DNA of 64,000 nt, from positions 6,043-70,042 of the IMG/VR virus record IMGVR_UViG_2600255040_000002. One strand, written 5' to 3'. The notes beneath the pieces were generated by a model, which did not search any database, was not told where the DNA came from, and worked only from the letters and a program-made list of their open reading frames with translations. Positions 1 through 64,000 of the stretch are shown one piece after another. A program made the translations under genes and the position numbers. Position 1 is the stretch's first letter. The number at the start of each line of letters is the position of its first letter. The stretch comes from a virus. Taxonomy: Duplodnaviria; Caudoviricetes.

Positions 1-1
1 T

Positions 2-220
2 TGGATTGGTATTGTTTGTACAGAATGCAAACTAAAATCTGTTTCAGAAAAGTATCTCGTTGAAATCGGAAAAAACAAAAATGGCGACTTTGAAATAAAA
101 CACGATGAGAGGCCGATTGCCAGGTTAGATTGGAATACCAGGGCAAAAATCCTTGAAAAAATATTGAACGAGAGGACATTAAAGGAGATGCTGGATGAAC
201 ACTTATTTGATGGGGACTGA
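2..220 (+). CDS. Partial small phage protein, Lar/restriction-alleviation-like C-terminus
   Basis: Open frame 2 from the window edge; CTEC and WNTRA motifs; stop at 218-220. Confidence 0.55.
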   Translation, partial: WIGIVCTECKLKSVSEKYLVEIGKNKNGDFEIKHDERPIARLDWNTRAKILEKILNERTLKEMLDEHLFDGD

Positions 221-292
221 CGCCCGCCTCGCCTGGAACACCCGCGCACCGATTCTGAGCGCGGAGGAGATGGAGATGCTGGAGGAGCTGGA

Positions 293-544
293 ATGAAGAA
301 CCCGGGAGAATATGTTGACATTGGGGACCCAGCCTTGCAAGTCAGAACAGACGAGGATGGAAACACCGTGGCCTCTGCAACGATACAGGCGGTTGTCCTC
401 TGGAAAGAAGATATCAAAAACTACATCATGGACGAGGTCATCAAGATGTGCAAGGAGCACGGAATTACGGACCTGTATGTGCTGAACCGGGATTTCATCC
501 TGTCAGCCGTTAAAGAGAAGATGGAAAGGGAGGCCCAACTATGA
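293..544 (+). CDS. Hypothetical phage protein
   Basis: GGAG RBS, coupled to next gene. Confidence 0.75.
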   Translation: MKNPGEYVDIGDPALQVRTDEDGNTVASATIQAVVLWKEDIKNYIMDEVIKMCKEHGITDLYVLNRDFILSAVKEKMEREAQL

Positions 545-918
545 AGCTGGAAGAAGCGATAGTCTATTTTGAGTCGTTGCTGAAACGTTTTGAAGAAATG
601 CGCGAGACCGAAACATCCTACTGGGGAAAGGTACACACTGAAACAACCATAGAGGCTATACGTACTGCCCTCGCCGCCCTCCGCCCTGTCAGCCGGGAGC
701 GGGTGGAGAAGGTGTTTCCGGGGTGTCCTTATTGCAAGCCAGATTCTGAGGGATATGTGCAAAAATTTGGGGCATACAGCATCCTGAACGGGGAATTGAA
801 AACAGGGCACTGTAAGCCACAGAAAATCGGTTTTTGCCCGCATTGTTCCCGCCCGCTGACAGACGAGGCCGTGGAGATGGTGATGAAAAGGATGGAGGTC
901 CTGAACGATGCGGATTGA
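541..918 (+). CDS. Hypothetical phage protein with two CxxC motifs
   Basis: CPYC and CPHC; ATGA overlap with upstream gene. Confidence 0.8.
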   Translation: MKLEEAIVYFESLLKRFEEMRETETSYWGKVHTETTIEAIRTALAALRPVSRERVEKVFPGCPYCKPDSEGYVQKFGAYSILNGELKTGHCKPQKIGFCPHCSRPLTDEAVEMVMKRMEVLNDAD

Positions 919-1141
919 GCGCAATCGCTATGTGGTCATGCGGAAAAACAGAACAGAGGTCTGGTGCGGTCTAGCAAAGCATTTTAGTTTTCGCCCCATA
1001 TCGGAAATAAAAGACGTTTCCGTCAAGACCTATCGTTCTGAGACGCAGGCTAGAAGCGGATGTTCTTCGTGGGATAGAGACTTTGAAGTCGTTCCGGTAA
1101 TCGAGATGATTGCGACTGAGGAGGCGCTGAAAGATGCGTAA
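908..1141 (+). CDS. Hypothetical phage protein
   Basis: GGAGG RBS, overlapping operon layout. Confidence 0.75.
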   Translation: MRIERNRYVVMRKNRTEVWCGLAKHFSFRPISEIKDVSVKTYRSETQARSGCSSWDRDFEVVPVIEMIATEEALKDA

Positions 1142-1325
1142 AGGCTTAGTTATTGTAATTGGCTTGATTGTTGGCTACGCAATAAGTTGGGCATTTACAG
1201 TCGGGATTATCAAACTCATTACAATGTGCTTTTCCATCCGGTTTTCTTTGCCTGCCGCCACTGGAATATGGCTGATTCTGTGGCTGCTGAAATTTGTTTT
1301 TCATAAATCGGAAGGGAGGCGCTGA
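1134..1325 (+). CDS. Small two-TM membrane protein
   Basis: Two hydrophobic stretches; GAGGAGG RBS. Confidence 0.75.
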   Translation: MRKGLVIVIGLIVGYAISWAFTVGIIKLITMCFSIRFSLPAATGIWLILWLLKFVFHKSEGRR

Positions 1326-1328
1326 AAG

Positions 1329-1685
1329 ATGGCAAGGCCGATTGACTGTAAGAAGTGCTTGCACGAAAAGGTGTGTGCTCTATGGACGCGTCAAGAGTCG
1401 CAGGACGCAAGCTGTTTCTGCCAAGATGGGTGCGACTATTTTGCGCCCACCCTCACCCCGTCGAACGAGTGGGTGAGCGTGGAAAATGCCATGCCGCCAG
1501 AGGATGAGACAGTGCTGTGTATCGTGAGCGGGAAGCCGAAGCCGAATATCGCGCTGGAGGACGCATATCAGCTTGGATCATGGGACAAGGATGACAGGTG
1601 GATCATCGATGAATATCTGGATTGGGAAGATGCTGATGTATCTTGGTGGATGCCCCTCCCGGAACCGCCTGGAAAGGAGGGGTGA
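1329..1685 (+). CDS. DUF551-like phage protein
   Basis: EWVSVE...WWMPLPEPP signature. Confidence 0.75.
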   Translation: MARPIDCKKCLHEKVCALWTRQESQDASCFCQDGCDYFAPTLTPSNEWVSVENAMPPEDETVLCIVSGKPKPNIALEDAYQLGSWDKDDRWIIDEYLDWEDADVSWWMPLPEPPGKEG

Positions 1686-1687
1686 GG

Positions 1688-2002
1688 ATGGACAGACAAC
1701 AGGCTGTAACGATTTTGGAGCGGAAAACCACCATCCCCGGTGATGGATACACCTGGGAGCAAATCAATGAGGCCATCGACATGGCAATCTCCGCCCTGTC
1801 CCGGCCGAACGAGCCGTTGACCATCGAGCAGCTGCGGGAGATGGGAGGACAACCGTATTGGCATGTTGGGTTACGAAAAGAAAGCACCCCGCCACATTGG
1901 AATATCCTTGATCCGTTTTATGCAAAGCATATCGAGGATTACAGATACGGCGAGAACTGGCTCGCCTACCGCCGCCCGCTGGAGGGAGAGGAGGACACCT
2001 GA
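1688..2002 (+). CDS. Hypothetical phage protein (homolog of 45771-46118)
   Basis: ATG after AAGGAGG; N-terminus nearly identical to the prophage 2 gene. Confidence 0.8.
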   Translation: MDRQQAVTILERKTTIPGDGYTWEQINEAIDMAISALSRPNEPLTIEQLREMGGQPYWHVGLRKESTPPHWNILDPFYAKHIEDYRYGENWLAYRRPLEGEEDT

Positions 2003-2238
2003 TGGACATTTCTGGGACAAATATAAAGCATATCACTATGTTTGACCGACAGTATACGCCGGAAAAGCAAGCAGAGGGGCTGGCGATCTCACAGGCCATT
2101 GTATACGGGCATTGTGATAAGTGCGGCTTCCTTTCCCAGTGTTCCACCAAAGGGGAGGCATTCCGGTTTCCTGTGTTTGCGTGGTGTATGCGTCGCAAAG
2201 CAGAAATCCTTGCAGATATGCGGAAGGAGACCACCTGA
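2002..2238 (+). CDS. Hypothetical phage protein
   Basis: TGATG coupling at both ends; CxxC. Confidence 0.75.
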   Translation: MDISGTNIKHITMFDRQYTPEKQAEGLAISQAIVYGHCDKCGFLSQCSTKGEAFRFPVFAWCMRRKAEILADMRKETT

Positions 2239-2687
2239 TGGACATTGAGAAGTTGATTGAGCGGCTGAAACATGACTACCACGGGTACAGTACGGTGGAG
2301 AACAACCCGGAGGAGACGTTTCATGATATGGTGGAGTGCTTGACCGCCCTCTCCACGCTCCAGGCCGAAAACGAGCAGCTGCGGGCCGAGCTGGAACAGG
2401 CCAGGGCAGAGATCGCCCGTCTGAAACACTATGAGGATAAGTGCCACGACTGCCCTATCGTCTGTGCTAAAACGGAAATCATCAAGGCGCACGAGGAGTT
2501 GGAAGCCATACAAGCCGAGCTGGAGCAGGTGAAGTGGGAGAAGGATGCGGCGGTAAACGATTTGCAGTGTATAAAATCCTGTGCAGTCTGCAAACATTGC
2601 GACAGTCTGCAAACGCCAATCCCTGAAATATGCAAGAAATGCTCTCACGGGGAGAACTGGGATTGGCGCGGCCCGAAGGAGGACTGA
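2238..2687 (+). CDS. Hypothetical coiled-coil/Cys-rich phage protein
   Basis: ATG after AAGGAG; STLQAENEQLRAELE linker. Confidence 0.75.
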   Translation: MDIEKLIERLKHDYHGYSTVENNPEETFHDMVECLTALSTLQAENEQLRAELEQARAEIARLKHYEDKCHDCPIVCAKTEIIKAHEELEAIQAELEQVKWEKDAAVNDLQCIKSCAVCKHCDSLQTPIPEICKKCSHGENWDWRGPKED

Positions 2688-2688
2688 C

Positions 2689-2940
2689 ATGAAGCAGTTT
2701 TCCATTATGGATGGAGATATGTTCTTCCAGCGTTTGGAGCCAAACGAGAAGTATGTGCTAGCTGGTCGGGCAATTCAGACCGATTTGCACAGTTACAGCG
2801 AGTACACGCCGGTTTTTGGGCATGACCCGAAATGGTTTGATTCCAGAACCGCAACCGCGTATTTGGCTGGTCTTGTTGAGCATCTGAGGTGGGATGGAGA
2901 CAGATACCACGCCTATGCGCTGATCTGTAAGGAGGAATGA
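2689..2940 (+). CDS. Hypothetical phage protein
   Basis: ATG after GGAGG. Confidence 0.7.
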   Translation: MKQFSIMDGDMFFQRLEPNEKYVLAGRAIQTDLHSYSEYTPVFGHDPKWFDSRTATAYLAGLVEHLRWDGDRYHAYALICKEE

Positions 2941-3449
2941 GTATGGAACGGATGACCAAGAAAGAACAGCTTGCCGGTCGTACTGTAAATTACATCGGAG
3001 AAGATGATTGCTTTGATGTATGGAGTGTACCAAAAAAGTTTATGGGAAACGCTGTTGACCGCCTCGCCGCCTACGAGGACACGGGGGTGGAGCCGGAGGA
3101 GATTGCTCGTATACTGGATGCTTATGGGCGCGGAATGACTCTGCGAACAGAGAACGCTCAAAGATTGGAAATCGTAAAGGGCATCCAAACTGACCGCCTC
3201 CGCGAACTGGCCCAGGCGGACAGGGAGGGGCGGTGCGTGGTGCTGCCTGCGACACCAGACCAAATTATTTATCGGTGGCGCAAAGGTGATGATTGCCCGA
3301 GCGTAAGCCGTCTTGATGGCGTACAAATTAACGCAGATGGAGAGATTACATATCCGATTTGGAACGGTTATTTGATACCTGAAGATTTCGGAAAAACCGT
3401 TTTCCTGACCCGTGAGGAAGCCGAACTACGGAGGGAGCAGGATGGTTGA
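2937..3449 (+). CDS. Hypothetical phage protein (RLAAYEDTG family)
   Basis: Motif common in Firmicute phage early genes. Confidence 0.8.
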   Translation: MSMERMTKKEQLAGRTVNYIGEDDCFDVWSVPKKFMGNAVDRLAAYEDTGVEPEEIARILDAYGRGMTLRTENAQRLEIVKGIQTDRLRELAQADREGRCVVLPATPDQIIYRWRKGDDCPSVSRLDGVQINADGEITYPIWNGYLIPEDFGKTVFLTREEAELRREQDG

Positions 3450-3825
3450 TTGGAAAGTCATAAAAAGACTTGGGATATGTTTCCTTGGGTGGTTTATCAA
3501 TAATCAGGGTGAGTTTATTGCCCACCAAAAGGCGAACGTATATTTTAATATCAGCACTTGTGATAGTGAGATGGATGTAAAGTGCAAGGTGTTGGAGTGG
3601 TTTTCCCGCCCAGCTTGTAAGTCCACGCCGTTCCGCCGTGCAGTGGACAATACGGCCCTTCATATTTTCTTCCTGAATGGTATAAATCAATACCTTGACA
3701 CTAGGTTCAACGTGGAGGATATGCGGGAGATTTACACTTATCTCGGGAACGCTTGCAACCATCAAAAAACGATCCAATTTATAGAGAGCGGCTATGATAT
3801 GGCCGTATTGGAGGAAGAGGAATGA
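3442..3825 (+). CDS. Hypothetical phage protein
   Basis: ATG after GGAG, coupled ends. Confidence 0.75.
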   Translation: MVDWKVIKRLGICFLGWFINNQGEFIAHQKANVYFNISTCDSEMDVKCKVLEWFSRPACKSTPFRRAVDNTALHIFFLNGINQYLDTRFNVEDMREIYTYLGNACNHQKTIQFIESGYDMAVLEEEE

Positions 3826-4136
3826 AGGAGTACATCACAAAGGCGAAAGTCATTGAAGCGATTGAGAAAGCTGTTGCTCCAGAAATTACTACCATAGGAG
3901 ACTATGAAACTATTGGGGTATTCACAAGAGAATCTATTAAACGGATTGTATCCAACCTCACCGCCGCCGACGTTGCGGAGGTGCGGCACGGGGAGTGGAG
4001 ATATTACCACAAGCAAAACAAAGCGGTTTGCACGAATTGCAGCTTTGAGCGTGACCTTGATACCGATTTTGGGAGAGCTGTTGCTTGCCCCAACTGCGGC
4101 GCTCGCATGGACGAGGAGGAGGCAAATGAAAGATAG
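3822..4136 (+). CDS. Hypothetical phage protein with C-terminal zinc ribbon
   Basis: ADVAEVRHGEW...CTNC...CPNCGARMD. Confidence 0.8.
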   Translation: MKEYITKAKVIEAIEKAVAPEITTIGDYETIGVFTRESIKRIVSNLTAADVAEVRHGEWRYYHKQNKAVCTNCSFERDLDTDFGRAVACPNCGARMDEEEANER

Positions 4137-4368
4137 ACTTGGAAATTTACTCAACATTGGCGATAGATGTGTTTGTTATAACACGATGAGGACTGGCAGC
4201 AGCACTACGAGACTTGTGCAGTACGAGGCTATAATCATTGGTTTTACAAAAAAGAGCATCCGGGTTAAATGTGTGGACTGTTGTTATTCTCATCGAGTCG
4301 GTGACGAATTGCTTTGCGGCGCAGATAACATTTTCAAGCTAAGAGGTGACGAGCATGAGGCTGGGTGA
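4126..4368 (+). CDS. Hypothetical phage protein
   Basis: ATG after GGAGGAGG. Confidence 0.7.
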   Translation: MKDRLGNLLNIGDRCVCYNTMRTGSSTTRLVQYEAIIIGFTKKSIRVKCVDCCYSHRVGDELLCGADNIFKLRGDEHEAG

Positions 4369-4603
4369 TTTAGGCCGTATCGCGCAAGATGGACAGGTCG
4401 TAATTTTGCTGGAGAATGCACCTACCATCGACGCCGTGCCTGTGGTCAGGTGTAAGGAATGTATCTACTACAAAATCTGCGATGAATGGGAAACTGGCAA
4501 GCGGATGCTATGCGAAATCCATCATCACTCATACTTAGACCACGACGGAGACGAGCATTTTTGCTCTTTGGGCCAGCGAAAGGAGGCTGGCCATGAGCAG
4601 TGA
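4355..4603 (+). CDS. Hypothetical phage protein (PTIDAVPVVRCKEC family)
   Basis: Conserved Cys motif. Confidence 0.75.
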   Translation: MRLGDLGRIAQDGQVVILLENAPTIDAVPVVRCKECIYYKICDEWETGKRMLCEIHHHSYLDHDGDEHFCSLGQRKEAGHEQ

Positions 4604-4679
4604 ACTATGGCTTGGCTATGTGGCCGGTGCGCTGACCTTCGGCTGGCTGCTGCCGTGGATTGGGAGGAAAATCAAATGA
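4593..4679 (+). CDS. 28-aa hydrophobic peptide
   Basis: AAGGAGG RBS; MSSELWLGYVAGALTFGWLLPWIGRKIK; overlaps both neighbours. Confidence 0.55.
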   Translation: MSSELWLGYVAGALTFGWLLPWIGRKIK

Positions 4680-5365
4680 AGTTTCGGAGTAAGACGGGGG
4701 AAGTGCTTGAAATTCTGTCTAAATGGGACTTTTTCTATGGGCAACGGGCCGGGAGAGAGTTTTGGGCAGATAAGCCAAGAGACGTGCAAGACCAAGACAT
4801 AGCCGATTTTAGCCGGGATATGGAGACGATAACAAGCTGGGTCCAAGAAGCCGCCCGCCTGATGGGCTATGAGGTGGTGGAGGATGATGAACCACGCACT
4901 TGTTTTAACTGCATTGGGTGTGAAATTGAGAAGGACTTTGACCCGCAGGAAGGGTGCAAAAATTGGGTGAAAAGGAAGGAGACCCACATGGACAAGCCGT
5001 TGAAGGACTGGACACTGGGGGAACTGAAAGAGTGGTGCTATCAATACGGAAAGGCCCACACAAATAATCCGTGCGAACAGAAATGCCCTATCTATCAGAG
5101 AGGAATTTGCTGTCGTGAATGGGTACATGAGTGGGACTTGGAAGGAAAGCCCCGCTGGACGGAGCAGGAGGTGGAGATGGCGAAGGCTATCAAGGAGATT
5201 TTCCCGGATGCTTATAAACTCGCAAGGAACCTCTCAGCCATTGCGATTTATGGTGTAGAAGATGACATCTCATTTTACCTTGCTACCATTCAAGCTGAAC
5301 GTTTCCCCTCTCTCCGCCCCGGCGAAACTGTCACCCTTGACGAGATCATCGGAGGTGCCCAATGA
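4676..5365 (+). CDS. Mosaic hypothetical phage protein
   Basis: ATG after GGAGG; several short Cys-rich modules. Confidence 0.75.
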   Translation: MKFRSKTGEVLEILSKWDFFYGQRAGREFWADKPRDVQDQDIADFSRDMETITSWVQEAARLMGYEVVEDDEPRTCFNCIGCEIEKDFDPQEGCKNWVKRKETHMDKPLKDWTLGELKEWCYQYGKAHTNNPCEQKCPIYQRGICCREWVHEWDLEGKPRWTEQEVEMAKAIKEIFPDAYKLARNLSAIAIYGVEDDISFYLATIQAERFPSLRPGETVTLDEIIGGAQ

Positions 5366-5763
5366 GAGAAATCCTTTTCAAAGCCAAGCGGCTGGATAAT
5401 GGAGAGTGGGTGGAGGGGTGGTACTGTGAGTATCCATTTAGACGATGGCCGCTTAAACCGACAATTATTCCTGCCCAATTGGCTATTGATGGAACCTTTG
5501 AATTTGTCGATGTTGACCCCTCCACGGTCGGCCAGTACACCGGCCTGAAAGATAAGAATGGGAAGCGGATTTTTGAGGGAGACATCATCCGCTGGACGGA
5601 CTGGAAGGGCGAACAAAAAGAAGCCCCTGTATGCTATGACCCAGAGTGGAATAGATTTTGCGTTTGGCTGAATGGCGCTGAAAGTATGGGCGTAAATAAG
5701 CATCTTTCAACTGGCGGAATTGAGATCATCAACTCCATCCACGACGGGGAGGGAGGACAATGA
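5362..5763 (+). CDS. YopX family protein
   Basis: MREILFKAKRLDNGEWVEG...VGQYTGLKDKNGKRIFEGDII. Confidence 0.9.
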   Translation: MREILFKAKRLDNGEWVEGWYCEYPFRRWPLKPTIIPAQLAIDGTFEFVDVDPSTVGQYTGLKDKNGKRIFEGDIIRWTDWKGEQKEAPVCYDPEWNRFCVWLNGAESMGVNKHLSTGGIEIINSIHDGEGGQ

Positions 5764-6062
5764 AGTGCGAGAAATGCGGAAAGGAAATCGGGAATCTGTT
5801 GGTTGATACTTTCCTCCGAGATGGAAGCGACACTGACATTGAACAGCCTATCGTTGAATGTGAGCACAATGCCGCCTACATCGAAACAACACAGAATTGG
5901 ACAGGCTATGATCTGTCAGAAGAAGAAATGTTCGAAACGATAACCTGCCCGCACTGCAAGCAGTTCCCATTCAAAAGTACAGAGATACAGGTCTATGATG
6001 TGGTGCGGGTTGTCTGCTTCAAGACGGAAGAGAGAGGACGGCATGAGGGAGGTAAACAATGA
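5760..6062 (+). CDS. Hypothetical zinc-binding phage protein
   Basis: CEKC, CPHC. Confidence 0.75.
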   Translation: MKCEKCGKEIGNLLVDTFLRDGSDTDIEQPIVECEHNAAYIETTQNWTGYDLSEEEMFETITCPHCKQFPFKSTEIQVYDVVRVVCFKTEERGRHEGGKQ

Positions 6063-6235
6063 CTGAAACCGAAGTGATCTCCATTGATCGTCACGGCCAG
6101 CGGAAGGAGTATCCGTCGATCAAATCTGCCGCAGAGGATGTTGGTGTTCGCCCCTGCCGGATTTCTACCGCCTGCGTTACCGCCCACCGCTGCGCGGGAC
6201 GGTATTGGATCAAGAAGGAGGATATGGATGGGTGA
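6059..6235 (+). CDS. Small NUMOD1/IENR1-like HTH protein
   Basis: YPSIKSAAEDVG...ISTACVT..RCAGRYW; homologous to the C-terminus of 44967-45296. Confidence 0.65.
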   Translation: MTETEVISIDRHGQRKEYPSIKSAAEDVGVRPCRISTACVTAHRCAGRYWIKKEDMDG

Positions 6236-6458
6236 GTTCCCGGAAAGGCTGAGAAAGTTGCGGGAGTCCATGCGGCCGGTGCGGAGCATGACGGTTACAT
6301 CACAGCTGATGGGGTTGCATCCGGATATGTTGAGAAGATATGAGCGGGGAGAGGTAGAGCCGTCTATGGATGCCCTATATAAAATCGCAGATTATTATGG
6401 GGTCAGTACAGACTATCTGCTTGGGAGAACCAACTTCCCGTTTGTACATAGAGTATAA
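6228..6458 (+). CDS. XRE-family HTH regulator (candidate late regulator)
   Basis: RLRKLRE...RRYERGEVEPSMDALYKIADYYGVSTDYLLGR; last gene before the packaging leader. Confidence 0.85.
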   Translation: MGEFPERLRKLRESMRPVRSMTVTSQLMGLHPDMLRRYERGEVEPSMDALYKIADYYGVSTDYLLGRTNFPFVHRV

Positions 6459-6490
6459 TCTTTCATCTTCACAAAAAACCCGGACAATGG

Positions 6491-6533
6491 TTCCCACAAA
6501 AGTGGGAATTAAAATTGAAGACTATGCGACAAT
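6491..6533 (+). promoter_or_regulatory. Candidate late promoter: palindrome TTCCCAC-N4-GTGGGAA plus extended -10-like TGCGACAAT
   Basis: Perfect 7-bp inverted repeat near the -35 position, directly after the XRE gene. Confidence 0.45.
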
Positions 6534-6534
6534 G

Positions 6535-7100
6535 GAGCATGAGGGAGTAACTTCCCCATGCTCCTTCTTTTTCCTCCCCTTTCGGGCTGTGTACCAACCA
6601 CGGCCCAAAGGACAACCCACTCCCCCGGCAGGAGTATCTAGTAAGCAGATATTAAACGGAAAGGAGAGCCTTTCTCGTATGTTTCCTGCCGGGGGACTCC
6701 CTTCATATATGCCGCAGCACGATGCAGCCCACAAATCAGGGCCGGAGGGTCGCGGCCTCCATGCGGCAGAGCCGACAGTCATAGTGTCGGGCAAAAAAGC
6801 GGTGGTAGCTATGACCTGCCCCGAAATGTATTGAGAGCTTACCGAGGGTTTAGATGCTCACAGGATGGTGACCGAATCCCAATTCCATCCACAACCGCAC
6901 TATCCTGCTGAAAACTACCGTAGGACAGTGAAACTCCGAATGGAATGTAGCTGACTGATTGATGGTGTGACAATCTAAGCGGGAAGCGCACATACGCCGC
7001 CCCGCAGTTGCACGAGACGGGGGCGGGAAGCTCAATATTGAGGGGTTACGCATGGCGGGGTAATCTCCCGCCGCCTCTCCTGACATATACAGAGGAGGGG
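6535..7100 (+). ncRNA. Highly structured non-coding region with serial hairpins and tRNA-like cloverleaves
   Basis: Stems at 6535-6564, 6584-6606, 6621-6696, 6710-6768, 6799-6899, 7054-7072; no convincing ORF. Confidence 0.55.
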
Positions 7101-7105
7101 CATAC

Positions 7106-7600
7106 ATGGAAAATGAAATTTGGAAAGATGTTGTTGGTCTGGAGGGGTTTTATAAAGTTTCAAATCTTGGAAGAGTGCTTAATGCCAATACAAAGAAAAT
7201 AAGAAAACTCGTAAAAGACAAAGACGGGTATTACCAACTTGTCCTTATGAAAAATGGGAAACGAGTTTATCCGAAAGTTCACAGGCTTGTCGCGGAAGCG
7301 TTTCTCAAAAATCCTGATTTACTTCCTGTCGTTAACCATAAAAATGAAAACAAAACAGATAACAGACCTGAAAATTTGGAATGGTGTACGACAGAATATA
7401 ATAATTCATATGGGAGCAGAGTCAGGGGCGTTTTGCAGTTCAATTTAGACGGTTCACTGGTAAAAAAATATCAATCTATTAGCAGTGCAGCTAAGGAAAA
7501 CAAAATGGACATCAAGACGCTCTACAGATGGTGCCAAAAAGTAGGTGGAATTGGGTGTGGATATAAATGGTATTTTGAAGACGAGATGATAGGTGGATGA
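7106..7600 (+). CDS. NUMOD4-HNH-NUMOD1 homing endonuclease (I-HmuI-like)
   Basis: EIWKDVVGLEGFYKVSNLGRV; VHRLVAEAFL; VNHKNENKTDN..ENLEW; AT-rich relative to flanks. Confidence 0.9.
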   Translation: MENEIWKDVVGLEGFYKVSNLGRVLNANTKKIRKLVKDKDGYYQLVLMKNGKRVYPKVHRLVAEAFLKNPDLLPVVNHKNENKTDNRPENLEWCTTEYNNSYGSRVRGVLQFNLDGSLVKKYQSISSAAKENKMDIKTLYRWCQKVGGIGCGYKWYFEDEMIGG

Positions 7601-7606
7601 AAAGCT

Positions 7607-8029
7607 ATGGCTGCACGGCTGACAGACAGGCAAAAGAAGAAAATCGTGGCTGATTATCTGGAATGCCAGTCGGTCAATCTCGCCGCCAAGAAAAACGGGG
7701 TTTCATGGGATAGCGCAAAGAAAGCCCTGGAAGAAGCCGGAGAAATTGAGAAAAAGCTAGAGCAAAAAAAAGAGGAGAACACCGCCGACATCCTAGCTTA
7801 CATGGAAAGCCAGAAGGGCCTTGTGTGTGAAATCATCGGTAAAGGGTTGGCTGCGCTCAACGACCCGGAGAAGCTGGCAGAGGCTACGCCCGCGCAAATC
7901 ACCACCGCGCTTGGGACGCTGATCGACAAATTCACGGCCTTTGGCGGCGGCCCAGGCGATACAGCCAAGGACGACGGATTGAGCCAGAGCCTGAGAGAAC
8001 TTGCGGAGGGGTTGGAAAGCGATGATTGA
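7607..8029 (+). CDS. terS: Terminase small subunit
   Basis: N-terminal HTH-like segment, position before TerL. Confidence 0.7.
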   Translation: MAARLTDRQKKKIVADYLECQSVNLAAKKNGVSWDSAKKALEEAGEIEKKLEQKKEENTADILAYMESQKGLVCEIIGKGLAALNDPEKLAEATPAQITTALGTLIDKFTAFGGGPGDTAKDDGLSQSLRELAEGLESDD

Positions 8030-8105
8030 TTTAATCAGGATTGGTTCGTGTGTTGCGCTTGGTGTGTGTATACGGCTATTGATTGAGAGGAACCACCGTG
8101 GTTAG
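8022..8105 (+). CDS. 27-aa hydrophobic peptide inserted between terS and terL
   Basis: GGAGGGG RBS, ATG overlapping terS end; MIDLIRIGSCVALGVCIRLLIERNHRG. Confidence 0.4.
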   Translation: MIDLIRIGSCVALGVCIRLLIERNHRG

Positions 8106-9300
8106 CCCGCAGCAAAAGAAAATCCTGGCTTTCCCCTACTCAAAGTACGACGCCCTCATCTGCGACGGCGCGGTCCGCTCCGGCAAGACCTCCATCATGA
8201 TGTGGGCCTTTGTGGACTGGGCAATGCGGGAGTTTTCCGGCCAGCGGTTCGGCATCTGCGGCAAGACGGTGGACAGCGCAAGCAAGAACATCATCGTTCC
8301 GTTTACCGCCATGACGCTGGCGAAAGAAAAGTACACTATCCGCTGGCGAAGGTCGGAGAAGATTCTGGAGGTCCGACGGGGAGCTGTAACGAACTGGTTT
8401 GAGGTCTTCGGCGGCAAGGATGAATCCAGTGCTTCCCTTATTCAGGGTCGGACGCTGGCCGGTGTGCTGCTGGACGAGGTGGCGCTCATGCCGCGGTCGT
8501 TCGTGGAACAAGCCATAGCCCGGTGCAGCGTAGACGGGGCAAAGCTGTGGTTCTCCTGCAACCCGGACTCCCCGCAGCACTGGTTTTACCTGGAGTGGAT
8601 ACTGAAGCACAAGGAGCGCAACGCCCTGTACCTACACTTTACCATGCGGGACAATCCTGGTCTGAGCGAAAAGACACTGGAACGGTATGAGAACATGTAT
8701 ACCGGCGTGTTTTATGATCGGTTTATCCGTGGCCTTTGGGTGGTGGCGGAGGGGCTTGTCTACCCACACTTTGGCGAGAGCTGTATCACGGACGAAGAAC
8801 CGCCGGCGGGCCGGTATTATATCTCCGTGGACTACGGAACGCTCAACCCCTTTTCCGCCGGTCTGTGGTGCGTGACAACGCAAGGGGCTGTCCGCATCAA
8901 TGAGTATTATTACAGCGGGCGTGGGACGCAGGAGCAACTGACCGACGAGGAGTATTACCAGGCGATACGGGAACTGGCCGACGGTTATAACGTGGACTAT
9001 GTGGTCATTGACCCGTCGGCGGCGTCTTTTATCACTACAGTATTCCGACACAATGAGTTCCATGTGGTCAAAGCGAACAATGACGTAATGGACGGGATAC
9101 GGCGGACCTCTGTCTATCTCAAAAGCGGGAAACTCAAAATACACCGCCGGTGCAAGGACGCTATCCGAGAATTTGGACTATACCGCTGGGACGAGGACTC
9201 AACGGTGGACAAGGTCATCAAGGCGGATGACCACGCCATGGACGATATACGATATTTCGCGAATACTATTCTGGTTCGGCATTTCCCGGTAATGAGGTGA
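8098..9300 (+). CDS. terL: Terminase large subunit (PBSX family)
   Basis: Walker A DGAVRSGKT, Walker B VLLDEV, C-terminal DHAMDDIRY. Confidence 0.95.
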   Translation: MVSPQQKKILAFPYSKYDALICDGAVRSGKTSIMMWAFVDWAMREFSGQRFGICGKTVDSASKNIIVPFTAMTLAKEKYTIRWRRSEKILEVRRGAVTNWFEVFGGKDESSASLIQGRTLAGVLLDEVALMPRSFVEQAIARCSVDGAKLWFSCNPDSPQHWFYLEWILKHKERNALYLHFTMRDNPGLSEKTLERYENMYTGVFYDRFIRGLWVVAEGLVYPHFGESCITDEEPPAGRYYISVDYGTLNPFSAGLWCVTTQGAVRINEYYYSGRGTQEQLTDEEYYQAIRELADGYNVDYVVIDPSAASFITTVFRHNEFHVVKANNDVMDGIRRTSVYLKSGKLKIHRRCKDAIREFGLYRWDEDSTVDKVIKADDHAMDDIRYFANTILVRHFPVMR

Positions 9301-9304
9301 ACGA

Positions 9305-10726
9305 ATGACCATCATCGACAAACTGAAAGAGCTGGGCTTTTCCACCATCAGCGCGGGCTTTTACGTCAAGGTCCAGGAGTGGAAGTCTTGGTATGAGGGC
9401 GACGTGAAGGGGTTCCACCGTTACCGGGTACGAAACGGGGCCGGGATGGTGCGCTGCAAGCGGTACACCCTCAACATGGGAAAGAAAATCCCGGAGGACT
9501 GGGCAAATCTTCTCATGAATGAGAGGGTTGAAATCACTCTGGATGGCACAAAGGAGCAGGAGTTTATTGACCGGGTCCTGAAGGAGAACAACTTTCGCGT
9601 GCGCTCCAACGAGATGCAGGAAATGGCCTTCGCTCTTGGCACGGTGGCTTTTATCCCCCGCGTGGTGGGCATGGGGGTCACTAAGGCGGGGCCGATTCCA
9701 GGCAGCGCAACCGATATCATCATTGACTATGTAACGGTAGAGCATATCTGGCCCCTGTCATGGCAGAATGGCGTTATTACTGAATGTGCCTTTGACAGTA
9801 TCGTCAATGTCAATGGAGAGGACTACTGCTATCTCCAGATTCACCGGAAGGTAAACGGCCTGTACGACATTGAGAACCGGCTGTATACATACCGAAACCA
9901 GAATGTTGATACTGAGGTGCCGTTGGCCTCTGTGCAGGGCTTTGAGCGGGTGCCTCCTGTAGTCCATACCGGCAGCGACCGGCGGCAATTCGTCATTGAC
10001 CGGCCCAATATCGCCAACAACTTCGATTACTCCATTCCGCTCGGGATTTCGGTCTACGCCAACGCCATCGACAGCATGAAGGGCGTTGATATCGCCTTTG
10101 ACAGCTACGTCAATGAGTTTGTGCTCGGGAAAAAGCGGGTGATGGTCAAGCCTTCCGCACAACAGTATTTGGATGGGGAGCCGGTTTTTGACCCTGATGA
10201 CCTGGCTTATTATGTGTTGCCGGAGGATATCGAGGGCGGGGCTATCATACAGCCCATTGACATGAACCTTCGGACAGCAGAGCACAGCGAGGGCATTCAG
10301 ACACAACTCAATTTGCTTTCCAGCAAGTGCGGTTTTGGAGAGACGTATTATCGATTTAACTGTGGGAACATCACCACCGCCACTCAGGTCATCAGCGAAA
10401 ATTCCACTATGTTCCGCACAATCAAAAAGCATGAGATCATCCTGGAGAGCGCCATCAAGGAACTGTGCCGGATTATTCTTCGCTTGGGCAACACGGCCAT
10501 GGGTGCCGGGTTGAATGAGGATGCGGAGGTCACTATTGATTTCGATGATAGCATCATCGAGGACAAAACAACAGAACGAAATAATGACCGGCAGGACCTT
10601 GCAGCAGGTATCATGAACGATTGGGAGTACCGCATGAAGTGGTATAACGAGGACGAGGCCACGGCAAAGAAGATGCTGCCGAAAATGGAGGACCTGACGG
10701 GCGAGAAGCAGGAGGAAGTGGAATAG
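9305..10726 (+). CDS. Portal protein (A118/SPP1 gp6-like)
   Basis: Size, position, IDFDDSII and MKWYNEDEATA C-terminus. Confidence 0.9.
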   Translation: MTIIDKLKELGFSTISAGFYVKVQEWKSWYEGDVKGFHRYRVRNGAGMVRCKRYTLNMGKKIPEDWANLLMNERVEITLDGTKEQEFIDRVLKENNFRVRSNEMQEMAFALGTVAFIPRVVGMGVTKAGPIPGSATDIIIDYVTVEHIWPLSWQNGVITECAFDSIVNVNGEDYCYLQIHRKVNGLYDIENRLYTYRNQNVDTEVPLASVQGFERVPPVVHTGSDRRQFVIDRPNIANNFDYSIPLGISVYANAIDSMKGVDIAFDSYVNEFVLGKKRVMVKPSAQQYLDGEPVFDPDDLAYYVLPEDIEGGAIIQPIDMNLRTAEHSEGIQTQLNLLSSKCGFGETYYRFNCGNITTATQVISENSTMFRTIKKHEIILESAIKELCRIILRLGNTAMGAGLNEDAEVTIDFDDSIIEDKTTERNNDRQDLAAGIMNDWEYRMKWYNEDEATAKKMLPKMEDLTGEKQEEVE

Positions 10727-10845
10727 TGAATGGCTGGAAATACATAGTTGCGGGAGCCATCATTGCTTTCCTCCTTGCCGTGGCCGGATTTTACCTGAAA
10801 TATGCGCTTTGGGTGAAGCTGCTGGAGGGGGTGGTCGGACCATGA
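10726..10845 (+). CDS. 39-aa single-TM peptide
   Basis: GGAGG RBS, GTG start; MNGWKYIVAGAIIAFLLAVAGFYLKYALW. Confidence 0.5.
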   Translation: MNGWKYIVAGAIIAFLLAVAGFYLKYALWVKLLEGVVGP

Positions 10846-12424
10846 AGTCCTACCCTTTACTCCTGAGATTCTCGACGCCCTCCCGGAGGAGCTAGCAGAG
10901 CTGTACCGCAATCTTGAAAACACGCTACTAGAGGAAATTTGTTCTAGGCTCAAAGTATCAGGGGAGCTAAACGAAGTAACGGTGTTGGACATCCAAGCAC
11001 TCCGGTCTCACGGTATCAGTCAACATGAGATTGAGCAAGCAATCAAAAGAACGACCAATATTGGCGAGAAAGAGCTGAATAAGCTATTTGACGATGTTGT
11101 AGAGCGGAACCAGAAGTATTACACCTACCTGATTAATCGATCAGATGTGACAGCCCCCAAGACGATGTTAAGCGCCTCCGATTTTGATGCCATCAGAAAG
11201 CAGACACTTGACACATTTCGCAATCTTACACAGTCTATGGCGTTTTTGCTCGACAATGGCCGAACGATGCTTCGGCCTGCAAGTGCTTACCAATGGGCAC
11301 TTGATAATGCCGTGCTGCAGATACAGAGTGGAGCAATCGGTTACGATCAGGCTATTAAAGGTGCCGTGAAACAGCTTGCAGATAGCGGCATCAAGACAGC
11401 GGAATATGAAAGCGGCCACATGGACCAAATTGATGTTGCAGTCCGCCGCGCTATTATGACTGGTATCAATCAGCTTTGCCAACAGTATTCGGAGCAAGGC
11501 ATGGATTATTTGGAAACTGATCTGGTTGAGGTCTCTGCTCATATCGGGGCGCGGAACACCGGAACCGGGCCGGAAAATCACGAGAACTGGCAAGGGAAGA
11601 TTTACCGATGGAGCAAAAAACCGAAGCAATCCAGCGGGAGATATCCTGATTTTATCGCTTCTACGGGCTATGGTACCGGACCCGGTCTGGGCGGATGGAA
11701 CTGCCGCCACCACTTTTATCCGTTTGTTGAGGGTGTCATGGAGCCGACCTATTCAAGCTCTGATCTGAACGCGATGAAAGGGAAAAATCGGGAGATATCT
11801 TTTGAAGGCAGGCAGTACGATGGATATACGGCCACTCAAAAGCAACGCCAAATAGAACGCACCGTCCGCAAGCTGAAGCGGGAACAAACCGCATATAAGG
11901 CCGCTGGACTGGAAGAGGACGCCCAAGCCGTAACAGCCCGTATCCGGCGGCTGAACAAGGAGTATAAGGCATTCAGCGAGGCGGCAGGACTGCCGTTGCA
12001 GCGGGAGCGGATGAAAGTTACCTATACGGATGCTGTATCTGAGCAAAGGGCTTCCACTCTCAAAATACAGCGGGATGCGGAAGCCCCAATCAGGCAGACA
12101 ATCCGAAGCGGTGAGTATCCGCTGGCAATCAATCCAGAGAAGCAAGCGCGGCATATGGCTGGTACGGCTATAACGGGCAGAAGTGTAATAACAGTTTCTG
12201 TGGAGGAGCTGCAAGCGATCATAAACGAAAAGGCAGGCAGCGGGAAAATCAATTTTACAGATGACTTTACAAAGTGGAAAAATACAGAAATTATTGACGC
12301 CGGGAGAGAGATTGGATATACAATCAATAGAAACGGTGATATAATAATTGCAAGATGCATCAAAATCCATTATAGCAAAAGCGGAACTCATGGCGTTCCA
12401 TTTTCGGGAAGGTGGAAAAAATGA
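10842..12424 (+). CDS. Phage minor capsid protein (MuF/min_cap2-like) fused to C-terminal Ntox50-like toxin; frameshift at codon 5-6
   Basis: GWNCRHHF capsid motif; C-terminal KQARH...KIHYSKSGTHGVP; ATG 10842 is out of frame with the main ORF by one base. Confidence 0.8.
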
Positions 12425-12630
12425 TAATTGAAAATCCTGAGATTTACTTCGGAAAGAAAATTAAAGTTTTTTCCACAAGCGGGCGCATGACGGTTGGGGA
12501 GCTCTATGGGTATGATTACGACTTTGACGATGATGGAAATGAGTTTCTGGAGTTCGATGTGGAGAATGAAAACGGTTTGCTGATCGGATTTACGGAGGAC
12601 GAAATTGAACGCATCGATATTATTGGATGA
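12412..12630 (+). CDS. Putative immunity protein for the toxin domain
   Basis: Small acidic protein overlapping the toxin stop (alternative ATG at 12421). Confidence 0.6.
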   Translation: MEKMIIENPEIYFGKKIKVFSTSGRMTVGELYGYDYDFDDDGNEFLEFDVENENGLLIGFTEDEIERIDIIG

Positions 12631-12745
12631 TAAGGCGAAATGCGTAATCGAAGCACTTCTATCAAAAGGCAACCGCGTTGAGTTGATTCCCGTAAAAGAT
12701 GGTGTTAAAATCATACATATTAAACGGGAGGAAATAAAGCTGTGA
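12623..12745 (+). CDS. 40-aa hypothetical protein
   Basis: TTG start; MDDKAKCVIEALLSKGNRVELIPVKDGVKIIHIKREEIKL; fills the gap exactly. Confidence 0.5.
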   Translation: MDDKAKCVIEALLSKGNRVELIPVKDGVKIIHIKREEIKL

Positions 12746-12939
12746 ATAATTATATATGTCATAAATGCGGTGGACTTTTGGGGTATAGAACAACTTTTGT
12801 TGGTGGATCAGACATGCCCTATACAGAAAACGAAATGTATTGTGATCGATGTGGTATTCATCTTAAAGGCGATGCTGTTCTACGAGAGAAAACAGAGGAT
12901 GAATTGGAACGGCTATATCAAGAATTGAATAATAACTAA
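12742..12939 (+). CDS. Small zinc-ribbon protein
   Basis: CHKC and CDRC; GGAGG RBS; AT-rich. Confidence 0.65.
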   Translation: MNNYICHKCGGLLGYRTTFVGGSDMPYTENEMYCDRCGIHLKGDAVLREKTEDELERLYQELNNN

Positions 12940-12981
12940 ATATTGCTCCCGCCTCTAAGCGTTGAGGCGGAAGGACTGAAC

Positions 12982-13025
12982 GGGGTCAACTTGTAAGGAT
13001 TTCTTACAGGTTGGCCCCTTTTTAT
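12982..13025 (+). terminator. Intrinsic terminator after the toxin cluster
   Basis: GGGGTCAACTTGTAAG/CTTACAGGTTGGCCCC stem followed by a T run. Confidence 0.75.
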
Positions 13026-13093
13026 TTATTCAACCATGCCGAGAGGCGTAAAACCGCAGGGCGACGGCCCTGATAATAAACGGAGGTAATACC

Positions 13094-13606
13094 ATGAGCG
13101 AACCTATCAATAACCCTACCCCTACCCCTACCCCGGCCCCTGCGCCGGAGCCCACGCCTGAGAAAACCTTCACCCAGGCGGAAGTGGATGCCATGATCGG
13201 CAAGCGGCTTGCAAAAGCCATGAAGGGTATGCCCAGCGAGGAGGAACTGACCGCCTACCGGACCTGGAAGGACGGACAGGTCGGTGAAAAGGACCGCTGG
13301 GACACGCTGACCGGGGAGCGGGACACGCTGGCCGGGAAGCTGACTGCCGCGGAGGCAGAGCGGGACCGGCTGAAGCGGGACCTGTACCTGGCCCAAAAGG
13401 GCCTGACCGGCGAGGAGGCAGAGTTTATCGCCTTCAAGGCCGGGAAGATGGTGGACGATAAGAAAACCTTCGAACAGGCCGTGGACGAGCTAACCACTGA
13501 CCGCAAAAAAACGACGTTTGATTGGACTGCTCCTGTGGGCGGCGGAAAGCCCAAAACAGGAGAAAACGACATAATGAATGCCCTGATTCGGGGCGCACTG
13601 AAATGA
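13094..13606 (+). CDS. Capsid scaffolding protein
   Basis: PT-rich N-terminus, KTFTQAEVDAMIGKRLAK, precedes the capsid gene. Confidence 0.85.
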   Translation: MSEPINNPTPTPTPAPAPEPTPEKTFTQAEVDAMIGKRLAKAMKGMPSEEELTAYRTWKDGQVGEKDRWDTLTGERDTLAGKLTAAEAERDRLKRDLYLAQKGLTGEEAEFIAFKAGKMVDDKKTFEQAVDELTTDRKKTTFDWTAPVGGGKPKTGENDIMNALIRGALK

Positions 13607-13619
13607 AAGGAGAACCTAA

Positions 13620-14591
13620 ATGGCTGTTGATATTATCGACAGAAGCAAACTTTCCGGGCTTATCCCGGAACCTATTACTCGTGAGATTATCCAGGGTGCC
13701 GTAACGGAATCCGCTGTGCTGCGGATGGCCCGTCGGCTGCCCAACATGACTAGTAAGACGCAAACCCTCAATGTGCTGGATGCTCTGCCCACTGCCTACT
13801 TCGTCAACGGCGAAGCGACCACTGGCGCGTCCGACTCCAAGGCATCTCTGAAAAAAACCACGAATATGGCGTGGGACAAGAAGAAAATCTACGCCGAGGA
13901 GATCGCTGTTATCGTGCCTATCCCCGAGGCCGTGTTGGATGATAGCGATTACGACATTTGGGGTGAAGTGCGCCCCCGCCTTCAGGAGGCATTTGGCAAG
14001 GTTATCGACGCCGCTATTCTGTACGGCACGGACAAACCCACCTCTTGGCGTGATGGCCTTGTCCCTTCGGCCACCACCGCAGGCGCTGTCGTTACGGCCA
14101 CAAACGACATTTTCAAAGACATTATGGGCGAGGGCGGCGTGATTGCCAAGGTGGAAGAGAGCGGCTATATCCCCAACGGCGTGATGGCTGCTATCCAGAT
14201 GCGGGCCAAGCTGCGGGGGCTGGTGGACAAGAACGGTCAGCCCATCTTCAAGACCGACATGCAGGGCGATACCCGCTATGCGCTGGACGGCATGAGCATG
14301 TACTTCCCCGTGAACGGCGCGTATGATCCGGAGGAATCTCTTGCCATCGTGGGCGACTGGAGCCAGCTGGTCTACGCTATTCGGCAGGACATGACTTTCA
14401 AAATTTTTGACAGCGGTGTGGTACAGGACCCCACTACCGGGAATATCCTGTATAACCTGATGCAGAACGACATGGTGGCCCTGCGTGCCGTCATGCGGCT
14501 GGGCTGGGAGATTCCCAATCCTATCAATGCTTACAACGTCGGGAACACGAAGGCTTTCCCTTTTGCTGTCTACGCACCGGCGGGGGGTTAA
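13620..14591 (+). CDS. Major capsid protein
   Basis: LIPEPITREIIQG; NLMQNDMVALRAVMRLGW. Confidence 0.93.
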   Translation: MAVDIIDRSKLSGLIPEPITREIIQGAVTESAVLRMARRLPNMTSKTQTLNVLDALPTAYFVNGEATTGASDSKASLKKTTNMAWDKKKIYAEEIAVIVPIPEAVLDDSDYDIWGEVRPRLQEAFGKVIDAAILYGTDKPTSWRDGLVPSATTAGAVVTATNDIFKDIMGEGGVIAKVEESGYIPNGVMAAIQMRAKLRGLVDKNGQPIFKTDMQGDTRYALDGMSMYFPVNGAYDPEESLAIVGDWSQLVYAIRQDMTFKIFDSGVVQDPTTGNILYNLMQNDMVALRAVMRLGWEIPNPINAYNVGNTKAFPFAVYAPAGG

Positions 14592-14989
14592 TTGGGTCTG
14601 ACACCCTAACGCTATTCCCCAGCGGTCAGACCCTATTGGGGAAACAGGTTTCCGATCTTGTGGGTGATGACCTGAAAGTTTATGCGAACGGCGCTGTAAC
14701 GGGCACATTTCATTATGTTTCTGATTATACAGAGTTCAGCAGCACCCCGGAGGAGCAGAGCGGGTATTATTTCCCGTTCCATCTGACCAAAACCGGGTCA
14801 AAAATGACCTTCAAGAAAAATGGCTCTCCCACAAAGCAAAACATCCCGTTTGATGCCGACATCATATTCCGAGTAACCAAAGACGATACCTTTGAAGTGC
14901 TTGTTGATGATTCCAGTGTGGTGAAATTTAGCTTTACTGGAGCGACGTTTGAACCGCAGGCCAAGACGAAAGCCCGCTTAAAGAAGTAA
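14588..14989 (+). CDS. Beta-rich (Ig-like) capsid extension reached by -1 frameshift
   Basis: Open in the -1 frame across the capsid stop, no RBS/ATG; G GGG GGT slip site followed by a 9-bp stem. Confidence 0.7.
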   Translation, partial: LIGSDTLTLFPSGQTLLGKQVSDLVGDDLKVYANGAVTGTFHYVSDYTEFSSTPEEQSGYYFPFHLTKTGSKMTFKKNGSPTKQNIPFDADIIFRVTKDDTFEVLVDDSSVVKFSFTGATFEPQAKTKARLKK

Positions 14990-15001
14990 GGAGGCCTCCT
15001 G

Positions 15002-15457
15002 ATGGCTTACGCAGATTATCAGTATTACAAAAATACATACCTGGGCACCGCCATTCAGGAGACCGACTTCCCGCGCCTCGCCTTGCGTGCAAGCAGCTTT
15101 TTGGACTATTACACGCAGGGCCGGGCAGGCAAAAATCAGGAACTGGATGCCTTGAAAATGGCCTGCTGTGCTGTTGCAGAGCAGTACCAGAGCATCGACC
15201 TTGCCAGCAAAGCAGCCCTGAACGCTCTCCACAACTCCGCAAACGTCGGAGAGGGCGGAGAACTGCAAAGCCAGAGCGTTGGAAGCTGGTCCAAGACATA
15301 CCGGAGCGGAGGCGAGAGCGCACAGCAGGCCACGATAGCGGCACAGGCAGCACAAGCCTCTCTTGCATCTGTTGCGGCGCAGTATTTGTCCAGTACGGGC
15401 CTCCTGTATCGCGGAAGGAGGTGCGGCTGTGTTCCCCCATGTTGTGACGCTCTATAA
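15002..15457 (+). CDS. Head-tail connector (gp8/gp15-like)
   Basis: MAYADYQYYKNTYLG...KMACCAVAE; AGGAGG RBS. Confidence 0.85.
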   Translation: MAYADYQYYKNTYLGTAIQETDFPRLALRASSFLDYYTQGRAGKNQELDALKMACCAVAEQYQSIDLASKAALNALHNSANVGEGGELQSQSVGSWSKTYRSGGESAQQATIAAQAAQASLASVAAQYLSSTGLLYRGRRCGCVPPCCDAL

Positions 15458-15872
15458 CGTGGTGACAGAAGAGGACCCTAGCACTTTTGAGGAAACAACT
15501 ACAAATCATATTACCATTCTGCGAGGAGTTCTGCTGGATGCTGTCAAGGCTAAAAACGTTAACGAAAGCGGTTTGGTTGGAGCGGATGCAGTCAACCTCT
15601 ATATTCCGACCAGCGTTGAAGCCGTAGACGGGATGACTGGTGAGCCAAAGCAGTATGTAGGGCCTATTGAATTTTGGCGGGCAGAGGACAAGAGCGGGCT
15701 TTGGACGCTTTCCACTGGAGAAAACACCTTCTTTGTAAAAGGAGAGGCCGTCCACCCTAATTGGTCTGCTCAGAAGATCGATGCCGCATATGATGATGTC
15801 TACAATGTCAACACTGTGGATTTCAAGGACTTCGGCGGAGAGATGTCTCATTGGGAAGTTGGTGGGAACTGA
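15429..15872 (+). CDS. Head closure / minor structural protein
   Basis: FPHVVTLYN...HWEVGG; position. Confidence 0.75.
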   Translation: MFPHVVTLYNVVTEEDPSTFEETTTNHITILRGVLLDAVKAKNVNESGLVGADAVNLYIPTSVEAVDGMTGEPKQYVGPIEFWRAEDKSGLWTLSTGENTFFVKGEAVHPNWSAQKIDAAYDDVYNVNTVDFKDFGGEMSHWEVGGN

Positions 15873-16288
15873 TGTTTAGCTTTGATGTCAGCTCCAATAT
15901 TGTTCCAACTGTGACGGGGCATTTGGAAGCAGCAAGCAAAAAGGCTGTTTATGCGATGGCTATCCAAGCACAAAAGGATACATCTCCATACGTTCCGGCC
16001 TTAACGGGCAATCTCGACCGAAGAACAAAAGTAGAGGAATCCAGGATTATCTATCCCGGCCCACAATCTCGCTATTTATACTACGGCAAATTGATGATAG
16101 ACCCGGCAACAGGCAGCAGTTATGCATCTTACGGAGCGACAAAAGTTCTCACCGACAAAGACCTGGTTTTCAACAAGGCAATGCACTCACAGGCGCAATC
16201 GCACTGGTTTGAGGCAAGCAAGGCGGAAAACAAGGACAAGTGGGAGCGAGTTTTTGGAAAGGCGGTGAAGCGATATTTTCGAGGATAA
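15872..16288 (+). CDS. Minor capsid / tail completion protein
   Basis: PYVPALTGNL...YPGPQSRYLYYG...AQSHWFEA. Confidence 0.8.
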   Translation: MFSFDVSSNIVPTVTGHLEAASKKAVYAMAIQAQKDTSPYVPALTGNLDRRTKVEESRIIYPGPQSRYLYYGKLMIDPATGSSYASYGATKVLTDKDLVFNKAMHSQAQSHWFEASKAENKDKWERVFGKAVKRYFRG

Positions 16289-16301
16289 AAAGCAGAGGAT
16301 T

Positions 16302-16745
16302 TTGGCATCTTCGGAGGAGGTTGACCGCATTTCACGCTCTATGCTGGTGTGGGCCAATACTTTTCCGGACAAGCCTGTGACAGTTATCAAGTATGAGTTC
16401 CTGGACATCGATGATGCCGCCGGAGATGATGCGGCCATGGCTCTGTCTACTATCCAAGGAACGTACATCACCCAGCAATATATCATCGGTGGGTATCAAG
16501 CAGAATACCAATTCAAAATCATCTACCGGATAAAGCCGGGAACCAGTAATGACAAACGGCTCCAAGCAGACGAAATGCTGAACCATTTCGGAGACTGGGC
16601 AAGAACTCAACACCCCAATTTAGGAAATGGCATTAACGCTCTGAGGGTTGAGCCGACCACACAATCCTCTAAGTTCGCGGCTTATGGAGACGGCTATGAG
16701 GACTATCAAATTTTAATGAGACTGGCCTATGAGGTCAATGTCTGA
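16302..16745 (+). CDS. Tail terminator-like protein
   Basis: Position before the major tail gene. Confidence 0.7.
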   Translation: MASSEEVDRISRSMLVWANTFPDKPVTVIKYEFLDIDDAAGDDAAMALSTIQGTYITQQYIIGGYQAEYQFKIIYRIKPGTSNDKRLQADEMLNHFGDWARTQHPNLGNGINALRVEPTTQSSKFAAYGDGYEDYQILMRLAYEVNV

Positions 16746-16750
16746 AAGGA

Positions 16751-17287
16751 GTGAATACTTTGGCAGATTTGGAGTTTAACACCACAGAAGGGCGCACGAT
16801 TGCCCGTGAACTGCTGATTGCATATCTGAATACTGGAACACCGGAGGAACCTGTATGGTCCGCCATTGGAAAGCGCGTTGAGGAGTCTGATGAGGAAATG
16901 GACTGGTCCGAGGAGTCTATCAAGGACATTTTCGGTAACACCTGGACCACACTCACAAAGCCCGTCATCACACAGAGCTTCGACCCTATCCCTCTGGATG
17001 CAGGGGACGTAGCGGCGGTGAAACTGTGGAATTTGGCAATCAAGGACCAGGACGCACAGGCTCTGGCAAATCAAGATATGCTGATCGGCCACTACTACGC
17101 AACATCTGGCGAGTCCAATTTTGCGGAGCGGTACAGCGGCGCATCCGTGTCTGTAACGCGAATTGGTGGCGCTGGCGGCGGAAACCTGGAAATTTCTTGC
17201 GACATTACATACGGCGGCACCAGAACGCTTGGGACCGTCAGCAATAGCGCAGGAACTGTAACCTTTAAAGCAGACGGAGCGGCCTAA
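16751..17287 (+). CDS. Major tail (tube) protein
   Basis: AAAGGAG RBS; followed by a terminator and chaperones. Confidence 0.75.
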   Translation: MNTLADLEFNTTEGRTIARELLIAYLNTGTPEEPVWSAIGKRVEESDEEMDWSEESIKDIFGNTWTTLTKPVITQSFDPIPLDAGDVAAVKLWNLAIKDQDAQALANQDMLIGHYYATSGESNFAERYSGASVSVTRIGGAGGGNLEISCDITYGGTRTLGTVSNSAGTVTFKADGAA

Positions 17288-17297
17288 AGACAAGAAA

Positions 17298-17335
17298 GGG
17301 CACAGTACAAAGGAATAGTGCTGTGCCCCCTTTTT
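17298..17335 (+). terminator. Attenuating terminator after the major tail gene
   Basis: GGGCACAGTAC/GTGCTGTGCCC stem plus T run. Confidence 0.7.
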
Positions 17336-17344
17336 GGAGGAATT

Positions 17345-17764
17345 ATGCAGAAGATCACATTTGATACGGGCATTAAAACCTATCAGATCAATGAAAGCGG
17401 CATTTTGCGGTTTAACCCATCTGACCCAAATCTGTACAAGCGGTTCAAAGACCTGCGCATGGAAATTGAGCAAATCCAAAAGGATTATAACGAACGTTCA
17501 AAATCCGCGGAGACCGGAGAGGATGCCATTGACCTGCTGGCCGAGTATGACGCCCGCGTAAAAAAGTCTCTCTCCCATGTGTTCGGCGGGGAAAATGACT
17601 TTGATAGCATCTTGAGCGGTGCGAATGTAATGGCTGTTGCCAGTAACGGGGAGTTGGTCATTACAAATTTCTTGGATGCTATGTTCCCCATCGTTGAAGA
17701 TGGCGTGAAGACCTATGCAAAGATGGAGGCTCAGAAAGCCGTGCAGGAGGCAAGAAATAAATGA
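17345..17764 (+). CDS. Tail assembly chaperone
   Basis: Position between tube and tape measure genes. Confidence 0.75.
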   Translation: MQKITFDTGIKTYQINESGILRFNPSDPNLYKRFKDLRMEIEQIQKDYNERSKSAETGEDAIDLLAEYDARVKKSLSHVFGGENDFDSILSGANVMAVASNGELVITNFLDAMFPIVEDGVKTYAKMEAQKAVQEARNK

Positions 17765-18309
17765 GATGGACACTCCCGGTCAATCTTGAAGTTGGTGGAA
17801 AAGAATATGCAATCAACGCCGATTACCGGGATATCCTGAACATCATTTCCAGACTTAACGGCGGCGAAAACGAGTTTGTTAAGGTCTATGTGTGCTTGGC
17901 CCTGTTTTATCCCCAATTTGAAGAAATGCCGGAAAGTGATTATCAAGAAGCGCTTGAAAAGCTGCTTTGGTTTATCGCCTGCGGAGAAGAACGGGAGGAT
18001 AAAAAACGGCCAAAACTGATCGACTGGGAGCAGGACTACCAAATGATCGCCGCCGACATTATCAAGGTGGCCGGGCATGATGTTAGATCGGATTCTTTCT
18101 GCCATTGGTGGACCTTTGTTTCTTACTTTATGGGCATTGGGGAAGGGCAGCTTTCCGCCGTTGTTTCCATCCGTGACAAGCTCCGGAAACACAAAAAACT
18201 CGAAAAGTGGGAAAAGGAATTTTACAACCAGAACCGCTCAAAAGTTGATCTAAAGCGGCATTACACGGAAGAAGAGGACGAACTTCTGAAAAAACTGCTA
18301 GGGAGGTGA
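17761..18309 (+). CDS. A118 Gp15-like tail assembly protein
   Basis: YAINADYRDIL...IDWEQDYQMI...HWWTF. Confidence 0.85.
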   Translation: MRWTLPVNLEVGGKEYAINADYRDILNIISRLNGGENEFVKVYVCLALFYPQFEEMPESDYQEALEKLLWFIACGEEREDKKRPKLIDWEQDYQMIAADIIKVAGHDVRSDSFCHWWTFVSYFMGIGEGQLSAVVSIRDKLRKHKKLEKWEKEFYNQNRSKVDLKRHYTEEEDELLKKLLGR

Positions 18310-18313
18310 GAAC

Positions 18314-20743
18314 ATGGCGGCAGCAGATGGCTCTATTATCATTGATGTTCGAGCAAACACACAACAGGCGACAAGTGCGTTGACAAAGCTGGCAAAGTTG
18401 GCTGCAACGGCCTTTGCTGTTGATAAAATTATCGACTTTTCCAAACAGGCTATCCAGCTTGGAAGCGATGTTGCGGAAGTCCAGAATGTTGTCGACGTGG
18501 CCTTTGGCGATATGTCCAGCGCCGTTGACGAGTTTGCCCAAAACGCCATCACCAACTTCGGCATGAGCGAGCTTGCGGCCAAGCGTACCGCCTCTACATA
18601 TATGGCAATGGCAAGCAATATGGGCTTGTCGCAAGCAGAGGCGGCAGAGATGTCCTTGACACTCACCGGCCTTACAGGTGATGTGGCATCTTTCTACAAC
18701 ATCTCTCAGGAGCTGGCGGACATTAAGCTGAAATCCGTCTTTACGGGTGAAACGGAAACATTAAAAGACCTGGGTATCGTTATGACCCAGGCAAACCTAG
18801 AAGCGTTTGCGCTGTCTCAGGGCATCACCAAAAGTATTTCCGCAATGTCTCAGGCGGAGCTGGTGACTCTGCGCTATAACTTTGTTTTGGATCAGCTGTC
18901 TTTGGCCTCCGGTGACTTTATTCGGACACAAGACAGCTGGGCGAACCAGACACGTATTCTCTCTATGCAGTGGGAGCAGTTTATGTCCATTATTGGACAG
19001 GCGTTGATCCAAGTGTTGCTCCCAGTGATTAAGACCCTGAACAGTATCGTATCCGCCTTGATAGATATGGCAAACGCATTTAATGCGGCCATTACTGCGA
19101 TTTTCGGCGGAGCCAATACAGAGATCACGCAAACGCAGGAAAATGTTGGTGGAGTCTCTTCTGGCATTGGCGATGCAGTTGACAATCAGAACGCATTGAC
19201 GGATGCGACAAAAGAGACTAACAAGGAGCAGAAAAAGAGTATAGCTTCGTTTGATGAAATCAACAAACTGACTGGAAATTCTGCAAGCGGCTCCGGTGGC
19301 GGAGCGGGAGGAACAGCTGGCGGCGGCCTTTCCAAAATTGAGACCATTACCTCTAATGACATCGTGGAGAGTGCCGCGGAGAGCAAAATTCTTTCGTTAA
19401 TTGAACGTCTTAAAAACGCTTTCAAGCCACTGGAAGACTCTTTTAACGCAGCGTTTGCTAATATTTCCGCTGGCGCAAACCGTTTGTTTGCTGTGTTCCA
19501 GAATATGTGGAATGACATCAAGTCTCTTGGGCCGCCTCTATACGATTGGTTCAATAATGAGTTTATGGACTTCTTGAACCAGTTTATTCTTACGGCTGGG
19601 AATGTTGTCGGAGGGCTTCTGGACTCTGCGGCAATGGTGCTTTCCGATATTTGGAACATCGTAATTTTCCCTACGCTGACAAAGTGGGCGGTTGATATTC
19701 TCCCGCTGCTTACTAACATTGCGACGCAGGTTTTGAGTGTGGGAGATGTGCTTTTTGAAAATGTCAAGGCCGTGTTTGACATGATATGGCAAGATGCGAT
19801 TGCCCCGGCCATGCAGATCATTCAAGATATTTGGAACGATGTGTGGGACAGCATTATCAAATTCTGGAATACATGGGGCGCACCCATTTTCGACCAGATC
19901 AAACTCGCAATTAGTAACACAACGGCTACTTTCAAAAACATCTGGGACACCATTCTGAAACCAGTGCTGACTACTCTCGGCAACACCTTTACTGAGCTTT
20001 GGACTTTGCATTTGAAGCCGTTACTCGACAACTTCCTAAACTTTGTAGGGAAGTTGATTGAAGGGGCGCTCCGTATCTATAACGAGTTTATTTTGCCTCT
20101 TGTGGATTGGTTTGTGAATACCTTTGGACCTCCGATTTCTGCGGCATTTCAGGCAATTATTGAGATTTTAGGGAAAGTCATTGGGAAAATTGCTGATGTT
20201 GCCAGCTGGATTCTTGAACAACTTGGATTGGTTGTTGATTTTATTGTAAACGTGTTTACTGGCGATTGGGATAGCGCATGGGATAGCATTTCCGAAGCAT
20301 TTTCTAATATTTGGGATGGATTTGTGCAGACAATCAAGGATGCACTCAATATTGGAATCTCTCTTGTAAACAAGTTTATTGACTGGATCAACGAACATCT
20401 GGTTATTAGGATTCCGAAAGTCACGATTCCTTTCCTGGGAACGTTTGGCGGGCAAGAAATCCGCCCCTTTACAATCCCGAATATCCCGTATCTTGCGCAA
20501 GGAGCGGTTATTCCGCCTAATCGGGAGTTTCTGGCAGTGCTGGGCGATCAGAAACAAGGGACGAACATTGAGGCACCGCTATCCACGATTGAAAAAGCAG
20601 TGGAAAATGTTTTGAATCGGCGAGGGTATGGCGGTCAGCAGACAGTGATCTTGCAGCTTGACCGTGAGCAGCTTGGCAAAGTAGTCTATGAACTCAATAA
20701 AGCCGAGACACGGCGCATAGGGGTAAATCTGGCGGGGGTGTGA
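18314..20743 (+). CDS. Tape measure protein
   Basis: 809 aa, Ala-rich with Trp-periodic repeats; IPYLAQGAVIPPN C-terminus. Confidence 0.93.
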   Translation: MAAADGSIIIDVRANTQQATSALTKLAKLAATAFAVDKIIDFSKQAIQLGSDVAEVQNVVDVAFGDMSSAVDEFAQNAITNFGMSELAAKRTASTYMAMASNMGLSQAEAAEMSLTLTGLTGDVASFYNISQELADIKLKSVFTGETETLKDLGIVMTQANLEAFALSQGITKSISAMSQAELVTLRYNFVLDQLSLASGDFIRTQDSWANQTRILSMQWEQFMSIIGQALIQVLLPVIKTLNSIVSALIDMANAFNAAITAIFGGANTEITQTQENVGGVSSGIGDAVDNQNALTDATKETNKEQKKSIASFDEINKLTGNSASGSGGGAGGTAGGGLSKIETITSNDIVESAAESKILSLIERLKNAFKPLEDSFNAAFANISAGANRLFAVFQNMWNDIKSLGPPLYDWFNNEFMDFLNQFILTAGNVVGGLLDSAAMVLSDIWNIVIFPTLTKWAVDILPLLTNIATQVLSVGDVLFENVKAVFDMIWQDAIAPAMQIIQDIWNDVWDSIIKFWNTWGAPIFDQIKLAISNTTATFKNIWDTILKPVLTTLGNTFTELWTLHLKPLLDNFLNFVGKLIEGALRIYNEFILPLVDWFVNTFGPPISAAFQAIIEILGKVIGKIADVASWILEQLGLVVDFIVNVFTGDWDSAWDSISEAFSNIWDGFVQTIKDALNIGISLVNKFIDWINEHLVIRIPKVTIPFLGTFGGQEIRPFTIPNIPYLAQGAVIPPNREFLAVLGDQKQGTNIEAPLSTIEKAVENVLNRRGYGGQQTVILQLDREQLGKVVYELNKAETRRIGVNLAGV

Positions 20744-20744
20744 C

Positions 20745-21140
20745 ATGAGCTACATCAAACTGAATGGAAAAGAGTTTGACGCGGATGTTGCTATTTCCGC
20801 CTATAACCGTAACTTCAACGTTTTGGACGGAGAGAACGCGGGTCGTGTAATGACTGGCCGGATGGTGCGGGACATCATCGGAACGTATATCGGCCATCAA
20901 CTGACAGTGTTTCGCCGGGGCGACAACTACCAGGGCCTTGACGAGTTCTGGGACTACTTGGTGGAACATTCTGTGGATGACTCTGTACAGTTGGAAGCTG
21001 CTGATGGGCAAACCACGATCTCGTATGAAGCCTATTACACCAGCGCCTCGCAGGACATGGAGAAGGTGGAAAATGGTATCAACTATTGGGGCGAAATCGA
21101 AGTTAGTTTTGTCCCCATGGAAGCGCAGGTGACTCCGTGA
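20745..21140 (+). CDS. Distal tail (Dit)-like protein
   Basis: Follows TMP; homologous to 58694-59089. Confidence 0.7.
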   Translation: MSYIKLNGKEFDADVAISAYNRNFNVLDGENAGRVMTGRMVRDIIGTYIGHQLTVFRRGDNYQGLDEFWDYLVEHSVDDSVQLEAADGQTTISYEAYYTSASQDMEKVENGINYWGEIEVSFVPMEAQVTP

Positions 21141-22597
21141 GTGTTACTACTGTACTTTACAAGGACATAGCGCCGGGAGCGGACGAGGACGCTTCTGTCT
21201 CCACTACGGAGGCCATGTCGTTTTCTTCTCCGTCTAAACTCCCGTTCGGTATTACGCCGGAGCCGACGATTACTTGTGAGCCGAACCACTGGGGCTTGAC
21301 TGGGGAATATGTCACCGTAGATACGCAAGAGGTTGCATTCTGGTCTGTGGAAACGAGCGGAGACGACTGTGATTTTACACACAAACCAGTCATCACGCTT
21401 GAAATGGACCAGCAATATTCATCGGTTGGCATCACATTGGCGTTTGATACGGCATCCGGTAACTATTGCCCGTCTGTCAATATCAAGTGGTATCAGGGGG
21501 AGGCTCTCAAGGCGGACGTGGACTTCACTCCCAATGTAGCAACATATTTCTGTAATCAGAAAGTGCAGAGCTATGACAAAGTGGTTATTACCCTGAACAG
21601 CACGAATTTGCCCAATCTCAGGGCAAAACTGGAACATATTATTTTCGGCGTCTACCGCTATTTCGGAATGTCTGAGTTACGGTCCGCTTCCATCATTAAT
21701 GAAATGAGCCTGATTTCTACGGAAATGCCCATCTCTACAATGAACTGGACGTTAGACAGCCGGGAAGACGTGGACTTTATGTTCCAGCTCAAACAGCCTG
21801 TAGAGGTCAGAAACGACGATAAACTGATCGGCGTGTACTACATCGACAGCCACACCAGACAGGCGCAGAACCTGTACACAATCGACTGTCAGGACGCTTT
21901 TGGAGTGCTGGATGACAGCCCATTCCCTGGCGGCGTGTATAATGCGAAATCTGCGAAATCTCTATTGGAAGAGATCGTGAATGGACAGTTTTCCATCGAG
22001 TATGACTCGGACGTAGAGGACACGGCTTTGACAGGAATTATTACATCCGGGACTATCCGAACGGCTATACAGCAGGTGCTATTTGCGTGGGGCGTGTGCG
22101 CGTCAACTGATGGGCGGGACGGCATCCGAGTATTTAATTTGCCGGGGACTCCTGAAGCCATCACAGAGGATTACACGTTTACCGGAGTCACCGTGGATAC
22201 CAGCGCACTTGTGACAGAGGTTAGAGTGACCGCCCATGTATATACTCAGACCGAAAACGGAGGCGTGGAGATCAACGGTGCCAAATACGACGATGCCAAA
22301 ACAGTTTACACCATTACTAACCCGGATGTAATTGCCACCGATAAGCAAAATGTTATTGAGGTTGCGGACGCCACGCTGGTTTCGCCGGATATTGGGCAAG
22401 CAACGGCACAGAGGGTCTATGACTACTATGCAAAACGGATTACCACCAATGCGAAGATCGTTTGGACAGGAGAGCTATTAGGCGATTGTGTGACGCTTCC
22501 CACAACTTGGGGGGCCACGAATGCCGGGAATCTCCGTCGCATGGAAGTCAAGCTGTCAAATACCGTTGTGGCGACTGTGGCATCCCTTGGAGGCTAG
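21137..22597 (+). CDS. Baseplate hub/Tal-like protein
   Basis: Position; C-terminal half resembles the N-terminus of 59086-61293. Confidence 0.7.
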   Translation: MSVTTVLYKDIAPGADEDASVSTTEAMSFSSPSKLPFGITPEPTITCEPNHWGLTGEYVTVDTQEVAFWSVETSGDDCDFTHKPVITLEMDQQYSSVGITLAFDTASGNYCPSVNIKWYQGEALKADVDFTPNVATYFCNQKVQSYDKVVITLNSTNLPNLRAKLEHIIFGVYRYFGMSELRSASIINEMSLISTEMPISTMNWTLDSREDVDFMFQLKQPVEVRNDDKLIGVYYIDSHTRQAQNLYTIDCQDAFGVLDDSPFPGGVYNAKSAKSLLEEIVNGQFSIEYDSDVEDTALTGIITSGTIRTAIQQVLFAWGVCASTDGRDGIRVFNLPGTPEAITEDYTFTGVTVDTSALVTEVRVTAHVYTQTENGGVEINGAKYDDAKTVYTITNPDVIATDKQNVIEVADATLVSPDIGQATAQRVYDYYAKRITTNAKIVWTGELLGDCVTLPTTWGATNAGNLRRMEVKLSNTVVATVASLGG

Positions 22598-22598
22598 T

Positions 22599-23102
22599 AT
22601 GGGTATTATCGACACTTTGATAACAGACCGCACACAATCCGACGTGACTCGCTGGCGTACTCTGCATGATAAAGGCTGGGCTGGAATGACCGCCGACGAA
22701 AAAACGGAATGGTCTGCCGGAATGAAAGGAGCATACAACGCAACGGACCTGAACAGAGTTGGAGAAGCGATTAAATATATCGCTGATTTGTTCGGCGGGT
22801 TTGGATTTCCGATGGTGATTACTCCTAAGACTGACTGGACTATCAATGATATCCCGACTAGCCAGGATTTGGAGGGCTACCTTTCCAACGTGGCGGCAAT
22901 CCGCTCCATGATGTCCAATATTCCCGTTTATCCCTCCGGTTGGCAGGCTCCGCCGGAAAGCCCTGAAACCATACAACATCTCACCTATGAGCAGGCAAAT
23001 GACATCGAGCGGATATTGACCGATATCAACGATTTGTTGGTATGGGTCAGCAACAATCTTCTGTGGTTGTTCGCTGGTGACGTTTACGCTGGCGAATGGT
23101 AA
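22599..23102 (+). CDS. Tail/baseplate protein
   Basis: LITDRTQSDV...KGAYNATDLNRV. Confidence 0.7.
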   Translation: MGIIDTLITDRTQSDVTRWRTLHDKGWAGMTADEKTEWSAGMKGAYNATDLNRVGEAIKYIADLFGGFGFPMVITPKTDWTINDIPTSQDLEGYLSNVAAIRSMMSNIPVYPSGWQAPPESPETIQHLTYEQANDIERILTDINDLLVWVSNNLLWLFAGDVYAGEW

Positions 23103-23111
23103 GGAGGCAAC

Positions 23112-23375
23112 ATGCAAGACAGAATCCCTACTTATCCGGGGCGGGTTAAACTTACTCCTGTTTCCGGTCAAAAAGACACATACGACCTTGTAAGGGCAGA
23201 CGAGCCGTCACAGGTTGGAACGCCCCTCAGCACGGCTACGCTGTTTAAGCCGGAGACGGAGGCAATATTTTTTGGGAACACAGCAAACCGCACCGTTAAC
23301 GACGCCCTATATCTGATTGGCACCACCTTTACGGCAGCTCAAATCCAAGTAACCTACAACGGAGGTGGTAACTGA
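23112..23375 (+). CDS. Small tail protein
   Basis: MQDRIPTYPGRVKLTPV; AAGGAGG RBS. Confidence 0.7.
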   Translation: MQDRIPTYPGRVKLTPVSGQKDTYDLVRADEPSQVGTPLSTATLFKPETEAIFFGNTANRTVNDALYLIGTTFTAAQIQVTYNGGGN

Positions 23376-25270
23376 TGGCGCAGACACTTGGCAGCGTGGC
23401 GGTGGGGAGCATCGTCAAGATCGACGAGAACGGGAGCCCGGTAAACTACATCGTGGTGCATATCGGGAACCCGGATGTAAGGCTGTATGGTAGTGCCTGT
23501 GACGGTGCGTGGTTGCTGCGGCAGGACATTGTGGAGAACGTCCAGTGGAACAGCACCAATGCAAACATACTTGCAGGCTCCACAATTATGTCTACGATGG
23601 CTGGGTATCTGGGAAGGTATGAAAGCCACATCCAGTCTGCCATCAAGACAGTGAAAATCCCATACCATCCAGGAAATGGAGAACCTTTCTGGAACATCAA
23701 AAGTGGAGAAAATGGTTTGGAGTGCAAGCTGTTTCCGCTTGGCGGGTATGAGGTCGGCCTGTCTGACCCAAGCGGAATTATGCCCACAGATGGCGCGAAG
23801 CTGGATTACTTCAAGAGTGGACTTGACACGGAAGCCAATAGCAAGCGGATTGCTAAACTGAATGGAGCCGCGGCTGCTTGGTGGCTTCGCTCTCCAGTTT
23901 CTTTGAGCACAGACGGGAAGTTTTACATCTTGCCCGATGGCAGCTTGGGCAGCACTACGGTAAACCCCTCTTATGGCGCTCTACCCGCCATGATTATGGA
24001 CCCTACCATCCTGGTTTCGGATGATGGAACCGTTGGCGTTCCGGCGTCCCCTACCGCTTTGAATGTGCCGATTCAGGTCATGCAGGGACGGCAGATCACG
24101 GTGAGCTGGTCTGCCGTAGATGGAGCAAGCAGCTACATCCTGGAGCGCAAAGCGAACACGGACGCCGACTGGGTGCAGGTGTATTCCGGAGCAAACACGA
24201 GCTTTGAGGAAACGGTGGGCACCTGGACAAGCGTTCAGTACCGCGTCAAATCTCTCGCAAACGGGAAATATGGCGATTATACAACGAGCACATCTGTTTC
24301 CGTAGTCCCTCTTTCTGCCCTGGTGATTTCTGGGTCTGACGGCAGTTTGGGCACTCTCACAAATGATGTGCAGTATTCGGTGTCCTCCAGTGGGACCAGC
24401 GTTTTAACAGTTACAGAGACCATCAACGGCGTCAACACTCGGACATTCACGGCCACCAACGGAGCCGAAAACAAGATTTCGGTGGTGGACCTGCCCACGG
24501 GAATGGGCACCGTCAAGATTACGGCTTCCACCAATCCCGGCAGCGGCGTGGTGAGCGTGACGCGGGAGTGGACGTACACCAAGACGGCACCGACGTTTGC
24601 GAATGCGGGCAGCACGGCGCAGCTGCAGCAGAATGGGAAGAACATTTTCCCGCTGACACTGTTGGAGTGCGTGCGTGGGTTAGAAAATATAAACCCCACA
24701 AAATACGGACTAGGGAGCAACGCTGCTACCATCCCTGGGAACGATCTGAACAACGCCATATCAGGCGGATTCTATGCGTTCTCGTCAGCAGTGCAGAATA
24801 TTCCCAGCTTTAAGAGCGGAAAAGTTCTGGTCATGCCGTATACAAGCCTGCAATATTACACGCAAATCGCATTTGCGGCCCTTACTTCCGAAATTGCTAT
24901 GCGGTTCTGCAATGATGGCAACTGGGGCCCTTGGGAATACCTGAACCCGTTACTGTCTGTCGGAGTCGAGTACCGCACCGTGGAGCGGTACAACGGCAAG
25001 CCTGTGTATATCAAAGCGATAAACTTTGGGGCATTGCCTAACAATGCTAATAAATCTGTGGAGCACGGCGTAGAAGATATGGGAATATGTTTTGAACTCT
25101 TTGGAAATTCTTCCCCAAACAGTGCTCCGCCGATTGGCGTAAATTTGATTGGAGATAGCAGGGTTACCGAAATTTACCGTGCCGGCAATGTCATCTATAT
25201 TGGCTCTCATGTAGCTTTCCAAACGTCTAGTGCTATTGTTGTCATGAAGTACACCAAAACCACGGATTAA
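23375..25270 (+). CDS. Tail fibre / receptor-binding protein (DUF6273-like, FN3-like, knob domains)
   Basis: WWLRSP lectin-like motif, FN3-like VSWSAVDGASSYILER, C-terminal GVEYRTVER..YTKTTD. Confidence 0.75.
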   Translation: MAQTLGSVAVGSIVKIDENGSPVNYIVVHIGNPDVRLYGSACDGAWLLRQDIVENVQWNSTNANILAGSTIMSTMAGYLGRYESHIQSAIKTVKIPYHPGNGEPFWNIKSGENGLECKLFPLGGYEVGLSDPSGIMPTDGAKLDYFKSGLDTEANSKRIAKLNGAAAAWWLRSPVSLSTDGKFYILPDGSLGSTTVNPSYGALPAMIMDPTILVSDDGTVGVPASPTALNVPIQVMQGRQITVSWSAVDGASSYILERKANTDADWVQVYSGANTSFEETVGTWTSVQYRVKSLANGKYGDYTTSTSVSVVPLSALVISGSDGSLGTLTNDVQYSVSSSGTSVLTVTETINGVNTRTFTATNGAENKISVVDLPTGMGTVKITASTNPGSGVVSVTREWTYTKTAPTFANAGSTAQLQQNGKNIFPLTLLECVRGLENINPTKYGLGSNAATIPGNDLNNAISGGFYAFSSAVQNIPSFKSGKVLVMPYTSLQYYTQIAFAALTSEIAMRFCNDGNWGPWEYLNPLLSVGVEYRTVERYNGKPVYIKAINFGALPNNANKSVEHGVEDMGICFELFGNSSPNSAPPIGVNLIGDSRVTEIYRAGNVIYIGSHVAFQTSSAIVVMKYTKTTD

Positions 25271-25280
25271 GGAGGGCACT

Positions 25281-25532
25281 ATGAAGATCATCAAATACCA
25301 GCTGGCGACAGAGATCAACCACGGCACCCCCGAGGAGCCTGACATCGAGACGGTGCTCTCCGGTGTTACGATGCCCTACACGGAGGCGAATTACGCCATC
25401 GCCCAGGCTGAAGCCTATCAAGGGCAGATTACCGTAGAGGACGATGGACAGCCGGAGCCGGAACCTGAACCGGAGTATGTGACCTATGCGGAGCTTGCAG
25501 AAGCGATTAGAGAGGGCGTGAACGCAGTATGA
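25281..25532 (+). CDS. Tail fibre accessory protein (N-terminus shared with 62188-62613)
   Basis: First ~45 codons ~90% identical to the prophage 2 gene. Confidence 0.75.
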   Translation: MKIIKYQLATEINHGTPEEPDIETVLSGVTMPYTEANYAIAQAEAYQGQITVEDDGQPEPEPEPEYVTYAELAEAIREGVNAV

Positions 25533-25996
25533 CGGACAAGCAGTTTGTACTTACCACCATGCGGGACACCGGGCTTGCGAGGGCGCAGACCCTCCAGGCC
25601 CAGGCACCGGAAATGACGGGGACGGAGCTGTATGCCTCCGAGGACTACATCCCCAGTTTTACGGCGGCCTGTGAGGCCATGAATATGCTAGAACGTAAGG
25701 CGGGATTTGTCTGCAGGTCCACGGCGGGGCGTGTGGTGCGTCTCCTCCAACCCTATGACAGCACCATCTACAACACCCAGGAGCCGGAGGACCTGCCCGC
25801 ACAGTGGGGCTTTGTATGGTCCACAGACCCGGACAAGGCCCTGCCGTTTATCGCCGTCTCCACTTCGCCGTATATGACCGGGGATTGCTGCACCTATGAG
25901 GGCCACGTCTGGCGCTCCGGGCAGGACTTCAATGTGTGGGAACCTGGAAGCGTGGGCGTGAAGTGGGAGGACCTGGGGGAGGTGTCCAATGGCTGA
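25529..25996 (+). CDS. Hypothetical tail-associated protein
   Basis: Coupled; C-terminal Trp-rich carbohydrate-binding-like motif. Confidence 0.7.
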   Translation: MTDKQFVLTTMRDTGLARAQTLQAQAPEMTGTELYASEDYIPSFTAACEAMNMLERKAGFVCRSTAGRVVRLLQPYDSTIYNTQEPEDLPAQWGFVWSTDPDKALPFIAVSTSPYMTGDCCTYEGHVWRSGQDFNVWEPGSVGVKWEDLGEVSNG

Positions 25997-26327
25997 CGAG
26001 AAGTGCGTTAGAGACCCCCGGCATGACTGCTTTGGCCTGGAAGCAGCAGCCCGTCTGGAGGGGCGCATCAAGGCCCTGGAGGACTGGCAGCAGGACTCCA
26101 AGAAGTTCCATAATTCGTTTTATGACTGGCAGCGGGAACAGATTGCCCGAGATGCCAAGCTGGACGAGCAGCTTTCTAACATGGATAAAAACATCGAAAA
26201 GCTGCTGGCAAAGCAGGAGGAACAGACGGCAAAACCAGGGCGCCGCTGGGAGGCCATCGTGGACAAGTCCGTGTGGGCGGTGCTTGCGGCTGTAATTGCG
26301 TTTATTCTGGCTCGCATTGGGCTGTAA
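25989..26327 (+). CDS. Coiled-coil protein with C-terminal TM (lysis-associated)
   Basis: WEAIVDKSVWAVLAAVIAFILARIGL. Confidence 0.75.
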   Translation: MADEKCVRDPRHDCFGLEAAARLEGRIKALEDWQQDSKKFHNSFYDWQREQIARDAKLDEQLSNMDKNIEKLLAKQEEQTAKPGRRWEAIVDKSVWAVLAAVIAFILARIGL

Positions 26328-26440
26328 AAAAGCGACGCCCCCGAAGGAGCGCCGCAAGCCCGTAGTATTCGTTGTCTCCGTCCATTGCGACTTAACGCGG
26401 AGGGAGCGCTATCAAAACAGCACACGTCTGCACAACGGGC
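26326..26440 (-). ncRNA. ~115-nt antisense-oriented small RNA with its own promoter and terminator
   Basis: TTGACC-17-TAAGAT promoter (26475-26447), closing stem GCCCGT/ACGGGC, GC hairpin plus U6. Confidence 0.7.
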
Positions 26441-26503
26441 AATAACATCTTACATCATTAGAAACCGGCGGTCAAGCCGGATATTTGAAAGGAGCTACCA
26501 ATC

Positions 26504-26821
26504 ATGAACAAGACCATCAATAACATCATCGATGACTTCAAGAGCGGCAAGATTACTGCGGAGGAGGCAAATAAGCTTCTGGACGAGGTCAACGCCGGAT
26601 TCTCCCTCAATCCTGAAAAGAACCCTAGTGGTGGATGGACTGAGGCAGAGATGGCGGAGGGCTTCCGTCCTGGTGAGGCAAAGGATCCTCTGCCGGACAA
26701 GGTGGATATGAGCCGAAATCATGCGCTTGCCGGACAAGTGGTTCGCCAGAATACCAAGCGCGGAAAGTTTGATGTGACCTATGACGCGGACGGCTATGCT
26801 GTCAAGGCTATTCGAGTGTAA
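26504..26821 (+). CDS. Hypothetical protein (homolog of 63408-63743)
   Basis: GAAAGGAG RBS; similar N-terminus to the prophage 2 gene. Confidence 0.75.
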   Translation: MNKTINNIIDDFKSGKITAEEANKLLDEVNAGFSLNPEKNPSGGWTEAEMAEGFRPGEAKDPLPDKVDMSRNHALAGQVVRQNTKRGKFDVTYDADGYAVKAIRV

Positions 26822-26835
26822 TCGGGAGGTCTGAT

Positions 26836-27111
26836 ATGGACATTTCCTCTCTTGGCATTACCGGCGTGGCGGCTATCACTGTTATCTGCCTGCTGATCGG
26901 GCAGGGCGTCAAGGCGTCCGGCCTGGACAACAAGTTTATTCCTATCATCTGCGGCGTCTGCGGCGCTGTGCTGGGCGTAGCGGGCATGTTCATCATGCCG
27001 GACTTCCCGGCCACGGACTACATCACTGCGGCGGCTGTGGGTATTGTGAGCGGTCTGGCTGCTACCGGAGCCAACCAGGTAATCAAGCAGCTGGGAAGTG
27101 ACAGTAAATGA
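26836..27111 (+). CDS. Holin
   Basis: Three TM segments, GIVSGLAATGANQ motif, directly before the endolysin. Confidence 0.9.
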   Translation: MDISSLGITGVAAITVICLLIGQGVKASGLDNKFIPIICGVCGAVLGVAGMFIMPDFPATDYITAAAVGIVSGLAATGANQVIKQLGSDSK

Positions 27112-27803
27112 GCTACACCCTAAAAGAGCAACTGGCGAACTCCGGGAACTATGGCGGTTCCCGGGCGGCCAGCCAGATCAAGTACCTGATCTTCCATTAC
27201 ACTGGAAATGATGGGGACAAGGCGGCCAATAATGCCGCGTACTTCCAGCAGAACATCGTCAAGGCATCCGCCCACTATTTCGTGGACGATACCACGGTCT
27301 GGAGGTCTGTGCCAGACCTGAAGGTGGCCTGGGCGGTGGGTGGCAGCAAGTATCCCAACGCCGACAAGACCGGCGGCGGGACCATGCATGGGATCATCAC
27401 CAACACCAACTCCATCAGCATCGAGATGTGCGATACCATCCGGAACGGTGTCTACCAGGCCAGCGAGGCCACCCTGGCCAACGCGGCGGCCCTGGGCAGG
27501 GAGCTGATGGCCAAGTATGGGATCCCGCTTGAGCGGGTGTACCGGCACTTCGACGTGACCGGCAAGCACTGCCCGTCGTACTTGGTGAACGCACAGAAGT
27601 GGGCAGAGTTCAAGAAGAGACTGGAGGTCAAGATCATGGACAATGCGCCGTCTCCCGCCCACAAGGAGGGCGTGGAATGGGCCATTGCAAACGGCATCAT
27701 GACGGGCAACGGTGAAGGAGACCTGATGCTCTCCCAGCCCGTTACCCGGCAGCAGATGTGTACGATGTTGCATCGGCTTTGGGAGCTGATCGAAAGGACG
27801 TGA
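27108..27803 (+). CDS. N-acetylmuramoyl-L-alanine amidase endolysin with SLH-like tail
   Basis: IFHYTGN, SAHYFVD, RHFDVTGKHCP; VEWAIANGIMTG. Confidence 0.93.
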   Translation: MSYTLKEQLANSGNYGGSRAASQIKYLIFHYTGNDGDKAANNAAYFQQNIVKASAHYFVDDTTVWRSVPDLKVAWAVGGSKYPNADKTGGGTMHGIITNTNSISIEMCDTIRNGVYQASEATLANAAALGRELMAKYGIPLERVYRHFDVTGKHCPSYLVNAQKWAEFKKRLEVKIMDNAPSPAHKEGVEWAIANGIMTGNGEGDLMLSQPVTRQQMCTMLHRLWELIERT

Positions 27804-27807
27804 AACT

Positions 27808-28056
27808 GTGGCAACTGCCCGTGTCAGATTACCAGATAGCCTGTATGGCCTTATGCGCTCCGAGATGGAGACGGCCATCCGGGAGGCCAATCTTGGGAAC
27901 GACGACACGGACATTGCCAGGCGCTACCTGATCGACCAGGTCCCGCAAATCGACATTGCAGCGGAGTTCGGCTGGGAGCGGTCTACCATCTCTCACCGAG
28001 TCAAACGGATTCTCCACAAAGTTGAAAGCACAGCTCAAAAACTACATTTCACATAA
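27808..28056 (+). CDS. Small HTH DNA-binding protein
   Basis: QIDIAAEFGWERSTISHRVKRI. Confidence 0.8.
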   Translation: MATARVRLPDSLYGLMRSEMETAIREANLGNDDTDIARRYLIDQVPQIDIAAEFGWERSTISHRVKRILHKVESTAQKLHFT

Positions 28057-28067
28057 TTTCACCTAAA

Positions 28068-28103
28068 CCCCGCTTGGGCACCACCCAGGCGGGGCCTTTT
28101 TTT
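28068..28103 (+). terminator. Intrinsic terminator ending the lysis cassette
   Basis: CCCCGCTTGGG/CCCAGGCGGGG plus T7. Confidence 0.75.
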
Positions 28104-28114
28104 GCGAAAATATC

Positions 28115-28176
28115 ATCAGGAGGACGTAAGGGACAAGGGCTGGTACACGTCGCCGCCCTCCTTGCGGCCTCCTGAT
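28115..28176 (+). promoter_or_regulatory. Structured leader of the accessory operon
   Basis: ATCAGGAGG/CCTCCTGAT stem with nested CGTAAGG/CCTTGCG and AGGGC/GCCCT helices. Confidence 0.55.
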
Positions 28177-28201
28177 TTCACTGATAAGGACGTGTTTTAA
28201 G

Positions 28202-28372
28202 TTGATTCTGAATGGTTCAGAACTGGTGGCCCGGTTGGTGGCCTGCGGCTTCACGGAGTCCAGCGCGTGGGACATCTGCATGAAATATGCCACTGACGGA
28301 AATTACTCCGGCCTGGAAGGATACATCCACCAGCAGGAGCTTTTGTATGACGACCGAAAGCAATATGTTTGA
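28202..28372 (+). CDS. 56-aa hypothetical protein, accessory operon gene 1
   Basis: TTG start after AAGGA; MILNGSELVARLVACGF; overlaps the next ATG. Confidence 0.55.
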   Translation: MILNGSELVARLVACGFTESSAWDICMKYATDGNYSGLEGYIHQQELLYDDRKQYV

Positions 28373-28727
28373 GTTTTACAATCCGAATCCCTACGAGAAA
28401 AATGTGGGGGATTGTACCGTCCGGGCCATCTCGAAGGCGCTGGAGCAGGACTGGTACAGGACATATCTTGGCCTCTGCATTGAGGGCGCTGTGAGAGGCG
28501 ATATGCCAAGCGCAAACGCCACATGGGGCGCTTACCTCCGGCGGCATGGCTTTCGGCGGGACATGGCACCCGAGGACATGACCGTGGCGGAGTTTGCGAT
28601 GGGGCATCCAAACGGGACTTACATTTTGGCCCTGTCCGGCCATGTGGTATGCCTGCAGGATGGTGTGATCTACGATACGTGGCACAGCGAGAACGAGACC
28701 GTACTTTACTTCTGGCAGAAAGGATGA
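28365..28727 (+). CDS. Putative papain-like cysteine peptidase, accessory operon gene 2
   Basis: GDCTVRA...GHVV...YDTW, a Cys-His-Asp order. Confidence 0.6.
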   Translation: MFEFYNPNPYEKNVGDCTVRAISKALEQDWYRTYLGLCIEGAVRGDMPSANATWGAYLRRHGFRRDMAPEDMTVAEFAMGHPNGTYILALSGHVVCLQDGVIYDTWHSENETVLYFWQKG

Positions 28728-28733
28728 CGTGAG

Positions 28734-29141
28734 ATGCCGAACTATCCCTATTACTATCAGCCGTACCAACCGTATCAGCCGCCTATGGCGGACCAGCTGA
28801 CGCAGCTGCGGCAGTCCTATCAACCCATGCAGCAGCCGCAGCAAGCCCCGGCATCTCCGTCTATTGTGTGGGTGCAGAGCGAGATGGAGGCGGCTAATTA
28901 TCTAGTCGCTCCAAACTCCGCCGTTACGTTATGGGACAGCAACGCTCCAGTGGTCTATCTCAAACAGGCGGACGCAAGCGGCAAGCCCAGCATGAAGATA
29001 TATGACCTTGTAGAGCGCAATCAGCGGACTGCACAGGCCCCGCAGGCTCCGGCGGTAGAGTATGCGCCTCTGTCCCGTTTAGAGGCGTTGGAGGCTCGCC
29101 TGGATGCGCTGGCGGCAAAAGATAAGGAGGATGCGGAATGA
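28734..29141 (+). CDS. Q/P/Y-rich protein, accessory operon gene 3
   Basis: Low-complexity N-terminus, globular core, coiled-coil end. Confidence 0.8.
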   Translation: MPNYPYYYQPYQPYQPPMADQLTQLRQSYQPMQQPQQAPASPSIVWVQSEMEAANYLVAPNSAVTLWDSNAPVVYLKQADASGKPSMKIYDLVERNQRTAQAPQAPAVEYAPLSRLEALEARLDALAAKDKEDAE

Positions 29142-29359
29142 ATCCCTTTTTTCAGGCGATGGGCGGCAACAGACAGCCCAACATGATGCAGCAGTTTCAG
29201 CAGTTCATGAATCAAATGAAAGGCAAGGACCCTAACGCCATGATACAAGAGATGGTATCCTCTGGACGCATTTCACAAGATCAGCTTAACCAAGTCCAAA
29301 AGCAGGCCCAGCAGATGCAGGGCATGTTTGAGGGAATGCGGGGGATGTTTGGGAAGTGA
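29138..29359 (+). CDS. Q/M-rich small protein, accessory operon gene 4
   Basis: AAGGAGG RBS, ATGA coupling. Confidence 0.8.
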   Translation: MNPFFQAMGGNRQPNMMQQFQQFMNQMKGKDPNAMIQEMVSSGRISQDQLNQVQKQAQQMQGMFEGMRGMFGK

Positions 29360-29504
29360 AGAAGTGAACTTCACTTTCCGCAGAATGTGAAGTGAATTTG
29401 CAAAGTGTACTTACCATTTCCAAACCATTTATTAAACCATTTCAAACCATTTAATCAAAATCCCGGCCGGGTTTTGAAAATAAATCTACAAAGGAGATAA
29501 CACA

Positions 29505-30245
29505 ATGAGTCTTTCTTCTGACGGCGCTGTGATGACCATGCCCGTGACTCCTGCCTATCAGGGCGGAAACGGCGGTTTCGGCGGCTGGGGCGGCGATTGG
29601 TCCAGCTGGATCATTTTGTTCCTTATCTGGGGCATCTTTGGCTGGGGCAATGGCGGATATGGCGGCTTCGGTGGCGGCGGTGGGGTCAACAACCCCGGCC
29701 TCCAGGGCCTTGCTACCCGCTCTGACATCAACGAGGGCTTCGCCCTGAACGGCCTCCAGAACGGCCAGACCTCCATCCGGGATGCCGTGAGCAACGGCTT
29801 CCATGGCGTGGATACCGCTGTGTGCAACCTGGGCTATCAGACGCAGGCGGGCTTTAACGCCCTCGGCGCCCAGCTGGCGCAGTGCTGCTGCGATACTCAG
29901 CGGAGCATTGACGGTGTCCGGTACGACATGGCTACTCAGGCTTGCGATACCCGCAACACCATCCAGTCCAGCACCCGCGACATCATCGACAACGCCAATG
30001 CCAACAGCCGCGCGATCCTGGACTTCCTGACCCAGGACAAGATCGCTACTCTGACGGCTGAAAACCAGAGCCTGAAGTTCCAGGCTTCTCAGGCGGCTCA
30101 GAACGCTTTCTTCACCGCTAATCAGGAGGCCCAGACCGCTGAACTGATTCGCCGCATCAACCCCATGCCGGTCCCGGCCTATCAGGTGCCTAATCCTTAT
30201 GCCGGATGTGGGTGCAATCCCTGCGGCTGCGGCTGCGGCTGCTAA
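29505..30245 (+). CDS. Gly-rich/TM/coiled-coil protein with Cys-rich tail, accessory operon gene 5
   Basis: GGFGGWGG-WIILFLIWGIFGWG, QCCCD, terminal CGCNPCGCGCGC. Confidence 0.85.
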   Translation: MSLSSDGAVMTMPVTPAYQGGNGGFGGWGGDWSSWIILFLIWGIFGWGNGGYGGFGGGGGVNNPGLQGLATRSDINEGFALNGLQNGQTSIRDAVSNGFHGVDTAVCNLGYQTQAGFNALGAQLAQCCCDTQRSIDGVRYDMATQACDTRNTIQSSTRDIIDNANANSRAILDFLTQDKIATLTAENQSLKFQASQAAQNAFFTANQEAQTAELIRRINPMPVPAYQVPNPYAGCGCNPCGCGCGC

Positions 30246-30357
30246 AACCCAATACATCAACTTGTAAGAAAGGCTTACATGTTCGGCCCCGTGCCGATTT
30301 TGAACCATGCGGCGGGGGCAATAGCCTCCGCCGACTTTTTTGAAAGGAATGAAGTTT

Positions 30358-30780
30358 ATGGCTGAATTTACTGGAGTATTTGTCCAGCAGGTGGCCGCTA
30401 ATCAGAATGTGATCTTTACAGAGACGCCTGTCAGCGGGTCCAACTGTGTTGTGCATAGAGATGGCTCCGGCATTGTTACCCTGCGGGGAATGACGAATCA
30501 GTGCCGTGCCCGCTATAAGGTGGTTTTCGGAAGCAACATCGCCATTCCAACTGGCGGCGCGGTAGGCCCTATCTCCGTGGCAATTGCCGTGGAGGGAGAG
30601 GCGCTGGGCAGTGCTACCGCTATCGTGACCCCTGCTGCGGTGGACGAGTTTTTCAACGTGTTTGCTGCGGCCTTTATTGAGGTCTCCCGTGGCTGCTGCG
30701 TGACCGTGGCAATCAAAAATACTAGCACGGAAACGATTGAGGTAGAAAACGCTAACCTGATTATTGAGCGTGTGGCTTGA
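30358..30780 (+). CDS. Beta-sandwich (BclA-C/C1q-like by inference) protein, accessory operon gene 6
   Basis: All-beta pattern, GRYKV-like strand, ENANLIIERVA end. Confidence 0.75.
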   Translation: MAEFTGVFVQQVAANQNVIFTETPVSGSNCVVHRDGSGIVTLRGMTNQCRARYKVVFGSNIAIPTGGAVGPISVAIAVEGEALGSATAIVTPAAVDEFFNVFAAAFIEVSRGCCVTVAIKNTSTETIEVENANLIIERVA

Positions 30781-30794
30781 AAGGAGAGTCAAGA

Positions 30795-31193
30795 ATGTAT
30801 ATGCATGAACTGAAAGAAAAGCTCTGCGAAGAGTTGGAGGAGATCGCCCGCAAGCCGGAGATGTCTGCCGGGGACCTGGAGGCCGCCCACAAGCTGACCG
30901 ATACTATCAAGAACATCGACAAGATCGAGATGCTGGAAGAGGACGATGGGTACAGCCGGGCCGGGAACTGGGAGGCCGATATGCGCGGCACTTATGCCCG
31001 CGGCTCCAGCTACCGTGGCCGGAAGCGGGATTCCATGGGACGTTATAGCCGGGATGGGCGCATGGGTGGATACAGCCGCCACGACTCCAAAGAGGCTATG
31101 ATGGAGCAGGCTCAGGAGATGATGGATAACGCTACTACTGAGAGGGAGCGCGACGCCATTCGCCGCTTTATGTCCGAACTGGGTCGGGATTGA
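30795..31193 (+). CDS. Helical protein with GRYSR repeats, accessory operon gene 7
   Basis: AAGGAG RBS; SRGRKRDSMGRYSRD. Confidence 0.8.
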   Translation: MYMHELKEKLCEELEEIARKPEMSAGDLEAAHKLTDTIKNIDKIEMLEEDDGYSRAGNWEADMRGTYARGSSYRGRKRDSMGRYSRDGRMGGYSRHDSKEAMMEQAQEMMDNATTERERDAIRRFMSELGRD

Positions 31194-31208
31194 TAGGGGG
31201 TGCCCCCT

Positions 31209-31550
31209 ATGCTAGACCCCAAAGAGATCGACATTGAGATTGCTCGTCTGGAGTACGGAGAGAGCAGCTATCCCGCATACGCTAAATTAGCAACCTTGTA
31301 CACCATCAAGAACCAGATGAAGAAGCAAGAACCGGAAATGCAAAGTCGTACCTATGAGCAAGCCTATTCTGCGGCTCCGGCTGAAATACCTGTAGAGGTC
31401 GGGAGATACGGAGACAGCGAATTTCTCCGCGAGGTTGAAGGGAGAAACGAGGAGCAGGTATGGGGCATTATGGATGACTTGATGGATACGCTCCAGGTTG
31501 CTAATCCCCGTGTGTATAACGGGGTAATGCGAAAAATACGGTCCCTATAA
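31209..31550 (+). CDS. Hypothetical protein, accessory operon gene 8
   Basis: ATG after AGGGGG; followed by a terminator. Confidence 0.8.
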   Translation: MLDPKEIDIEIARLEYGESSYPAYAKLATLYTIKNQMKKQEPEMQSRTYEQAYSAAPAEIPVEVGRYGDSEFLREVEGRNEEQVWGIMDDLMDTLQVANPRVYNGVMRKIRSL

Positions 31551-31584
31551 AAATTTCCGCCCTCAGAAATGGGGGCGGATTTCA
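31551..31584 (+). terminator. Hairpin ending the accessory operon
   Basis: TCCGCC/GGCGGA stem flanked by A/T runs. Confidence 0.6.
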
Positions 31585-31698
31585 TATGTAATTTCATCTG
31601 TAATTGTATGTAAATTTATATGATTTTGTGTTAAGACATATAACGAACAGTGATATTTTTCAGAAAACTGAAAACGGCTAAAAGCACTGCGGCACAAG

Positions 31699-31730
31699 GA
31701 AAAACCTCGCAACCGTCACGGCTACGAGGC
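31699..31730 (-). terminator. Terminator downstream of the tRNA 3' half
   Basis: CCTCGTAGCCG/CGGTTGCGAGG stem plus U run on the minus strand. Confidence 0.75.
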
Positions 31731-31739
31731 TTTCTGCTT

Positions 31740-31784
31740 TGGTGACCCGTCGGGGATTCGAACCCCGGACCCACTGCTTAAAAG
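31740..31784 (-). pseudogene. 3' half of tRNA-Lys(UUU), att core at the prophage junction
   Basis: Minus strand CTTTTAAGCAGTGGGTCCGGGGTTCGAATCCCCGACGGGTCACCA: anticodon loop, T arm, CCA; no 5' half. Confidence 0.9.
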
Positions 31785-31896
31785 ATAGTCTTGTCAATAA
31801 CTGGGGATAACTGAAACCGTCTATCCGTTGCGCCGCAAGAGATAGAACATTGGTAGTTTTTCAAAGTTATTTTCAGTTACTACCACGGTTACAACC

Positions 31897-33009
31897 TTAT
31901 TTAAGCTTCTGAATCTCGGATTTCAGCCGCTGGATGTCATCTTGGATGTACACATCGGAGGTCACGGCGAAATCCGTATGACCCATAGTGCGTTTGATCG
32001 CGTCGTTATCCACGCCTGCAGTTTTTGCTCGGGTTGCGAATGTGTAGCGGGTGCAATGGGGATGGAGCTGCCGGCCTTCCCTGGTGATCCCCAGACGCTG
32101 GAGAGTGTTCTTCCAGTCCCGTCGGGCAAAGTTGTTCCGCACCAGATTCCCGGTGTATCCGGACAGCAGCAGGGGGCCGGTAGCCCTGGCTGCAAAATAC
32201 TCTACATAGGGCCGGATCTTTGGGTGGATCACCACCACTCGGCCGCGGCCGGCAGCTGTCTTTTCGCCGCCGTACATGACATCCAGATCAAGGTCCACTT
32301 GGTCCCTGCGCTTTTGGAGCAGCTCATTGATCCGGTAGCCGGTATAGATCAGGATCAGGATAATCATGGAGGTTTCATCCCCGACGTCCGCGTCGGCACG
32401 GAGACGGAGGATCTCGGCCTCCGTGAAGGTATCCCGCTGCACCGGCTCCTGCCGGGGCAGGACCAGAAAGTCCGCATAGTTGCGGTCCAGGATGTCCTTG
32501 CGCATGGCATATTGGCAGAGCTGGCTGTATAGCGTCTGGATTTTTTTGACTGTGGAGCGGCTGCGGCCTTTCGCCACATCAGCATCAACGATCTTCTGGA
32601 CATCCTCCGTCCGTAGTGTGCGCATTTTTCGGGACGCCAGAGGCTCCAGCTTGGACCAGGCCAGATCGTATGCTAGACAAGCGTCCTCCTTCAGCCGGGG
32701 ATAGTGCTGGGCTTTCCAAAGTGTGAAAATCTCCTGAAGGGTCAGGTCAATGGCATCGCCGATAGGCTTACCTGCCAGCTTTTCGAGGGCTTCCTGGGCG
32801 GCCGTTTTCGTGGCATAACGGCCCAAAATCTTCCCGCCCTTTGCCATGACCCAGGGGCGTGTCCGGCGCTTGTCTGTGAGTTTGTAGACACTGCCGGAGC
32901 CATTTGGGCGCTTTCTGGGCCGTGGCTCCAGCCGGTGGATCACTCGGCCACAATAACAGCAGATATTTGAGTCGTCCGGGATCTCCCTGCGGCATTTTGG
33001 ACAGAGCAT
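31897..33009 (-). CDS. int: Tyrosine integrase with N-terminal zinc ribbon
   Basis: YTGYRINEL, HCTRYTFAT, MGHTDFAVTSDVY; ATG after AGGAGG; adjacent to att. Confidence 0.95.
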   Translation of the reverse strand: MLCPKCRREIPDDSNICCYCGRVIHRLEPRPRKRPNGSGSVYKLTDKRRTRPWVMAKGGKILGRYATKTAAQEALEKLAGKPIGDAIDLTLQEIFTLWKAQHYPRLKEDACLAYDLAWSKLEPLASRKMRTLRTEDVQKIVDADVAKGRSRSTVKKIQTLYSQLCQYAMRKDILDRNYADFLVLPRQEPVQRDTFTEAEILRLRADADVGDETSMIILILIYTGYRINELLQKRRDQVDLDLDVMYGGEKTAAGRGRVVVIHPKIRPYVEYFAARATGPLLLSGYTGNLVRNNFARRDWKNTLQRLGITREGRQLHPHCTRYTFATRAKTAGVDNDAIKRTMGHTDFAVTSDVYIQDDIQRLKSEIQKLK

Positions 33010-33321
33010 AGAGAAACCTCCTAATAGAGATAAAGCCGCTCCTACCGGAGCGGCTCTTCTTTTTACCTTGCCGCCAAGGCTACGAGGGCGCACTTGGACT
33101 GCGCAGGTTGTCGGACGCCGGGCCACCGCGGGACTCTTGTGGCATTTTAAGGCCGTTTGAGAAGAATGTAAAATAACCACTAGATGTTGCGGTGGATACA
33201 GTTGCACAACTTGGCGAAATATGGTAAGATATACCCAGGCGTTGCGATATACGGTAGGCGGTTGGCTCCTCCATCCCAGGAGGGGACTTCTTGCCCCCTC
33301 CGGAGAGAGGGGGTGGTGCTT

Positions 33322-33405
33322 ATGCTTACATACTCAGAACTGTTTCAGTTCTGTCTTGTGATCATTGGTATCATTGGCCTGTTTCTACAGGCAAAAAAGA
33401 AGTAA
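33322..33405 (+). CDS. Type I toxin-like holin-like peptide (27 aa)
   Basis: MLTYSELFQFCLVIIGIIGLFLQAKKK; promoter TTGCAC-17-TAAGAT; leader hairpin next to the RBS. Confidence 0.75.
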   Translation: MLTYSELFQFCLVIIGIIGLFLQAKKK

Positions 33406-33490
33406 CCGCCCATAGCTCCCCAGCCAGGCGGTTACTCTTTGAGTAAATTGCTATAGGGGCAGACCGCTTATCGGCAACGCCCTTTTCTAT
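33390..33490 (-). ncRNA. Antisense antitoxin RNA overlapping the toxin mRNA 3' end
   Basis: Consensus promoter TTGACA-17-TATACT (33523-33495); terminator GTAACCGCC/GGCGGTTAC plus U run. Confidence 0.75.
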
Positions 33491-33598
33491 TCTCAGTATA
33501 ACCGCGGTATTGGGAACTGTCAAGAAGTAAAGGTAACAAAAAGTCACGAAATGTACCGGAATGGAAGGAAGTGTGTCTGGGTAGGCATACTTCCTTTT

Positions 33599-33623
33599 GC
33601 CGCCCCTGATGGGGCGGCCTTTT
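33599..33623. terminator. Hairpin terminator
   Basis: GCCGCCCC/GGGGCGGC. Confidence 0.6.
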
Positions 33624-33889
33624 TACTGCGCCTTCTTCAGGGCGTTGATCTCCTTGGTGTGGCGCTTGAGGAGTTCGTGGTGGAGATCAAGCTCCTCCTG
33701 CATCTTGTCCATCAGGTCCGGATCGGGGAGGGCCTTGAGCTTTTCGTTGGCGGCGGCGAGGCCGTCGGCCAGGAGGTTGAACTTCGGGTGGATGTCAGCC
33801 TCCAATAATACCTTGACCTCATTGATAATTTCTTGTTTCTGCTGGGCCATCAGCTGGGCGAGGGCCTGCAGGTCTTTTTCGTCTAACAT
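33623..33889 (-). CDS. Coiled-coil hypothetical protein
   Basis: GGAG RBS; co-oriented with the lysogeny genes. Confidence 0.75.
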   Translation of the reverse strand: MLDEKDLQALAQLMAQQKQEIINEVKVLLEADIHPKFNLLADGLAAANEKLKALPDPDLMDKMQEELDLHHELLKRHTKEINALKKAQ

Positions 33890-33892
33890 AGA

Positions 33893-34561
33893 TTATTCTC
33901 CTTCGCTGGCGCTCTCTTCGAGAATCGCTTGAATTTCCTCATCTGTGAACCCTGCATTGCTCAAATAAGCCATACGCTCCGATACAGCCAAATAGACCTG
34001 CGGTGTGAGAGCCTCGATAGAGTCCTGTGCATCGCTAAGATCTGATATCTCGTTGTCATCAATATATTTCATGAGAGAGTCAGCCGCCCCCCAGAGCAGC
34101 ACGGTATATCCGCTGACAGCATCCTTGTAGGCATCTGCTGATTCGTCCACGACCTCATCCAAGTGATTGTCGAACTGGATCATATACTGTTTAACATCTT
34201 CGCAGGTATTATATACGTCTAGTATAGTAGCACTTCCATCGCCCAGACCATTGAGGGCATCTTGGAAAATGCCGAGGTATCGCTCCGCCATTTCGAGGGT
34301 CGTATAGATCATCAGGTCGTTGCTCTCAGCGGTTTCCTTTGATGGGGCGGGCGTCTGTGCGGCATCGTTGGTGCTGTCTTCCAAATCATCCCCCATGGAC
34401 CCAATGGCGCCGAGAACTAGGAGGATGATAAGCACATACCACCAGTGGAATTTCTTCTTCTTTTTCGGCTGCGGAGGCGTCTCGGCATTTCCTGGGGCTG
34501 GCGTCCCGCAGTTGGGGCAGAAATTTCCAGCATAATCCTGCCCGCATTTTGAACACTTCAT
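33893..34561 (-). CDS. Zinc-ribbon membrane protein (superinfection-exclusion-like)
   Basis: CSKC..FCPNCG, KKKKFHWWYVLIILLV TM, acidic extracellular domain. Confidence 0.75.
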   Translation of the reverse strand: MKCSKCGQDYAGNFCPNCGTPAPGNAETPPQPKKKKKFHWWYVLIILLVLGAIGSMGDDLEDSTNDAAQTPAPSKETAESNDLMIYTTLEMAERYLGIFQDALNGLGDGSATILDVYNTCEDVKQYMIQFDNHLDEVVDESADAYKDAVSGYTVLLWGAADSLMKYIDDNEISDLSDAQDSIEALTPQVYLAVSERMAYLSNAGFTDEEIQAILEESASEGE

Positions 34562-34628
34562 TTCCCAATCTCCCTCTCTCGCGTGTCCGATTCGGACACG
34601 TTTTATTTTTATCCGCGCTAGCGGGGTA

Positions 34629-34868
34629 TCACTTGTTGATCTCCGGATTGTCCGTCCGGCCCAGCAGGTAGTCCACGGAGCAGTCCAGGTAGTCGGCGAT
34701 CTTAGCAAAGTTCAGAGTGAGAATATCCGTACCTCTGCTGATCTTATTCACAGTGTTCACACCTAACTCACAAGCCGCCAAAACGTCTTTTAAGGGTTTA
34801 CCCTGCTGTTTTGCTCTGCCTTTGATTCTTTGAGCAATCTCTTGTGAATTGTACACGGGAATCACCAC
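34629..34868 (-). CDS. XRE-family regulator
   Basis: LNFAKIADYLDCSVDYLLGRTDNP. Confidence 0.88.
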   Translation of the reverse strand: MVIPVYNSQEIAQRIKGRAKQQGKPLKDVLAACELGVNTVNKISRGTDILTLNFAKIADYLDCSVDYLLGRTDNPEINK

Positions 34869-34890
34869 CTGCTGTTGTACATACTAACAA

Positions 34891-34960
34891 AATAACCTTA
34901 TTAGGTTATTTTTGGATTGACAATAACCTAAATAGGTGATAATAATATAACCGTAGGTTA
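34891..34960 (+). promoter_or_regulatory. Operator cluster (AACCT-N4-AGGTT-like) overlapping a TTGACA-17-TAATAA promoter
   Basis: AATAACCTTATTAGGTTATT, ATAACCTAAATAGGTGAT, TAACCGTAGGTTA. Confidence 0.7.
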
Positions 34961-34996
34961 AACAACTACAAGTTAAGACAAGGCCAACGGGGGCGT

Positions 34997-35428
34997 TCAA
35001 GCATACATCTCCGCGGCCAAGTTGCCGTGCGTATACCAGCAGACCGCCTTGCGCATGAGGTCCTCAGTCACACAGAAATGCTCCGACAGGGCGGGGATAT
35101 CCTCGCAGCCCTCAACCACGGCTTCATCCAGATCCTCCACTGGGATCAGGTGCTGGATGGCCCACTTGTCGGCCCGGTTCTCGTGACGCTGGCGCACATC
35201 CAGCGCCGCGTACTGGTTATAAAAGCTGCCGGTCTCACAGTGGCCCAGCTCATGGGCCAGGCAGACCGTCTCCTGCGCCAGGGATCCCAGCTTCCAAGGG
35301 TCCAAGGCAATGGCATACCGATCTCCCAGCGGGACCGACAGGGACGTGGCCCGCCGCATGGGAATCCAGTCCACATCGATATTCCGCCGCTCCGCATAAG
35401 CATATAGATCTAGCGGATGATTGGTCAT
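34997..35428 (-). CDS. immA: ImmA/IrrE-family metallopeptidase (antirepressor)
   Basis: LAHELGH (HExxH), ENRADKWA. Confidence 0.9.
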   Translation of the reverse strand: MTNHPLDLYAYAERRNIDVDWIPMRRATSLSVPLGDRYAIALDPWKLGSLAQETVCLAHELGHCETGSFYNQYAALDVRQRHENRADKWAIQHLIPVEDLDEAVVEGCEDIPALSEHFCVTEDLMRKAVCWYTHGNLAAEMYA

Positions 35429-35805
35429 TTCTTTTTGCGCCTCCGCTGGTCCAGCTTGTACTGGATGTAGTCCTTTGCATCCTCCCATAGCTCGTCCATC
35501 TCGGCCGGAGTCAAATCTTGGCCTCCCTCAAAAAAAGCGGCCTTGATAGTGTCCTCGCTGACCGTGTCCGAATCGGACACGACAGGCCGTGGGCCCCGCT
35601 TTTGGGGACCTTCTCCGGTGAGGAGATATTCTGTGGTGGTTCCCAGGGCCTCGGCGATCTGGGGCAAGTATTTCGTGTAGGATTTTGCCCGGCGTGTGCG
35701 CCATGCGCTGACTGTTTTGTCATTGACCCTAAGGGCGGAGGCAAACTCCTTTTGCTCTTTGAATTTTTCGCCCACCAACTCAAAAATGCGGTCAACGGCA
35801 TCCAT
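35425..35805 (-). CDS. Prophage repressor (ImmR/CI-like XRE)
   Basis: YLPQIAEALGTTTEYLLTG; coupled to immA. Confidence 0.88.
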   Translation of the reverse strand: MDAVDRIFELVGEKFKEQKEFASALRVNDKTVSAWRTRRAKSYTKYLPQIAEALGTTTEYLLTGEGPQKRGPRPVVSDSDTVSEDTIKAAFFEGGQDLTPAEMDELWEDAKDYIQYKLDQRRRKKK

Positions 35806-35864
35806 GGGTATCACCTCAAATCTGCATAATCTTGAAATCAAAGATTGTGAAAAATGACGGTCTT

Positions 35865-35914
35865 TGTGAAACTACGAAATTTAGATTGACAATCTAAAAA
35901 ACGTAGATTATACT
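35865..35914 (+). promoter_or_regulatory. Lytic promoter TTGACA-17-TATACT with repressor operators (AATCTA-N7-TAGATT)
   Basis: Consensus promoter with a palindrome in the spacer and a second imperfect copy upstream. Confidence 0.8.
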
Positions 35915-35964
35915 ACAACCAGAAGTTGACAATCAGAAGTTGATAAGAAGGGAGGAAGCAAACC

Positions 35965-36303
35965 ATGAACCCTGTGAAGATGATCTACGTCTGCGATCCA
36001 GCCAAGGCGAAAACCTGCCGAAAATCTGTTTGCAGGCAAAATCCCTATTCCGCTGATCCCGTGTGTGAATGGACAGGCAACCCGGAATGGGCAAAAACAG
36101 ACGCCGCGGGGAACCCCATCATCGACTGGGAAAACACGCTCTTTCTTCTCAAGCAGGACATCGTGCGAGATGTCCCGGCGGCGGTGCCTTACAAGTATAT
36201 AGCAGTCATTCAACGGGTGAAGCTGCTAACCATGGCTTCTTTGACAATCAATGGGCTCATGGTCTTACTATCTGTGCTCAAATGCCTAAGCCTGACAGGA
36301 TAA
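35965..36303 (+). CDS. Hypothetical protein with C-terminal TM
   Basis: GGAGG RBS after the lytic promoter. Confidence 0.65.
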   Translation: MNPVKMIYVCDPAKAKTCRKSVCRQNPYSADPVCEWTGNPEWAKTDAAGNPIIDWENTLFLLKQDIVRDVPAAVPYKYIAVIQRVKLLTMASLTINGLMVLLSVLKCLSLTG

Positions 36304-36664
36304 GGGCTCCACAAACAGCGACGAGCAGGCCGGATGCAAAACCAATAATCCGCTCCTTCCACTTTTCCTGTGATGTGAGCCGACGGATTTCCTTGTAATG
36401 CAGACCTTCGTGCGTCAAATAGAACCCTATGGGGACGGGGCCAGAGGAACTATTAAGGCAGTAGTATTCAGCAAGGTCGTTTTTTACCATATATTCCACG
36501 GCCCGGATAAATTCTTCTGGGGATGTCCTAATGGCCTGAGAAATATCATTGAAGGAAATTTTGTTGTGATCGTTCCATTCGGGAGAAAGGGACACCGTGC
36601 AATCTGCCCCATGCGGAACCAAGTAGACAAGGATTTTTTCAATCGTTGCATCGTATCGTGCCAT
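36278..36664 (-). CDS. Moron-like membrane-anchored protein
   Basis: Own promoter TTGAAA-17-TATTAT (36728-36700), AAAGGA RBS, C-terminal TM. Confidence 0.75.
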   Translation of the reverse strand: MARYDATIEKILVYLVPHGADCTVSLSPEWNDHNKISFNDISQAIRTSPEEFIRAVEYMVKNDLAEYYCLNSSSGPVPIGFYLTHEGLHYKEIRRLTSQEKWKERIIGFASGLLVAVCGALILSGLGI

Positions 36665-36744
36665 CTGTAGATTTCCTTTAATGTTCAACTAATGGTTACA
36701 TAATAGCACAAATAGCGCACGATTTCAAGAGAGGAGGTGAGCGG

Positions 36745-36936
36745 ATGCAGCTGAGGAAACTGCGGGAGGCCGCAGGCCTGACCCAGCGGGAACTAGGCAA
36801 TCGGATCGGTGTTTCCGGGCAGGCGGTGGCCCAGTGGGAGACCGGCGTCAAACGGCCCAGCGTGGAGAACCTGACAAAACTGGCGGACGTGCTGGAGACC
36901 AGCACCGACGCCATCCTGGGGCGGAATACTGCCTAA
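36745..36936 (+). CDS. Cro-like XRE regulator
   Basis: LRKLREAAGLTQRELG..QWETGVKRPSVENLTKLA. Confidence 0.9.
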   Translation: MQLRKLREAAGLTQRELGNRIGVSGQAVAQWETGVKRPSVENLTKLADVLETSTDAILGRNTA

Positions 36937-36957
36937 AATTTTGGAAGGAGCGATTGC

Positions 36958-37236
36958 ATGTACATACCAACTATGACATTGTGTGAGCTGGTGGAGCGGC
37001 TGCGTTCCCTGGGCGTGCCCACCAGCAACACCAAGGCGGCTGCCATGATCGAGGCGGGACAGTACCCCTTCGCCAGCTGTGTGCGGCTGAAGGAGGACGG
37101 GGAGCGGGTCTTTGAGATTTCGAAGGTACTCTTTGACAAGTGGGTGGCAGAGCGCGTCGTGCTGCAGCCTGGAGACCCCGGGTATCAGGTCCCCCTGGAG
37201 CTCTGCCCCCAACATACCACACAGGAGGCGAGCTGA
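36958..37236 (+). CDS. Excisionase-like protein
   Basis: Small, IEAGQYPF..FEISKVLFDKW; position. Confidence 0.55.
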   Translation: MYIPTMTLCELVERLRSLGVPTSNTKAAAMIEAGQYPFASCVRLKEDGERVFEISKVLFDKWVAERVVLQPGDPGYQVPLELCPQHTTQEAS

Positions 37237-37238
37237 CC

Positions 37239-37823
37239 ATGGCGGATCGATACCCATCTATCTACCAGAGGGCACGAAAAGATGCCTGTCTGACCCAGGA
37301 ACAGGCCGCGGAGCTGTTGAGCGTGTCGGTGGAAACTGTCAAGGCATGGGAGCAGAGACAACGGGTGCCCAGACCGGAGGACGTGGAGCGGATGCAAGCC
37401 GCCTATGGCACGCCCTGGCTGGGGCTGGAGTACACCCGGGCTACCTGCGGACAGCTGGGGGTGCTGCCGGAGCTGCGGCTTCAGGGACTGCCCACGGCGG
37501 TGCTGCGGCTGATCAACCGGGCCACGGCGCTGGCGGATGACTACCGGCGGCTGATGCTGATCGCCGAGGATGGCATCATTGATGAGATAGAGGCGCCGGA
37601 GTTTGACCGGATCGCCCAGAGCATTCAGGACGTGATTGCCGCTGGGTATGAGGTGCTCTATGCGGAGGCGCCTCCGGGCATAAAAAAAGCCCGCCCTGTG
37701 GCTGGCACCACAGAGCGGACGGTTCAGGGCTTTGCAGCCGAGAACGATTGCAAGATTATTGTATCACATTCCGGCCGGATTGCAAGCCCCAGTTTTACCG
37801 GGGAGGGGGTGACCCGCCCATGA
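37239..37823 (+). CDS. XRE HTH plus CII-like regulator
   Basis: ARKDACLTQEQAAELLSVSVETVKAWE. Confidence 0.8.
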   Translation: MADRYPSIYQRARKDACLTQEQAAELLSVSVETVKAWEQRQRVPRPEDVERMQAAYGTPWLGLEYTRATCGQLGVLPELRLQGLPTAVLRLINRATALADDYRRLMLIAEDGIIDEIEAPEFDRIAQSIQDVIAAGYEVLYAEAPPGIKKARPVAGTTERTVQGFAAENDCKIIVSHSGRIASPSFTGEGVTRP

Positions 37824-37909
37824 TGATCTGGGGGCTTGTGCTGATCGGCATTTGTACGCTCACCAGCGGACTGTTCCGGCTGGTGGATCGGATTGAAGGG
37901 AGGCGGTGA
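37820..37909 (+). CDS. 29-aa hydrophobic peptide
   Basis: GGAGGGGG RBS, coupled. Confidence 0.5.
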   Translation: MMIWGLVLIGICTLTSGLFRLVDRIEGRR

Positions 37910-38148
37910 GGATGGACGTGACACCGGAGCGGGCGGAAGTCGCCTTGGAGGTCCTGCGGATCGGGATGGACCGGGTTATCCGGGAAAAATTTAGCGAGGA
38001 TCGCTGCCGTTATGCGTATGGGCAGTACACGGGGGCGTTGTTCCTGGCCTATTCGCTGGGCATCCTGAACGATGCCGAGCATGACCGACGCTTCTTTGAG
38101 GCGCAGCGGGTCTACTATGACGCAGCTGAGGTGAGACAAAATGGCTGA
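37906..38148 (+). CDS. Hypothetical protein
   Basis: Coupled operon gene. Confidence 0.7.
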   Translation: MRMDVTPERAEVALEVLRIGMDRVIREKFSEDRCRYAYGQYTGALFLAYSLGILNDAEHDRRFFEAQRVYYDAAEVRQNG

Positions 38149-38887
38149 CGCGATTTTCAAGGGCGGCAGGCGCCGGGGGTTTACCACGGTGTATCGGGAG
38201 GTGGCCCAGGACCGACGGCTGAGCCTTAAAGCCCGGGGGCTGTTCCTGCTGCTCCAGAGCCTGCCGGAGACGTGGCAGTACACGATCTCCGGCCTGGCCA
38301 CCCTGGCCGGAACCGGTAAGGACCAGATTCGGAGCGGGCTGGCCGAGCTGCTGAAGGTAGGGTACTTGGTCAAGGAGCAGGCCCATGACGAAGCGGGCAA
38401 ATTCGCCGGTAACATCTTTGTCCTCCAGGAGGAAGCACCGTTGTCGGAAAACCCGACAACGGTAGACGAACAAAATATACCGTTGTCGGGAAAACCGATA
38501 CCGGGAAAACCGTCAACGGAAAACCCGACGCTAAGAAAAGAAGAATATAAGAAAAAAATAAATAAAACCCCTAAAGCCCCCAAAGGGGGGCTTAAAACCC
38601 CCGGCTTTGTGCTGGACTGCGTAGACGCATTCCTGGGGGATGATCCAGAGTATCAGGCCGCCTTCTCCGGCTTCCTGGAAAACCGGGAGGCCCTGAAAAA
38701 GCCGGTGCTGACCACCCGGAGCATCAACACCATCATCAACAAGCTGCGGAAGGTGAGCCGGGAGGAAGGTATCGCCATGCTGGATAAGGCTGTGGAGCGC
38801 AACTGGCTGACAGTGTACCCCCTGAAGGCCGACGAGCGGCCGATGGCGCCCATGCCCAATGATGCCAGAAGGGGGCGGTGCCTGTGA
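38141..38887 (+). CDS. Replication initiator (HTH, DnaD-like C-terminus)
   Basis: FTTV..D.RLSLKARGLF..L.SLP..W; internal iterons; upstream of the helicase. Confidence 0.85.
   Translation: MADAIFKGGRRRGFTTVYREVAQDRRLSLKARGLFLLLQSLPETWQYTISGLATLAGTGKDQIRSGLAELLKVGYLVKEQAHDEAGKFAGNIFVLQEEAPLSENPTTVDEQNIPLSGKPIPGKPSTENPTLRKEEYKKKINKTPKAPKGGLKTPGFVLDCVDAFLGDDPEYQAAFSGFLENREALKKPVLTTRSINTIINKLRKVSREEGIAMLDKAVERNWLTVYPLKADERPMAPMPNDARRGRCL
38438..38530. repeat. Iterons of the putative phage origin
   Basis: Four GGAAAACC(C)G(A/T) units, two with CCGTTGTCGG. Confidence 0.7.
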
Positions 38888-40278
38888 GCGAGATCAAGCA
38901 GGATGCCATTCTCTCCCAGCGGCTGCTAGACGCTCAGGTGGGCGTGCTGGGCTCCATGCTGATCGACCCGGATACCGTGCCGGAGGTGCTGAGCCGAGTG
39001 CGGGGCGAGGACTTTGCGGAAAAGAAGTACCGGCTGATATTCCAGGCCATCCAGGCCCGGTTCCGGGCTGGGCAGGCCATTGACCCTATCCTGGTCCGGG
39101 AGACTCTGGGGGGCGGTGTGGACAGCCCATGGACCTCGATCTTGCAGGGGCTGATGGATGTCACGACCACGGCGGCTCATGTGGATGACTATGTGGACGC
39201 CCTGCGGGCTTCCGTCACGTTGTCCAACCTGCGGACCCTGGGCACCCAGCTGGCGGAAGCCGACCGCCTGGAGGACGCTCAGACACTGCTGGATCAGATG
39301 CGGGCCCAGCAGGTGAGCCGGCCAAACGTCCAGGCCATGGACATGGCGGAGGGCTTAGAGCGGTTCTTTGACCGGCACAACGGCGAGGAGAAGCCGCAGT
39401 ATCTCAGCTGGGGTGTGCCCGTCCTGGACGAGCGGATCTTTGCGGAACCCGGGGACATGGTGGTGCTGGGCGGGTACCCGTCCGATGGCAAGACGGCCCT
39501 TGCGCTGCAGTTTGCCTTCGGCATCGGCAGAAATCACCGGGTAGGGTTCTTCAGCTACGAGTCCACCCGGGACAAGCTGTTTGACCGGACGGTGAGCCGG
39601 GCAGCCATGCTGAGTTACACCAAGATCAAGCGCAACCAGCTGACAGAGGCGGATTACAGGGACCTGCTGGAGCTGCGGCCCCAACTGACGGCTCCCCAGC
39701 TGACGCTGATCGACGCCGCCGGCATGACGGTGCTGGACATCCAGGCGTACAGCCAGGCCCACCGGTACGATGTGGTATTTGTGGACTATCTGCAAAAGAT
39801 TGCTGCGCCCAGAGGCACCCGACAGTCCGATTTTGAGCGGGTCTCCGCCATCTCCAGCAGCTTGCAGCAGTTTGGGCGGATCACCGGGACTACGGTGGTG
39901 GCCCTGAGCCAACTATCCCGCCCAGACCGGGACGCCAAGACCAAGAAAATCCGCCCGCCGGTGCTGAGTGACCTGCGCTCCTCCGGCCAGATCGAACAGG
40001 ACGCCGACGTGGTGCTGTTCCTGCACCGGGAGGACTATGATGACAAGCAGTCCAACCGGATTCTGAAGATCGCCAAAAACAAAGAGGGCGAGGCCATGGA
40101 CTACGTTCGGTTCCGGTTTGACGGCGATCTGCAGACCTTCTCCCGGATCGCGCCGGAAACTCCGGAGCCACCGGTGGAGAAGCCCAAACGGGAGAAGCAG
40201 CCGCCCCGGCAGGTGAGCTTCTGGGCGGACGGGGGCAGCTTCCAGGACACCCCCTGGGGGAAAGGGGGAGCCAGTTGA
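38878..40278 (+). CDS. dnaB: Replicative DNA helicase
   Basis: GYPSDGKT, FVDYLQ, ALSQLSR, LRSSGQIEQDAD. Confidence 0.95.
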   Translation: MPVSEIKQDAILSQRLLDAQVGVLGSMLIDPDTVPEVLSRVRGEDFAEKKYRLIFQAIQARFRAGQAIDPILVRETLGGGVDSPWTSILQGLMDVTTTAAHVDDYVDALRASVTLSNLRTLGTQLAEADRLEDAQTLLDQMRAQQVSRPNVQAMDMAEGLERFFDRHNGEEKPQYLSWGVPVLDERIFAEPGDMVVLGGYPSDGKTALALQFAFGIGRNHRVGFFSYESTRDKLFDRTVSRAAMLSYTKIKRNQLTEADYRDLLELRPQLTAPQLTLIDAAGMTVLDIQAYSQAHRYDVVFVDYLQKIAAPRGTRQSDFERVSAISSSLQQFGRITGTTVVALSQLSRPDRDAKTKKIRPPVLSDLRSSGQIEQDADVVLFLHREDYDDKQSNRILKIAKNKEGEAMDYVRFRFDGDLQTFSRIAPETPEPPVEKPKREKQPPRQVSFWADGGSFQDTPWGKGGAS

Positions 40279-40517
40279 AGATCGGATACATCCTGACCAT
40301 CAAACCTAACTTTTACACGGAGTACATGGGGGCCAATGACCAGCCCCGACCGGCTCAGGTGGTCTACATACACCCCGAAAGCCGATTTTACGTCGTGGAG
40401 TTCCGGAGCGACCTGGGTATTCCCTGGCGGGAGACGTTTTACCCATACACAAGGCGGATCGAGGGCATCGTGGACCGGTCCGCGCCATACTTACCACACG
40501 AAAAGGAGCTGTTTTGA
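40275..40517 (+). CDS. Hypothetical protein
   Basis: Coupled. Confidence 0.7.
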   Translation: MKIGYILTIKPNFYTEYMGANDQPRPAQVVYIHPESRFYVVEFRSDLGIPWRETFYPYTRRIEGIVDRSAPYLPHEKELF

Positions 40518-41297
40518 ATGAGGACGATTGCGATTATGAACAACAAAGGCGGCGTCGGCAAGACCGTCACCGCCATCAACCTGGCGGACATCTTGGTCAG
40601 GGACTATAAAAAGCGGGTGCTTCTGGCGGACTGCGATGGCCAATGCAATTTGACGGATTTTTTCTTCCCTGCACTGGATGAAGGACTGTCTGTCGCGGAG
40701 GTACTGACGGGGACCTGTGAGCCGCTTTGGAGCGATAATATCATGCCGATCCGTGATGGGTTGGACCTGTTGCCAGGTTCGGAGGACCTGTATACGCTGG
40801 ACCTGCAGGCCCTCCTTTACGGCAGCGACTATGGCGCCAGGTACCGGATGCGGGATTTTATCAATGCCGTGCAAACTGATGGCGAGGTGGACTATCTAAT
40901 TTTCGACTGCGCCCCAGGGTATACCTGCGCCACTGTAGCGGCTCTGATGTCCTCGGATGATGTGGTAATCCCAGTGACCGTGGACGGCTTCTCTTTCCGG
41001 GGACTGGAAACGATGGTCCGACAAATCTCGGGGCTTCGCCGCAATGGGCTGCCGGCTAAAGTGGCGGGCGTGCTGATTACCCAGTGGCGGAACACAGATG
41101 TGGTGGCGCAGGCGGATGCTCTGCTCCGGCAGGGGGAGATCCCTGTTTTCATGACACCTATCCGCCGGACCGACAAAGTCCCGGAGAGCACCTTCGAGCG
41201 GGTTCCGCTGGAGGCGTACAGTCCGCGGAGCGCCGCGGGCAGGGACTACCGGATGTGGGTGGAGGAATATCTGGGAGGTGAGCTCCATGGCGTTTGA
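40518..41297 (+). CDS. parA: ParA/Soj-family ATPase
   Basis: NNKGGVGKT, DCDGQCN, FDCAPG. Confidence 0.93.
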   Translation: MRTIAIMNNKGGVGKTVTAINLADILVRDYKKRVLLADCDGQCNLTDFFFPALDEGLSVAEVLTGTCEPLWSDNIMPIRDGLDLLPGSEDLYTLDLQALLYGSDYGARYRMRDFINAVQTDGEVDYLIFDCAPGYTCATVAALMSSDDVVIPVTVDGFSFRGLETMVRQISGLRRNGLPAKVAGVLITQWRNTDVVAQADALLRQGEIPVFMTPIRRTDKVPESTFERVPLEAYSPRSAAGRDYRMWVEEYLGGELHGV

Positions 41298-42276
41298 TAT
41301 CTCCAAATATACGGAGGCTTCGCGGGAGCCTGCCGCCGTGCGGGACATTGGGATCATTACTACCGAGATCTTGCGGTTGAAGCAGGATGCCGGCAACGCT
41401 ATCTTGAGTATCGGCCAGAGGCTGATCGAGGCCAAGGCCATGCTTCCGCATGGGGAGTGGCTGCCCTGGCTGACGGAGCAGGTCGAGTTTTCTGAGCGTA
41501 CCGCCCGCAACTTCATGCGGTTGGCGCGGGAATGGACAAATCGGCAAGCGCTTGCCGATTTGGGAGCCGCAAAAGCATTGACGCTGCTGGCTTTGCCGCC
41601 GGAGGAGCGGGAACGCTTTATGGAGGAAAACCATGTCGTGGACGGTGAGGAAAAGTCAGTCATTGACATGACTTCCCGGGAGCTGGAAAAGGCCGTGAAG
41701 GAGCGGGACGAGGCCCTGCACGCGGCGGAAGCGGCCCGGGCGGCCGCGGAGACGGCGGACCAGAGCCGGGCCAAAATGGAAGCGGACATGACGGCCCTCA
41801 AGCAACTGCACCAGGCGGCACAGGCCGGGGAGACCCAGGCCCGGGAGGCTCTAGCCAAAGCCCAAGCTGAATTGAAGGCCCTGCGTGAGAAACCGGTGGA
41901 GGTTGCTGTGGAGGTAGACCAGAAGGCTCTGCAAGAGGCCCGCCGGGAAGCGGAGACCCGGATGCAGGCCAAAGTGGACAAAGCTGCGGAGGCTCAGAAA
42001 AAGGCAGAGGAGCAGCGGAAGAAAGCGGAAGAGGAGCTGGCCGCGATCCGGCAGCAGCTGGAGGCAGCCCAGCAGGCGGAACGTCAGGCCGCGATCTCGG
42101 GCGACAAGGACCTTGCCCTGTTTGAATTGCTGTTCAGTCAGGGGAACGAGGCCGTGAACAAGCTCCACGGGCTGCTGCTCAAGGTCCGGGGACGGGGAGA
42201 TATCGAACTTGCCGGAAAGCTCCAGAAGGCCCTGCTGGCTCTAGCGGATGTGACGAGGAGGTGCGCGGAGGAATGA
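41287..42276 (+). CDS. DUF3102-like protein with long coiled coil
   Basis: IGQRLIEAK..LPHGEWLPWL...FSERTARNFMRLA. Confidence 0.8.
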   Translation: MAFDISKYTEASREPAAVRDIGIITTEILRLKQDAGNAILSIGQRLIEAKAMLPHGEWLPWLTEQVEFSERTARNFMRLAREWTNRQALADLGAAKALTLLALPPEERERFMEENHVVDGEEKSVIDMTSRELEKAVKERDEALHAAEAARAAAETADQSRAKMEADMTALKQLHQAAQAGETQAREALAKAQAELKALREKPVEVAVEVDQKALQEARREAETRMQAKVDKAAEAQKKAEEQRKKAEEELAAIRQQLEAAQQAERQAAISGDKDLALFELLFSQGNEAVNKLHGLLLKVRGRGDIELAGKLQKALLALADVTRRCAEE

Positions 42277-42614
42277 TGGACCGGGCAATCGAACTGCTGG
42301 AAGAGCAGCAGCGAAAAGTGAAGGAGCGTTCCGCACCTTGGCTGGTGGCGGAGCAGCTGAAAGATATCTGCCGCCGGGAGCCGCACAGCGCAAAGATCCT
42401 GGCGCAGGACCTGGAAAACGCCTCCATGTCCATTACGGAGGCGGAGAAGAAAATCAAGGCTTTTGCGGATGGGCACAGGAGCGACGGCTTTGGCTGCGTG
42501 CTGCCCGGGGAGGCTGACGCCATCCTGCGGGAGTTCTACGGTCTTGGCGCCCCTAGGGACACGGCCACGGAAAGCGGCTCTCCGAAGATCCTCAATCTGG
42601 CGGATTTCCTGTGA
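42273..42614 (+). CDS. Hypothetical protein (PcfJ-associated)
   Basis: Precedes the PcfJ-like gene; LNLADFL end. Confidence 0.75.
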   Translation: MMDRAIELLEEQQRKVKERSAPWLVAEQLKDICRREPHSAKILAQDLENASMSITEAEKKIKAFADGHRSDGFGCVLPGEADAILREFYGLGAPRDTATESGSPKILNLADFL

Positions 42615-42622
42615 GGTGCGAT

Positions 42623-44446
42623 ATGGACAAAGACTGGAAGAAAGTCGCGGAGAAATTGCCGGTAGAGCCCCGCAGTGACCTGGTAAACGATGTGCTCAGT
42701 GATATCTACGATAACGGGGATGCACTGGGAACCCCAATGCTCTTGTTCCATCGTGAACCTTTCACGCTTGCAGAACCACTCGACGAGATCATGTGCCCGG
42801 AGGCCTGGGAACGGCGCCGGCGGACGGCAAAGCACCGCTGGGGCGCCTGGTGTACCTGCACCAACTGCGGAGAGGACTTCGAGGCAGGATATTCCGACGG
42901 CGGGATCGTGCTGGAGACGGGGCCGGATGACGCAACCCGCGCCGGCTATGCGGAGCCGGGGCCGGTCTCCAACGTGTATCTGGAGGGCGAGACAGTCCTC
43001 TGCCCCAAGTGCTGGGCCGCTGTTGAGGTGACACGCCGGGCGGACCTGCGCCGGGGACGCACCTACCAGGTGCTTCAGGCGGAGGTGGTCAACGTGGAGA
43101 CCTATACCGCCGTCATGTACTGGCTGGTCAGCCGGCGTTTTGACAACACCGGAGGCGATCACATCCTGTTCCTGTCCCACGCCGCTTTGCTGGTTGACGG
43201 CGACGGGCGGCTGCGGCGGTTCCGCGCCAAGCGGACCGGGAATGATGTACGGGATGTGGTCTGGCTGCCGTGCAGCTCCACCCGGGACCCGATGCAGATG
43301 CCGTACTATTCCTGGGAGGCAGCCCACCACCGCAAGATCGGCGGGTGGACGCTGGCCTATGTCCCGGATCTGGACCGGCACACCGGCGAAAAGACGGCGC
43401 TGAAGGAATACATAGTTGCCGGCGGCTGCTGGCCCGGAGCGTACCTCCACGTATGGGAGCAGCATCCGCAGGTGGAGAACCTGATGCGGCAGGGGCTCTC
43501 CGAAGCGGTAGTCAGCACGATGGATGACACGTTGGACCTTGCCGCCACTGTCCACGACCTCTGCGACGCGCCGTCCATCCCGTGGGTGGACTGGAGGGAA
43601 GTCAAGCCACACCGGATGCTGCACATGAGCAAACCGGCGTTCCGGGAAATCTCCCGAAATCATTGGGGGGCCGAGGATGTGGAGTGCTGGGACAGATACC
43701 GGCGCCAGCTCCCCAGTGCTGACGCAATGGACTTTGAATACTGCCGGAAGCGCATCGGCAGCAAGGCCGTGGGGCAGCTCCTGGAGATGGTGGCCGCCGG
43801 ATGGGAAGATTTGCTCCCCCTGCCTGTGGTCCGCTATCTGGAGAAACGGGAAGCCGTTAAAGATGGCGTACAGATGCTGATTGACTACCGCAAGATGCTG
43901 CGGGACGCGGAGATGGCGGAAACGGAAGAAACCCGGTGGCCGCGCGATTTGCTGGCCGCCCATGAGCGGATCACCAAATTCTGGGCCAACCATTTCAAGG
44001 CATCGTATCAGCTGGGATTCACCAGCACATTCATCCGGTTTCGGGATCTGGAATGGACGGACGGAGATCTGTGCATCGTCCTTCCTCGTGTGGAGGAGGA
44101 CCTGGTCTCCGAAGGAAAGGTCCTGCGGCACTGTGTCGGCACCTACGGCAGTGCACACTGCTCTGGGAAACCTGTGTTTTTCGTGCGGCACCGCCGCAGG
44201 CCGGAGCGGAGCTATTATACCCTGCAGATCAATATGAACGGGACGATCCCAAAGGAAATCCAGCTCCACGGATACGGCAATGAGCGCCACGGAGACCACA
44301 AGCAGTATGCCCACAAAATCCCGCGGAAGGTCCGGGAGTTCTGCGACCGCTGGGAGCGGGAGGTCCTGACACCCTGGTTTGCGGCACAACGTACAGGGGC
44401 AGAGCGGCCAGCCAAGAAAAAACAGAAAGCAGGGAGGATCGCCTGA
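42623..44446 (+). CDS. PcfJ-domain protein
   Basis: EGKVLRHCVGTY...FFVR...YTLQ. Confidence 0.85.
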   Translation: MDKDWKKVAEKLPVEPRSDLVNDVLSDIYDNGDALGTPMLLFHREPFTLAEPLDEIMCPEAWERRRRTAKHRWGAWCTCTNCGEDFEAGYSDGGIVLETGPDDATRAGYAEPGPVSNVYLEGETVLCPKCWAAVEVTRRADLRRGRTYQVLQAEVVNVETYTAVMYWLVSRRFDNTGGDHILFLSHAALLVDGDGRLRRFRAKRTGNDVRDVVWLPCSSTRDPMQMPYYSWEAAHHRKIGGWTLAYVPDLDRHTGEKTALKEYIVAGGCWPGAYLHVWEQHPQVENLMRQGLSEAVVSTMDDTLDLAATVHDLCDAPSIPWVDWREVKPHRMLHMSKPAFREISRNHWGAEDVECWDRYRRQLPSADAMDFEYCRKRIGSKAVGQLLEMVAAGWEDLLPLPVVRYLEKREAVKDGVQMLIDYRKMLRDAEMAETEETRWPRDLLAAHERITKFWANHFKASYQLGFTSTFIRFRDLEWTDGDLCIVLPRVEEDLVSEGKVLRHCVGTYGSAHCSGKPVFFVRHRRRPERSYYTLQINMNGTIPKEIQLHGYGNERHGDHKQYAHKIPRKVREFCDRWEREVLTPWFAAQRTGAERPAKKKQKAGRIA

Positions 44447-44610
44447 TGCGGATCGTCAAAACCGGAGACCCCTGTCCACTCTGCGGCCGCCCGGTGACCG
44501 CAGAGGACCGGGAAACGTTGGACCAGTTGACGGCCATCGCGCAGATGTTGGATCGCTTTGGCATTGACATCGCTGCGGGTGCAGCGGAGAAAGGAGAAGA
44601 ATATGAGTGA
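44446..44610 (+). CDS. Small CxxC protein
   Basis: TGATG coupling, CPLC. Confidence 0.6.
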   Translation: MRIVKTGDPCPLCGRPVTAEDRETLDQLTAIAQMLDRFGIDIAAGAAEKGEEYE

Positions 44611-44845
44611 GCAGGGATATGAGCGAAAAAAGGACTTTGTGAACCATGCTTTAAGCCGCTGCGTGGCGTCCATGTACCCCAACGTGTGCCGGGTGGCCTA
44701 CCACACCCGGGACACCGACGAGGGTTTGCGGGAGACCGCCATGATCTACCTGGCCGGGGGCTACTCCCGGCGGGTAGACGTGACGGGGCTGGACCTGCCG
44801 GCCACCCTGGACGCCGTGCTGGCGGTGTTCCGGGAGGCGGCGTGA
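44603..44845 (+). CDS. Hypothetical protein
   Basis: AAAGGAG RBS. Confidence 0.7.
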   Translation: MSEQGYERKKDFVNHALSRCVASMYPNVCRVAYHTRDTDEGLRETAMIYLAGGYSRRVDVTGLDLPATLDAVLAVFREAA

Positions 44846-44846
44846 G

Positions 44847-44957
44847 ATGGGCCGCTATACGGGCCGGGAGCGCCGCCAGCGGGCGCTGTACCGGCTGGCC
44901 ATCGTCGTTTGGATCATCGTGCTGGCCCTAGTGCTGTGCATGGACACGGCAGGATAG
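44847..44957 (+). CDS. 36-aa TM peptide
   Basis: Basic N-terminus plus hydrophobic helix; GGAGG RBS. Confidence 0.55.
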   Translation: MGRYTGRERRQRALYRLAIVVWIIVLALVLCMDTAG

Positions 44958-44966
44958 GAGGCGGCT

Positions 44967-45296
44967 ATGGAGACAGTTGACTTGATCAATGCCCTGCGGC
45001 GGATGGCTCCAGAGACCGGAGGCCTGCCCTGTCTTAGATGCGGGCATGAGCACGGCTGCAGTGTCCACGGCTGTGCTGTCATCAAGGAGGCGGCGGACCG
45101 GTTGGAAAAACGCTACCGAGGTGCTAGGGGCCATTGTAAGCCGGTGATTGCCGTAGCACCAGACGGCAGCTGGACCCGCTATGTGTCCATCAAGGAGGCG
45201 GCCCGGATCGTGGGCGTCAACCCGGCCCAGATCAGTACGGCGTGCGTTACAGGACAGCGGTGCGCCGGCCAGTATTGGAAAAAAGAGGAGGGATAA
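44967..45296 (+). CDS. Mosaic protein with C-terminal NUMOD1-like HTH
   Basis: CLRCG..C..GC; YVSIKEAARIVG. Confidence 0.75.
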   Translation: METVDLINALRRMAPETGGLPCLRCGHEHGCSVHGCAVIKEAADRLEKRYRGARGHCKPVIAVAPDGSWTRYVSIKEAARIVGVNPAQISTACVTGQRCAGQYWKKEEG

Positions 45297-45297
45297 G

Positions 45298-45768
45298 GTG
45301 AGACCGATTGATGGTGATTACATAAGCGATGCCCTAGAGGCAGAGCTTTGCCGGGAGGGCGATGATCTTGAGGATCGGCAATGGGCCTATGGCTATGCCG
45401 CGGGAGTGAGTTTTGCAGTTCGTAAACTCGCGGAAGCCCCCACCCTCACCCCGCCGAACGAGTGGGTGAGCGTGGAGGAGAGGCTGCCAGATGCAGAGAA
45501 AGAGGTGCGACTTTTCTGTGTAACTCCCAACGGATATAAATACCAGTGTCAGGGGTTTTATGTTCCACCAGGGATGCGCCGGGATGATTCTGATTATTCC
45601 TGGGACTGGGAATGCTGCGACCAGTATGACGAAGATTCGGATGACTACTTTGTTAACCCTGGATGGTATGAAAGCAGCCATAACTGGGACGAGTATTCGG
45701 CTTTTGGGATTGCGGATAAGGTAACATACTGGATGCCCCTTCCAGAGCCGCCGGGAAAGGAGGGGTGA
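45298..45768 (+). CDS. DUF551-like protein
   Basis: PTLTPPNEWVSVEERLP...YWMPLPEPP. Confidence 0.75.
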   Translation: MRPIDGDYISDALEAELCREGDDLEDRQWAYGYAAGVSFAVRKLAEAPTLTPPNEWVSVEERLPDAEKEVRLFCVTPNGYKYQCQGFYVPPGMRRDDSDYSWDWECCDQYDEDSDDYFVNPGWYESSHNWDEYSAFGIADKVTYWMPLPEPPGKEG

Positions 45769-45770
45769 GG

Positions 45771-46118
45771 ATGGACAGGAAACAGGCTGTAACGATTTTG
45801 AAGCGGAAAACCACCATCCCTGGTGATGGATACACCTGGGAGCAAATCAATGAGGCCATCGACATGGCAATTGCCGCCCTGTCCCCGCCGAACGATCCGC
45901 TGACGCTTGAGGAACTGCGGAAGATGGATGGAGAGCCAGCGTGGTGGGACGATGGTGAAGAAAGTTGCTGGGGTATTATTTCTGTTGATAGTGCTGGAAT
46001 GTGGGGTGGCATCCCGTTTTTACGCGGAAGATGGAGGCAAGTAAACTTTGAATATAACATTGAAGAACGAAAAATGAGAATTTACCGCCGCCCGCCGGAG
46101 GGAGAGGTGGACACCTGA
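45771..46118 (+). CDS. Hypothetical protein (homolog of 1688-2002, different middle)
   Basis: Shared N-terminus and YRRPxEGE end. Confidence 0.8.
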   Translation: MDRKQAVTILKRKTTIPGDGYTWEQINEAIDMAIAALSPPNDPLTLEELRKMDGEPAWWDDGEESCWGIISVDSAGMWGGIPFLRGRWRQVNFEYNIEERKMRIYRRPPEGEVDT

Positions 46119-46756
46119 TGAAATGCAGAGATTGTGAGAAATGGGGATGGGGAGACGATGAAGGGACCCCTGTTTGGGGGTGGTGCTGGAAATATACATC
46201 TTGCCCAGATCCGGATATTGATAGGAGTTGTCCGGATTTCTCCCCTAAAAAGCCGGATATCTTCACAACATTCTCCACACTCCAGGCCGAAAACAAGAAG
46301 CTGCGGGCCGAGCTGGAAAACTACCGCAAAGGCCATCGCGAAGAAGCAATCTCCACCCTCACCCCGCTGAACGAGTGGGTAAATCGAGTGAGAGAGCTTG
46401 ATGAGCTTTACACAAAGCTCCAGATCATAACAGGCTTTACAGTGGAGCAACTGCTAGAAATGTTCGCCGCCGGATACACGCTGGAAAAGCCGGATTACTC
46501 AAAATCATTTGAAGAGATGGCGAGTTTGGCCGAAACCACCCCGCCGAACGAGCCGCTGACGCTGGAGGAGCTGCGGGAGATGGACGAGCCTGTATGGGTT
46601 GCCTGCAAACCCATCGAGGGCGGGAACGGGTACTGGTGTCTGTGCCAGCATGGGCATATCATCACACCGGCAGGTAGCATTTACGATGTGAAAGAAATCC
46701 CGCATTGGGTGTTCTACCGCCGCCCGCTGGAGGGAGCAGAGGACGGTAATGTCTAA
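46118..46756 (+). CDS. Multi-module mosaic protein
   Basis: Contains four recurrent linker sequences. Confidence 0.75.
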   Translation: MKCRDCEKWGWGDDEGTPVWGWCWKYTSCPDPDIDRSCPDFSPKKPDIFTTFSTLQAENKKLRAELENYRKGHREEAISTLTPLNEWVNRVRELDELYTKLQIITGFTVEQLLEMFAAGYTLEKPDYSKSFEEMASLAETTPPNEPLTLEELREMDEPVWVACKPIEGGNGYWCLCQHGHIITPAGSIYDVKEIPHWVFYRRPLEGAEDGNV

Positions 46757-46973
46757 AAAAACGGTTCGGTTCCCAAGTTTCAACGTATCTCTTTCGGACC
46801 CAATCGAGATTGCGAAGTATCACCTGAACGATCCAGATATCGCCATGCAGTCAAAAGTAATGGCAATCGAGAAGGTGGCAGAGATGGAAACACACAACAG
46901 CATCACGAAGAATGATCTTGTCGGTGCGCTCCGATGGATTTATGAACACTATGATCTTTTATCGGTTTTGTGA
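46749..46973 (+). CDS. Hypothetical protein
   Basis: Coupled. Confidence 0.7.
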   Translation: MSKKTVRFPSFNVSLSDPIEIAKYHLNDPDIAMQSKVMAIEKVAEMETHNSITKNDLVGALRWIYEHYDLLSVL

Positions 46974-47006
46974 GGTGACGGCAATGTTTACGGTTGATGA
47001 CGGCCT

Positions 47007-47264
47007 TTGCTTCCCGTGGGAGGGATTTGTCTGCTGCTAAGTAACAACGATTTGAATACCATCCAAGCTGCCTTAGATACTGGGATGGAGACCGTAATGA
47101 CCCGAACTCTTGGAGATTTCCGCATCACGGTCTCCACATCCAGAGCCCCGCCTGTTTGGCATCCGTTTCTTATGCTTGCCCGTCTGGAGATTTGGGATGG
47201 GCACATATATTCTACAAAGTGGTGTGTCAGTGCGGAGGAGGTGCAGCAGTTTGCGGGGAGATAA
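47007..47264 (+). CDS. Hypothetical protein
   Basis: ORF fills the gap; start uncertain. Confidence 0.45.
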   Translation: MLPVGGICLLLSNNDLNTIQAALDTGMETVMTRTLGDFRITVSTSRAPPVWHPFLMLARLEIWDGHIYSTKWCVSAEEVQQFAGR

Positions 47265-48000
47265 TCAGTCCTTGTGGTATTGTGTACGCCAGCGGGCAGG
47301 CCCGCTAGTTAAAGAGTGCAGGGCGCTGCGGCCACGGCTGAGCCGGTACGACTCCCGAGAAGACCGGCGGGACAAGAATGAGATTGTCCGGTCCAAGCAC
47401 ACCGCAGTGTGCAGGACTCAGGTGGATCGGTTGGAGCTGCGGCTGGCGGAGTTTGGCTTTCGGGGCAGCCATTATACGATGACCTGTGACGACTTCCACC
47501 TGCCGGACAGATATGATGGGATGCGAAAGATGTTCCGGGCAGCCCGGACGCGGATGCAGCGATGGCACGGCGGGCCATTCGACTGGATCGGCTGCATCGA
47601 GGGCAAGCACGGGGACCACCGGCTCCACGTACACTTACTGCTGCGGGACGAGGACTTCTCCCCGGCAGAGGTGCGGCACCTGTGGACGGCTGGCGACGTG
47701 GATGACGAGCCGGTCCTGATGCGGGAGGGCGGCTACCGGCGGCTGGCCAAGTATTTCAACAAGGAGCGGCCGGACGGATTTGTGATACCGCTGGGCAAGC
47801 ACCCGTGGAGTTGCAGCCGGGGACTGAAGGCACAGATCCCGGAGCCGGAACGGTGGCGGGATGATAGCGGGCTGATTGAGGTTCCAGACAATGTGATTTG
47901 GTGCCGGAAGGGTGCCCATGAGAATGACTTCGGGGCGTACTACTACGCCAGCTATATCCTGCCGGACGGGCCGCAGTTTGGAGGACGGTTCTTTATTTAG
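47251..48000 (+). CDS. HUH-superfamily (rolling-circle Rep-like) endonuclease
   Basis: HYTMT motif I, RLHVHLLL (HUH), LAKYFNKE catalytic Tyr; TTG start after GGAGGAGG. Confidence 0.75.
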   Translation: MRGDNQSLWYCVRQRAGPLVKECRALRPRLSRYDSREDRRDKNEIVRSKHTAVCRTQVDRLELRLAEFGFRGSHYTMTCDDFHLPDRYDGMRKMFRAARTRMQRWHGGPFDWIGCIEGKHGDHRLHVHLLLRDEDFSPAEVRHLWTAGDVDDEPVLMREGGYRRLAKYFNKERPDGFVIPLGKHPWSCSRGLKAQIPEPERWRDDSGLIEVPDNVIWCRKGAHENDFGAYYYASYILPDGPQFGGRFFI

Positions 48001-48082
48001 AATCTGTCGCGCGCGTGCGCGCGATCAATCTTGAAATCTAGTGGAACGATAGGCACACACAAAAGAAAGTGAGGGAAAGCCG

Positions 48083-48283
48083 TTGCAAAGCACACGGAAA
48101 TGTGATAGCATTATCGTAAAGGACGGATGGATAACCTGCCCGGAGTGCGGACGGAACCATCGGCTGCTGCGGATTACTCCGGAGACGGAGGCCCACGGAC
48201 TGCCAGTATACTGCCGGACATGCCGGCGGGAAATCGTCCTGAATATCGAGAGAGGCCAGAGCGTCAAGCGCCAGAGCCCATGA
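48083..48283 (+). CDS. Cysteine-rich KTR-like zinc-ribbon protein
   Basis: WITCPECG...LPVYCRTCRRE. Confidence 0.75.
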   Translation: MQSTRKCDSIIVKDGWITCPECGRNHRLLRITPETEAHGLPVYCRTCRREIVLNIERGQSVKRQSP

Positions 48284-48325
48284 TCTACCTCAGACGGGGA
48301 TGGATCGTGGCTCTGGCGTTTTTTT
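48268..48325 (+). terminator. Long hairpin terminator before the packaging module
   Basis: CGCCAGAGC/GCTCTGGCG stem plus T7. Confidence 0.7.
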
Positions 48326-48392
48326 GTTTGCCCGGAGGTGATAGCCTGGGCCAGGCGCCTGGGCGTGTCAGATTCGGACACGGAGGGAGATC

Positions 48393-48647
48393 ATGGGCTT
48401 TGACTATACCAGCAAGCGCTGGGAGCGCAAGCGTGCGGCCATCCTGCGGCGTGACGATTACCGCTGCGTGTGGTGCCGGCGCTATGGCCGCAACCGCCCG
48501 GCGGTGGTGGTCCATCACATCAAGCACGTGGATGAGTATCCGGAGCTGGCCTACGAGGACAGCAACCTGGTGAGCCTGTGCCAGGGGTGTCACAACAAGG
48601 CACACCCGGAGAAGGCACGGGCGGCAACGTACGGCCGCAGGTACTGA
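48393..48647 (+). CDS. HNH endonuclease (cos-packaging cofactor, HK97 gp74-like)
   Basis: CVWC..VHHI..NLVSLCQGCHNKAH; directly before terS. Confidence 0.9.
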   Translation: MGFDYTSKRWERKRAAILRRDDYRCVWCRRYGRNRPAVVVHHIKHVDEYPELAYEDSNLVSLCQGCHNKAHPEKARAATYGRRY

Positions 48648-48720
48648 TCCCCCCCCACCCAAGGACCCCCAGCCGGGGGGCCTTGGAGACCGGCGGGTGG
48701 GACTTTTTCCAATAGAGCCC
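48648..48720. other. Probable cos region
   Basis: C-run/G-run intergenic between HNH and terS, the usual cos position in this module. Confidence 0.5.
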
Positions 48721-48755
48721 CCGTATGAGACTTTTCCGGGGAGGAGGCGAGGCTT

Positions 48756-49112
48756 TTGGGGCGAATTGCAATCACGCGCGAAACCATTAAGGCGCAGACC
48801 GTAACGGCCATGAAAAAGATGGGCACTTTTGCTCCGGAATATGAGCCGATAATCGAGATTTATGCCGGACTGCGAGAACAATATTACCGGCTTAACGCAG
48901 AGTATGCGGACGGAAAAAGCTACCACTACGCCACGCCGACGGCCGACGGCGGCGCCAAAAAGTCCCCTCTCTCCATGACCATTGAGAGCCTGCGCAAGGA
49001 CATCCTGTTGTATTCGGACCGGCTGATGCTCAACCCCAAGGCCCGAGCCGATGCCGGCAAGGGGAAACCCAAAAAATCCAGACTGGCGGAGGCGCTGAAG
49101 GATGGCCCGTAG
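48756..49112 (+). CDS. terS: Terminase small subunit (P27-like)
   Basis: KSPL...[19 protein letters not shown]. Confidence 0.85.
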
Positions 49113-50838
49113 GAAGGCGAAGCGTTTTCCCAGCTGGGCAACGGTCATGGAGTACGTGGACTCCATCCTGAAGGGTCGGAAGATCGCCTGCCCGGAGTTG
49201 GTCCAGGCGTGCAGGCGGTTCAAGCAGGATTTGGAGAATCCTGCCTGGGACTTCAATCCCCGGGATGCGGAGTTTGTGATCCGGATCATCGAAACCACCT
49301 TCGTGCATCAGCAGGGGGAGCGCCTGGACGGGACCCCGCTGCGGGGGCAGCCGTTCCTGCTGGAGCCATTCCACAAGTTTATCGTGTACAACCTGCTGGG
49401 CTTTTTCCTGGCGGGGACCAAGGAGCGGCGGTACAAGGAGGCCCTGATCTATATCCCCCGGAAAAATATCAAGACGTCTTTTGCTGCGGCGCTGGCCTGG
49501 GGCCTGGCGCTGCTGAACCGGCGGAGCGGGTCTAAGGTCTACATCGTGGCGGCGGCCCTGAAGCAGAGCCTGGAGTCTTTCAACTTCATCAACTTCAATC
49601 TGGAGCAGATGGGGGAGAAGGACAACTTCCGGGTGATTGACAACAACCAGGAGCACAGCATTCAGGGCGACCTGGGGGACGGCTCCATCTTCATCCAGGC
49701 CCTGGCGGCAAACCCGGACCGCCAGGATTCCCTGAACTGCAACGTGGCTATCGCAGACGAAATGCACGCCTACAAGACCCCGAAGCAGTACAACATCATC
49801 CGGGAGGCCATGAAGGCCTACACCAACAAGTTGATGATCGGCATCTCTACGGCCGGTGACAATGAGCAGGGCTTCCTGGGGCAGCGGCTGAAATACTGCC
49901 GCAAGGTCCTGGACGGGACCATCAGGGATGACCAGTATTTTATCTTCATGTGCTGCGCACCAGAAGGCGTCAAGGACGGGACCGTGGACTTCACGGATCC
50001 CAAGATCCAGGAGATGGCTAACCCGGCGTACGGTGTCAGCATCCGGCCGGCGGACATCCTCAACGACGCTCTGCAGGCGGTCAACGACCCGCAGCAGCGA
50101 AAGGACTTTTTCGCAAAATCGCTGAATGTCTACACCAACGCTATGCGGGCCTGGTTCGACATCGATGAGTTCCGCAAGAGCGATGCGGGCTACGACTGGA
50201 CGCTGGAGCAGCTGGCCAAGCTGCCCATTGACTGGTATGGGGGAGCGGACCTTTCCAAGCTCCACGACCTGACGGCGGCGGCTCTGTTCGGCCACTACAA
50301 GGACGTGGACATCATCATCACCCACGCATTTTTCCCAGTGGTGGCGGCCCATGTCAAGGCGGAGCAGGATCAAATCCCGCTGTTCGGCTGGGCGGACGAT
50401 GGATGGCTGACGCTGTGCAACTCCCCGACGGTCAACCACGCCGACGTGGTCAACTGGTTTATCGACATGCGGCGGCGGGGCTTCAAAATCCGCCAGGTGG
50501 GCCACGACCGGAAATTCTGCCGGGAGTACTTCGTGGCTATGAAAAACGCCCGGTTCAAGATCATCGACCAGCCCCAGTATTACTACAAGAAGTCCGAGGG
50601 CTTCCGGCATATCGAGGCGGCAGCCAAGAACGGAAAGCTCTACTACCTCCACAGTGAGGCCTACGAATACTGCGTGGCTAACGTGACCGCCGTGGAAAAG
50701 ACGGACGACATGGTCCAGTACGACAAGATTCGGCCGGAGCAGCGGATCGACCTGTTTGACGCATCGGTGTTCGCCTGCATCCGTTACCTGGAGAACATGG
50801 AGAAATCCCAGAAGGCAAAGGAGTGGCTTGGAACGTGA
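49102..50838 (+). CDS. terL: Terminase large subunit
   Basis: [29 protein letters not shown]. Confidence 0.95.
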
Positions 50839-52022
50839 GTAAGAGACGGCGGGCGCGGCCGGCGCCCAGAGAGCGCCCCCAGCAGACCCGGAGCATGGCG
50901 TGGCTGTGTGCCCCAGATACATACGACAGCCTTTGCTACCAGGGCTATGTGAGCCTGGCGGCAAATCCAGAGATCTGCGCCGGTGTGGATACCATTGCCC
51001 GGCTGGTGGGGTCTATGACCATCCACCTGATGGAGAACCAAAAGGACGGGGATGTCCGCATCCTCAATGAGCTGAGCCGCAAGATCGACATCGAGCCCAA
51101 TGCCTACATGACCCGGGCGGACTTCATCCACTGGATCGTGCGGACCATGTACCTTGAGGGCAACGGCAACGCTGTGGTGTGGCCCCGTACCCGTGCGGGC
51201 ATCATCCGGGACCTGCAGCCCATCCCCTCGGCCTTCGTGTCGTTCATCCCAGACGGCTGGGGCTATCAGGTAATCGTCAACGGCAAAGAGTATGATCCGG
51301 ACGATGTGCTCCACTTTACCCTCAATCCGGACCCGCTGTATCCCTGGCTGGGGACGGGGTATCGGATCTCCCTGGCGGACGTGGCCCAGAACTTAAAACA
51401 GGCAGCGACCACCCAGAAGGGGTTCATGGAATCCAAGTGGAAACCGTCCCTGATCGTCAAGGTGGATGCTCTGACGGAGGAATTTTCCAGCCCGGAGGGA
51501 CGCCGGGTACTGCTGGAGAGCTACATTGACACCGCCCGGGCCGGAGAGCCCTGGATGATCCCGGCGGAGCAGTTTGAGGTGGAGCAGGTGAAGCCCCTGA
51601 CCCTGAGTGATCTGGCCCTGGACGCCATGGTGACGCTGGACAAGCGGACCGTGGCGGCGGTGCTGGGAATCCCGGCTTTCGTGCTGGGCGTGGGGGACTT
51701 CAGCCGGGACGCCTGGAACAACTTCATCAACACGACGATCATGCCCCTAGCCCGGAACATGGAGCAGGAGCTGACCAAAAAACTGTTATATTCGCCCGGC
51801 TGGTTCTTCCGGTTCAACTCCTGGAGCCTGTTTTCCTACTCCATCAACGAGCTGGTGAGCGCCGGTGCGGAGATGGTAGACCGGATGGCCCTGCGGCGGA
51901 ACGAGTGGCGCGGCTGGGTAAACCTGCCGCCGGATCCGGAAATGAACCAGCTACTGGCCCTGGAGAACTACATCCCTGCGGAAAAACTGGGAGATCAAAA
52001 TAAACTCAACGGAGGTGAGTGA
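50835..52022 (+). CDS. Portal protein (HK97 family)
   Basis: [25 protein letters not shown]. Confidence 0.95.
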
Positions 52023-52602
52023 GACGGAAAGAAGGTTTTCAATCCCCCGGGACGGGCAGTTCCGGACTCGGGCGGAGGACGGCAATCTCTATATTGAGGG
52101 ATACTTCGCTGTCTACAATTCCCGCTATGACCTGTGGGATGGTGTCTATGAGACCATCGCACCGGGCGCCTTTGACGGGGAGACGGAAGGCGATATCCGG
52201 GCTCTGACCAACCACGACACAACGCTGGTGCTGGGCAGGACCACGGCGGGGACCCTGACCCTGCGGACCGACGAGACGGGACTGTGGGGCTCCATCATCG
52301 TCAACCAGGCAGACCAGGACGCTGTGAACCTGTACGAGCGGGTCAAGCGGGGTGACGTGTCCCAGTGCTCCTTCGGCTTTGACATCCTGGACCAGGATGT
52401 GCAGTATCAGGACGGCGAACCCACGGTGTGGATCATCCGAAAGGTCCGGCTGTACGAGGTAAGCGTGGTGACCTTCCCGGCCTACACGGACACCTCCGTA
52501 GAGGTCCGGCGCACTGAGTTCGCCGACCTGAAGAAGCGGCGCAGCGAGGCCTGGAAAGCCAAGACGCTGGCGAGACTGCGAGGCGTCCATGCGGATGCCT
52601 GA
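52015..52602 (+). CDS. Prohead protease (HK97 family)
   Basis: ALTNHD, SQCSFGF, EVSVVTFPAY. Confidence 0.95.
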   Translation: MSETERRFSIPRDGQFRTRAEDGNLYIEGYFAVYNSRYDLWDGVYETIAPGAFDGETEGDIRALTNHDTTLVLGRTTAGTLTLRTDETGLWGSIIVNQADQDAVNLYERVKRGDVSQCSFGFDILDQDVQYQDGEPTVWIIRKVRLYEVSVVTFPAYTDTSVEVRRTEFADLKKRRSEAWKAKTLARLRGVHADA

Positions 52603-52638
52603 TAGACAACGATTTTTTGGAGCGAAAGGAGAAAAATC

Positions 52639-54339
52639 ATGCTGAAGATCCTGATTCTAAAGCGGCAGCTGGATGCCAAGCGGAGCGAGCTGAAAGCCTT
52701 GGAGGAAAAGGACGCAGAGTTCCAGACCAGGGAGGCGGATCTGGAGACAGCCATCGGCGAGGTGGAGCCCGGCAACGCCGAGCAGGAAGCCGCCGTCACC
52801 GCTGAGGTGGACGCCTTTGAGGCGGACAAGACTGCCCACGAGACTGCCAAGCAGACCCTGTCTGCGGACATTGAACACCTGGAGACCGAGCTGGCGGACC
52901 TGGAGCGCCAGGCCCCGGCTACCAAGACCCCGGAAAAGCGGGAGAAAGTGAGAGGTGACGTACACATGGAGACTCAGATCAACATTCGTTCCCTGCCCAT
53001 GGGCCGCCGGGCCTTTGATGCCCTGCCCATGGAGCAGCGGCAGGCCATCGTAGCCCAGCCGGAGGTCCAGGAGTTCCTGAGCAAAATGCGGGGCATGAAG
53101 GGCCAGAACCGGGCAGTGACCGGCGCGGAGCTGACCATCCCTGTGGTGTTCCTGGACCTGATTTCCGAGAATATGTACCGGTACAGCAAACTGTTGAACC
53201 GTGTGCGGGTCCGCAATGTCCGGGGCGAGGCCCGGCAGACCATTGCCGGCATCGTGCCGGAGGCTGTATGGACGGAGATGTGCGGCGCCATCAATGAGCT
53301 GACATTCGTCTTTGGACAGGTGACCCTGGACGGCTACAAGGTGGCCGGATTTATCCCGGTGTGCAACAGTATGCTGGAGGACAGCGACATCGAGCTTGCC
53401 AGCTCCATCGTTGAGATGCTCTCTGAGTCCGTCGGCCTGGCGGAGGACAAGGCCATCCTGTATGGCAAAGGCGCCGCCTCCAAAATGCCTCTTGGTATCG
53501 TGACCCGCCTGGCCCAGACTTCTCAGCCTAGTGACTATCCCGCCAACGCCCCGGCGTGGGTAGACCTGCACACCACCAACATTCTGAAGATCGGCGGCAG
53601 CGGTGTCACCGGGGCGGAGTTTTGGGCGCAGCTGATGGCGGCCACCGGCGCCACCCACACAAAATACAGCCGCGGCAATTTGTTCTGGGCCATGAACTCC
53701 AAGACCTATACCACCCTGAAATCCAAGGTGATCACCTTCACCGCCACCGGCGATATCGCATCCAATATCTTCGGCGTGCTGCCCATCATCACCGGCGACG
53801 TGGATATCCTGGAGTTTATGCCGGATGGCGACATCGTGGGCGGCTACGGCGACCTGTACCTGTGGTCCCAGCGCTCCGGCATGACCATTGAGCAGAGCCG
53901 TGAGGTCCAGTTCATTCAGGACAACACGGTATTCAAGGGCAAGCAGCGGGCGGACGGCCAGCCCATCATTCCCGGTGCCTTCGTGGCCATCAACATTAAC
54001 AACGTGGAAGTTACGACCACGATGACCTTTGCGGCGGACATTGCCAACGACGCGGCGCTGACGGACCTGGCTATTTCCGGCGTGACCCTCAATCCTGGGA
54101 CCTTCGATCCTGATACATTCTCTTACACCGGTACCAGTTCCACTGCCTCCGCCAAAATCGAGGCCACGTCAGCCCAGGCGGGCGCCAAGGTGGCTGTCGC
54201 ATTTAATGGTGAAAACGTCCGCAACGGCGGCACCGTGAAGCTGACCAACGGTGCGGGAAATGTGGTAACCGTGACGGTGACCCAGGGCAACGCCGTCCGG
54301 GTGTATACGGTGACCATCACCGCTACCATCGGCGGCTAA
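52639..54339 (+). CDS. Major capsid protein (HK97) with fused C-terminal cadherin-like beta-sandwich
   Basis: Coiled-coil delta domain, HK97 core, DAALTDLAISGVTLNP...YTVTI. Confidence 0.93.
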   Translation: MLKILILKRQLDAKRSELKALEEKDAEFQTREADLETAIGEVEPGNAEQEAAVTAEVDAFEADKTAHETAKQTLSADIEHLETELADLERQAPATKTPEKREKVRGDVHMETQINIRSLPMGRRAFDALPMEQRQAIVAQPEVQEFLSKMRGMKGQNRAVTGAELTIPVVFLDLISENMYRYSKLLNRVRVRNVRGEARQTIAGIVPEAVWTEMCGAINELTFVFGQVTLDGYKVAGFIPVCNSMLEDSDIELASSIVEMLSESVGLAEDKAILYGKGAASKMPLGIVTRLAQTSQPSDYPANAPAWVDLHTTNILKIGGSGVTGAEFWAQLMAATGATHTKYSRGNLFWAMNSKTYTTLKSKVITFTATGDIASNIFGVLPIITGDVDILEFMPDGDIVGGYGDLYLWSQRSGMTIEQSREVQFIQDNTVFKGKQRADGQPIIPGAFVAININNVEVTTTMTFAADIANDAALTDLAISGVTLNPGTFDPDTFSYTGTSSTASAKIEATSAQAGAKVAVAFNGENVRNGGTVKLTNGAGNVVTVTVTQGNAVRVYTVTITATIGG

Positions 54340-54400
54340 GCCGGCCACGTGTCCGAATCGGACACGTGGCATGACATGAAATTCAGCAAAGCGAAAGGAG

Positions 54401-54685
54401 ATGCAGGACATGGGCGAGCAGGCAATCTTGACCGCCTTAAAGGTGGATCTGCAGATCTCAACATCTGCAATGGATACATATCTGGGGCAGCTGATTACTG
54501 CCGCCCGGTCCTACATCTCCCAAGAGGGCATCACCCTGACTGAGAGCGTAGATGACGGGATGCTGGTGGAGATGTATGCGGCGTATCTCTATCGCCGCCG
54601 GCGCGAGGAGAACGTGCAGATGCCCCGGATGCTGCGGTGGGCGCTGAACAACCGCCTGTTTTCGCAGAAAGCGAGGAGGACCTGA
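54401..54685 (+). CDS. Head-tail connector
   Basis: LKVDLQI..D.YL..LI.AA..YI. Confidence 0.85.
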   Translation: MQDMGEQAILTALKVDLQISTSAMDTYLGQLITAARSYISQEGITLTESVDDGMLVEMYAAYLYRRRREENVQMPRMLRWALNNRLFSQKARRT

Positions 54686-55008
54686 TGGACGATGTGTTGG
54701 TCCTGGTGCAGCCGCAGCTGGCCCAGAATGCCATCGGTGATTTTGTGCCGGCCGGGCCTCCACTGACACAGCAGATATTCGGCTCCATCAGCTCCATCAA
54801 CCGTGCGGAGTGGTACAGCGCGGGCCAGGAAGGCCGAAAGCCTGAGCTTGTCTTTACTACCCCGATCATCAATTACAGCGGTCAGCCGGAGGCGGAATAC
54901 CGCGGGAAGCGATATAGCATTTACCGCACCTATCTCCGCAAGGGGTCCGATGAGATGGAGCTGTATCTGGAGCGAAAGGTGGGGGTGCAAAATGAACATC
55001 AGAGCTGA
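54685..55008 (+). CDS. Head closure / head-tail adaptor
   Basis: SINRAEWYSAGQEGRKPE..Y.IYRTY. Confidence 0.85.
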   Translation: MDDVLVLVQPQLAQNAIGDFVPAGPPLTQQIFGSISSINRAEWYSAGQEGRKPELVFTTPIINYSGQPEAEYRGKRYSIYRTYLRKGSDEMELYLERKVGVQNEHQS

Positions 55009-55375
55009 GGATCTGGTGGATGCCGTCACCGAGGAACTTGATATATATGCCAGCGAGGTCGCTGGTGCGGTCAAAAAAACCGTAACCGCCGTGGCAAAGG
55101 AAACCGTGAAGGTGGTCAAGCAGAAGAGCCCCTCGGCATCCGGTGCCTACAAAAAGTCATGGGCGCAGAAGAAAACCTATGACAACGCCGGCAGTATCCA
55201 GATCACTGTATACAACCGCAAGCACTACCAGCTGACGCACCTGCTGGAAAACGGTCACGCCAAAACGAACGGGGGACGGACGCGGGCTTTCCCGCATATC
55301 GCCCCTGCGGAGGAGTTCGCTGAGCGTGAACTGGAGCAAGAGCTTCGGAGGAAATTGGGGGAAGGAAGTCCATGA
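54992..55375 (+). CDS. HK97 gp10-family protein
   Basis: TGAYKKSW-like segment, HLLENGHAK...AFPHIAPA. Confidence 0.85.
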   Translation: MNIRAEDLVDAVTEELDIYASEVAGAVKKTVTAVAKETVKVVKQKSPSASGAYKKSWAQKKTYDNAGSIQITVYNRKHYQLTHLLENGHAKTNGGRTRAFPHIAPAEEFAERELEQELRRKLGEGSP

Positions 55376-55683
55376 GCCTGGAGGAAATCAAAAAATTGCT
55401 GGAAACGGCCGGCCTTCCGGTGGCTTACCGGGCGTTCCCTGTGGGAAATGCCCCGCCACTCCCCTTTGTTTGCTATCTGTTCTCCAGCACGAACAATTTT
55501 AATGCTGATGATGCGGTTTACCAGGTTATCAACCGCATCAGCATTGAACTGTACACGGAAAGCAAGGACCTGGAAGCAGAAAATGCGGTAGAGGCTGCTT
55601 TGAAGGGCCTGTGCTGGGAAAAGTCTGAGGAATACCTGGATGACGAGCAATGCTATGAGATCATATACGAAATTGAGGTGTGA
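55372..55683 (+). CDS. Tail terminator
   Basis: PLPFVCY...NFNADD..IELYT. Confidence 0.8.
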   Translation: MSLEEIKKLLETAGLPVAYRAFPVGNAPPLPFVCYLFSSTNNFNADDAVYQVINRISIELYTESKDLEAENAVEAALKGLCWEKSEEYLDDEQCYEIIYEIEV

Positions 55684-55685
55684 CA

Positions 55686-56534
55686 ATGCCTACCAATACT
55701 CCTAACAAGGTCAAATACGGCCTCAAAAATGCCCATTACGCGCTCCTTACCATCGCCGAGGACGGAACGGTTACATACGGGAAACCCATCCCCATTCCCG
55801 GCTCTGTCAGCCTGACCATGGACGCTCAGGGCGACACGTCGACATTCTATGCCGACAACATGGCGTATTTTGTAACCGCTGCGAATGATGGTTACTCCGG
55901 CACTTTTGAGGTTGCGCTGATCCCCGATCAATTCCGTCAGGATGTGCTCAATGAGACCATGGACGAGGCCGCGCAGGTGCTGGTGGAGAATATCAACAAC
56001 CAGACAAGTCCCTTTGCTTTGCTTTTTGAGTTTGACGGGGACAAGAAGGTAACCCGCCATGTGCTGTACAACTGCACATGCACCCGTCCCAGCGTATCGG
56101 GCGGTACCACGACCAACACCAAAGAGCCGTCTACCGAGACGATGAATCTGACGGCCTCTCCCCTGCCCAACGGCAATACAAAGGCCCGGACAACGGTGGA
56201 CACACCGGCTGCCCAGTACGCAGGCTGGTATGACGCGGTATGGCAGCCGCTTGGAGAACTGGTGGTGACCAGCGCCGCTGGCGCGACGTCTGGCAAGACA
56301 GCTCTGACAGTCGCTCCGGAGCTGACCCGCGGGAACAGCTATAAGTATCAGACTTCCGCCTTTGTGGCGCTCCCCGCCTATGGGCAGGTACTCAGCGAGG
56401 GATGGACCGACTGGGACGGCAGCGAGGAGATCACCGCCACCACCGGCCAGCAGATCGCTGTGGTGGAGGTCAATGCCGACAAACAGGCAATGGCCGGCGG
56501 CGTTGCCAAAGTCACCGCTAATGCTGGAGGCTGA
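55686..56534 (+). CDS. Major tail protein (phi13 family) with C-terminal extension
   Basis: NKVKYGLKNAHYA, FYADN, FALLFEFDGD. Confidence 0.9.
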   Translation: MPTNTPNKVKYGLKNAHYALLTIAEDGTVTYGKPIPIPGSVSLTMDAQGDTSTFYADNMAYFVTAANDGYSGTFEVALIPDQFRQDVLNETMDEAAQVLVENINNQTSPFALLFEFDGDKKVTRHVLYNCTCTRPSVSGGTTTNTKEPSTETMNLTASPLPNGNTKARTTVDTPAAQYAGWYDAVWQPLGELVVTSAAGATSGKTALTVAPELTRGNSYKYQTSAFVALPAYGQVLSEGWTDWDGSEEITATTGQQIAVVEVNADKQAMAGGVAKVTANAGG

Positions 56535-56536
56535 TT

Positions 56537-56899
56537 ATGGAGAAAACGATTGAGATCGACGGCCGCCCGGTGACATTCCGGGCAACTGCCGCAATCCCCC
56601 GATTATACAGGCTGCGCTTCCATCGGGATATCATGCAGGACATGGCCTTCATGCGCAAAGAGATTCTCAAGGCTCAGAAGGAGAAAAAGAGCGTCCCTGT
56701 GGACATCCTCACGCTCTTTGAGAATGTGGCGTTCCTGATGGCCAAGCACGCGGACCCCAGCCTGGAGGCAAATACTGTGGAGGAATGGCTGGAGACCTTC
56801 AGCTCCTTCAGCATCTACACAGTATTCCCTGTGATTTCTGAGCTCTGGCTGGAAAATGTCCGGACCCTTGTGGAGGCTAAAAAAAAACAAGGCCGATAG
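56537..56899 (+). CDS. Tail assembly chaperone G
   Basis: MEKTIEIDGRPVTFRATAA; ends after an A9 slip site. Confidence 0.85.
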   Translation: MEKTIEIDGRPVTFRATAAIPRLYRLRFHRDIMQDMAFMRKEILKAQKEKKSVPVDILTLFENVAFLMAKHADPSLEANTVEEWLETFSSFSIYTVFPVISELWLENVRTLVEAKKKQGR

Positions 56900-57072
56900 A
56901 CCGGCCAATGACCACCGCCCTGTTCCTGCTGCGGGCAGCACAGATGGGCTTATCCATGTCAGACCTGGACTTGCTCACGATTGGAATGGTCTGGGACATG
57001 ATGACGGAAGCCGCCAATGACCACTGTACGTACGAGCAGCTCCCGACACAGGACGATTTTGACAGCTTTTAA
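56887..57072 (+). CDS. Tail assembly chaperone T segment (-1 frameshift product)
   Basis: A AAA AAA C at 56879-56888 leads in the -1 frame to MTTALFLLRAAQMGLS...DFDSF. Confidence 0.8.
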   Translation, partial: TRPIDRPMTTALFLLRAAQMGLSMSDLDLLTIGMVWDMMTEAANDHCTYEQLPTQDDFDSF

Positions 57073-57086
57073 GGAGGTGTCCCGTT

Positions 57087-58697
57087 TTGGCAAGCAGAAT
57101 CAAAGGCATCACCATTGAGATCAACGGTGACACCACAAAACTCAGCCAGGCACTTCGCGAGACCGATACGCAGCTGTTTGATGTGCAAAAAAACCTGCGG
57201 GATGTAGAGCGGCTCCTGAAGTTGGACCCCACCAATACAGAGCTGCTTGCACAGAAGCAGCGGCTTCTGGCGGAGCAGTCCGCCCTCGCAGCCGACAGAT
57301 TGACACAGATGGAGGAGGCATCCGAACATCTCGACAGCTCTCTGAGCCAGAGCCAGCTGAATGATTTCAACCTGGAGCTGGATTTGACGCGGGCCCGGGC
57401 TTCCCTCGCGGAGCAGGAACTCCGGGATTTTGAGCAGAGGCTGAACGATGTGGATGACTCCGCGGAGGACTCTTCGGACAGTCTGAACGACGTGGGCGAT
57501 GCCGCAGACGGGATGGACGATGGCTTTTCCCTGGCGGACGGGGTCATTTCCAACTTTGTGGGCGGCGCAATGACCAAGCTGCTGGATATTGCGCTTCAGG
57601 CCGCTGAGGCCATCTGGAATCTGGACGAAGCCACGGAGGAGTACCGGGAATCCATGGCCCTGCTGAATACCGCGTTTGAGACCGCGGGATTCACTTCGGA
57701 CACGGCGAAGCAGGCCTATGAGGGCTTTTACACGATTCTCGGAGATACGGGGCAAGCCACAGAGGCGTCTCAGCTACTAGCTCAGCTTGCCACAAACGAA
57801 CAGGATGTGGCAGAGTGGATCGACATTGCCGCAGGCGTCTATGGCACCTTTGGAGAATCCATCCCAATTGAATCGCTGATTGAAGCGGCCAATGAAACGG
57901 CCAAAACCGGACAAGTTACCGGAACCCTGGCGGACGCCTTGAATTGGGTCGGGTTGAGTGAGGAGGAAGTAAATAGCCAGCTATCTATGCTGAATGACGA
58001 GAGTCTCCGCGCTCGGCTATTGATGGACACATTATCTAATACATACAAGACCGCCAGCGATTCCTTCTACGAAAACAGCGATGCTATTCTTGAATCCCGG
58101 CAGGCTCAACTGGAGATGGACGATACTCTGGCCACGCTGGGACAGTCTGTTGCGGACCTCAAAACAAAGTTAGCTGAAGCTTTTGGACCAAGCGTTTTGG
58201 AGTTGATAACTGCCATTGCGGATGTGCTCGAAACGCTATCCCCCATCATCGATATCATCCTGAAGGCGATTACTACTGTTATTGAGGCAGTAGCAGACCT
58301 AATTGGACTACTGGCGGATGCGGTGGGTTGGCTCCTTGATCTGCTGGGCCTTGGCGGGAAAGGCGGAGATATTGAGGTCACAACATCCGGTTCCGGGAGC
58401 CGTACCATGGCGGACGCTTCGACTTACAGCATCCCCGCATTTGCGTCCGGCGGCGTGATCCCGCCAAACAATCCTTTCCTGGCCGTCCTGGGCGATAACC
58501 GGCAGGAGCCGGAGGTGGTTGCTCCCTATTCCACCATCAAGCAGGCCGCCCGGGATGCCATGGCCGAGCGTGGGGGGACTGGGCAGATCACCATTGTGCT
58601 GCGGGCAGCCGATGGATTTACGCGGAACCTTGCCTATTCGCTGGATCAGGAGTCCGCCCGGCAAGGCGTGCGCCTGGTCAGCACAAAGGGGGTATGA
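57087..58697 (+). CDS. Tape measure protein (short)
   Basis: MASRIKGITIEINGDTTKL; IPAFASGGVIPPN end. Confidence 0.9.
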   Translation: MASRIKGITIEINGDTTKLSQALRETDTQLFDVQKNLRDVERLLKLDPTNTELLAQKQRLLAEQSALAADRLTQMEEASEHLDSSLSQSQLNDFNLELDLTRARASLAEQELRDFEQRLNDVDDSAEDSSDSLNDVGDAADGMDDGFSLADGVISNFVGGAMTKLLDIALQAAEAIWNLDEATEEYRESMALLNTAFETAGFTSDTAKQAYEGFYTILGDTGQATEASQLLAQLATNEQDVAEWIDIAAGVYGTFGESIPIESLIEAANETAKTGQVTGTLADALNWVGLSEEEVNSQLSMLNDESLRARLLMDTLSNTYKTASDSFYENSDAILESRQAQLEMDDTLATLGQSVADLKTKLAEAFGPSVLELITAIADVLETLSPIIDIILKAITTVIEAVADLIGLLADAVGWLLDLLGLGGKGGDIEVTTSGSGSRTMADASTYSIPAFASGGVIPPNNPFLAVLGDNRQEPEVVAPYSTIKQAARDAMAERGGTGQITIVLRAADGFTRNLAYSLDQESARQGVRLVSTKGV

Positions 58698-59089
58698 GCG
58701 TGCAGGTTATCATGGATGGTGTATCTTACCGGCTCAATGTGCGCTATGAGACCCTGGGGCGCTCTTTCCGGCTGGACGAAGGCCAAAACGCCGGGAAAAT
58801 GCTTTCCGGAGACTACACTAGAGACCTTATGGGCACCTATTACGATTATTCCATGGTGGTGGATCCGGACCCCAGATTTCCGGCCGACTACGATGCCTTT
58901 TTCGATGCAATTTCAGCTCCAGTCAAAAGCCACAGCCTTACCCTGCCGTATGGGCAAAGCACCATCACCTTTGGCGCCATGGTCTCCGTAGGTACAGACC
59001 TCTATCAGGGGAAGGTGGCCAACCGCACACGCTGGGGAGGCCTGCAGGTACAGTTCACGGCCAAAAAGCCGCAGAGGACGCCTACATGA
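58694..59089 (+). CDS. Distal tail (Dit)-like protein
   Basis: Homologous to 20745-21140. Confidence 0.7.
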   Translation: MSVQVIMDGVSYRLNVRYETLGRSFRLDEGQNAGKMLSGDYTRDLMGTYYDYSMVVDPDPRFPADYDAFFDAISAPVKSHSLTLPYGQSTITFGAMVSVGTDLYQGKVANRTRWGGLQVQFTAKKPQRTPT

Positions 59090-61293
59090 ATCAGATTATT
59101 TACAGTAAATGGGTGTTTGAGGATGACGACATCCGCTCCGCGCAGATCTACCGCGCCACGTCCCTGATCGCGGACAGCTTGGAGCCCAACACCTTAAACG
59201 CCACAGTCCGGTGCAGTGACAGCAGCATCCTCGAATTCGAGCAAGATACCCGGCTGACTTATGTCCACAGCACAGATCTGCCGGCCTATTTTTACATCCA
59301 GGACATCACCCGTACCGGTCCGGACGAGTACGCAATATCCGCGATGTCCGCCATTGGGCGGCTCATCCATGGGGAACAGCACTATGGCGGCATCTACACC
59401 GGACAGACCGTGGGACAGGTTATCCCAGAAATCTGCGGCCCGGTGCCCTGCGTCGTCAAAACAAATCTGCAAGACGTACAGATATATGGTTGGCTGCCAA
59501 TCGCATCCCGCCGGGACAATCTGGCGCAGGTCCTGTTTGCCGTCGGCGCATGGATCAGGGATGATCTGGATGGAGTCCTCCACATTGAGCGACTTTGGGA
59601 CGGGTATACCGCCAATATCACGCAGGCGCAGATCTACCAGGGTCCCAGTATGTCCTACGGGGCAAAGGTCACGCAAGTGGTTGTCACAGAGCACCAGTAC
59701 GTTCAGGGGGGAGAGGAGGTCACGCTCTTTGAGGGACAGTCCCAGCAGGGCGATATCATCACATTCTCCGAGCCCGCGTACAACCTTCGTGCCTCTGGGT
59801 TCAGCATTTTGGAGAGCAATGCCAACTATGCCAAGATCACGGCTGGAAATGGCACACTTATAGGCTCGGCCTATATCCACAATACCCGCCAGGTCTCAGC
59901 TGATGTCTCCCAGGCAGCAGAGCCCAATGTGGTGACTGTATCGGACGCCACGCTGGTGTCCCTGGTCAACTCCTCCGATGTGGCCCAGCGTCTGGCGCAG
60001 TATTACGCCTGCCTGGCCACTTTTGACGGAGACATCCTGCCGGGGCAACAGCTGGATGGCAATGTGGTCGGCATCTATGATCCGTTTGACCGACAGATGG
60101 TCCAGGCGTGCCTCAAGAGCCTGGACATCAAAATATCGGGAACGCTCAAGGCCACCGTGTCTGCACTGGTGGGATTCAAGCCGCCGCAGGTGGATGACTC
60201 CCAGACGCTGGATGAGCGCATCGTGCTCACCGGGTCGGGAACTTACCAAATCCCGGCTGGGACTACTTTGATCCGCTATGTTTTGATTAGCGGGGCCCAG
60301 GGAGGACATTGCGGACAAAAAGGCGGGGATGTCGGCACGTCGCCGTCCGTATCCTGGTCTGATCCTACGTGGGGGGACCAATACCGAGGCTGCGGATTGG
60401 CTGACGGCGGTGTGGGCGGAGAAGGCGGCGCTCCGGGTGCAGGCGCCAGGATCCTCGAAGGGACCCTGGATATCTCTGATATAGCATCCATCCCGTACAG
60501 CTGCGGCTTAGGTGGCCTGGGTGCTGCCTATGACCCGGATGATCCGGATGGCGCTGCCGGCAGCGACACAGAACTCGGCGCTGCAACCACAGCTGGAGCA
60601 CAAGCCCCGGAGGATGGATACACAGATCCCATCACCGGGGAAAAATACGGAGGAATCGGTGACCAGGGAATCCCCGGAGGCAAGGGCGCGGGGAAGGCGG
60701 CCGAAGTCACAACCGTTGACGATGAGACAGTCCAGCTCTTTGATCCTGCGGAAAGTGTCACCGACGAGGACGGCAATACCTGGAGCGGTGGCTTGACCGA
60801 AACCGAAGCGGATGCTCCGGATCGTGTGGCTATGGAGATGCGGGAGAATGATGGGGCCCGCATTTGGTATAGCCGGGGCTTAGGGGCAGGCGCGGCCGCT
60901 GGTGCAAACGGCAGCGGGCCGGGTCCAGAGGCATCCGTCTCTGTGCGCTCGTCTTCGATTGTAGCAACTGCTGCATCTGGTCTGGATGGAGCGACGCCGG
61001 CCCTGACACCCAAAAAGCCTGCCCAGTATGGCAAAGGCGGCCGCGGCGGTTATGGCGGCGGTGGTGCCAGCTCAGGAGGCCTTGCCATCGGCTCCACAGA
61101 TTCCTCGGATTACACGGTTTCAATCACTGCCGGAACCGGGGGGCTCGGCGGTAATGGCGGTCCTGGGGGCCCTGGCGGAGATGGCTGTATCATTCTGTAT
61201 ATCAGCCGCGCCATCCCGCAGGAGAGCGGCCCGCTGGTGACCTCAGATGCAAAGTGGTTTTTGGACAAGCATGGCAGGAGATTCATCACCTGA
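59086..61293 (+). CDS. Baseplate hub/tail protein with Gly-rich C-terminal domain
   Basis: Position; GxxGxGG repeats. Confidence 0.75.
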   Translation: MNQIIYSKWVFEDDDIRSAQIYRATSLIADSLEPNTLNATVRCSDSSILEFEQDTRLTYVHSTDLPAYFYIQDITRTGPDEYAISAMSAIGRLIHGEQHYGGIYTGQTVGQVIPEICGPVPCVVKTNLQDVQIYGWLPIASRRDNLAQVLFAVGAWIRDDLDGVLHIERLWDGYTANITQAQIYQGPSMSYGAKVTQVVVTEHQYVQGGEEVTLFEGQSQQGDIITFSEPAYNLRASGFSILESNANYAKITAGNGTLIGSAYIHNTRQVSADVSQAAEPNVVTVSDATLVSLVNSSDVAQRLAQYYACLATFDGDILPGQQLDGNVVGIYDPFDRQMVQACLKSLDIKISGTLKATVSALVGFKPPQVDDSQTLDERIVLTGSGTYQIPAGTTLIRYVLISGAQGGHCGQKGGDVGTSPSVSWSDPTWGDQYRGCGLADGGVGGEGGAPGAGARILEGTLDISDIASIPYSCGLGGLGAAYDPDDPDGAAGSDTELGAATTAGAQAPEDGYTDPITGEKYGGIGDQGIPGGKGAGKAAEVTTVDDETVQLFDPAESVTDEDGNTWSGGLTETEADAPDRVAMEMRENDGARIWYSRGLGAGAAAGANGSGPGPEASVSVRSSSIVATAASGLDGATPALTPKKPAQYGKGGRGGYGGGGASSGGLAIGSTDSSDYTVSITAGTGGLGGNGGPGGPGGDGCIILYISRAIPQESGPLVTSDAKWFLDKHGRRFIT

Positions 61294-61305
61294 GGAGGTT
61301 ACCAA

Positions 61306-62175
61306 ATGGCAATAACGATTGAAGAACTCGCTGCAAAAGTTGCTGAACTCGAACAGCAGATGGCAACAATTCCGCCCCCGCCCACCGAGTATTACACCAG
61401 TGCTTACAGCGGGGAAGAAATCGACGCGGCAATCAAAAAAGTAAATGACGGAATAGTCGGAGGTGTGTCCTCCTTCAACGGCCGGACTGGCGCGGTGCTG
61501 CCCCAGGCCGGGGACTACAACGCCACACAGATTCCAGTGAGCGGGGATCCGGAGGCGGAGAACGTTGCAGCGGCTTTGGCTAATAAGGCGCCCGGAGGGT
61601 TTGGGCTAGGCGAACAATCCAAAGAACTTACCTCTGATGATGACCTAAACGCCATCCAGGCAAATGGCTGGTATCGGTGGGGCTCAAGCGCTCCGCAAAA
61701 TGCTCCTAATATGTCACCAGGAAACGGTGATTCAGGCTACATATTTGCGCGTGTTGCAAACTATGATTCCCAAAATGTCCTACAGGAATATTGGTCACTT
61801 AACCAAGGCGCACAAAATAAAGCACATCGCATCTGTAGGAATGGCGTTTGGGGGCCACTCGAATGGATCAATCCCCCCATGCAGTTAGGCGTCGAGTACC
61901 GGACCATAGAGCGGTATCAACAAGTACCGATCTATACAAAAGCGGTCAATTTCGGGACTGCGCCAAATGCTACATCAAAGACTGTGGAGCATGGCATTAC
62001 AGGCTTCAACCAATGTGTGGATGTAAGCGGAATTTTGGGTGGAGCGAATCTGATAGGCCATAAAAACATTGTCGGGATACTAGTAAACGCATCCCAAATT
62101 ACGATTGAGGCGGACGCCGATCTATCCAGAAGCAATGTATACGTCATCCTCAAATACACAAAGACTACCAGCTAA
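61306..62175 (+). CDS. Tail fibre / receptor-binding protein
   Basis: VSSFNGRTGAV, knob-like domain, GVEYRTIERY..YTKTT. Confidence 0.75.
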   Translation: MAITIEELAAKVAELEQQMATIPPPPTEYYTSAYSGEEIDAAIKKVNDGIVGGVSSFNGRTGAVLPQAGDYNATQIPVSGDPEAENVAAALANKAPGGFGLGEQSKELTSDDDLNAIQANGWYRWGSSAPQNAPNMSPGNGDSGYIFARVANYDSQNVLQEYWSLNQGAQNKAHRICRNGVWGPLEWINPPMQLGVEYRTIERYQQVPIYTKAVNFGTAPNATSKTVEHGITGFNQCVDVSGILGGANLIGHKNIVGILVNASQITIEADADLSRSNVYVILKYTKTTS

Positions 62176-62187
62176 GAGGAGGGCACC

Positions 62188-62613
62188 ATGAAGATCATCA
62201 AATATCAGCTTGCGACAGAGATCAACCACGGCACTCCTGAGGAGCCGGACATCGAGACGGTGCTCTCCGGTGTTACGATGCCTTACACAGATTCAAATTA
62301 CGCCATCGCCCAGGCGGAGGCATGGCAGGGTGAAGTTACTGTGGAGGAGGTGCCGGAAACCGCGGAGGAAATTCGGGCGCGGCGGGACAAACTGCTGGCA
62401 GACACGGATTGGACGCAGACCCTTGACGCCCCCATCGACGCCGCCACGCGGGAGTCCATGCGTACATACCGGCAGGCCCTGCGGGATGTGCCACAGCAGG
62501 ATGGCTTCCCTGCGGATATCCAGTGGCCGGAGCTGCCGGAGACCGTCAAGGCTGCGCCGGGCCCGGTGGATACAGCATTCGATGTGCTGATTGGAGGTGA
62601 CGCTGATGCGTAA
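62188..62613 (+). CDS. Tail fibre assembly chaperone
   Basis: IRARRDKLLADTDWTQ..YRQALRDVPQQDGFP..IQWP. Confidence 0.85.
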   Translation: MKIIKYQLATEINHGTPEEPDIETVLSGVTMPYTDSNYAIAQAEAWQGEVTVEEVPETAEEIRARRDKLLADTDWTQTLDAPIDAATRESMRTYRQALRDVPQQDGFPADIQWPELPETVKAAPGPVDTAFDVLIGGDADA

Positions 62614-63064
62614 GGTCAGAGCATTGAAGATGCGCCGGGCGGCGCTGCTGTCGGCGCAGGGAGCCACGGATGCGCAGGCGCTTACCTTGCCCTCCCTGTA
62701 TCCGGAGTGGGCCGCAGGTGTGGCTTATGGAGGCGAAGGGGAGCCGTGTATTGTCCGTCAGCCTGGGACCTCGCAGCTGTACCGGATCAATGAAAGAAAG
62801 GCCCACACGTCTCAGGCGGGATGGGAGCCGGCGTCCACGCCCTCTCTATGGACCGCCATCCAGGGCAGCGAGACCGGGACAAAAGACGACCCCATCCCGG
62901 CTGTGCGCGGGATGGAGTATGAGTACGGCCTATATTACAAGGACCCGGAGGACGGCAAGACGTACCTTTGCGCCCGCACCGGCGAGGCAGAGGGCGGCAA
63001 GGTGATCCTCCAATACCTGCCCCATGAGCTGATCGGGCAGTATTTTGAGGAGGTACCGGCATGA
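62606..63064 (+). CDS. Protein with carbohydrate-binding (CBM5/12-like) motif
   Basis: AHTSQAGWEPASTPSLW; DPIPAVRGMEY..GLYY. Confidence 0.65.
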   Translation: MRKVRALKMRRAALLSAQGATDAQALTLPSLYPEWAAGVAYGGEGEPCIVRQPGTSQLYRINERKAHTSQAGWEPASTPSLWTAIQGSETGTKDDPIPAVRGMEYEYGLYYKDPEDGKTYLCARTGEAEGGKVILQYLPHELIGQYFEEVPA

Positions 63065-63369
63065 ACACAGAAGTAATCTGCGCCTTGATCGCTGGGGCGG
63101 CTACCGTGCTGGCGGCCATTGCGGAGCGACGGAGCCGCCTGAGCGCCAAACGGGCGGAGGTCCGTGCCCAGCGCCGGGAGAAAGAGAGCAGATTGGCCAT
63201 GGACCTGATGTACGCCAACTGCTCCCTGTCCCTGACCACCGCCAAGAAGCTGGCGGGGATGCACACCAACGGCGACGTGGAAGAGGCCATGGAGGCCGCT
63301 CGCAGCGCGCAGGAGGCGTATCAGGACTTCGCCCGGGACGAGGCGGCGCACCAGTTCAGCAAAGTTTAA
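63061..63369 (+). CDS. Lysis-associated membrane protein
   Basis: N-terminal TM, coiled coil. Confidence 0.7.
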   Translation: MNTEVICALIAGAATVLAAIAERRSRLSAKRAEVRAQRREKESRLAMDLMYANCSLSLTTAKKLAGMHTNGDVEEAMEAARSAQEAYQDFARDEAAHQFSKV

Positions 63370-63407
63370 TACCGGCACCAGCCGGAAATTTGAAAGGAGT
63401 ACATACC

Positions 63408-63743
63408 ATGAAAAACCTGGAGGACATCCTGCATGATTACACCAGAGGGGACAAGCCCCTGGACGAGACCAACCAGGAGCTGAAGGAGCTGGATTGCGGA
63501 CTCCAGCTTGACCCCGCCCGCAATCTCATCTCCGCTCAGGAGCTGGCGGAGACATGTGTGGGCGAGACCCCTGCTGAGGCCAACGGATGGGGGATTCTGG
63601 ACCACGGTGTGGGTAGTCTGGAAAAGGTCCATGTGGTGAATGGCCGCACTGTGGACGTGGACATGGGACAGGAGGCCGCCTATGTGTACATTGGCGGTCA
63701 CAAGTACCGCCTGCGGGGCGACGTGCTGACGGAGGAGGACTAA
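63408..63743 (+). CDS. Hypothetical protein (homolog of 26504-26821)
   Basis: GAAAGGAG RBS, similar N-terminus. Confidence 0.75.
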   Translation: MKNLEDILHDYTRGDKPLDETNQELKELDCGLQLDPARNLISAQELAETCVGETPAEANGWGILDHGVGSLEKVHVVNGRTVDVDMGQEAAYVYIGGHKYRLRGDVLTEED

Positions 63744-63744
63744 G

Positions 63745-64000
63745 ATGGAGCTGCTGAAAAAGCGGGCAGCCAACCTGCTGGCAGTCAAGAGCATTGTGAC
63801 GATTGTGCTCACATGCGTCTTTGCTTATCTGGCCGTCACCGGCCACGTGACCACAGATCAGTTCTTGACTGTGTTTACTGTGGTGATTGCCTTCTATTTC
63901 GGCACACAGGCGGAGAAGCGGAGCTCCCAGGCAGAGGGTATTGCTGATCTGCATGGTGGAGCGATTGTCCTGCCGGGCAACGGCGGCATCGCCGCTGACG
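63745..64000 (+). CDS. Holin-like protein (runs off the window)
   Basis: Two TMs, KSIVTIVLT..VVIAFYFGTQ. Confidence 0.75.
   Translation, partial: MELLKKRAANLLAVKSIVTIVLTCVFAYLAVTGHVTTDQFLTVFTVVIAFYFGTQAEKRSSQAEGIADLHGGAIVLPGNGGIAAD

Follow-up and report, generated by a model that had tools for sequence, protein, structure and literature searches.

What is the function of some 650 nucleotides of gene-free, strongly folded sequence that lie between the last early gene and the packaging genes of a phage? The question is raised by a 64,000-nt stretch of DNA (hereafter, the window; positions 6,043 to 70,042 of the 70-kb IMG/VR virus record IMGVR_UViG_2600255040_000002), in which a gap at 6459–7105 separates an XRE-family HTH gene (6228–6458) from a NUMOD4/HNH endonuclease gene (7106–7600). 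On the 3′ side of the endonuclease, Pfam and PHROG identify a T4/SPP1-type large terminase and an SPP1-type portal, preceded by a probable small terminase. We favor, at a probability of roughly 0.55, the view that the gap serves as 5′ leader to the late operon (packaging and structural genes), organized like a tRNA island and carrying tRNA mimics and novel RNAs that are probably excised by tRNA-processing enzymes. The functions of the modules (including trans-acting roles for M1 and M3), their processing, and activation by the XRE protein are what we infer from the sequence and its relatives.

A folded, non-coding gap

An earlier note, made from the sequence alone, had described the gap as a folded non-coding RNA region, and thermodynamic folding agrees; of its six units, five lie at the positions it gave. 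The plus strand of 6459–7105 has a minimum free energy (MFE) of −256 kcal/mol, compared with −206 ± 4 kcal/mol for shuffled sequences (z = −11.8, 20 shuffles); the minus strand gives z = −4.6 (20 shuffles). Folded singly, the units defined below score between −2.2 and −5.9, with the exception of the M3c core, which alone reaches z = −1.8. The statement that no canonical tRNA is present likewise holds, as ARAGORN calls no tRNA gene across the window. The Rfam search that the note had proposed returned no known family, tRNA included, for the gap region (6400–7150), whether the gathering score or E ≤ 10 served as cutoff. A coding role was considered for two ORFs (6370–6834 on the plus strand and 6522–6794 on the minus strand). 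Neither has a Pfam family, and relatives that are 90–97% identical differ by frame-breaking 1-nt indels, which excludes coding. Our literature search found no paper that describes these RNA modules.

A predicted late promoter tied to the XRE gene

The XRE gene, on the plus strand, encodes a 76-aa protein (Pfam HTH_3; PHROG transcriptional regulator) and is the last early gene; a PDB sequence search with the protein retrieved generic XRE regulators only. In every locus class, the stop codon of this gene is followed by an inverted repeat, a TRTG-n-GAMAAT element, and a hairpin with a pyrimidine tract, in that order. The repeat of the window spans 18 bp (6491–6508; 7-bp arms, 4-bp spacer) and is a predicted operator on the grounds of its spacing and its link to the XRE class. 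It is followed by TRTG-n-GACAAT at 6523–6533 on the plus strand, a predicted extended −10 promoter whose consensus, TRTGnGAMAAT, persists in loci that otherwise diverge. In 35 of the 39 distinct loci, exactly 28 nt separate the repeat center from the hexamer; three further loci fit this spacing when counted by hand, the script having chosen another repeat there. At least six unrelated repeat sequences were found, each tied to its own XRE class with a differing C-terminus.

The window element has TG one base before the hexamer, A at hexamer position 2, T at position 6, and a dyad centered near −41, as an extended −10 promoter with a class II-type activator site would; its −10-like hexamer begins with G, not T. 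A sigma-70 consensus scan of the plus strand of the gap called no promoter, because a −35 element is absent. These features point to an activator-dependent extended −10 promoter that lacks a −35 element, with transcription predicted to start at ~6539–6541. The small XRE protein encoded upstream is the candidate regulator; it would bind the repeat ~40 bp before the start and thereby switch the promoter on. If the element is read in this way, the array that follows would be the leader of the packaging operon. The arrangement of repeat and predicted extended −10 element is new in this analysis.

The XRE specificity classes (at least six, each with its own repeat at fixed spacing; window 6228–6533, loci L311–L378) also form a natural set of putative orthogonal regulator–operator pairs.

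Hairpins and a three-way junction at the 5′ end

The first structured unit, a G+C-rich 13-bp hairpin that has one bulge and leads directly into a U-tract at 6565–6574 (6534–6574 in all, plus strand; z = −4.9), resembles an intrinsic terminator in that seven of the eight nucleotides after the hairpin are U. The bulge is probably why the automatic terminator scan did not call it. Relatives form a hairpin plus pyrimidine tract at this position from at least four different sequences. The unit overlaps the predicted start site, so that late transcripts would begin within its 5′ arm; early transcripts arriving from upstream, and not the late ones, would then be stopped by the hairpin and U-tract.

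Two further units precede the tRNA-like modules. A second hairpin (6578–6611, plus strand; z = −4.1) is at least 90% conserved in about 21 loci, and beyond it lies a three-way junction (6621–6696, plus strand; z = −5.9) closed by a perfect 13-bp stem (6621–6633/6684–6696) and conserved, again, in about 21 loci. The sole change in the closing stem among relatives converts an A-U pair to G-U, which pairs on the plus strand. All three units had been recognized before: the first hairpin as 6535–6564 (6534–6564 here), the second by its inner part, 6584–6606, and the junction exactly as we find it.

In several relatives, the slot of the window's three-way junction is taken by odd tRNAs to which ARAGORN gives an "anticodon" of just two bases (aa or ga), and Rfam scores some of them as tRNA. 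They were seen in L322, L323, L327, L362 (~155–240 nt past the XRE stop), L038, L056, L069, and L089.

M1, a tRNA-shaped module without decoding features

M1 is a 58-nt mini-cloverleaf (6711–6768, plus strand; z = −2.4) preceded by AUAU. It comprises an acceptor-like arm of 6 bp, a D-like arm of 3 bp, an anticodon-like arm of 4 bp, and a T-like arm of 5–6 bp, in keeping with the earlier description of a mini-cloverleaf at 6710–6768 whose T-like arm has a 5-bp stem and 7-nt loop. Alignment of 38 distinct copies (A2) supports the fold: 95.1% of cells are paired, four pairs show compensatory change, and the covariation score of 0.121 was reached by none of 500 shuffles (0.061) and by no slid control (≤0.062). 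Acceptor pair 6 is broken in a few recombinants. M1 departs from tRNA in its 6-bp acceptor, an anticodon-like loop of 6–8 nt, a position 33 that is mostly C, and a T-like loop reading UCGCR. It also has no canonical T-loop and no encoded CCA, and one extra base stands between the T-like and acceptor-like stems. In contrast to the conserved acceptor and T-like arms, the anticodon-like loop varies in both length and sequence and is the most variable part of M1.

Phage tRNAs counteract tRNA-cleaving defenses. The tRNA-shaped modules might correspondingly act as decoys or baits that soak up or trigger host tRNA-targeting nucleases or toxins late in infection, as their tRNA-like shape without decoding features and their predicted late expression alongside phage tRNAs would allow. 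We regard this role as improbable. No defense or anti-defense gene is linked to the array, and a variable anticodon-like loop (6–8 nt) between constant acceptor and T-like arms is, as a weak argument, the opposite of what mimicry of a single anticodon calls for.

M3, a module with complementary loops

M3, which occupies ~225 nt in the window, begins with two hairpins on the plus strand, Pa (6772–6790) and Pb (6800–6823), whose 7-nt loops (6778–6784 and 6809–6815) are fully complementary. All seven positions pair in each of the 19 distinct aligned rows, with one position alternating between A-U and G-U. The Pa stem contains three covarying pairs; in Pb, G-U variants pair on the plus strand, and one relative has an altered stem with the loop kept. 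The linker between the hairpins is just 2–3 nt in most relatives, and Pa/Pb also occur in relatives that have no HNH gene. Next comes a lineage-specific insert (6825–6895, plus strand) that only a few relatives share; elsewhere this variable site either contains nothing or is filled by different hairpins or tRNA-like units, so that M3 ranges from 127 to 355 nt in length. The module closes with the M3c core (6897–6995, plus strand), which consists of a long stem, a highly conserved 7 × 11-nt internal loop, a variable tip, and a terminal A/U linker. Some relatives carry the core without Pa/Pb. The expanded cloverleaf that the earlier note had placed at 6799–6899 dissolves under this comparison: its acceptor stem is unconserved, its 5′ part is Pb, most of the remainder is the insert, and the core continues to 6995.

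A covariance model of M3 (R1) was built from 26 short forms (alignment A1) and matches the window at 6752–6996 with 74.5 bits (E = 2e-18). Applied to 71 sources chosen by their XRE gene alone, R1 returned 46 hits, all on the plus strand and 300–900 nt past the XRE gene. In this XRE-anchored set, with the alignment fitted to the model, M3 is paired in 95.8% of cells and compensatory change is seen at 10 pairs; none of 500 shuffles reached the observed covariation score, and slid controls fell far lower. Compensatory changes thus occur among homologs of both M1 and M3. An alternative 6-bp pairing within the M3c core shows A-C mismatches without compensation. The cores of M3c and H (below) are almost invariant and for that reason contribute only a small covariation signal, and recent phage–phage exchange, not selection, may account for part of their conservation. 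Searches with R1 of 4 plus 151 Oscillospirales genomes gave no hit, a result that does not imply absence, as the first-look filter scored few candidates.

One relative, L121, has two tandem M3 copies (1234–1250 and 1852–1868), each followed by a tRNA.

In phi29 pRNA, which is encoded beside packaging functions, two mutually complementary loops pair between molecules to form a ring. M3 might similarly be a self-assembling phage RNA in which Pa of one molecule pairs with Pb of the next, giving dimers or rings late in infection, beside the packaging genes. Such pairing would be possible because, speculatively, the 2–3-nt linker may prevent Pa and Pb from pairing within one molecule. We consider this doubtful. 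M3 has no sequence or fold similarity to pRNA, these phages use a TerS/TerL motor, and M3 oligomerization is speculation. Were M3 to self-assemble, it would resemble pRNA or the cages of ROOL and GOLLD, with its variable insert, sometimes tRNA-like, displayed or enclosed.

H and H2 at the start of the late genes

H (about 6996–7027, plus strand) combines a 7-bp G+C stem with a conserved 13-nt loop. It is nearly always the last or second-to-last module 5′ of the first late gene, the next ORF beginning ~25–130 nt on, and in many loci it is followed by NCCA (ACCA or CCCA). The first genes that H precedes are unrelated to one another. The array runs into the first late gene with no intervening terminator, and many loci place a ribosome-binding site directly 3′ of H. 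In the window, H is followed by H2 (7040–7079, plus strand), a nested hairpin with an outer stem at 7040–7045/7074–7079 and an inner hairpin at 7054–7072, known from 25 distinct variants. Its outer stem is maintained through A-U/G-U changes that pair only on the plus strand. The earlier note had seen H2 as a T-arm/acceptor minihelix at ~7040–7080, and the inner hairpin within its conserved outer stem bears this out. In the MFE structure, the 3′ strand of H2 forms an alternative 9-bp hairpin with the ribosome-binding site of the HNH gene (7073–7101, plus strand; ATG at 7106), by which translational control or a switch at this site is possible.

The HNH gene (NUMOD4/HNH_3) is itself missing in all 68 XRE-anchored relatives. 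Their sequence is homologous to the window up to ~7097 and then passes to other genes or directly to the start of the small-terminase gene, homologous from 7606 onward. It has the appearance of a homing-endonuclease gene that was inserted between leader and terS.

Taken by themselves, these features would fit a leader that acts purely in cis, with attenuation or antitermination at the hairpin and U-tract, stabilization of the mRNA by H, masking of the ribosome-binding site by H2, and no release of small RNAs. H stands almost always beside the first late gene, whatever that gene is; the MFE pairing just described would provide the masking; and the hairpin and U-tract lie directly 3′ of the predicted promoter in every class. 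We nevertheless judge a purely cis-acting leader rather unlikely, as it leaves several observations unaccounted for. True tRNAs that stand in the same series must be excised, the modules are optional to the point that whole arrays have no H or no M3, and M1 and M3 are conserved though they are distant from any ribosome-binding site.

H was also considered as a cos or pac site and rejected, given the unrelated first genes 3′ of it and the headful-type packaging genes. No cos site is expected, because the large terminase is of the headful type and is accompanied by an SPP1-like portal.

Ordered modules and tRNAs in sister phages

A blastn search of the gap against 50,697 GenBank phage records returned only two short, modular matches, and M3 was in neither. 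One is M1 in an unverified faecal phage, with a true tRNA-Gly 3′ of it, and the other, in Flavonifractor phage Chenonceau, is H plus H2. As in the window, the XRE gene of both phages precedes a gap, here of 600–750 nt. In exact-motif scans of IMG/VR, the number of viral contigs exceeded 113 both for H and for the Pb motif. On hosts, a 14-mer scan covering 596 Gb of prokaryote sequence is uninformative: all 120 matches listed are chance matches, and none has the extended motif.

Collection by XRE protein alone, and hence unbiased for RNA, gave 68 loci, and 61 distinct arrays 3′ of the XRE gene were annotated. The order of modules in these arrays is fixed. The 5′ half runs from the hairpin with U-tract through the three-way junction or odd tRNA, M1, and Pa/Pb to M3c; the 3′ half continues with a tRNA, a minihelix ending in ACCA, H, H2, and the int-alpA motif, up to the first late ORF. 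Any module can be dispensed with, as in arrays of junction and M1 only, of junction and H only, or with M3c and no Pa/Pb. Arrays without H, M3, or both still reach the small-terminase gene, and therefore no single module is essential. The true tRNAs found in the arrays of sister phages are Gln-TTG, Arg-CCG, Ser-AGA, Thr-TGT, and Gly-CCC. In the closest relatives, L334 and L335 (92% identical over 6522–6994), a tRNA-Gln sits in the position that H takes in the window.

Two of the identities that the earlier note had offered for the region gain from these comparisons. Kinship with a phage tRNA array is supported, since sister phages carry tRNAs in the same ordered slots and with the same 5′ junction. 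For M1, M3, and H, an undescribed RNA is supported by Rfam, which left all three unmatched, at gathering and at lax thresholds, in the window and in 18 plus 5 relatives, the longer ones included. The only Rfam families found in the relatives' arrays are tRNA, int-alpA, GP20-b, and gut-2. Conservation and covariation of the modules make the proposal of a decayed tRNA array unlikely.

A single large, GOLLD/ROOL-like RNA, which had also been suggested, is unsupported, because the modules are gained and lost independently. The modules would then be domains of one ornate molecule, perhaps self-assembling, and some features recall such RNAs: the phage context, the adjoining tRNAs and the tRNA-like inserts at a variable linker site, as for GOLLD, together with the fully complementary Pa and Pb loops and a colinear module order. 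GOLLD and ROOL gave no score at E ≤ 10 in the window or at E ≤ 1 in the longer relatives; the modules occur in many different subsets; and no long-range pairing between modules was seen. We therefore hold one large RNA to be decidedly unlikely, and return to the reading of the gap as a late-operon leader made of separate modules, several of whose slots hold true tRNAs in sister phages. Each module would fold independently of the others in its ordered place.

Several array components of the relatives were noted in passing. The minihelix is a 13-bp hairpin with several G-U pairs and an ACCA end (L088 ~372–405 in the oriented extract; L002 2877–2920). It is frequent between M3c and H in relatives, absent from the window, and a look-alike of an acceptor/T minihelix. 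In Chenonceau (L002, ~2773–2825), ARAGORN leaves uncalled a tRNA-like unit that encodes CCA and has three arms (acceptor, D-like, and canonical T) but no anticodon arm. One array class, represented by L036 (~640–760 of the oriented extract), places a small minus-strand gene and a bidirectional terminator between the modules and H, and late transcription would have to cross this gene antisense.

A junction shared with tRNAs

The short A/U-rich linkers between units, to which the earlier note had drawn attention, are real and conserved as A-U-A-U|G. At positions −4 to −1, the bases A, T, A, and T, counted one position at a time, are present in 15–18 of 24 contexts of true tRNAs, 27–31 of 41 for M1, 16–23 of 23 for the minihelix, and 11–19 of 19 for H. 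M1, H, and the minihelix share with the 24 true tRNAs the RNase P substrate-type junction, U at −1 and G at +1. RNase P makes the 5′ ends of tRNAs, and since the mimics M1 and H have the same junction, they are probably cut there too. Host RNase P would cut M1 and the minihelix-like H on their 5′ sides, with RNase Z or exonucleases acting on the 3′ sides, and the expected products are stable small RNAs (M1, ~58 nt; M3, ~225 nt) together with a late mRNA whose 5′ end carries H/H2. For M1, recognition by RNase P and RNase Z is only plausible, because it has no canonical T-loop or encoded CCA, has mostly C at position 33, and contains the extra base described above.

A recombination seam would explain the AUAU|G junction equally well. 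This bears on the suggestion that the units act at the DNA level, as pac/cos elements or seams of recombination, or are decaying tRNA pseudogenes, in either case with no RNA function. The region does lie just 5′ of the terminase genes, several contigs end near H, the cores are nearly invariant, and the junction motifs may be such seams. Contig breaks at shared repeats are, however, ordinary assembly behavior, and the compensatory and G-U changes are specific to the plus strand. We consider the absence of an RNA function very remote.

Relation to known systems

Lambdoid and Stx phages provide a parallel in position, with the tRNA genes ileZ-argN-argO situated between pR′ and stx in the leader of the late operon. 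The slot is the same, directly 3′ of the late regulator and its promoter and ahead of the first late genes. The phages considered here are gut Firmicutes siphoviruses with a predicted XRE activator in place of Q antitermination, and the window itself has no true tRNA. The stable RNAs C and D of phage T4 are non-tRNA species of unknown function that are co-transcribed and co-processed with its tRNA cluster. They are comparable to the present array in context; T4 is a virulent phage of E. coli.

A mechanistic analogy comes from plant mitochondria. There, tRNA-like structures (t-elements) in mRNA precursors act as tRNA punctuation, at which RNase P and RNase Z make mRNA ends (PMC1920247). The same mechanism is proposed for M1 and H; t-elements are organellar, and processing in the phage is only predicted. 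GOLLD and ROOL are found in phages and prophages near tRNA islands, have intricate folds with kissing loops, sometimes include tRNAs within a variable linker, and are of unknown function (PMC5737381; 10.1101/2024.12.08.627333). The region studied here resembles GOLLD (RF01998) and ROOL (RF03087) in its phage location beside tRNAs, the complementary loops of Pa and Pb, and the tRNA-like units at its variable site. It differs in leaving their covariance models unmatched at all thresholds tried, and in being much smaller and modular, M3 measuring 127–355 nt. The locus adds to this setting beside phage tRNAs a widespread gut-phage set of smaller, modular RNAs.

These comparisons open questions about the role of tRNA-shaped non-tRNAs in late leaders, processing "punctuation," and RNA assembly by loop–loop pairing. 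The locus also offers a handle on them: a predicted inducible, regulator-specific late promoter, the cognate XRE protein, and modules that are naturally deleted one by one. Flavonifractor phage Chenonceau, carried by Flavonifractor plautii, is a cultured relative with several of the modules: the hairpin and U-tract, a tRNA-like unit, the minihelix, H, H2, and int-alpA.

The orphan phage RNA motifs int-alpA (RF02996), GP20-b (RF03003), and gut-2 (RF02990) stand directly after H2 in the relatives' arrays, and none is present in the window's own array. Elsewhere in the window, Rfam identifies a full-length RAGATH-31 RNA at 28119–28172 on the plus strand (80 bits).

Follow-up and report, generated by a model that had tools for sequence, protein, structure and literature searches.

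What can a block of eight genes placed between the lysis genes and the attachment site of a gut phage be doing? The question is raised by the window, a stretch of 64,000 nucleotides from IMG/VR virus record IMGVR_UViG_2600255040_000002, in which the list of open reading frames (ORFs) holds eight co-directional frames on the + strand between 28202 and 31550, bounded by two terminators. A preliminary description took them as a self-contained unit for a protease-matured, self-assembling structure, possibly related to spore coat or exosporium. The eight genes are real, and make up a "type 1" copy of a very common gene cassette, self-regulated and mobile, that thousands of gut phages carry.

The proposed placement after the lysis genes and before att agrees with the surroundings. 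On the 5' side of the cassette are genes for a holin-like protein and an Amidase_2 endolysin, and on the 3' side a tRNA 3' remnant (31743-31806, minus strand) is followed by an integrase gene (31897-33207, minus strand; ORF list). The remnant scored 22.3 bits with the Rfam tRNA model, under the Rfam cut-off, and ARAGORN called no tRNA. It is a single copy in the whole record and probably represents the att junction of two tandem prophages, which are related to each other. Whole tRNA or tmRNA genes adjoin the cassette at other loci (L005, L016, L021, and L023). Terminator-like hairpins were found at 28068-28094, 30310-30333, and 31556-31579 (17 in the region in total, against 7.9 expected), the last being the predicted end hairpin (+ strand, 10-bp stem with a weak T tail). 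With its own leader, internal hairpin, and terminal hairpin all found, the unit is self-contained as proposed. Conserved hairpins split the cassette into three blocks, g1-g4, g5, and g6-g8, and therefore g5 could be expressed on its own scale.

The count of eight genes has to be raised to nine, because a gene for a small HTH protein of 82 aa (27808-28056, + strand), similar to sigma-70 region 4 and KorA (Pfam KORA, 1e-5; Sigma70_r4, 0.013), belongs to the same unit. This protein is the likely regulator of the cassette. Sigma70_r4-like genes of 71 aa are located immediately 5' of the cassette in L014, L018, L025, and L027, and homologues of the HTH gene upstream of the cassette in L001, L002, L005, and L038. 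Downstream of the HTH gene, a strong intrinsic terminator identified by hairpin search (28068-28094, + strand; 11-bp stem, T7) keeps the unit insulated from the lysis genes, and the same HTH-terminator arrangement is repeated in L001, L005, L014, L018, L025, and L027. A −10-like box, TATCAT, was read at 28109-28114 (+ strand), 5 nt 5' of the leader RNA, and no −35 box was read upstream of it; this region is a putative activator-dependent promoter. TACAAT/TATAAT-like boxes are located at the equivalent position in L014, L025, and L027. The predicted structured leader was identified as RAGATH-31 RNA (Rfam RF03101; 28119-28172, + strand), matching the family over its full length (model positions 1-54 of 54) with 80 bits, above the curated gathering score of 71.8. 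In L002 and L005, too, the HTH gene is followed by RAGATH-31, with 81.7 and 60 bits, respectively.

Comparison by profile and synteny supported the existence of the block. All eight + strand frames are present in the window, and, of 57 diverse prophage loci from Clostridia, about 30 contain the genes together, with order and strand, g2-g3-(g4)-g5-g6-g7-(g8), retained and with g5 identity between 35 and 92%. Six of the eight proteins match PHROG families of unknown function and none has a PADLOC match, in line with the expected recurrence in gut phages outside any characterised module. Judged from these comparisons, the conservation of the cassette goes far beyond chance. Its position varies: the cassette lies 3' of a holin or endolysin gene in this window and in L001, L002, L005, L014, L018, L025, and L045, within the head module in L016 and L021, where it is preceded by a minor capsid gene, and 3' of a phosphoesterase gene in L019 and L046. 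The link to lysis genes is thus not universal. One version is carried by cultured, plaque-isolated phages of Clostridium perfringens. In the Crassvirales phage cr53_1, the gene order is holin, LysB/FtsL-like, DUF7841, and a g5 homologue (hhalign 99.8%, E 1e-28), and in-frame TAG occurs in most genes of this stretch and also in the neighbouring structural genes, the DUF7841 gene being without it. Of the proteins discussed here, crAss-like phages carry only g5 and DUF7841; g6 was looked for in these phages and not found, and the crAss-like phage has no integrase within the region examined. The g2 gene is absent from both type-2 and crAss versions. Crassvirales infect non-sporulating Bacteroidota.

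The first block begins with g1 (28202-28372, + strand), encoding an acidic helical protein of 56 aa, of which the counterpart is 79% identical in L002 and alignable at 30% identity in L005. The conserved start of g2 (28365-28727, + strand; phrog_3754, 1.5e-38) at 28365 overlaps the g1 stop, even though a longer ORF begins at 28287. The product, a minimal papain-fold cysteine peptidase of 120 aa, bears out the description of a putative Cys peptidase: the AF2 model (pLDDT 94.9) has the papain fold, the motifs GDCTVRA, GHVVC, and YDTW are present, and Asp-Cys, His, and Asp are invariant in 28 sequences. The g2 fold is shared with C39 double-glycine peptidase domains (ComA, LahT150, and PCAT1) and Josephin-type clan CA members (VIA Z 6.8-7.2 over 100-107 residues, a Z near 7 being within the range of common arrangements), and the Cys...His...Asp order is alike. 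Unlike C39 domains, g2 is merely 120 aa long and free-standing, without a fused ABC exporter, and Pfam Peptidase_C39 gave no match to it even at E 1. Next follow g3 (28734-29141, + strand; 135 aa; phrog_21718, 5e-56), composed of an N-terminus rich in Tyr, Gln, and Pro, a conserved ~50-residue core (WVxGExxAKSYxVAPNxTVxLxD...YxKSAD; alignment A4, 29 sequences), and a C-terminal helix, and g4 (29138-29359, + strand; phrog_22984, 1.5e-38), a Gln/Met-rich helical protein of 73 aa. Cassettes of both type 1 and type 2 have g3, tblastn detected g4 in 16 loci, and phage CPD1 carries both genes.

The hallmark of the cassette is g5 (29505-30245, + strand; 246 aa; phrog_16490, 1.6e-105; alignment A1), whose family comprises at least 8000 clusters at 90% identity and 3380 clusters at 50% identity (E<=1e-3), the architecture being kept throughout these ~3,400. 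From the N-terminus, an acidic tail (131 D/E against 26 K/R) is followed by a Gly-flanked hydrophobic anchor, a helix of about 150 residues, an invariant CCC, a Pro-rich linker, and a Cys-rich tail. The hydrophobic segment, the CCC, and the CGCNPCGCGCGC tail are as previously described, but the helix is not of the heptad type: residues 70-220 follow a coherent period of 3.65 residues, i.e. an 11-residue (hendecad) repeat. These features support g5 as a membrane-anchored fibrous protein, for which the orientation is ambiguous, with K/R flanking the anchor averaging 0.6 on the N side and 0.9 on the C side.

Some evidence for maturation comes from the g5 N-termini. Those of the g2-associated type resemble double-glycine leaders, and g5, the candidate substrate of g2, resembles the C39 systems in having a leader with a Gly-Gly-like end; in type-A N-termini, hydrophobic residues at −4, −7, and −12 and an acidic one at −8 accompany the GG, as the leader pattern requires. 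By tally, g2 and g6 accompany N-termini of the LSxxDIAAVTGG/N or TMPVxP types in about 25 of 27 loci, and those of the GYALG type in 2 of about 13. L024 and L050 break the link between N-terminal type and g2, which is also confounded by shared descent. The claim of protease maturation thus gains some support from the family, but g5 of this window, with a "B" N-terminus, fits the double-glycine pattern poorly.

RNA elements flank g5 on both sides. In the g4-g5 gap, four ACCATTT repeats with 10-12 nt spacing were read at 29413-29452 (+ strand), shared only with L002 (three exact copies and a degenerate fourth). A short hairpin, TCAAAATCC-CGGCC-GGGTTTTGA, and an ATAAAT box (29455-29477, + strand) lie just 5' of the g5 ribosome-binding site, and most loci have a hairpin and an ATAAAT-like box at this site. 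All five predicted pairs of the hairpin show compensatory changes (21 sequences), with modest thermodynamic support (median z −0.88). In the g5-g6 gap, the attenuator-like hairpin described at ~30310-30341 does exist, not as a lone element but as the third stem of a conserved three-hairpin RNA at 30262-30341 (+ strand; P1, 30262-30280; P2, 30284-30296; P3, 30310-30333 plus a T-tract, forming an intrinsic terminator). Alignment A6, which covers 23 loci, has 94% of its cells paired and compensatory changes in 13 of 14 pairs; the score was reached by none of 500 shuffles, and the value of 0.58 compares with at most 0.22 for slid controls. The Rfam search gave no match to this RNA.

The last block starts with g6 (30358-30780, + strand; 140 aa; phrog_20016, 1.6e-72), a jelly roll of the TNF/C1q type that stands alone and has an invariant Cys-Cys pair (AF2 pLDDT 90.7). 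Its top PDB matches are ExsF, ExsFA, BxpB, and the BclA C-terminal domain (E 1e-7, TM 0.70-0.78), and BFVD holds stand-alone gut-phage look-alikes. The suggested BclA-like beta-sandwich is thus indeed similar to BclA and ExsF of the Bacillus cereus-group exosporium nap (PDB 9h3d, 7r1m, 8d02, 1wck; TM 0.75-0.78), though sequence identity is just 9-16%. In Bacillus, a fibrous protein is docked through its N-terminal leader by an ExsF/BxpB-type trimer, and this leader is proteolytically trimmed (PMC12357932). Among the genes beside g6 in the cassette, g5 codes for a fibrous protein and g2 for a peptidase. The cassette, however, lacks a collagen-like stalk, its partner rod is alpha-helical and membrane-anchored, and it is phage-borne, with the core also in phages of non-sporulating hosts; Pfam BclA_C, the exosporium leader model TIGR03720, and any coat family gave no match to cassette proteins. 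The g7 protein (30795-31193, + strand; 132 aa; phrog_28802, 1.6e-14) consists of N-terminal helices HKLTDTIKNIDKIEMLEE, an Arg/Gly/Tyr/Ser repeat array, RDSMGRYSR, in which the expected GRYSR-type repeats are present, and a C-terminal helix; the helices are conserved and the array is variable (alignment A10, 21 sequences). The least conserved member, g8 (31200-31550, + strand), encodes a helical protein of 116 aa, with tblastn matches at the same position in 10 loci (26-42% identity) and no match in family searches including Pfam and PHROG.

Several roles were considered for this gene set. That the proteins are lysogenic-conversion cargo, synthesised in the mother cell and deposited onto the forespore to add or remodel spore-coat or exosporium layers, is quite improbable. 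The g6 fold is closest to exosporium proteins, the Cys-rich proteins have no signal peptide by reading of the translations, like mother-cell coat proteins, the regulator is of GerE-like size, and the cassette adjoins att with its own promoter and terminators. Host genomes carry Spo0A (5/5) and SpoIVA (8/10), but both are common in gut Clostridia and hence non-discriminating. As a general explanation, the spore role is not supported, in view of the presence of g5 and DUF7841 in the TAG-recoded block of a Crassvirales phage beside holin and structural genes, the C. perfringens plaque phages, the head-module loci L016 and L021, and the lack of matches to BclA_C, TIGR03720, and coat families. A somewhat better, still unlikely, candidate is a moron expressed from the prophage to protect the lysogen, that is, a membrane-anchored superinfection-exclusion or anti-phage device in which g5 would block DNA entry or receptors. 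A moron with expression of its own would be equally consistent with the strong upstream terminator, the cassette's regulator and promoter region, and the location in the typical moron slot from the lysis genes to att. Mobility among unrelated phages and the inclusion of a membrane protein and a protease also agree with this reading. Unlike in morons, seven to nine genes keep their order across very distant phages, and the core also occurs in a crAss-like phage, in a TAG-recoded block with lysis and structural genes and with no integrase in the region examined. PADLOC models match none of the proteins, the low-complexity, structural-type partners are unlike known defence systems, and g5 is strongly conserved over its ~3,400 clusters, unlike fast-evolving exclusion genes.

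Little probability is given to a virion-associated role, with the g5 rod and g6 knob decorating capsids or tails, or g5 being an ejected, membrane-inserting pilot protein. TNF/C1q knobs are known as tips of phage and giant-virus fibres, structural genes adjoin the cassette in cr53_1 and a minor capsid gene precedes it in L016, and the crAss g5 homologue is annotated "spike protein/glycoprotein". The g5 profile is weakly similar to the coronavirus spike helical repeat region at E 0.03, which is not significant and probably compositional. The hydrophobic anchor, the terminator-insulated site outside the virion module in most loci, and the presence or absence of the cassette among otherwise related phages argue against this role. 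It is likewise doubtful that g5 is a bacteriocin- or holin-like membrane-active protein, from which g2 would remove the acidic leader so that a glycine-zipper segment inserts and permeabilises the membrane, timing lysis or killing neighbours after release. The nearness of g2 to C39 double-glycine peptidases, the type-A N-termini, the Gly-rich hydrophobic segment, and the adjoining holin and endolysin genes agree with such activity; yet there is no ABC exporter or immunity gene, bacteriocin and leader families are unmatched, type-2 and crAss versions lack g2, and such a role offers no explanation for the conserved 150-residue rod and the Cys tail. Among lysis accessory proteins, spanins (lambda Rz/Rz1) share with g5 an N-terminal anchor, a long helical domain, a Pro-rich stretch, functionally conserved cysteines, and a place beside holin and endolysin genes. 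The hosts here, however, are monoderm Clostridia, a lipoprotein partner of g5 is lacking, the LysB/FtsL-like candidate in cr53_1 is a separate protein, and there is no sequence relation.

The cassette is probably a phage device rather than spore-coat cargo, and our best guess, put forward tentatively, is that its products form a rod-and-knob assembly on the host membrane that is matured by the peptidase and acts late in infection. In this assembly, g5 would be held in the cytoplasmic membrane by its Gly-flanked segment and would carry a helical rod of ~22 nm, built on the 11-residue repeat, with a cysteine-rich tip. The cytoplasmic peptidase g2 may trim the acidic, double-glycine-like N-terminal leader of g5, and a g6 trimer may dock on g5 as ExsF/BxpB docks the cleaved BclA N-terminus. 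The Tyr/Gln/Pro-rich g3, Gln/Met-rich g4, and Arg/Gly/Tyr/Ser-rich g7 would serve as sticky low-complexity adaptors, and the conserved cysteines (CCC and tail in g5, CC in g6) would lock the assembly. As read from the translations, the partner proteins of g5 have no signal peptides, which fits assembly on the cytoplasmic side. The role would then be a late lytic one at the host envelope, in lysis, egress, or handling of the dying cell's surface, and not spore remodelling.

Expression of the cassette would be driven by the sigma-region-4-like HTH protein from the terminator-insulated promoter with its RAGATH-31 leader. RAGATH stands for [quoted passage not shown], and to our knowledge no function is known for the RAGATH-31 family. 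This RNA is now placed, at three loci, as the 5' leader of the cassette, directly after the sigma-region-4-like gene and its terminator.

Eight ORFs on the + strand were found tightly packed between 28.1 and 31.6 kb of the window, as had been claimed from the sequence alone: g1 (28202-28372), g2 (28365-28727, with a conserved start overlapping the g1 stop), g3 (28734-29141), g4 (29138-29359), g5 (29505-30245), g6 (30358-30780), g7 (30795-31193), and g8 (31200-31550). The preliminary description was largely right on the anatomy of this block, a real and strongly conserved unit that is uncharacterised. On its 5' side lie a holin-like gene, an Amidase_2 endolysin gene, and a gene for an 82-aa HTH protein resembling sigma-70 region 4 or KorA, followed by a strong terminator (28068-28094, + strand). 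Downstream of g8 were located a terminator-like hairpin (31556-31579, + strand), a tRNA 3' remnant on the − strand (31743-31806; Rfam score of 22 bits, below the cut-off, with no tRNA called by ARAGORN), and an integrase gene also on the − strand (31897-33207). Repeats of 87-88% identity at 1638-1854 and 45721-45937, and at 25270-25441 and 62177-62348, their copies about 37-44 kb apart, indicate that two related prophages stand in tandem in the record, an IMG/VR virus contig of 70 kb. Since the tRNA remnant is single copy in the record, it is best read, together with the integrase gene, as marking the boundary between the tandem prophages. No copy of g5 was detected in the second prophage within the record.

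Conservation of the cassette was analyzed for 57 loci found with g5 in species-representative genomes. By tblastn with all the window proteins, the order and strand of g2-g3-(g4)-g5-g6-g7-(g8) were kept in about 30 of the 57, with g5 identity ranging from 35% to 92% across the syntenic loci, in agreement with the proposed recurrence of the block in gut phages. The same block is located between endolysin and integrase genes in Dulem virus 33. A second type of cassette (L005, L006, L022, L023, L028, L040, and others) retains g1, g3, g4, and g5 and lacks g2, while g6 and g7 give way to a DUF7841 protein and a Cys-rich beta protein of a different kind; hhalign indicated no relation between this Cys-beta protein and g6. 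Across the loci, g2 and g6 are present or absent together. The neighbours also differ: the cassette comes after endolysin or holin genes in many loci, adjoins tRNA or tmRNA genes in L005, L016, L021, and L023, and is preceded by a minor capsid gene in L016 and by a phosphoesterase gene in L019 and L046. The cassette thus moves as a block and does not belong to any single lineage of phages. On a 557-kb scaffold labelled as a Prevotella sp. MAG (L031), a third variant was observed in which g2 lies downstream of g5 and the knob is more BclA-like; the label or binning is probably wrong, because this genome carries Spo0A and SpoIVA.

The hallmark protein of the cassette is g5. Its acidic N-terminal tail of about 28 residues (131 D/E against 26 K/R in 43 sequences) is followed by a Gly-flanked hydrophobic segment and then by a long helical region, in which the hydrophobic moment peaked at a period of 3.65 residues between positions 70 and 220 (power 79.9, against 7.4 at 3.5). 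This periodicity predicts a rod of the hendecad type, about 22 nm long, instead of a coiled coil built on heptads; the heptad label of the preliminary description is inaccurate. An invariant CCC, a near-invariant stretch ASQxAQNAFITANQEAQTAELIRRL, a Pro-rich linker, and a Cys-rich tail were also identified. The family is large, comprising at least 8,000 clusters at 90% identity and 3,380 clusters at 50% identity (E<=1e-3), nearly all of 200-300 aa. In the PDB profile search with g5, the best matches were coronavirus spike HR1 segments at E 0.03-0.04, which is not significant, and the similarity is probably compositional. The ESM Atlas search with g5 and g3 returned only their own viral clusters. 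The likeness of g5 to class I fusion proteins is in outline only, and the same holds for spanins, which combine an inner-membrane part with an outer-membrane lipoprotein in diderm hosts, whereas the cassette is devoid of a lipobox protein and its hosts are Clostridia.

For g2, the AF2 model was of high quality (pLDDT 94.9), and the top 30 structural neighbours in the VIA search were all papain-fold peptidases (Z 5-7.2), with Josephin and the C39 double-glycine peptidases in the lead (Z 6.8-7.2). The catalytic residues Cys22 (in Asp-Cys), His98, and Asp109, numbered by the first row of the g2 alignment (window 28350-28727), were invariant in all 28 sequences. Clan CA is defined by a papain-like fold with Cys on an N-terminal helix and His (with Asp or Asn) on C-terminal strands, all conserved, and all these features were present. 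As modelled, g2 is a minimal clan-CA (papain-fold) cysteine peptidase, and the proposal of a Cys peptidase is upheld. Assignment to C39 is not demonstrable: g2 gave no match to Pfam PF03412 (C39), the only Pfam hit at E<=1 being a spurious one to GNAT, and C39 peptidases are fused to or paired with an ABC exporter, whereas g2 is free-standing and the cassette contains no transporter gene. The PDB profile search with g2 gave nothing significant, and only two longer forms of g2 were found among 5.8 billion proteins.

The beta-sandwich protein expected in the block turned out to be g6, for which AF2 gave a jelly roll of the TNF/C1q type (pLDDT 90.7). Among solved structures, Foldseek placed ExsF, ExsFA/BxpB, and the C-terminal domains of BclA and F-BclA closest (9h3d, 7r1m, 8d02, 1wck), at E 1e-7 and TM 0.70-0.78. 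The likeness to ExsF and BclA-C lies in this fold and does not extend to sequence, leader, or collagen-like stalk: g6 matched neither Pfam PF18573 (BclA_C) nor any NCBIfam model, and the exosporium leader TIGR03720 was absent from all cassette proteins. PDB profile searches with g6 and with the type-2 Cys-beta protein gave nothing significant. Stand-alone look-alikes of g6 are common in gut phages, and g6 is almost never fused to any stalk or other domain; with longer or fused forms of g6 and g2 almost lacking, no domain-fusion clue was obtained. Among the low-complexity proteins, g3 begins with a Tyr/Gln/Pro-rich segment, followed by a conserved core of about 50 residues and, at the C-terminus, a helix; in g7, conserved helical regions at the head (HKLTDTIKNIDKIEMLEE) and tail enclose a variable array of Arg/Gly/Tyr/Ser repeats. 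No signal peptide was recognized in the partner proteins when the translations were read by eye. As anticipated in the preliminary description, the profile searches detected no characterised module: Pfam, NCBIfam, and PADLOC gave no meaningful match for any of the eight proteins, six of which matched PHROGs of unknown function. Neither the library searches nor those of the literature gave a function for any cassette protein, the only domain name met being DUF7841, on the partner protein of the type-2 and crAss versions. No characterised system combines the parts of this cassette.

The N-terminus of g5 varies together with the partner genes. N-termini of the LSxxDIAAVTGG/N or TMPVxP type accompany g2 and g6, and type-2 cassettes carry the DFATGYALGQDS type instead. 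The former N-termini come with g2 and g6 in about 25 of 27 loci, and the latter in 2 of about 13 (exceptions, L024 and L050), a count confounded by shared descent. In the LSxxDIAAVTGG type, Gly-Gly is preceded by an acidic residue at −8 and by hydrophobic ones at −4, −7, and −12, as in double-glycine leaders. Judged by eye, the type-A N-termini (e.g. YSLSDIATVTGG), which co-occur with g2, fit the −12/−8/−7/−4/GG pattern; the window's own g5 fits it poorly, and leader-family models gave no match to g5 N-termini.

The structured leader noticed earlier was identified as RAGATH-31 (Rfam RF03101), membership being judged by a covariance-model score at or above the Rfam gathering score over the whole model: the match covers model positions 1-54 of 54 at 80.0 bits, against the gathering score of 71.8. 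A TATCAT box follows the terminator T-tract, and RAGATH-31 starts 5 nt further on. The same order of sigma-r4-like gene, strong terminator, TACAAT/TATAAT-like box, and RBS of the first cassette gene recurs in L014, L018, L025, and L027; two further loci share it with RAGATH-31 included (L002, 81.7 bits; L005, 60 bits). The sigma-70 promoter scan yielded no convincing promoter for the cassette. From this arrangement we infer an activator-dependent promoter without −35, with RAGATH-31 as the 5' leader. Hammerhead and twister ribozymes were not found in the window and 11 loci, and no literature was found on RAGATH-31 or DUF7841. RAGATH-21, a second RAGATH family near the cassette, was detected in a Faecalimonas prophage (L017, 9279-9347; 75.7 bits, cut-off 70.3) about 1.4 kb downstream of the cassette. 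A DUF3800-VIII RNA match of 40.0 bits, just below the 40.2-bit cut-off, lies at 1069-1132 of L023, a prophage with a type-2 cassette beside a tmRNA gene.

The hairpin interpreted as an internal attenuator does exist (30310-30333), but it is only the third stem of a larger, conserved three-hairpin element of about 80 nt in the g5-g6 gap. In the alignment of 23 loci, 94% of the pairs over the three helices were standard and compensatory changes were found in 13 of 14 pairs; the observed score was reached by none of 500 shuffles, and slid controls stayed at or below 0.22 against 0.58. Rfam gave no match for this element. In most loci, a short hairpin and then an ATAAAT-like box stand directly 5' of g5; all five predicted pairs of this hairpin covary (21 sequences), with an unremarkable folding energy (median minimum-free-energy z, −0.88). 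By this RNA punctuation around g5, the unit would be divided into g1-g4, g5, and g6-g8, a division usual where the required level of one product differs from that of its neighbours. The ATAAAT box, judged by eye as a sigma-K or sigma-E promoter, was dropped as such because of no matching −35.

Several other features of the g4-g5 gap were observed. A 16-nt perfect palindrome (GAAGTGAACTTCACTT, 29361-29376) and four ACCATTT repeats (29413-29452), phased by 10-12 nt, may together form a candidate protein-binding array; they are common only to the closest relative, L002, which has three exact copies of the repeat. Two distant versions of the cassette have an HNH-type endonuclease gene inserted at this one place, those of Dulem virus 33 (L001, 9076-9627) and Clostridium phage CPD1 (L061, 4185-4835), with an int-alpA RNA match (46 bits) beside the gene in the former, and the conserved hairpin/ATAAAT region may be the homing target. 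In the type-2 loci L005, L023, L028, L038, L040, L049, and L056, a conserved element, CTTTTCAGTTTTGCGGGxCTTGAxAAAAACCGC, lies about 60-110 nt 5' of g5; it has a GCGG/CCGC stem and a TTGACA-like loop, precedes a hairpin with the AGCGTACGG loop, is absent from Rfam, and is possibly a two-hairpin leader or a promoter.

By tblastn, four cultured phages of C. perfringens were found to carry g5, as were several genomes of Crassvirales, in which the homologue is annotated as "spike protein/glycoprotein". In phage CPD1, g3-, g4-, g5-, Cys-beta-, and g7-like genes lie in order, the HNH endonuclease gene occupying the g4-g5 gap as it does in Dulem virus 33. In the crAss-like phage cr53_1 (L060, NC_055889), the order is holin, LysB/FtsL-like, DUF7841 protein (E 2e-42), and g5 homologue, the latter aligned by hhalign from the anchor to the GCGCGC end (99.8%, E 1e-28). 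No g6 was found in a crAss-like phage, and the BLASTP comparison between crAss gp65 and the type-2 protein was not significant. TAG recoding marks late genes in crAss-like phages, which infect non-sporulating Bacteroidota. In-frame TAG codons were found in cr53_1 for the holin gene, the LysB-like gene, the g5 homologue, two genes downstream of it, and adjacent structural genes, and were absent from the DUF7841 gene. Within 1-8826 of this locus, in-frame TAG occurs 1 to 9 times per gene in almost all genes of the lysis and structural block, that of a group-II-intron-type reverse transcriptase among them.

The repeated adjacency to lysis genes, in phages as distant as Clostridia siphophages and Crassvirales, suggests that the cassette acts at the envelope when the cycle ends. 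We tentatively propose, at somewhat less than even confidence, that late in infection the cassette would direct a rod-and-knob assembly anchored in the membrane. The co-occurrence of g2 and g6, the linked type of g5 N-terminus, and the double-glycine-like leader pattern point to g5 being matured and docked in the way BclA is on BxpB, where the N-terminal leader of the fibre is trimmed and held in trimer clefts (PMC12357932); the leader of the fibre would likewise be trimmed here. One rival is a spore or lysogen moron. The spore-coat reading, with the products as cargo, draws on the fold of g6, the cysteines, the absence of signal peptides, and the att position, and the hosts of the tested g6-bearing loci carried Spo0A in 5 of 5 cases and SpoIVA in 8 of 10. 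This census does not discriminate, however, because most gut Clostridia carry both. Of the 399 Clostridia species genomes sampled, 8 had g5, a number too small for its distribution to be tested against sporulation genes in a contingency table. As for a moron, terminators and the att-adjacent position are found and a promoter can be proposed; the crAss copy stands in a late-type block. The crAss and C. perfringens copies, together with the insertions into head modules, speak for a core function that benefits the phage itself, and the spore interpretation is probably wrong. A virion part, an exclusion or defence device, and a protease-activated membrane toxin are rivals to the late envelope assembly.

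Taken jointly, the observations could describe an undescribed host-membrane structure built by the phage, although we consider the full combination rather doubtful. It would consist of a Cys-locked hendecad rod (g5) matured by the mini-peptidase, a TNF-like trimer cap, and a Tyr-/Arg-rich condensate-like matrix, under the control of the sigma-r4-like factor and of a pair of structured RNAs, RAGATH-31 and the three-hairpin attenuator, for a general late function common to Clostridia and Bacteroidota phages, such as egress or the masking of debris or receptors.

By this analysis, RAGATH-31, hitherto an orphan RNA family, gains a genetic address as the 5' leader of the cassette, and a new covarying RNA motif, the three-hairpin element, is added, together with the hendecad periodicity of g5, the link of g2 and g6 with the type of g5 N-terminus, and the TAG-recoded context in crAss. 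BclA/ExsF-like folds in gut prophages should not be taken as spore cargo by default. As cultivable carrier phages exist, the question is directly testable. With about 3,400 clusters at 50% identity, the g5 family extends over Clostridia prophages, cultured C. perfringens phages, and crAss-like phages with no function assigned. This spread, together with the cassette's own regulator and RNA elements, indicates that the conserved module likely carries out a general, still undescribed step of phage biology in the anaerobic gut.
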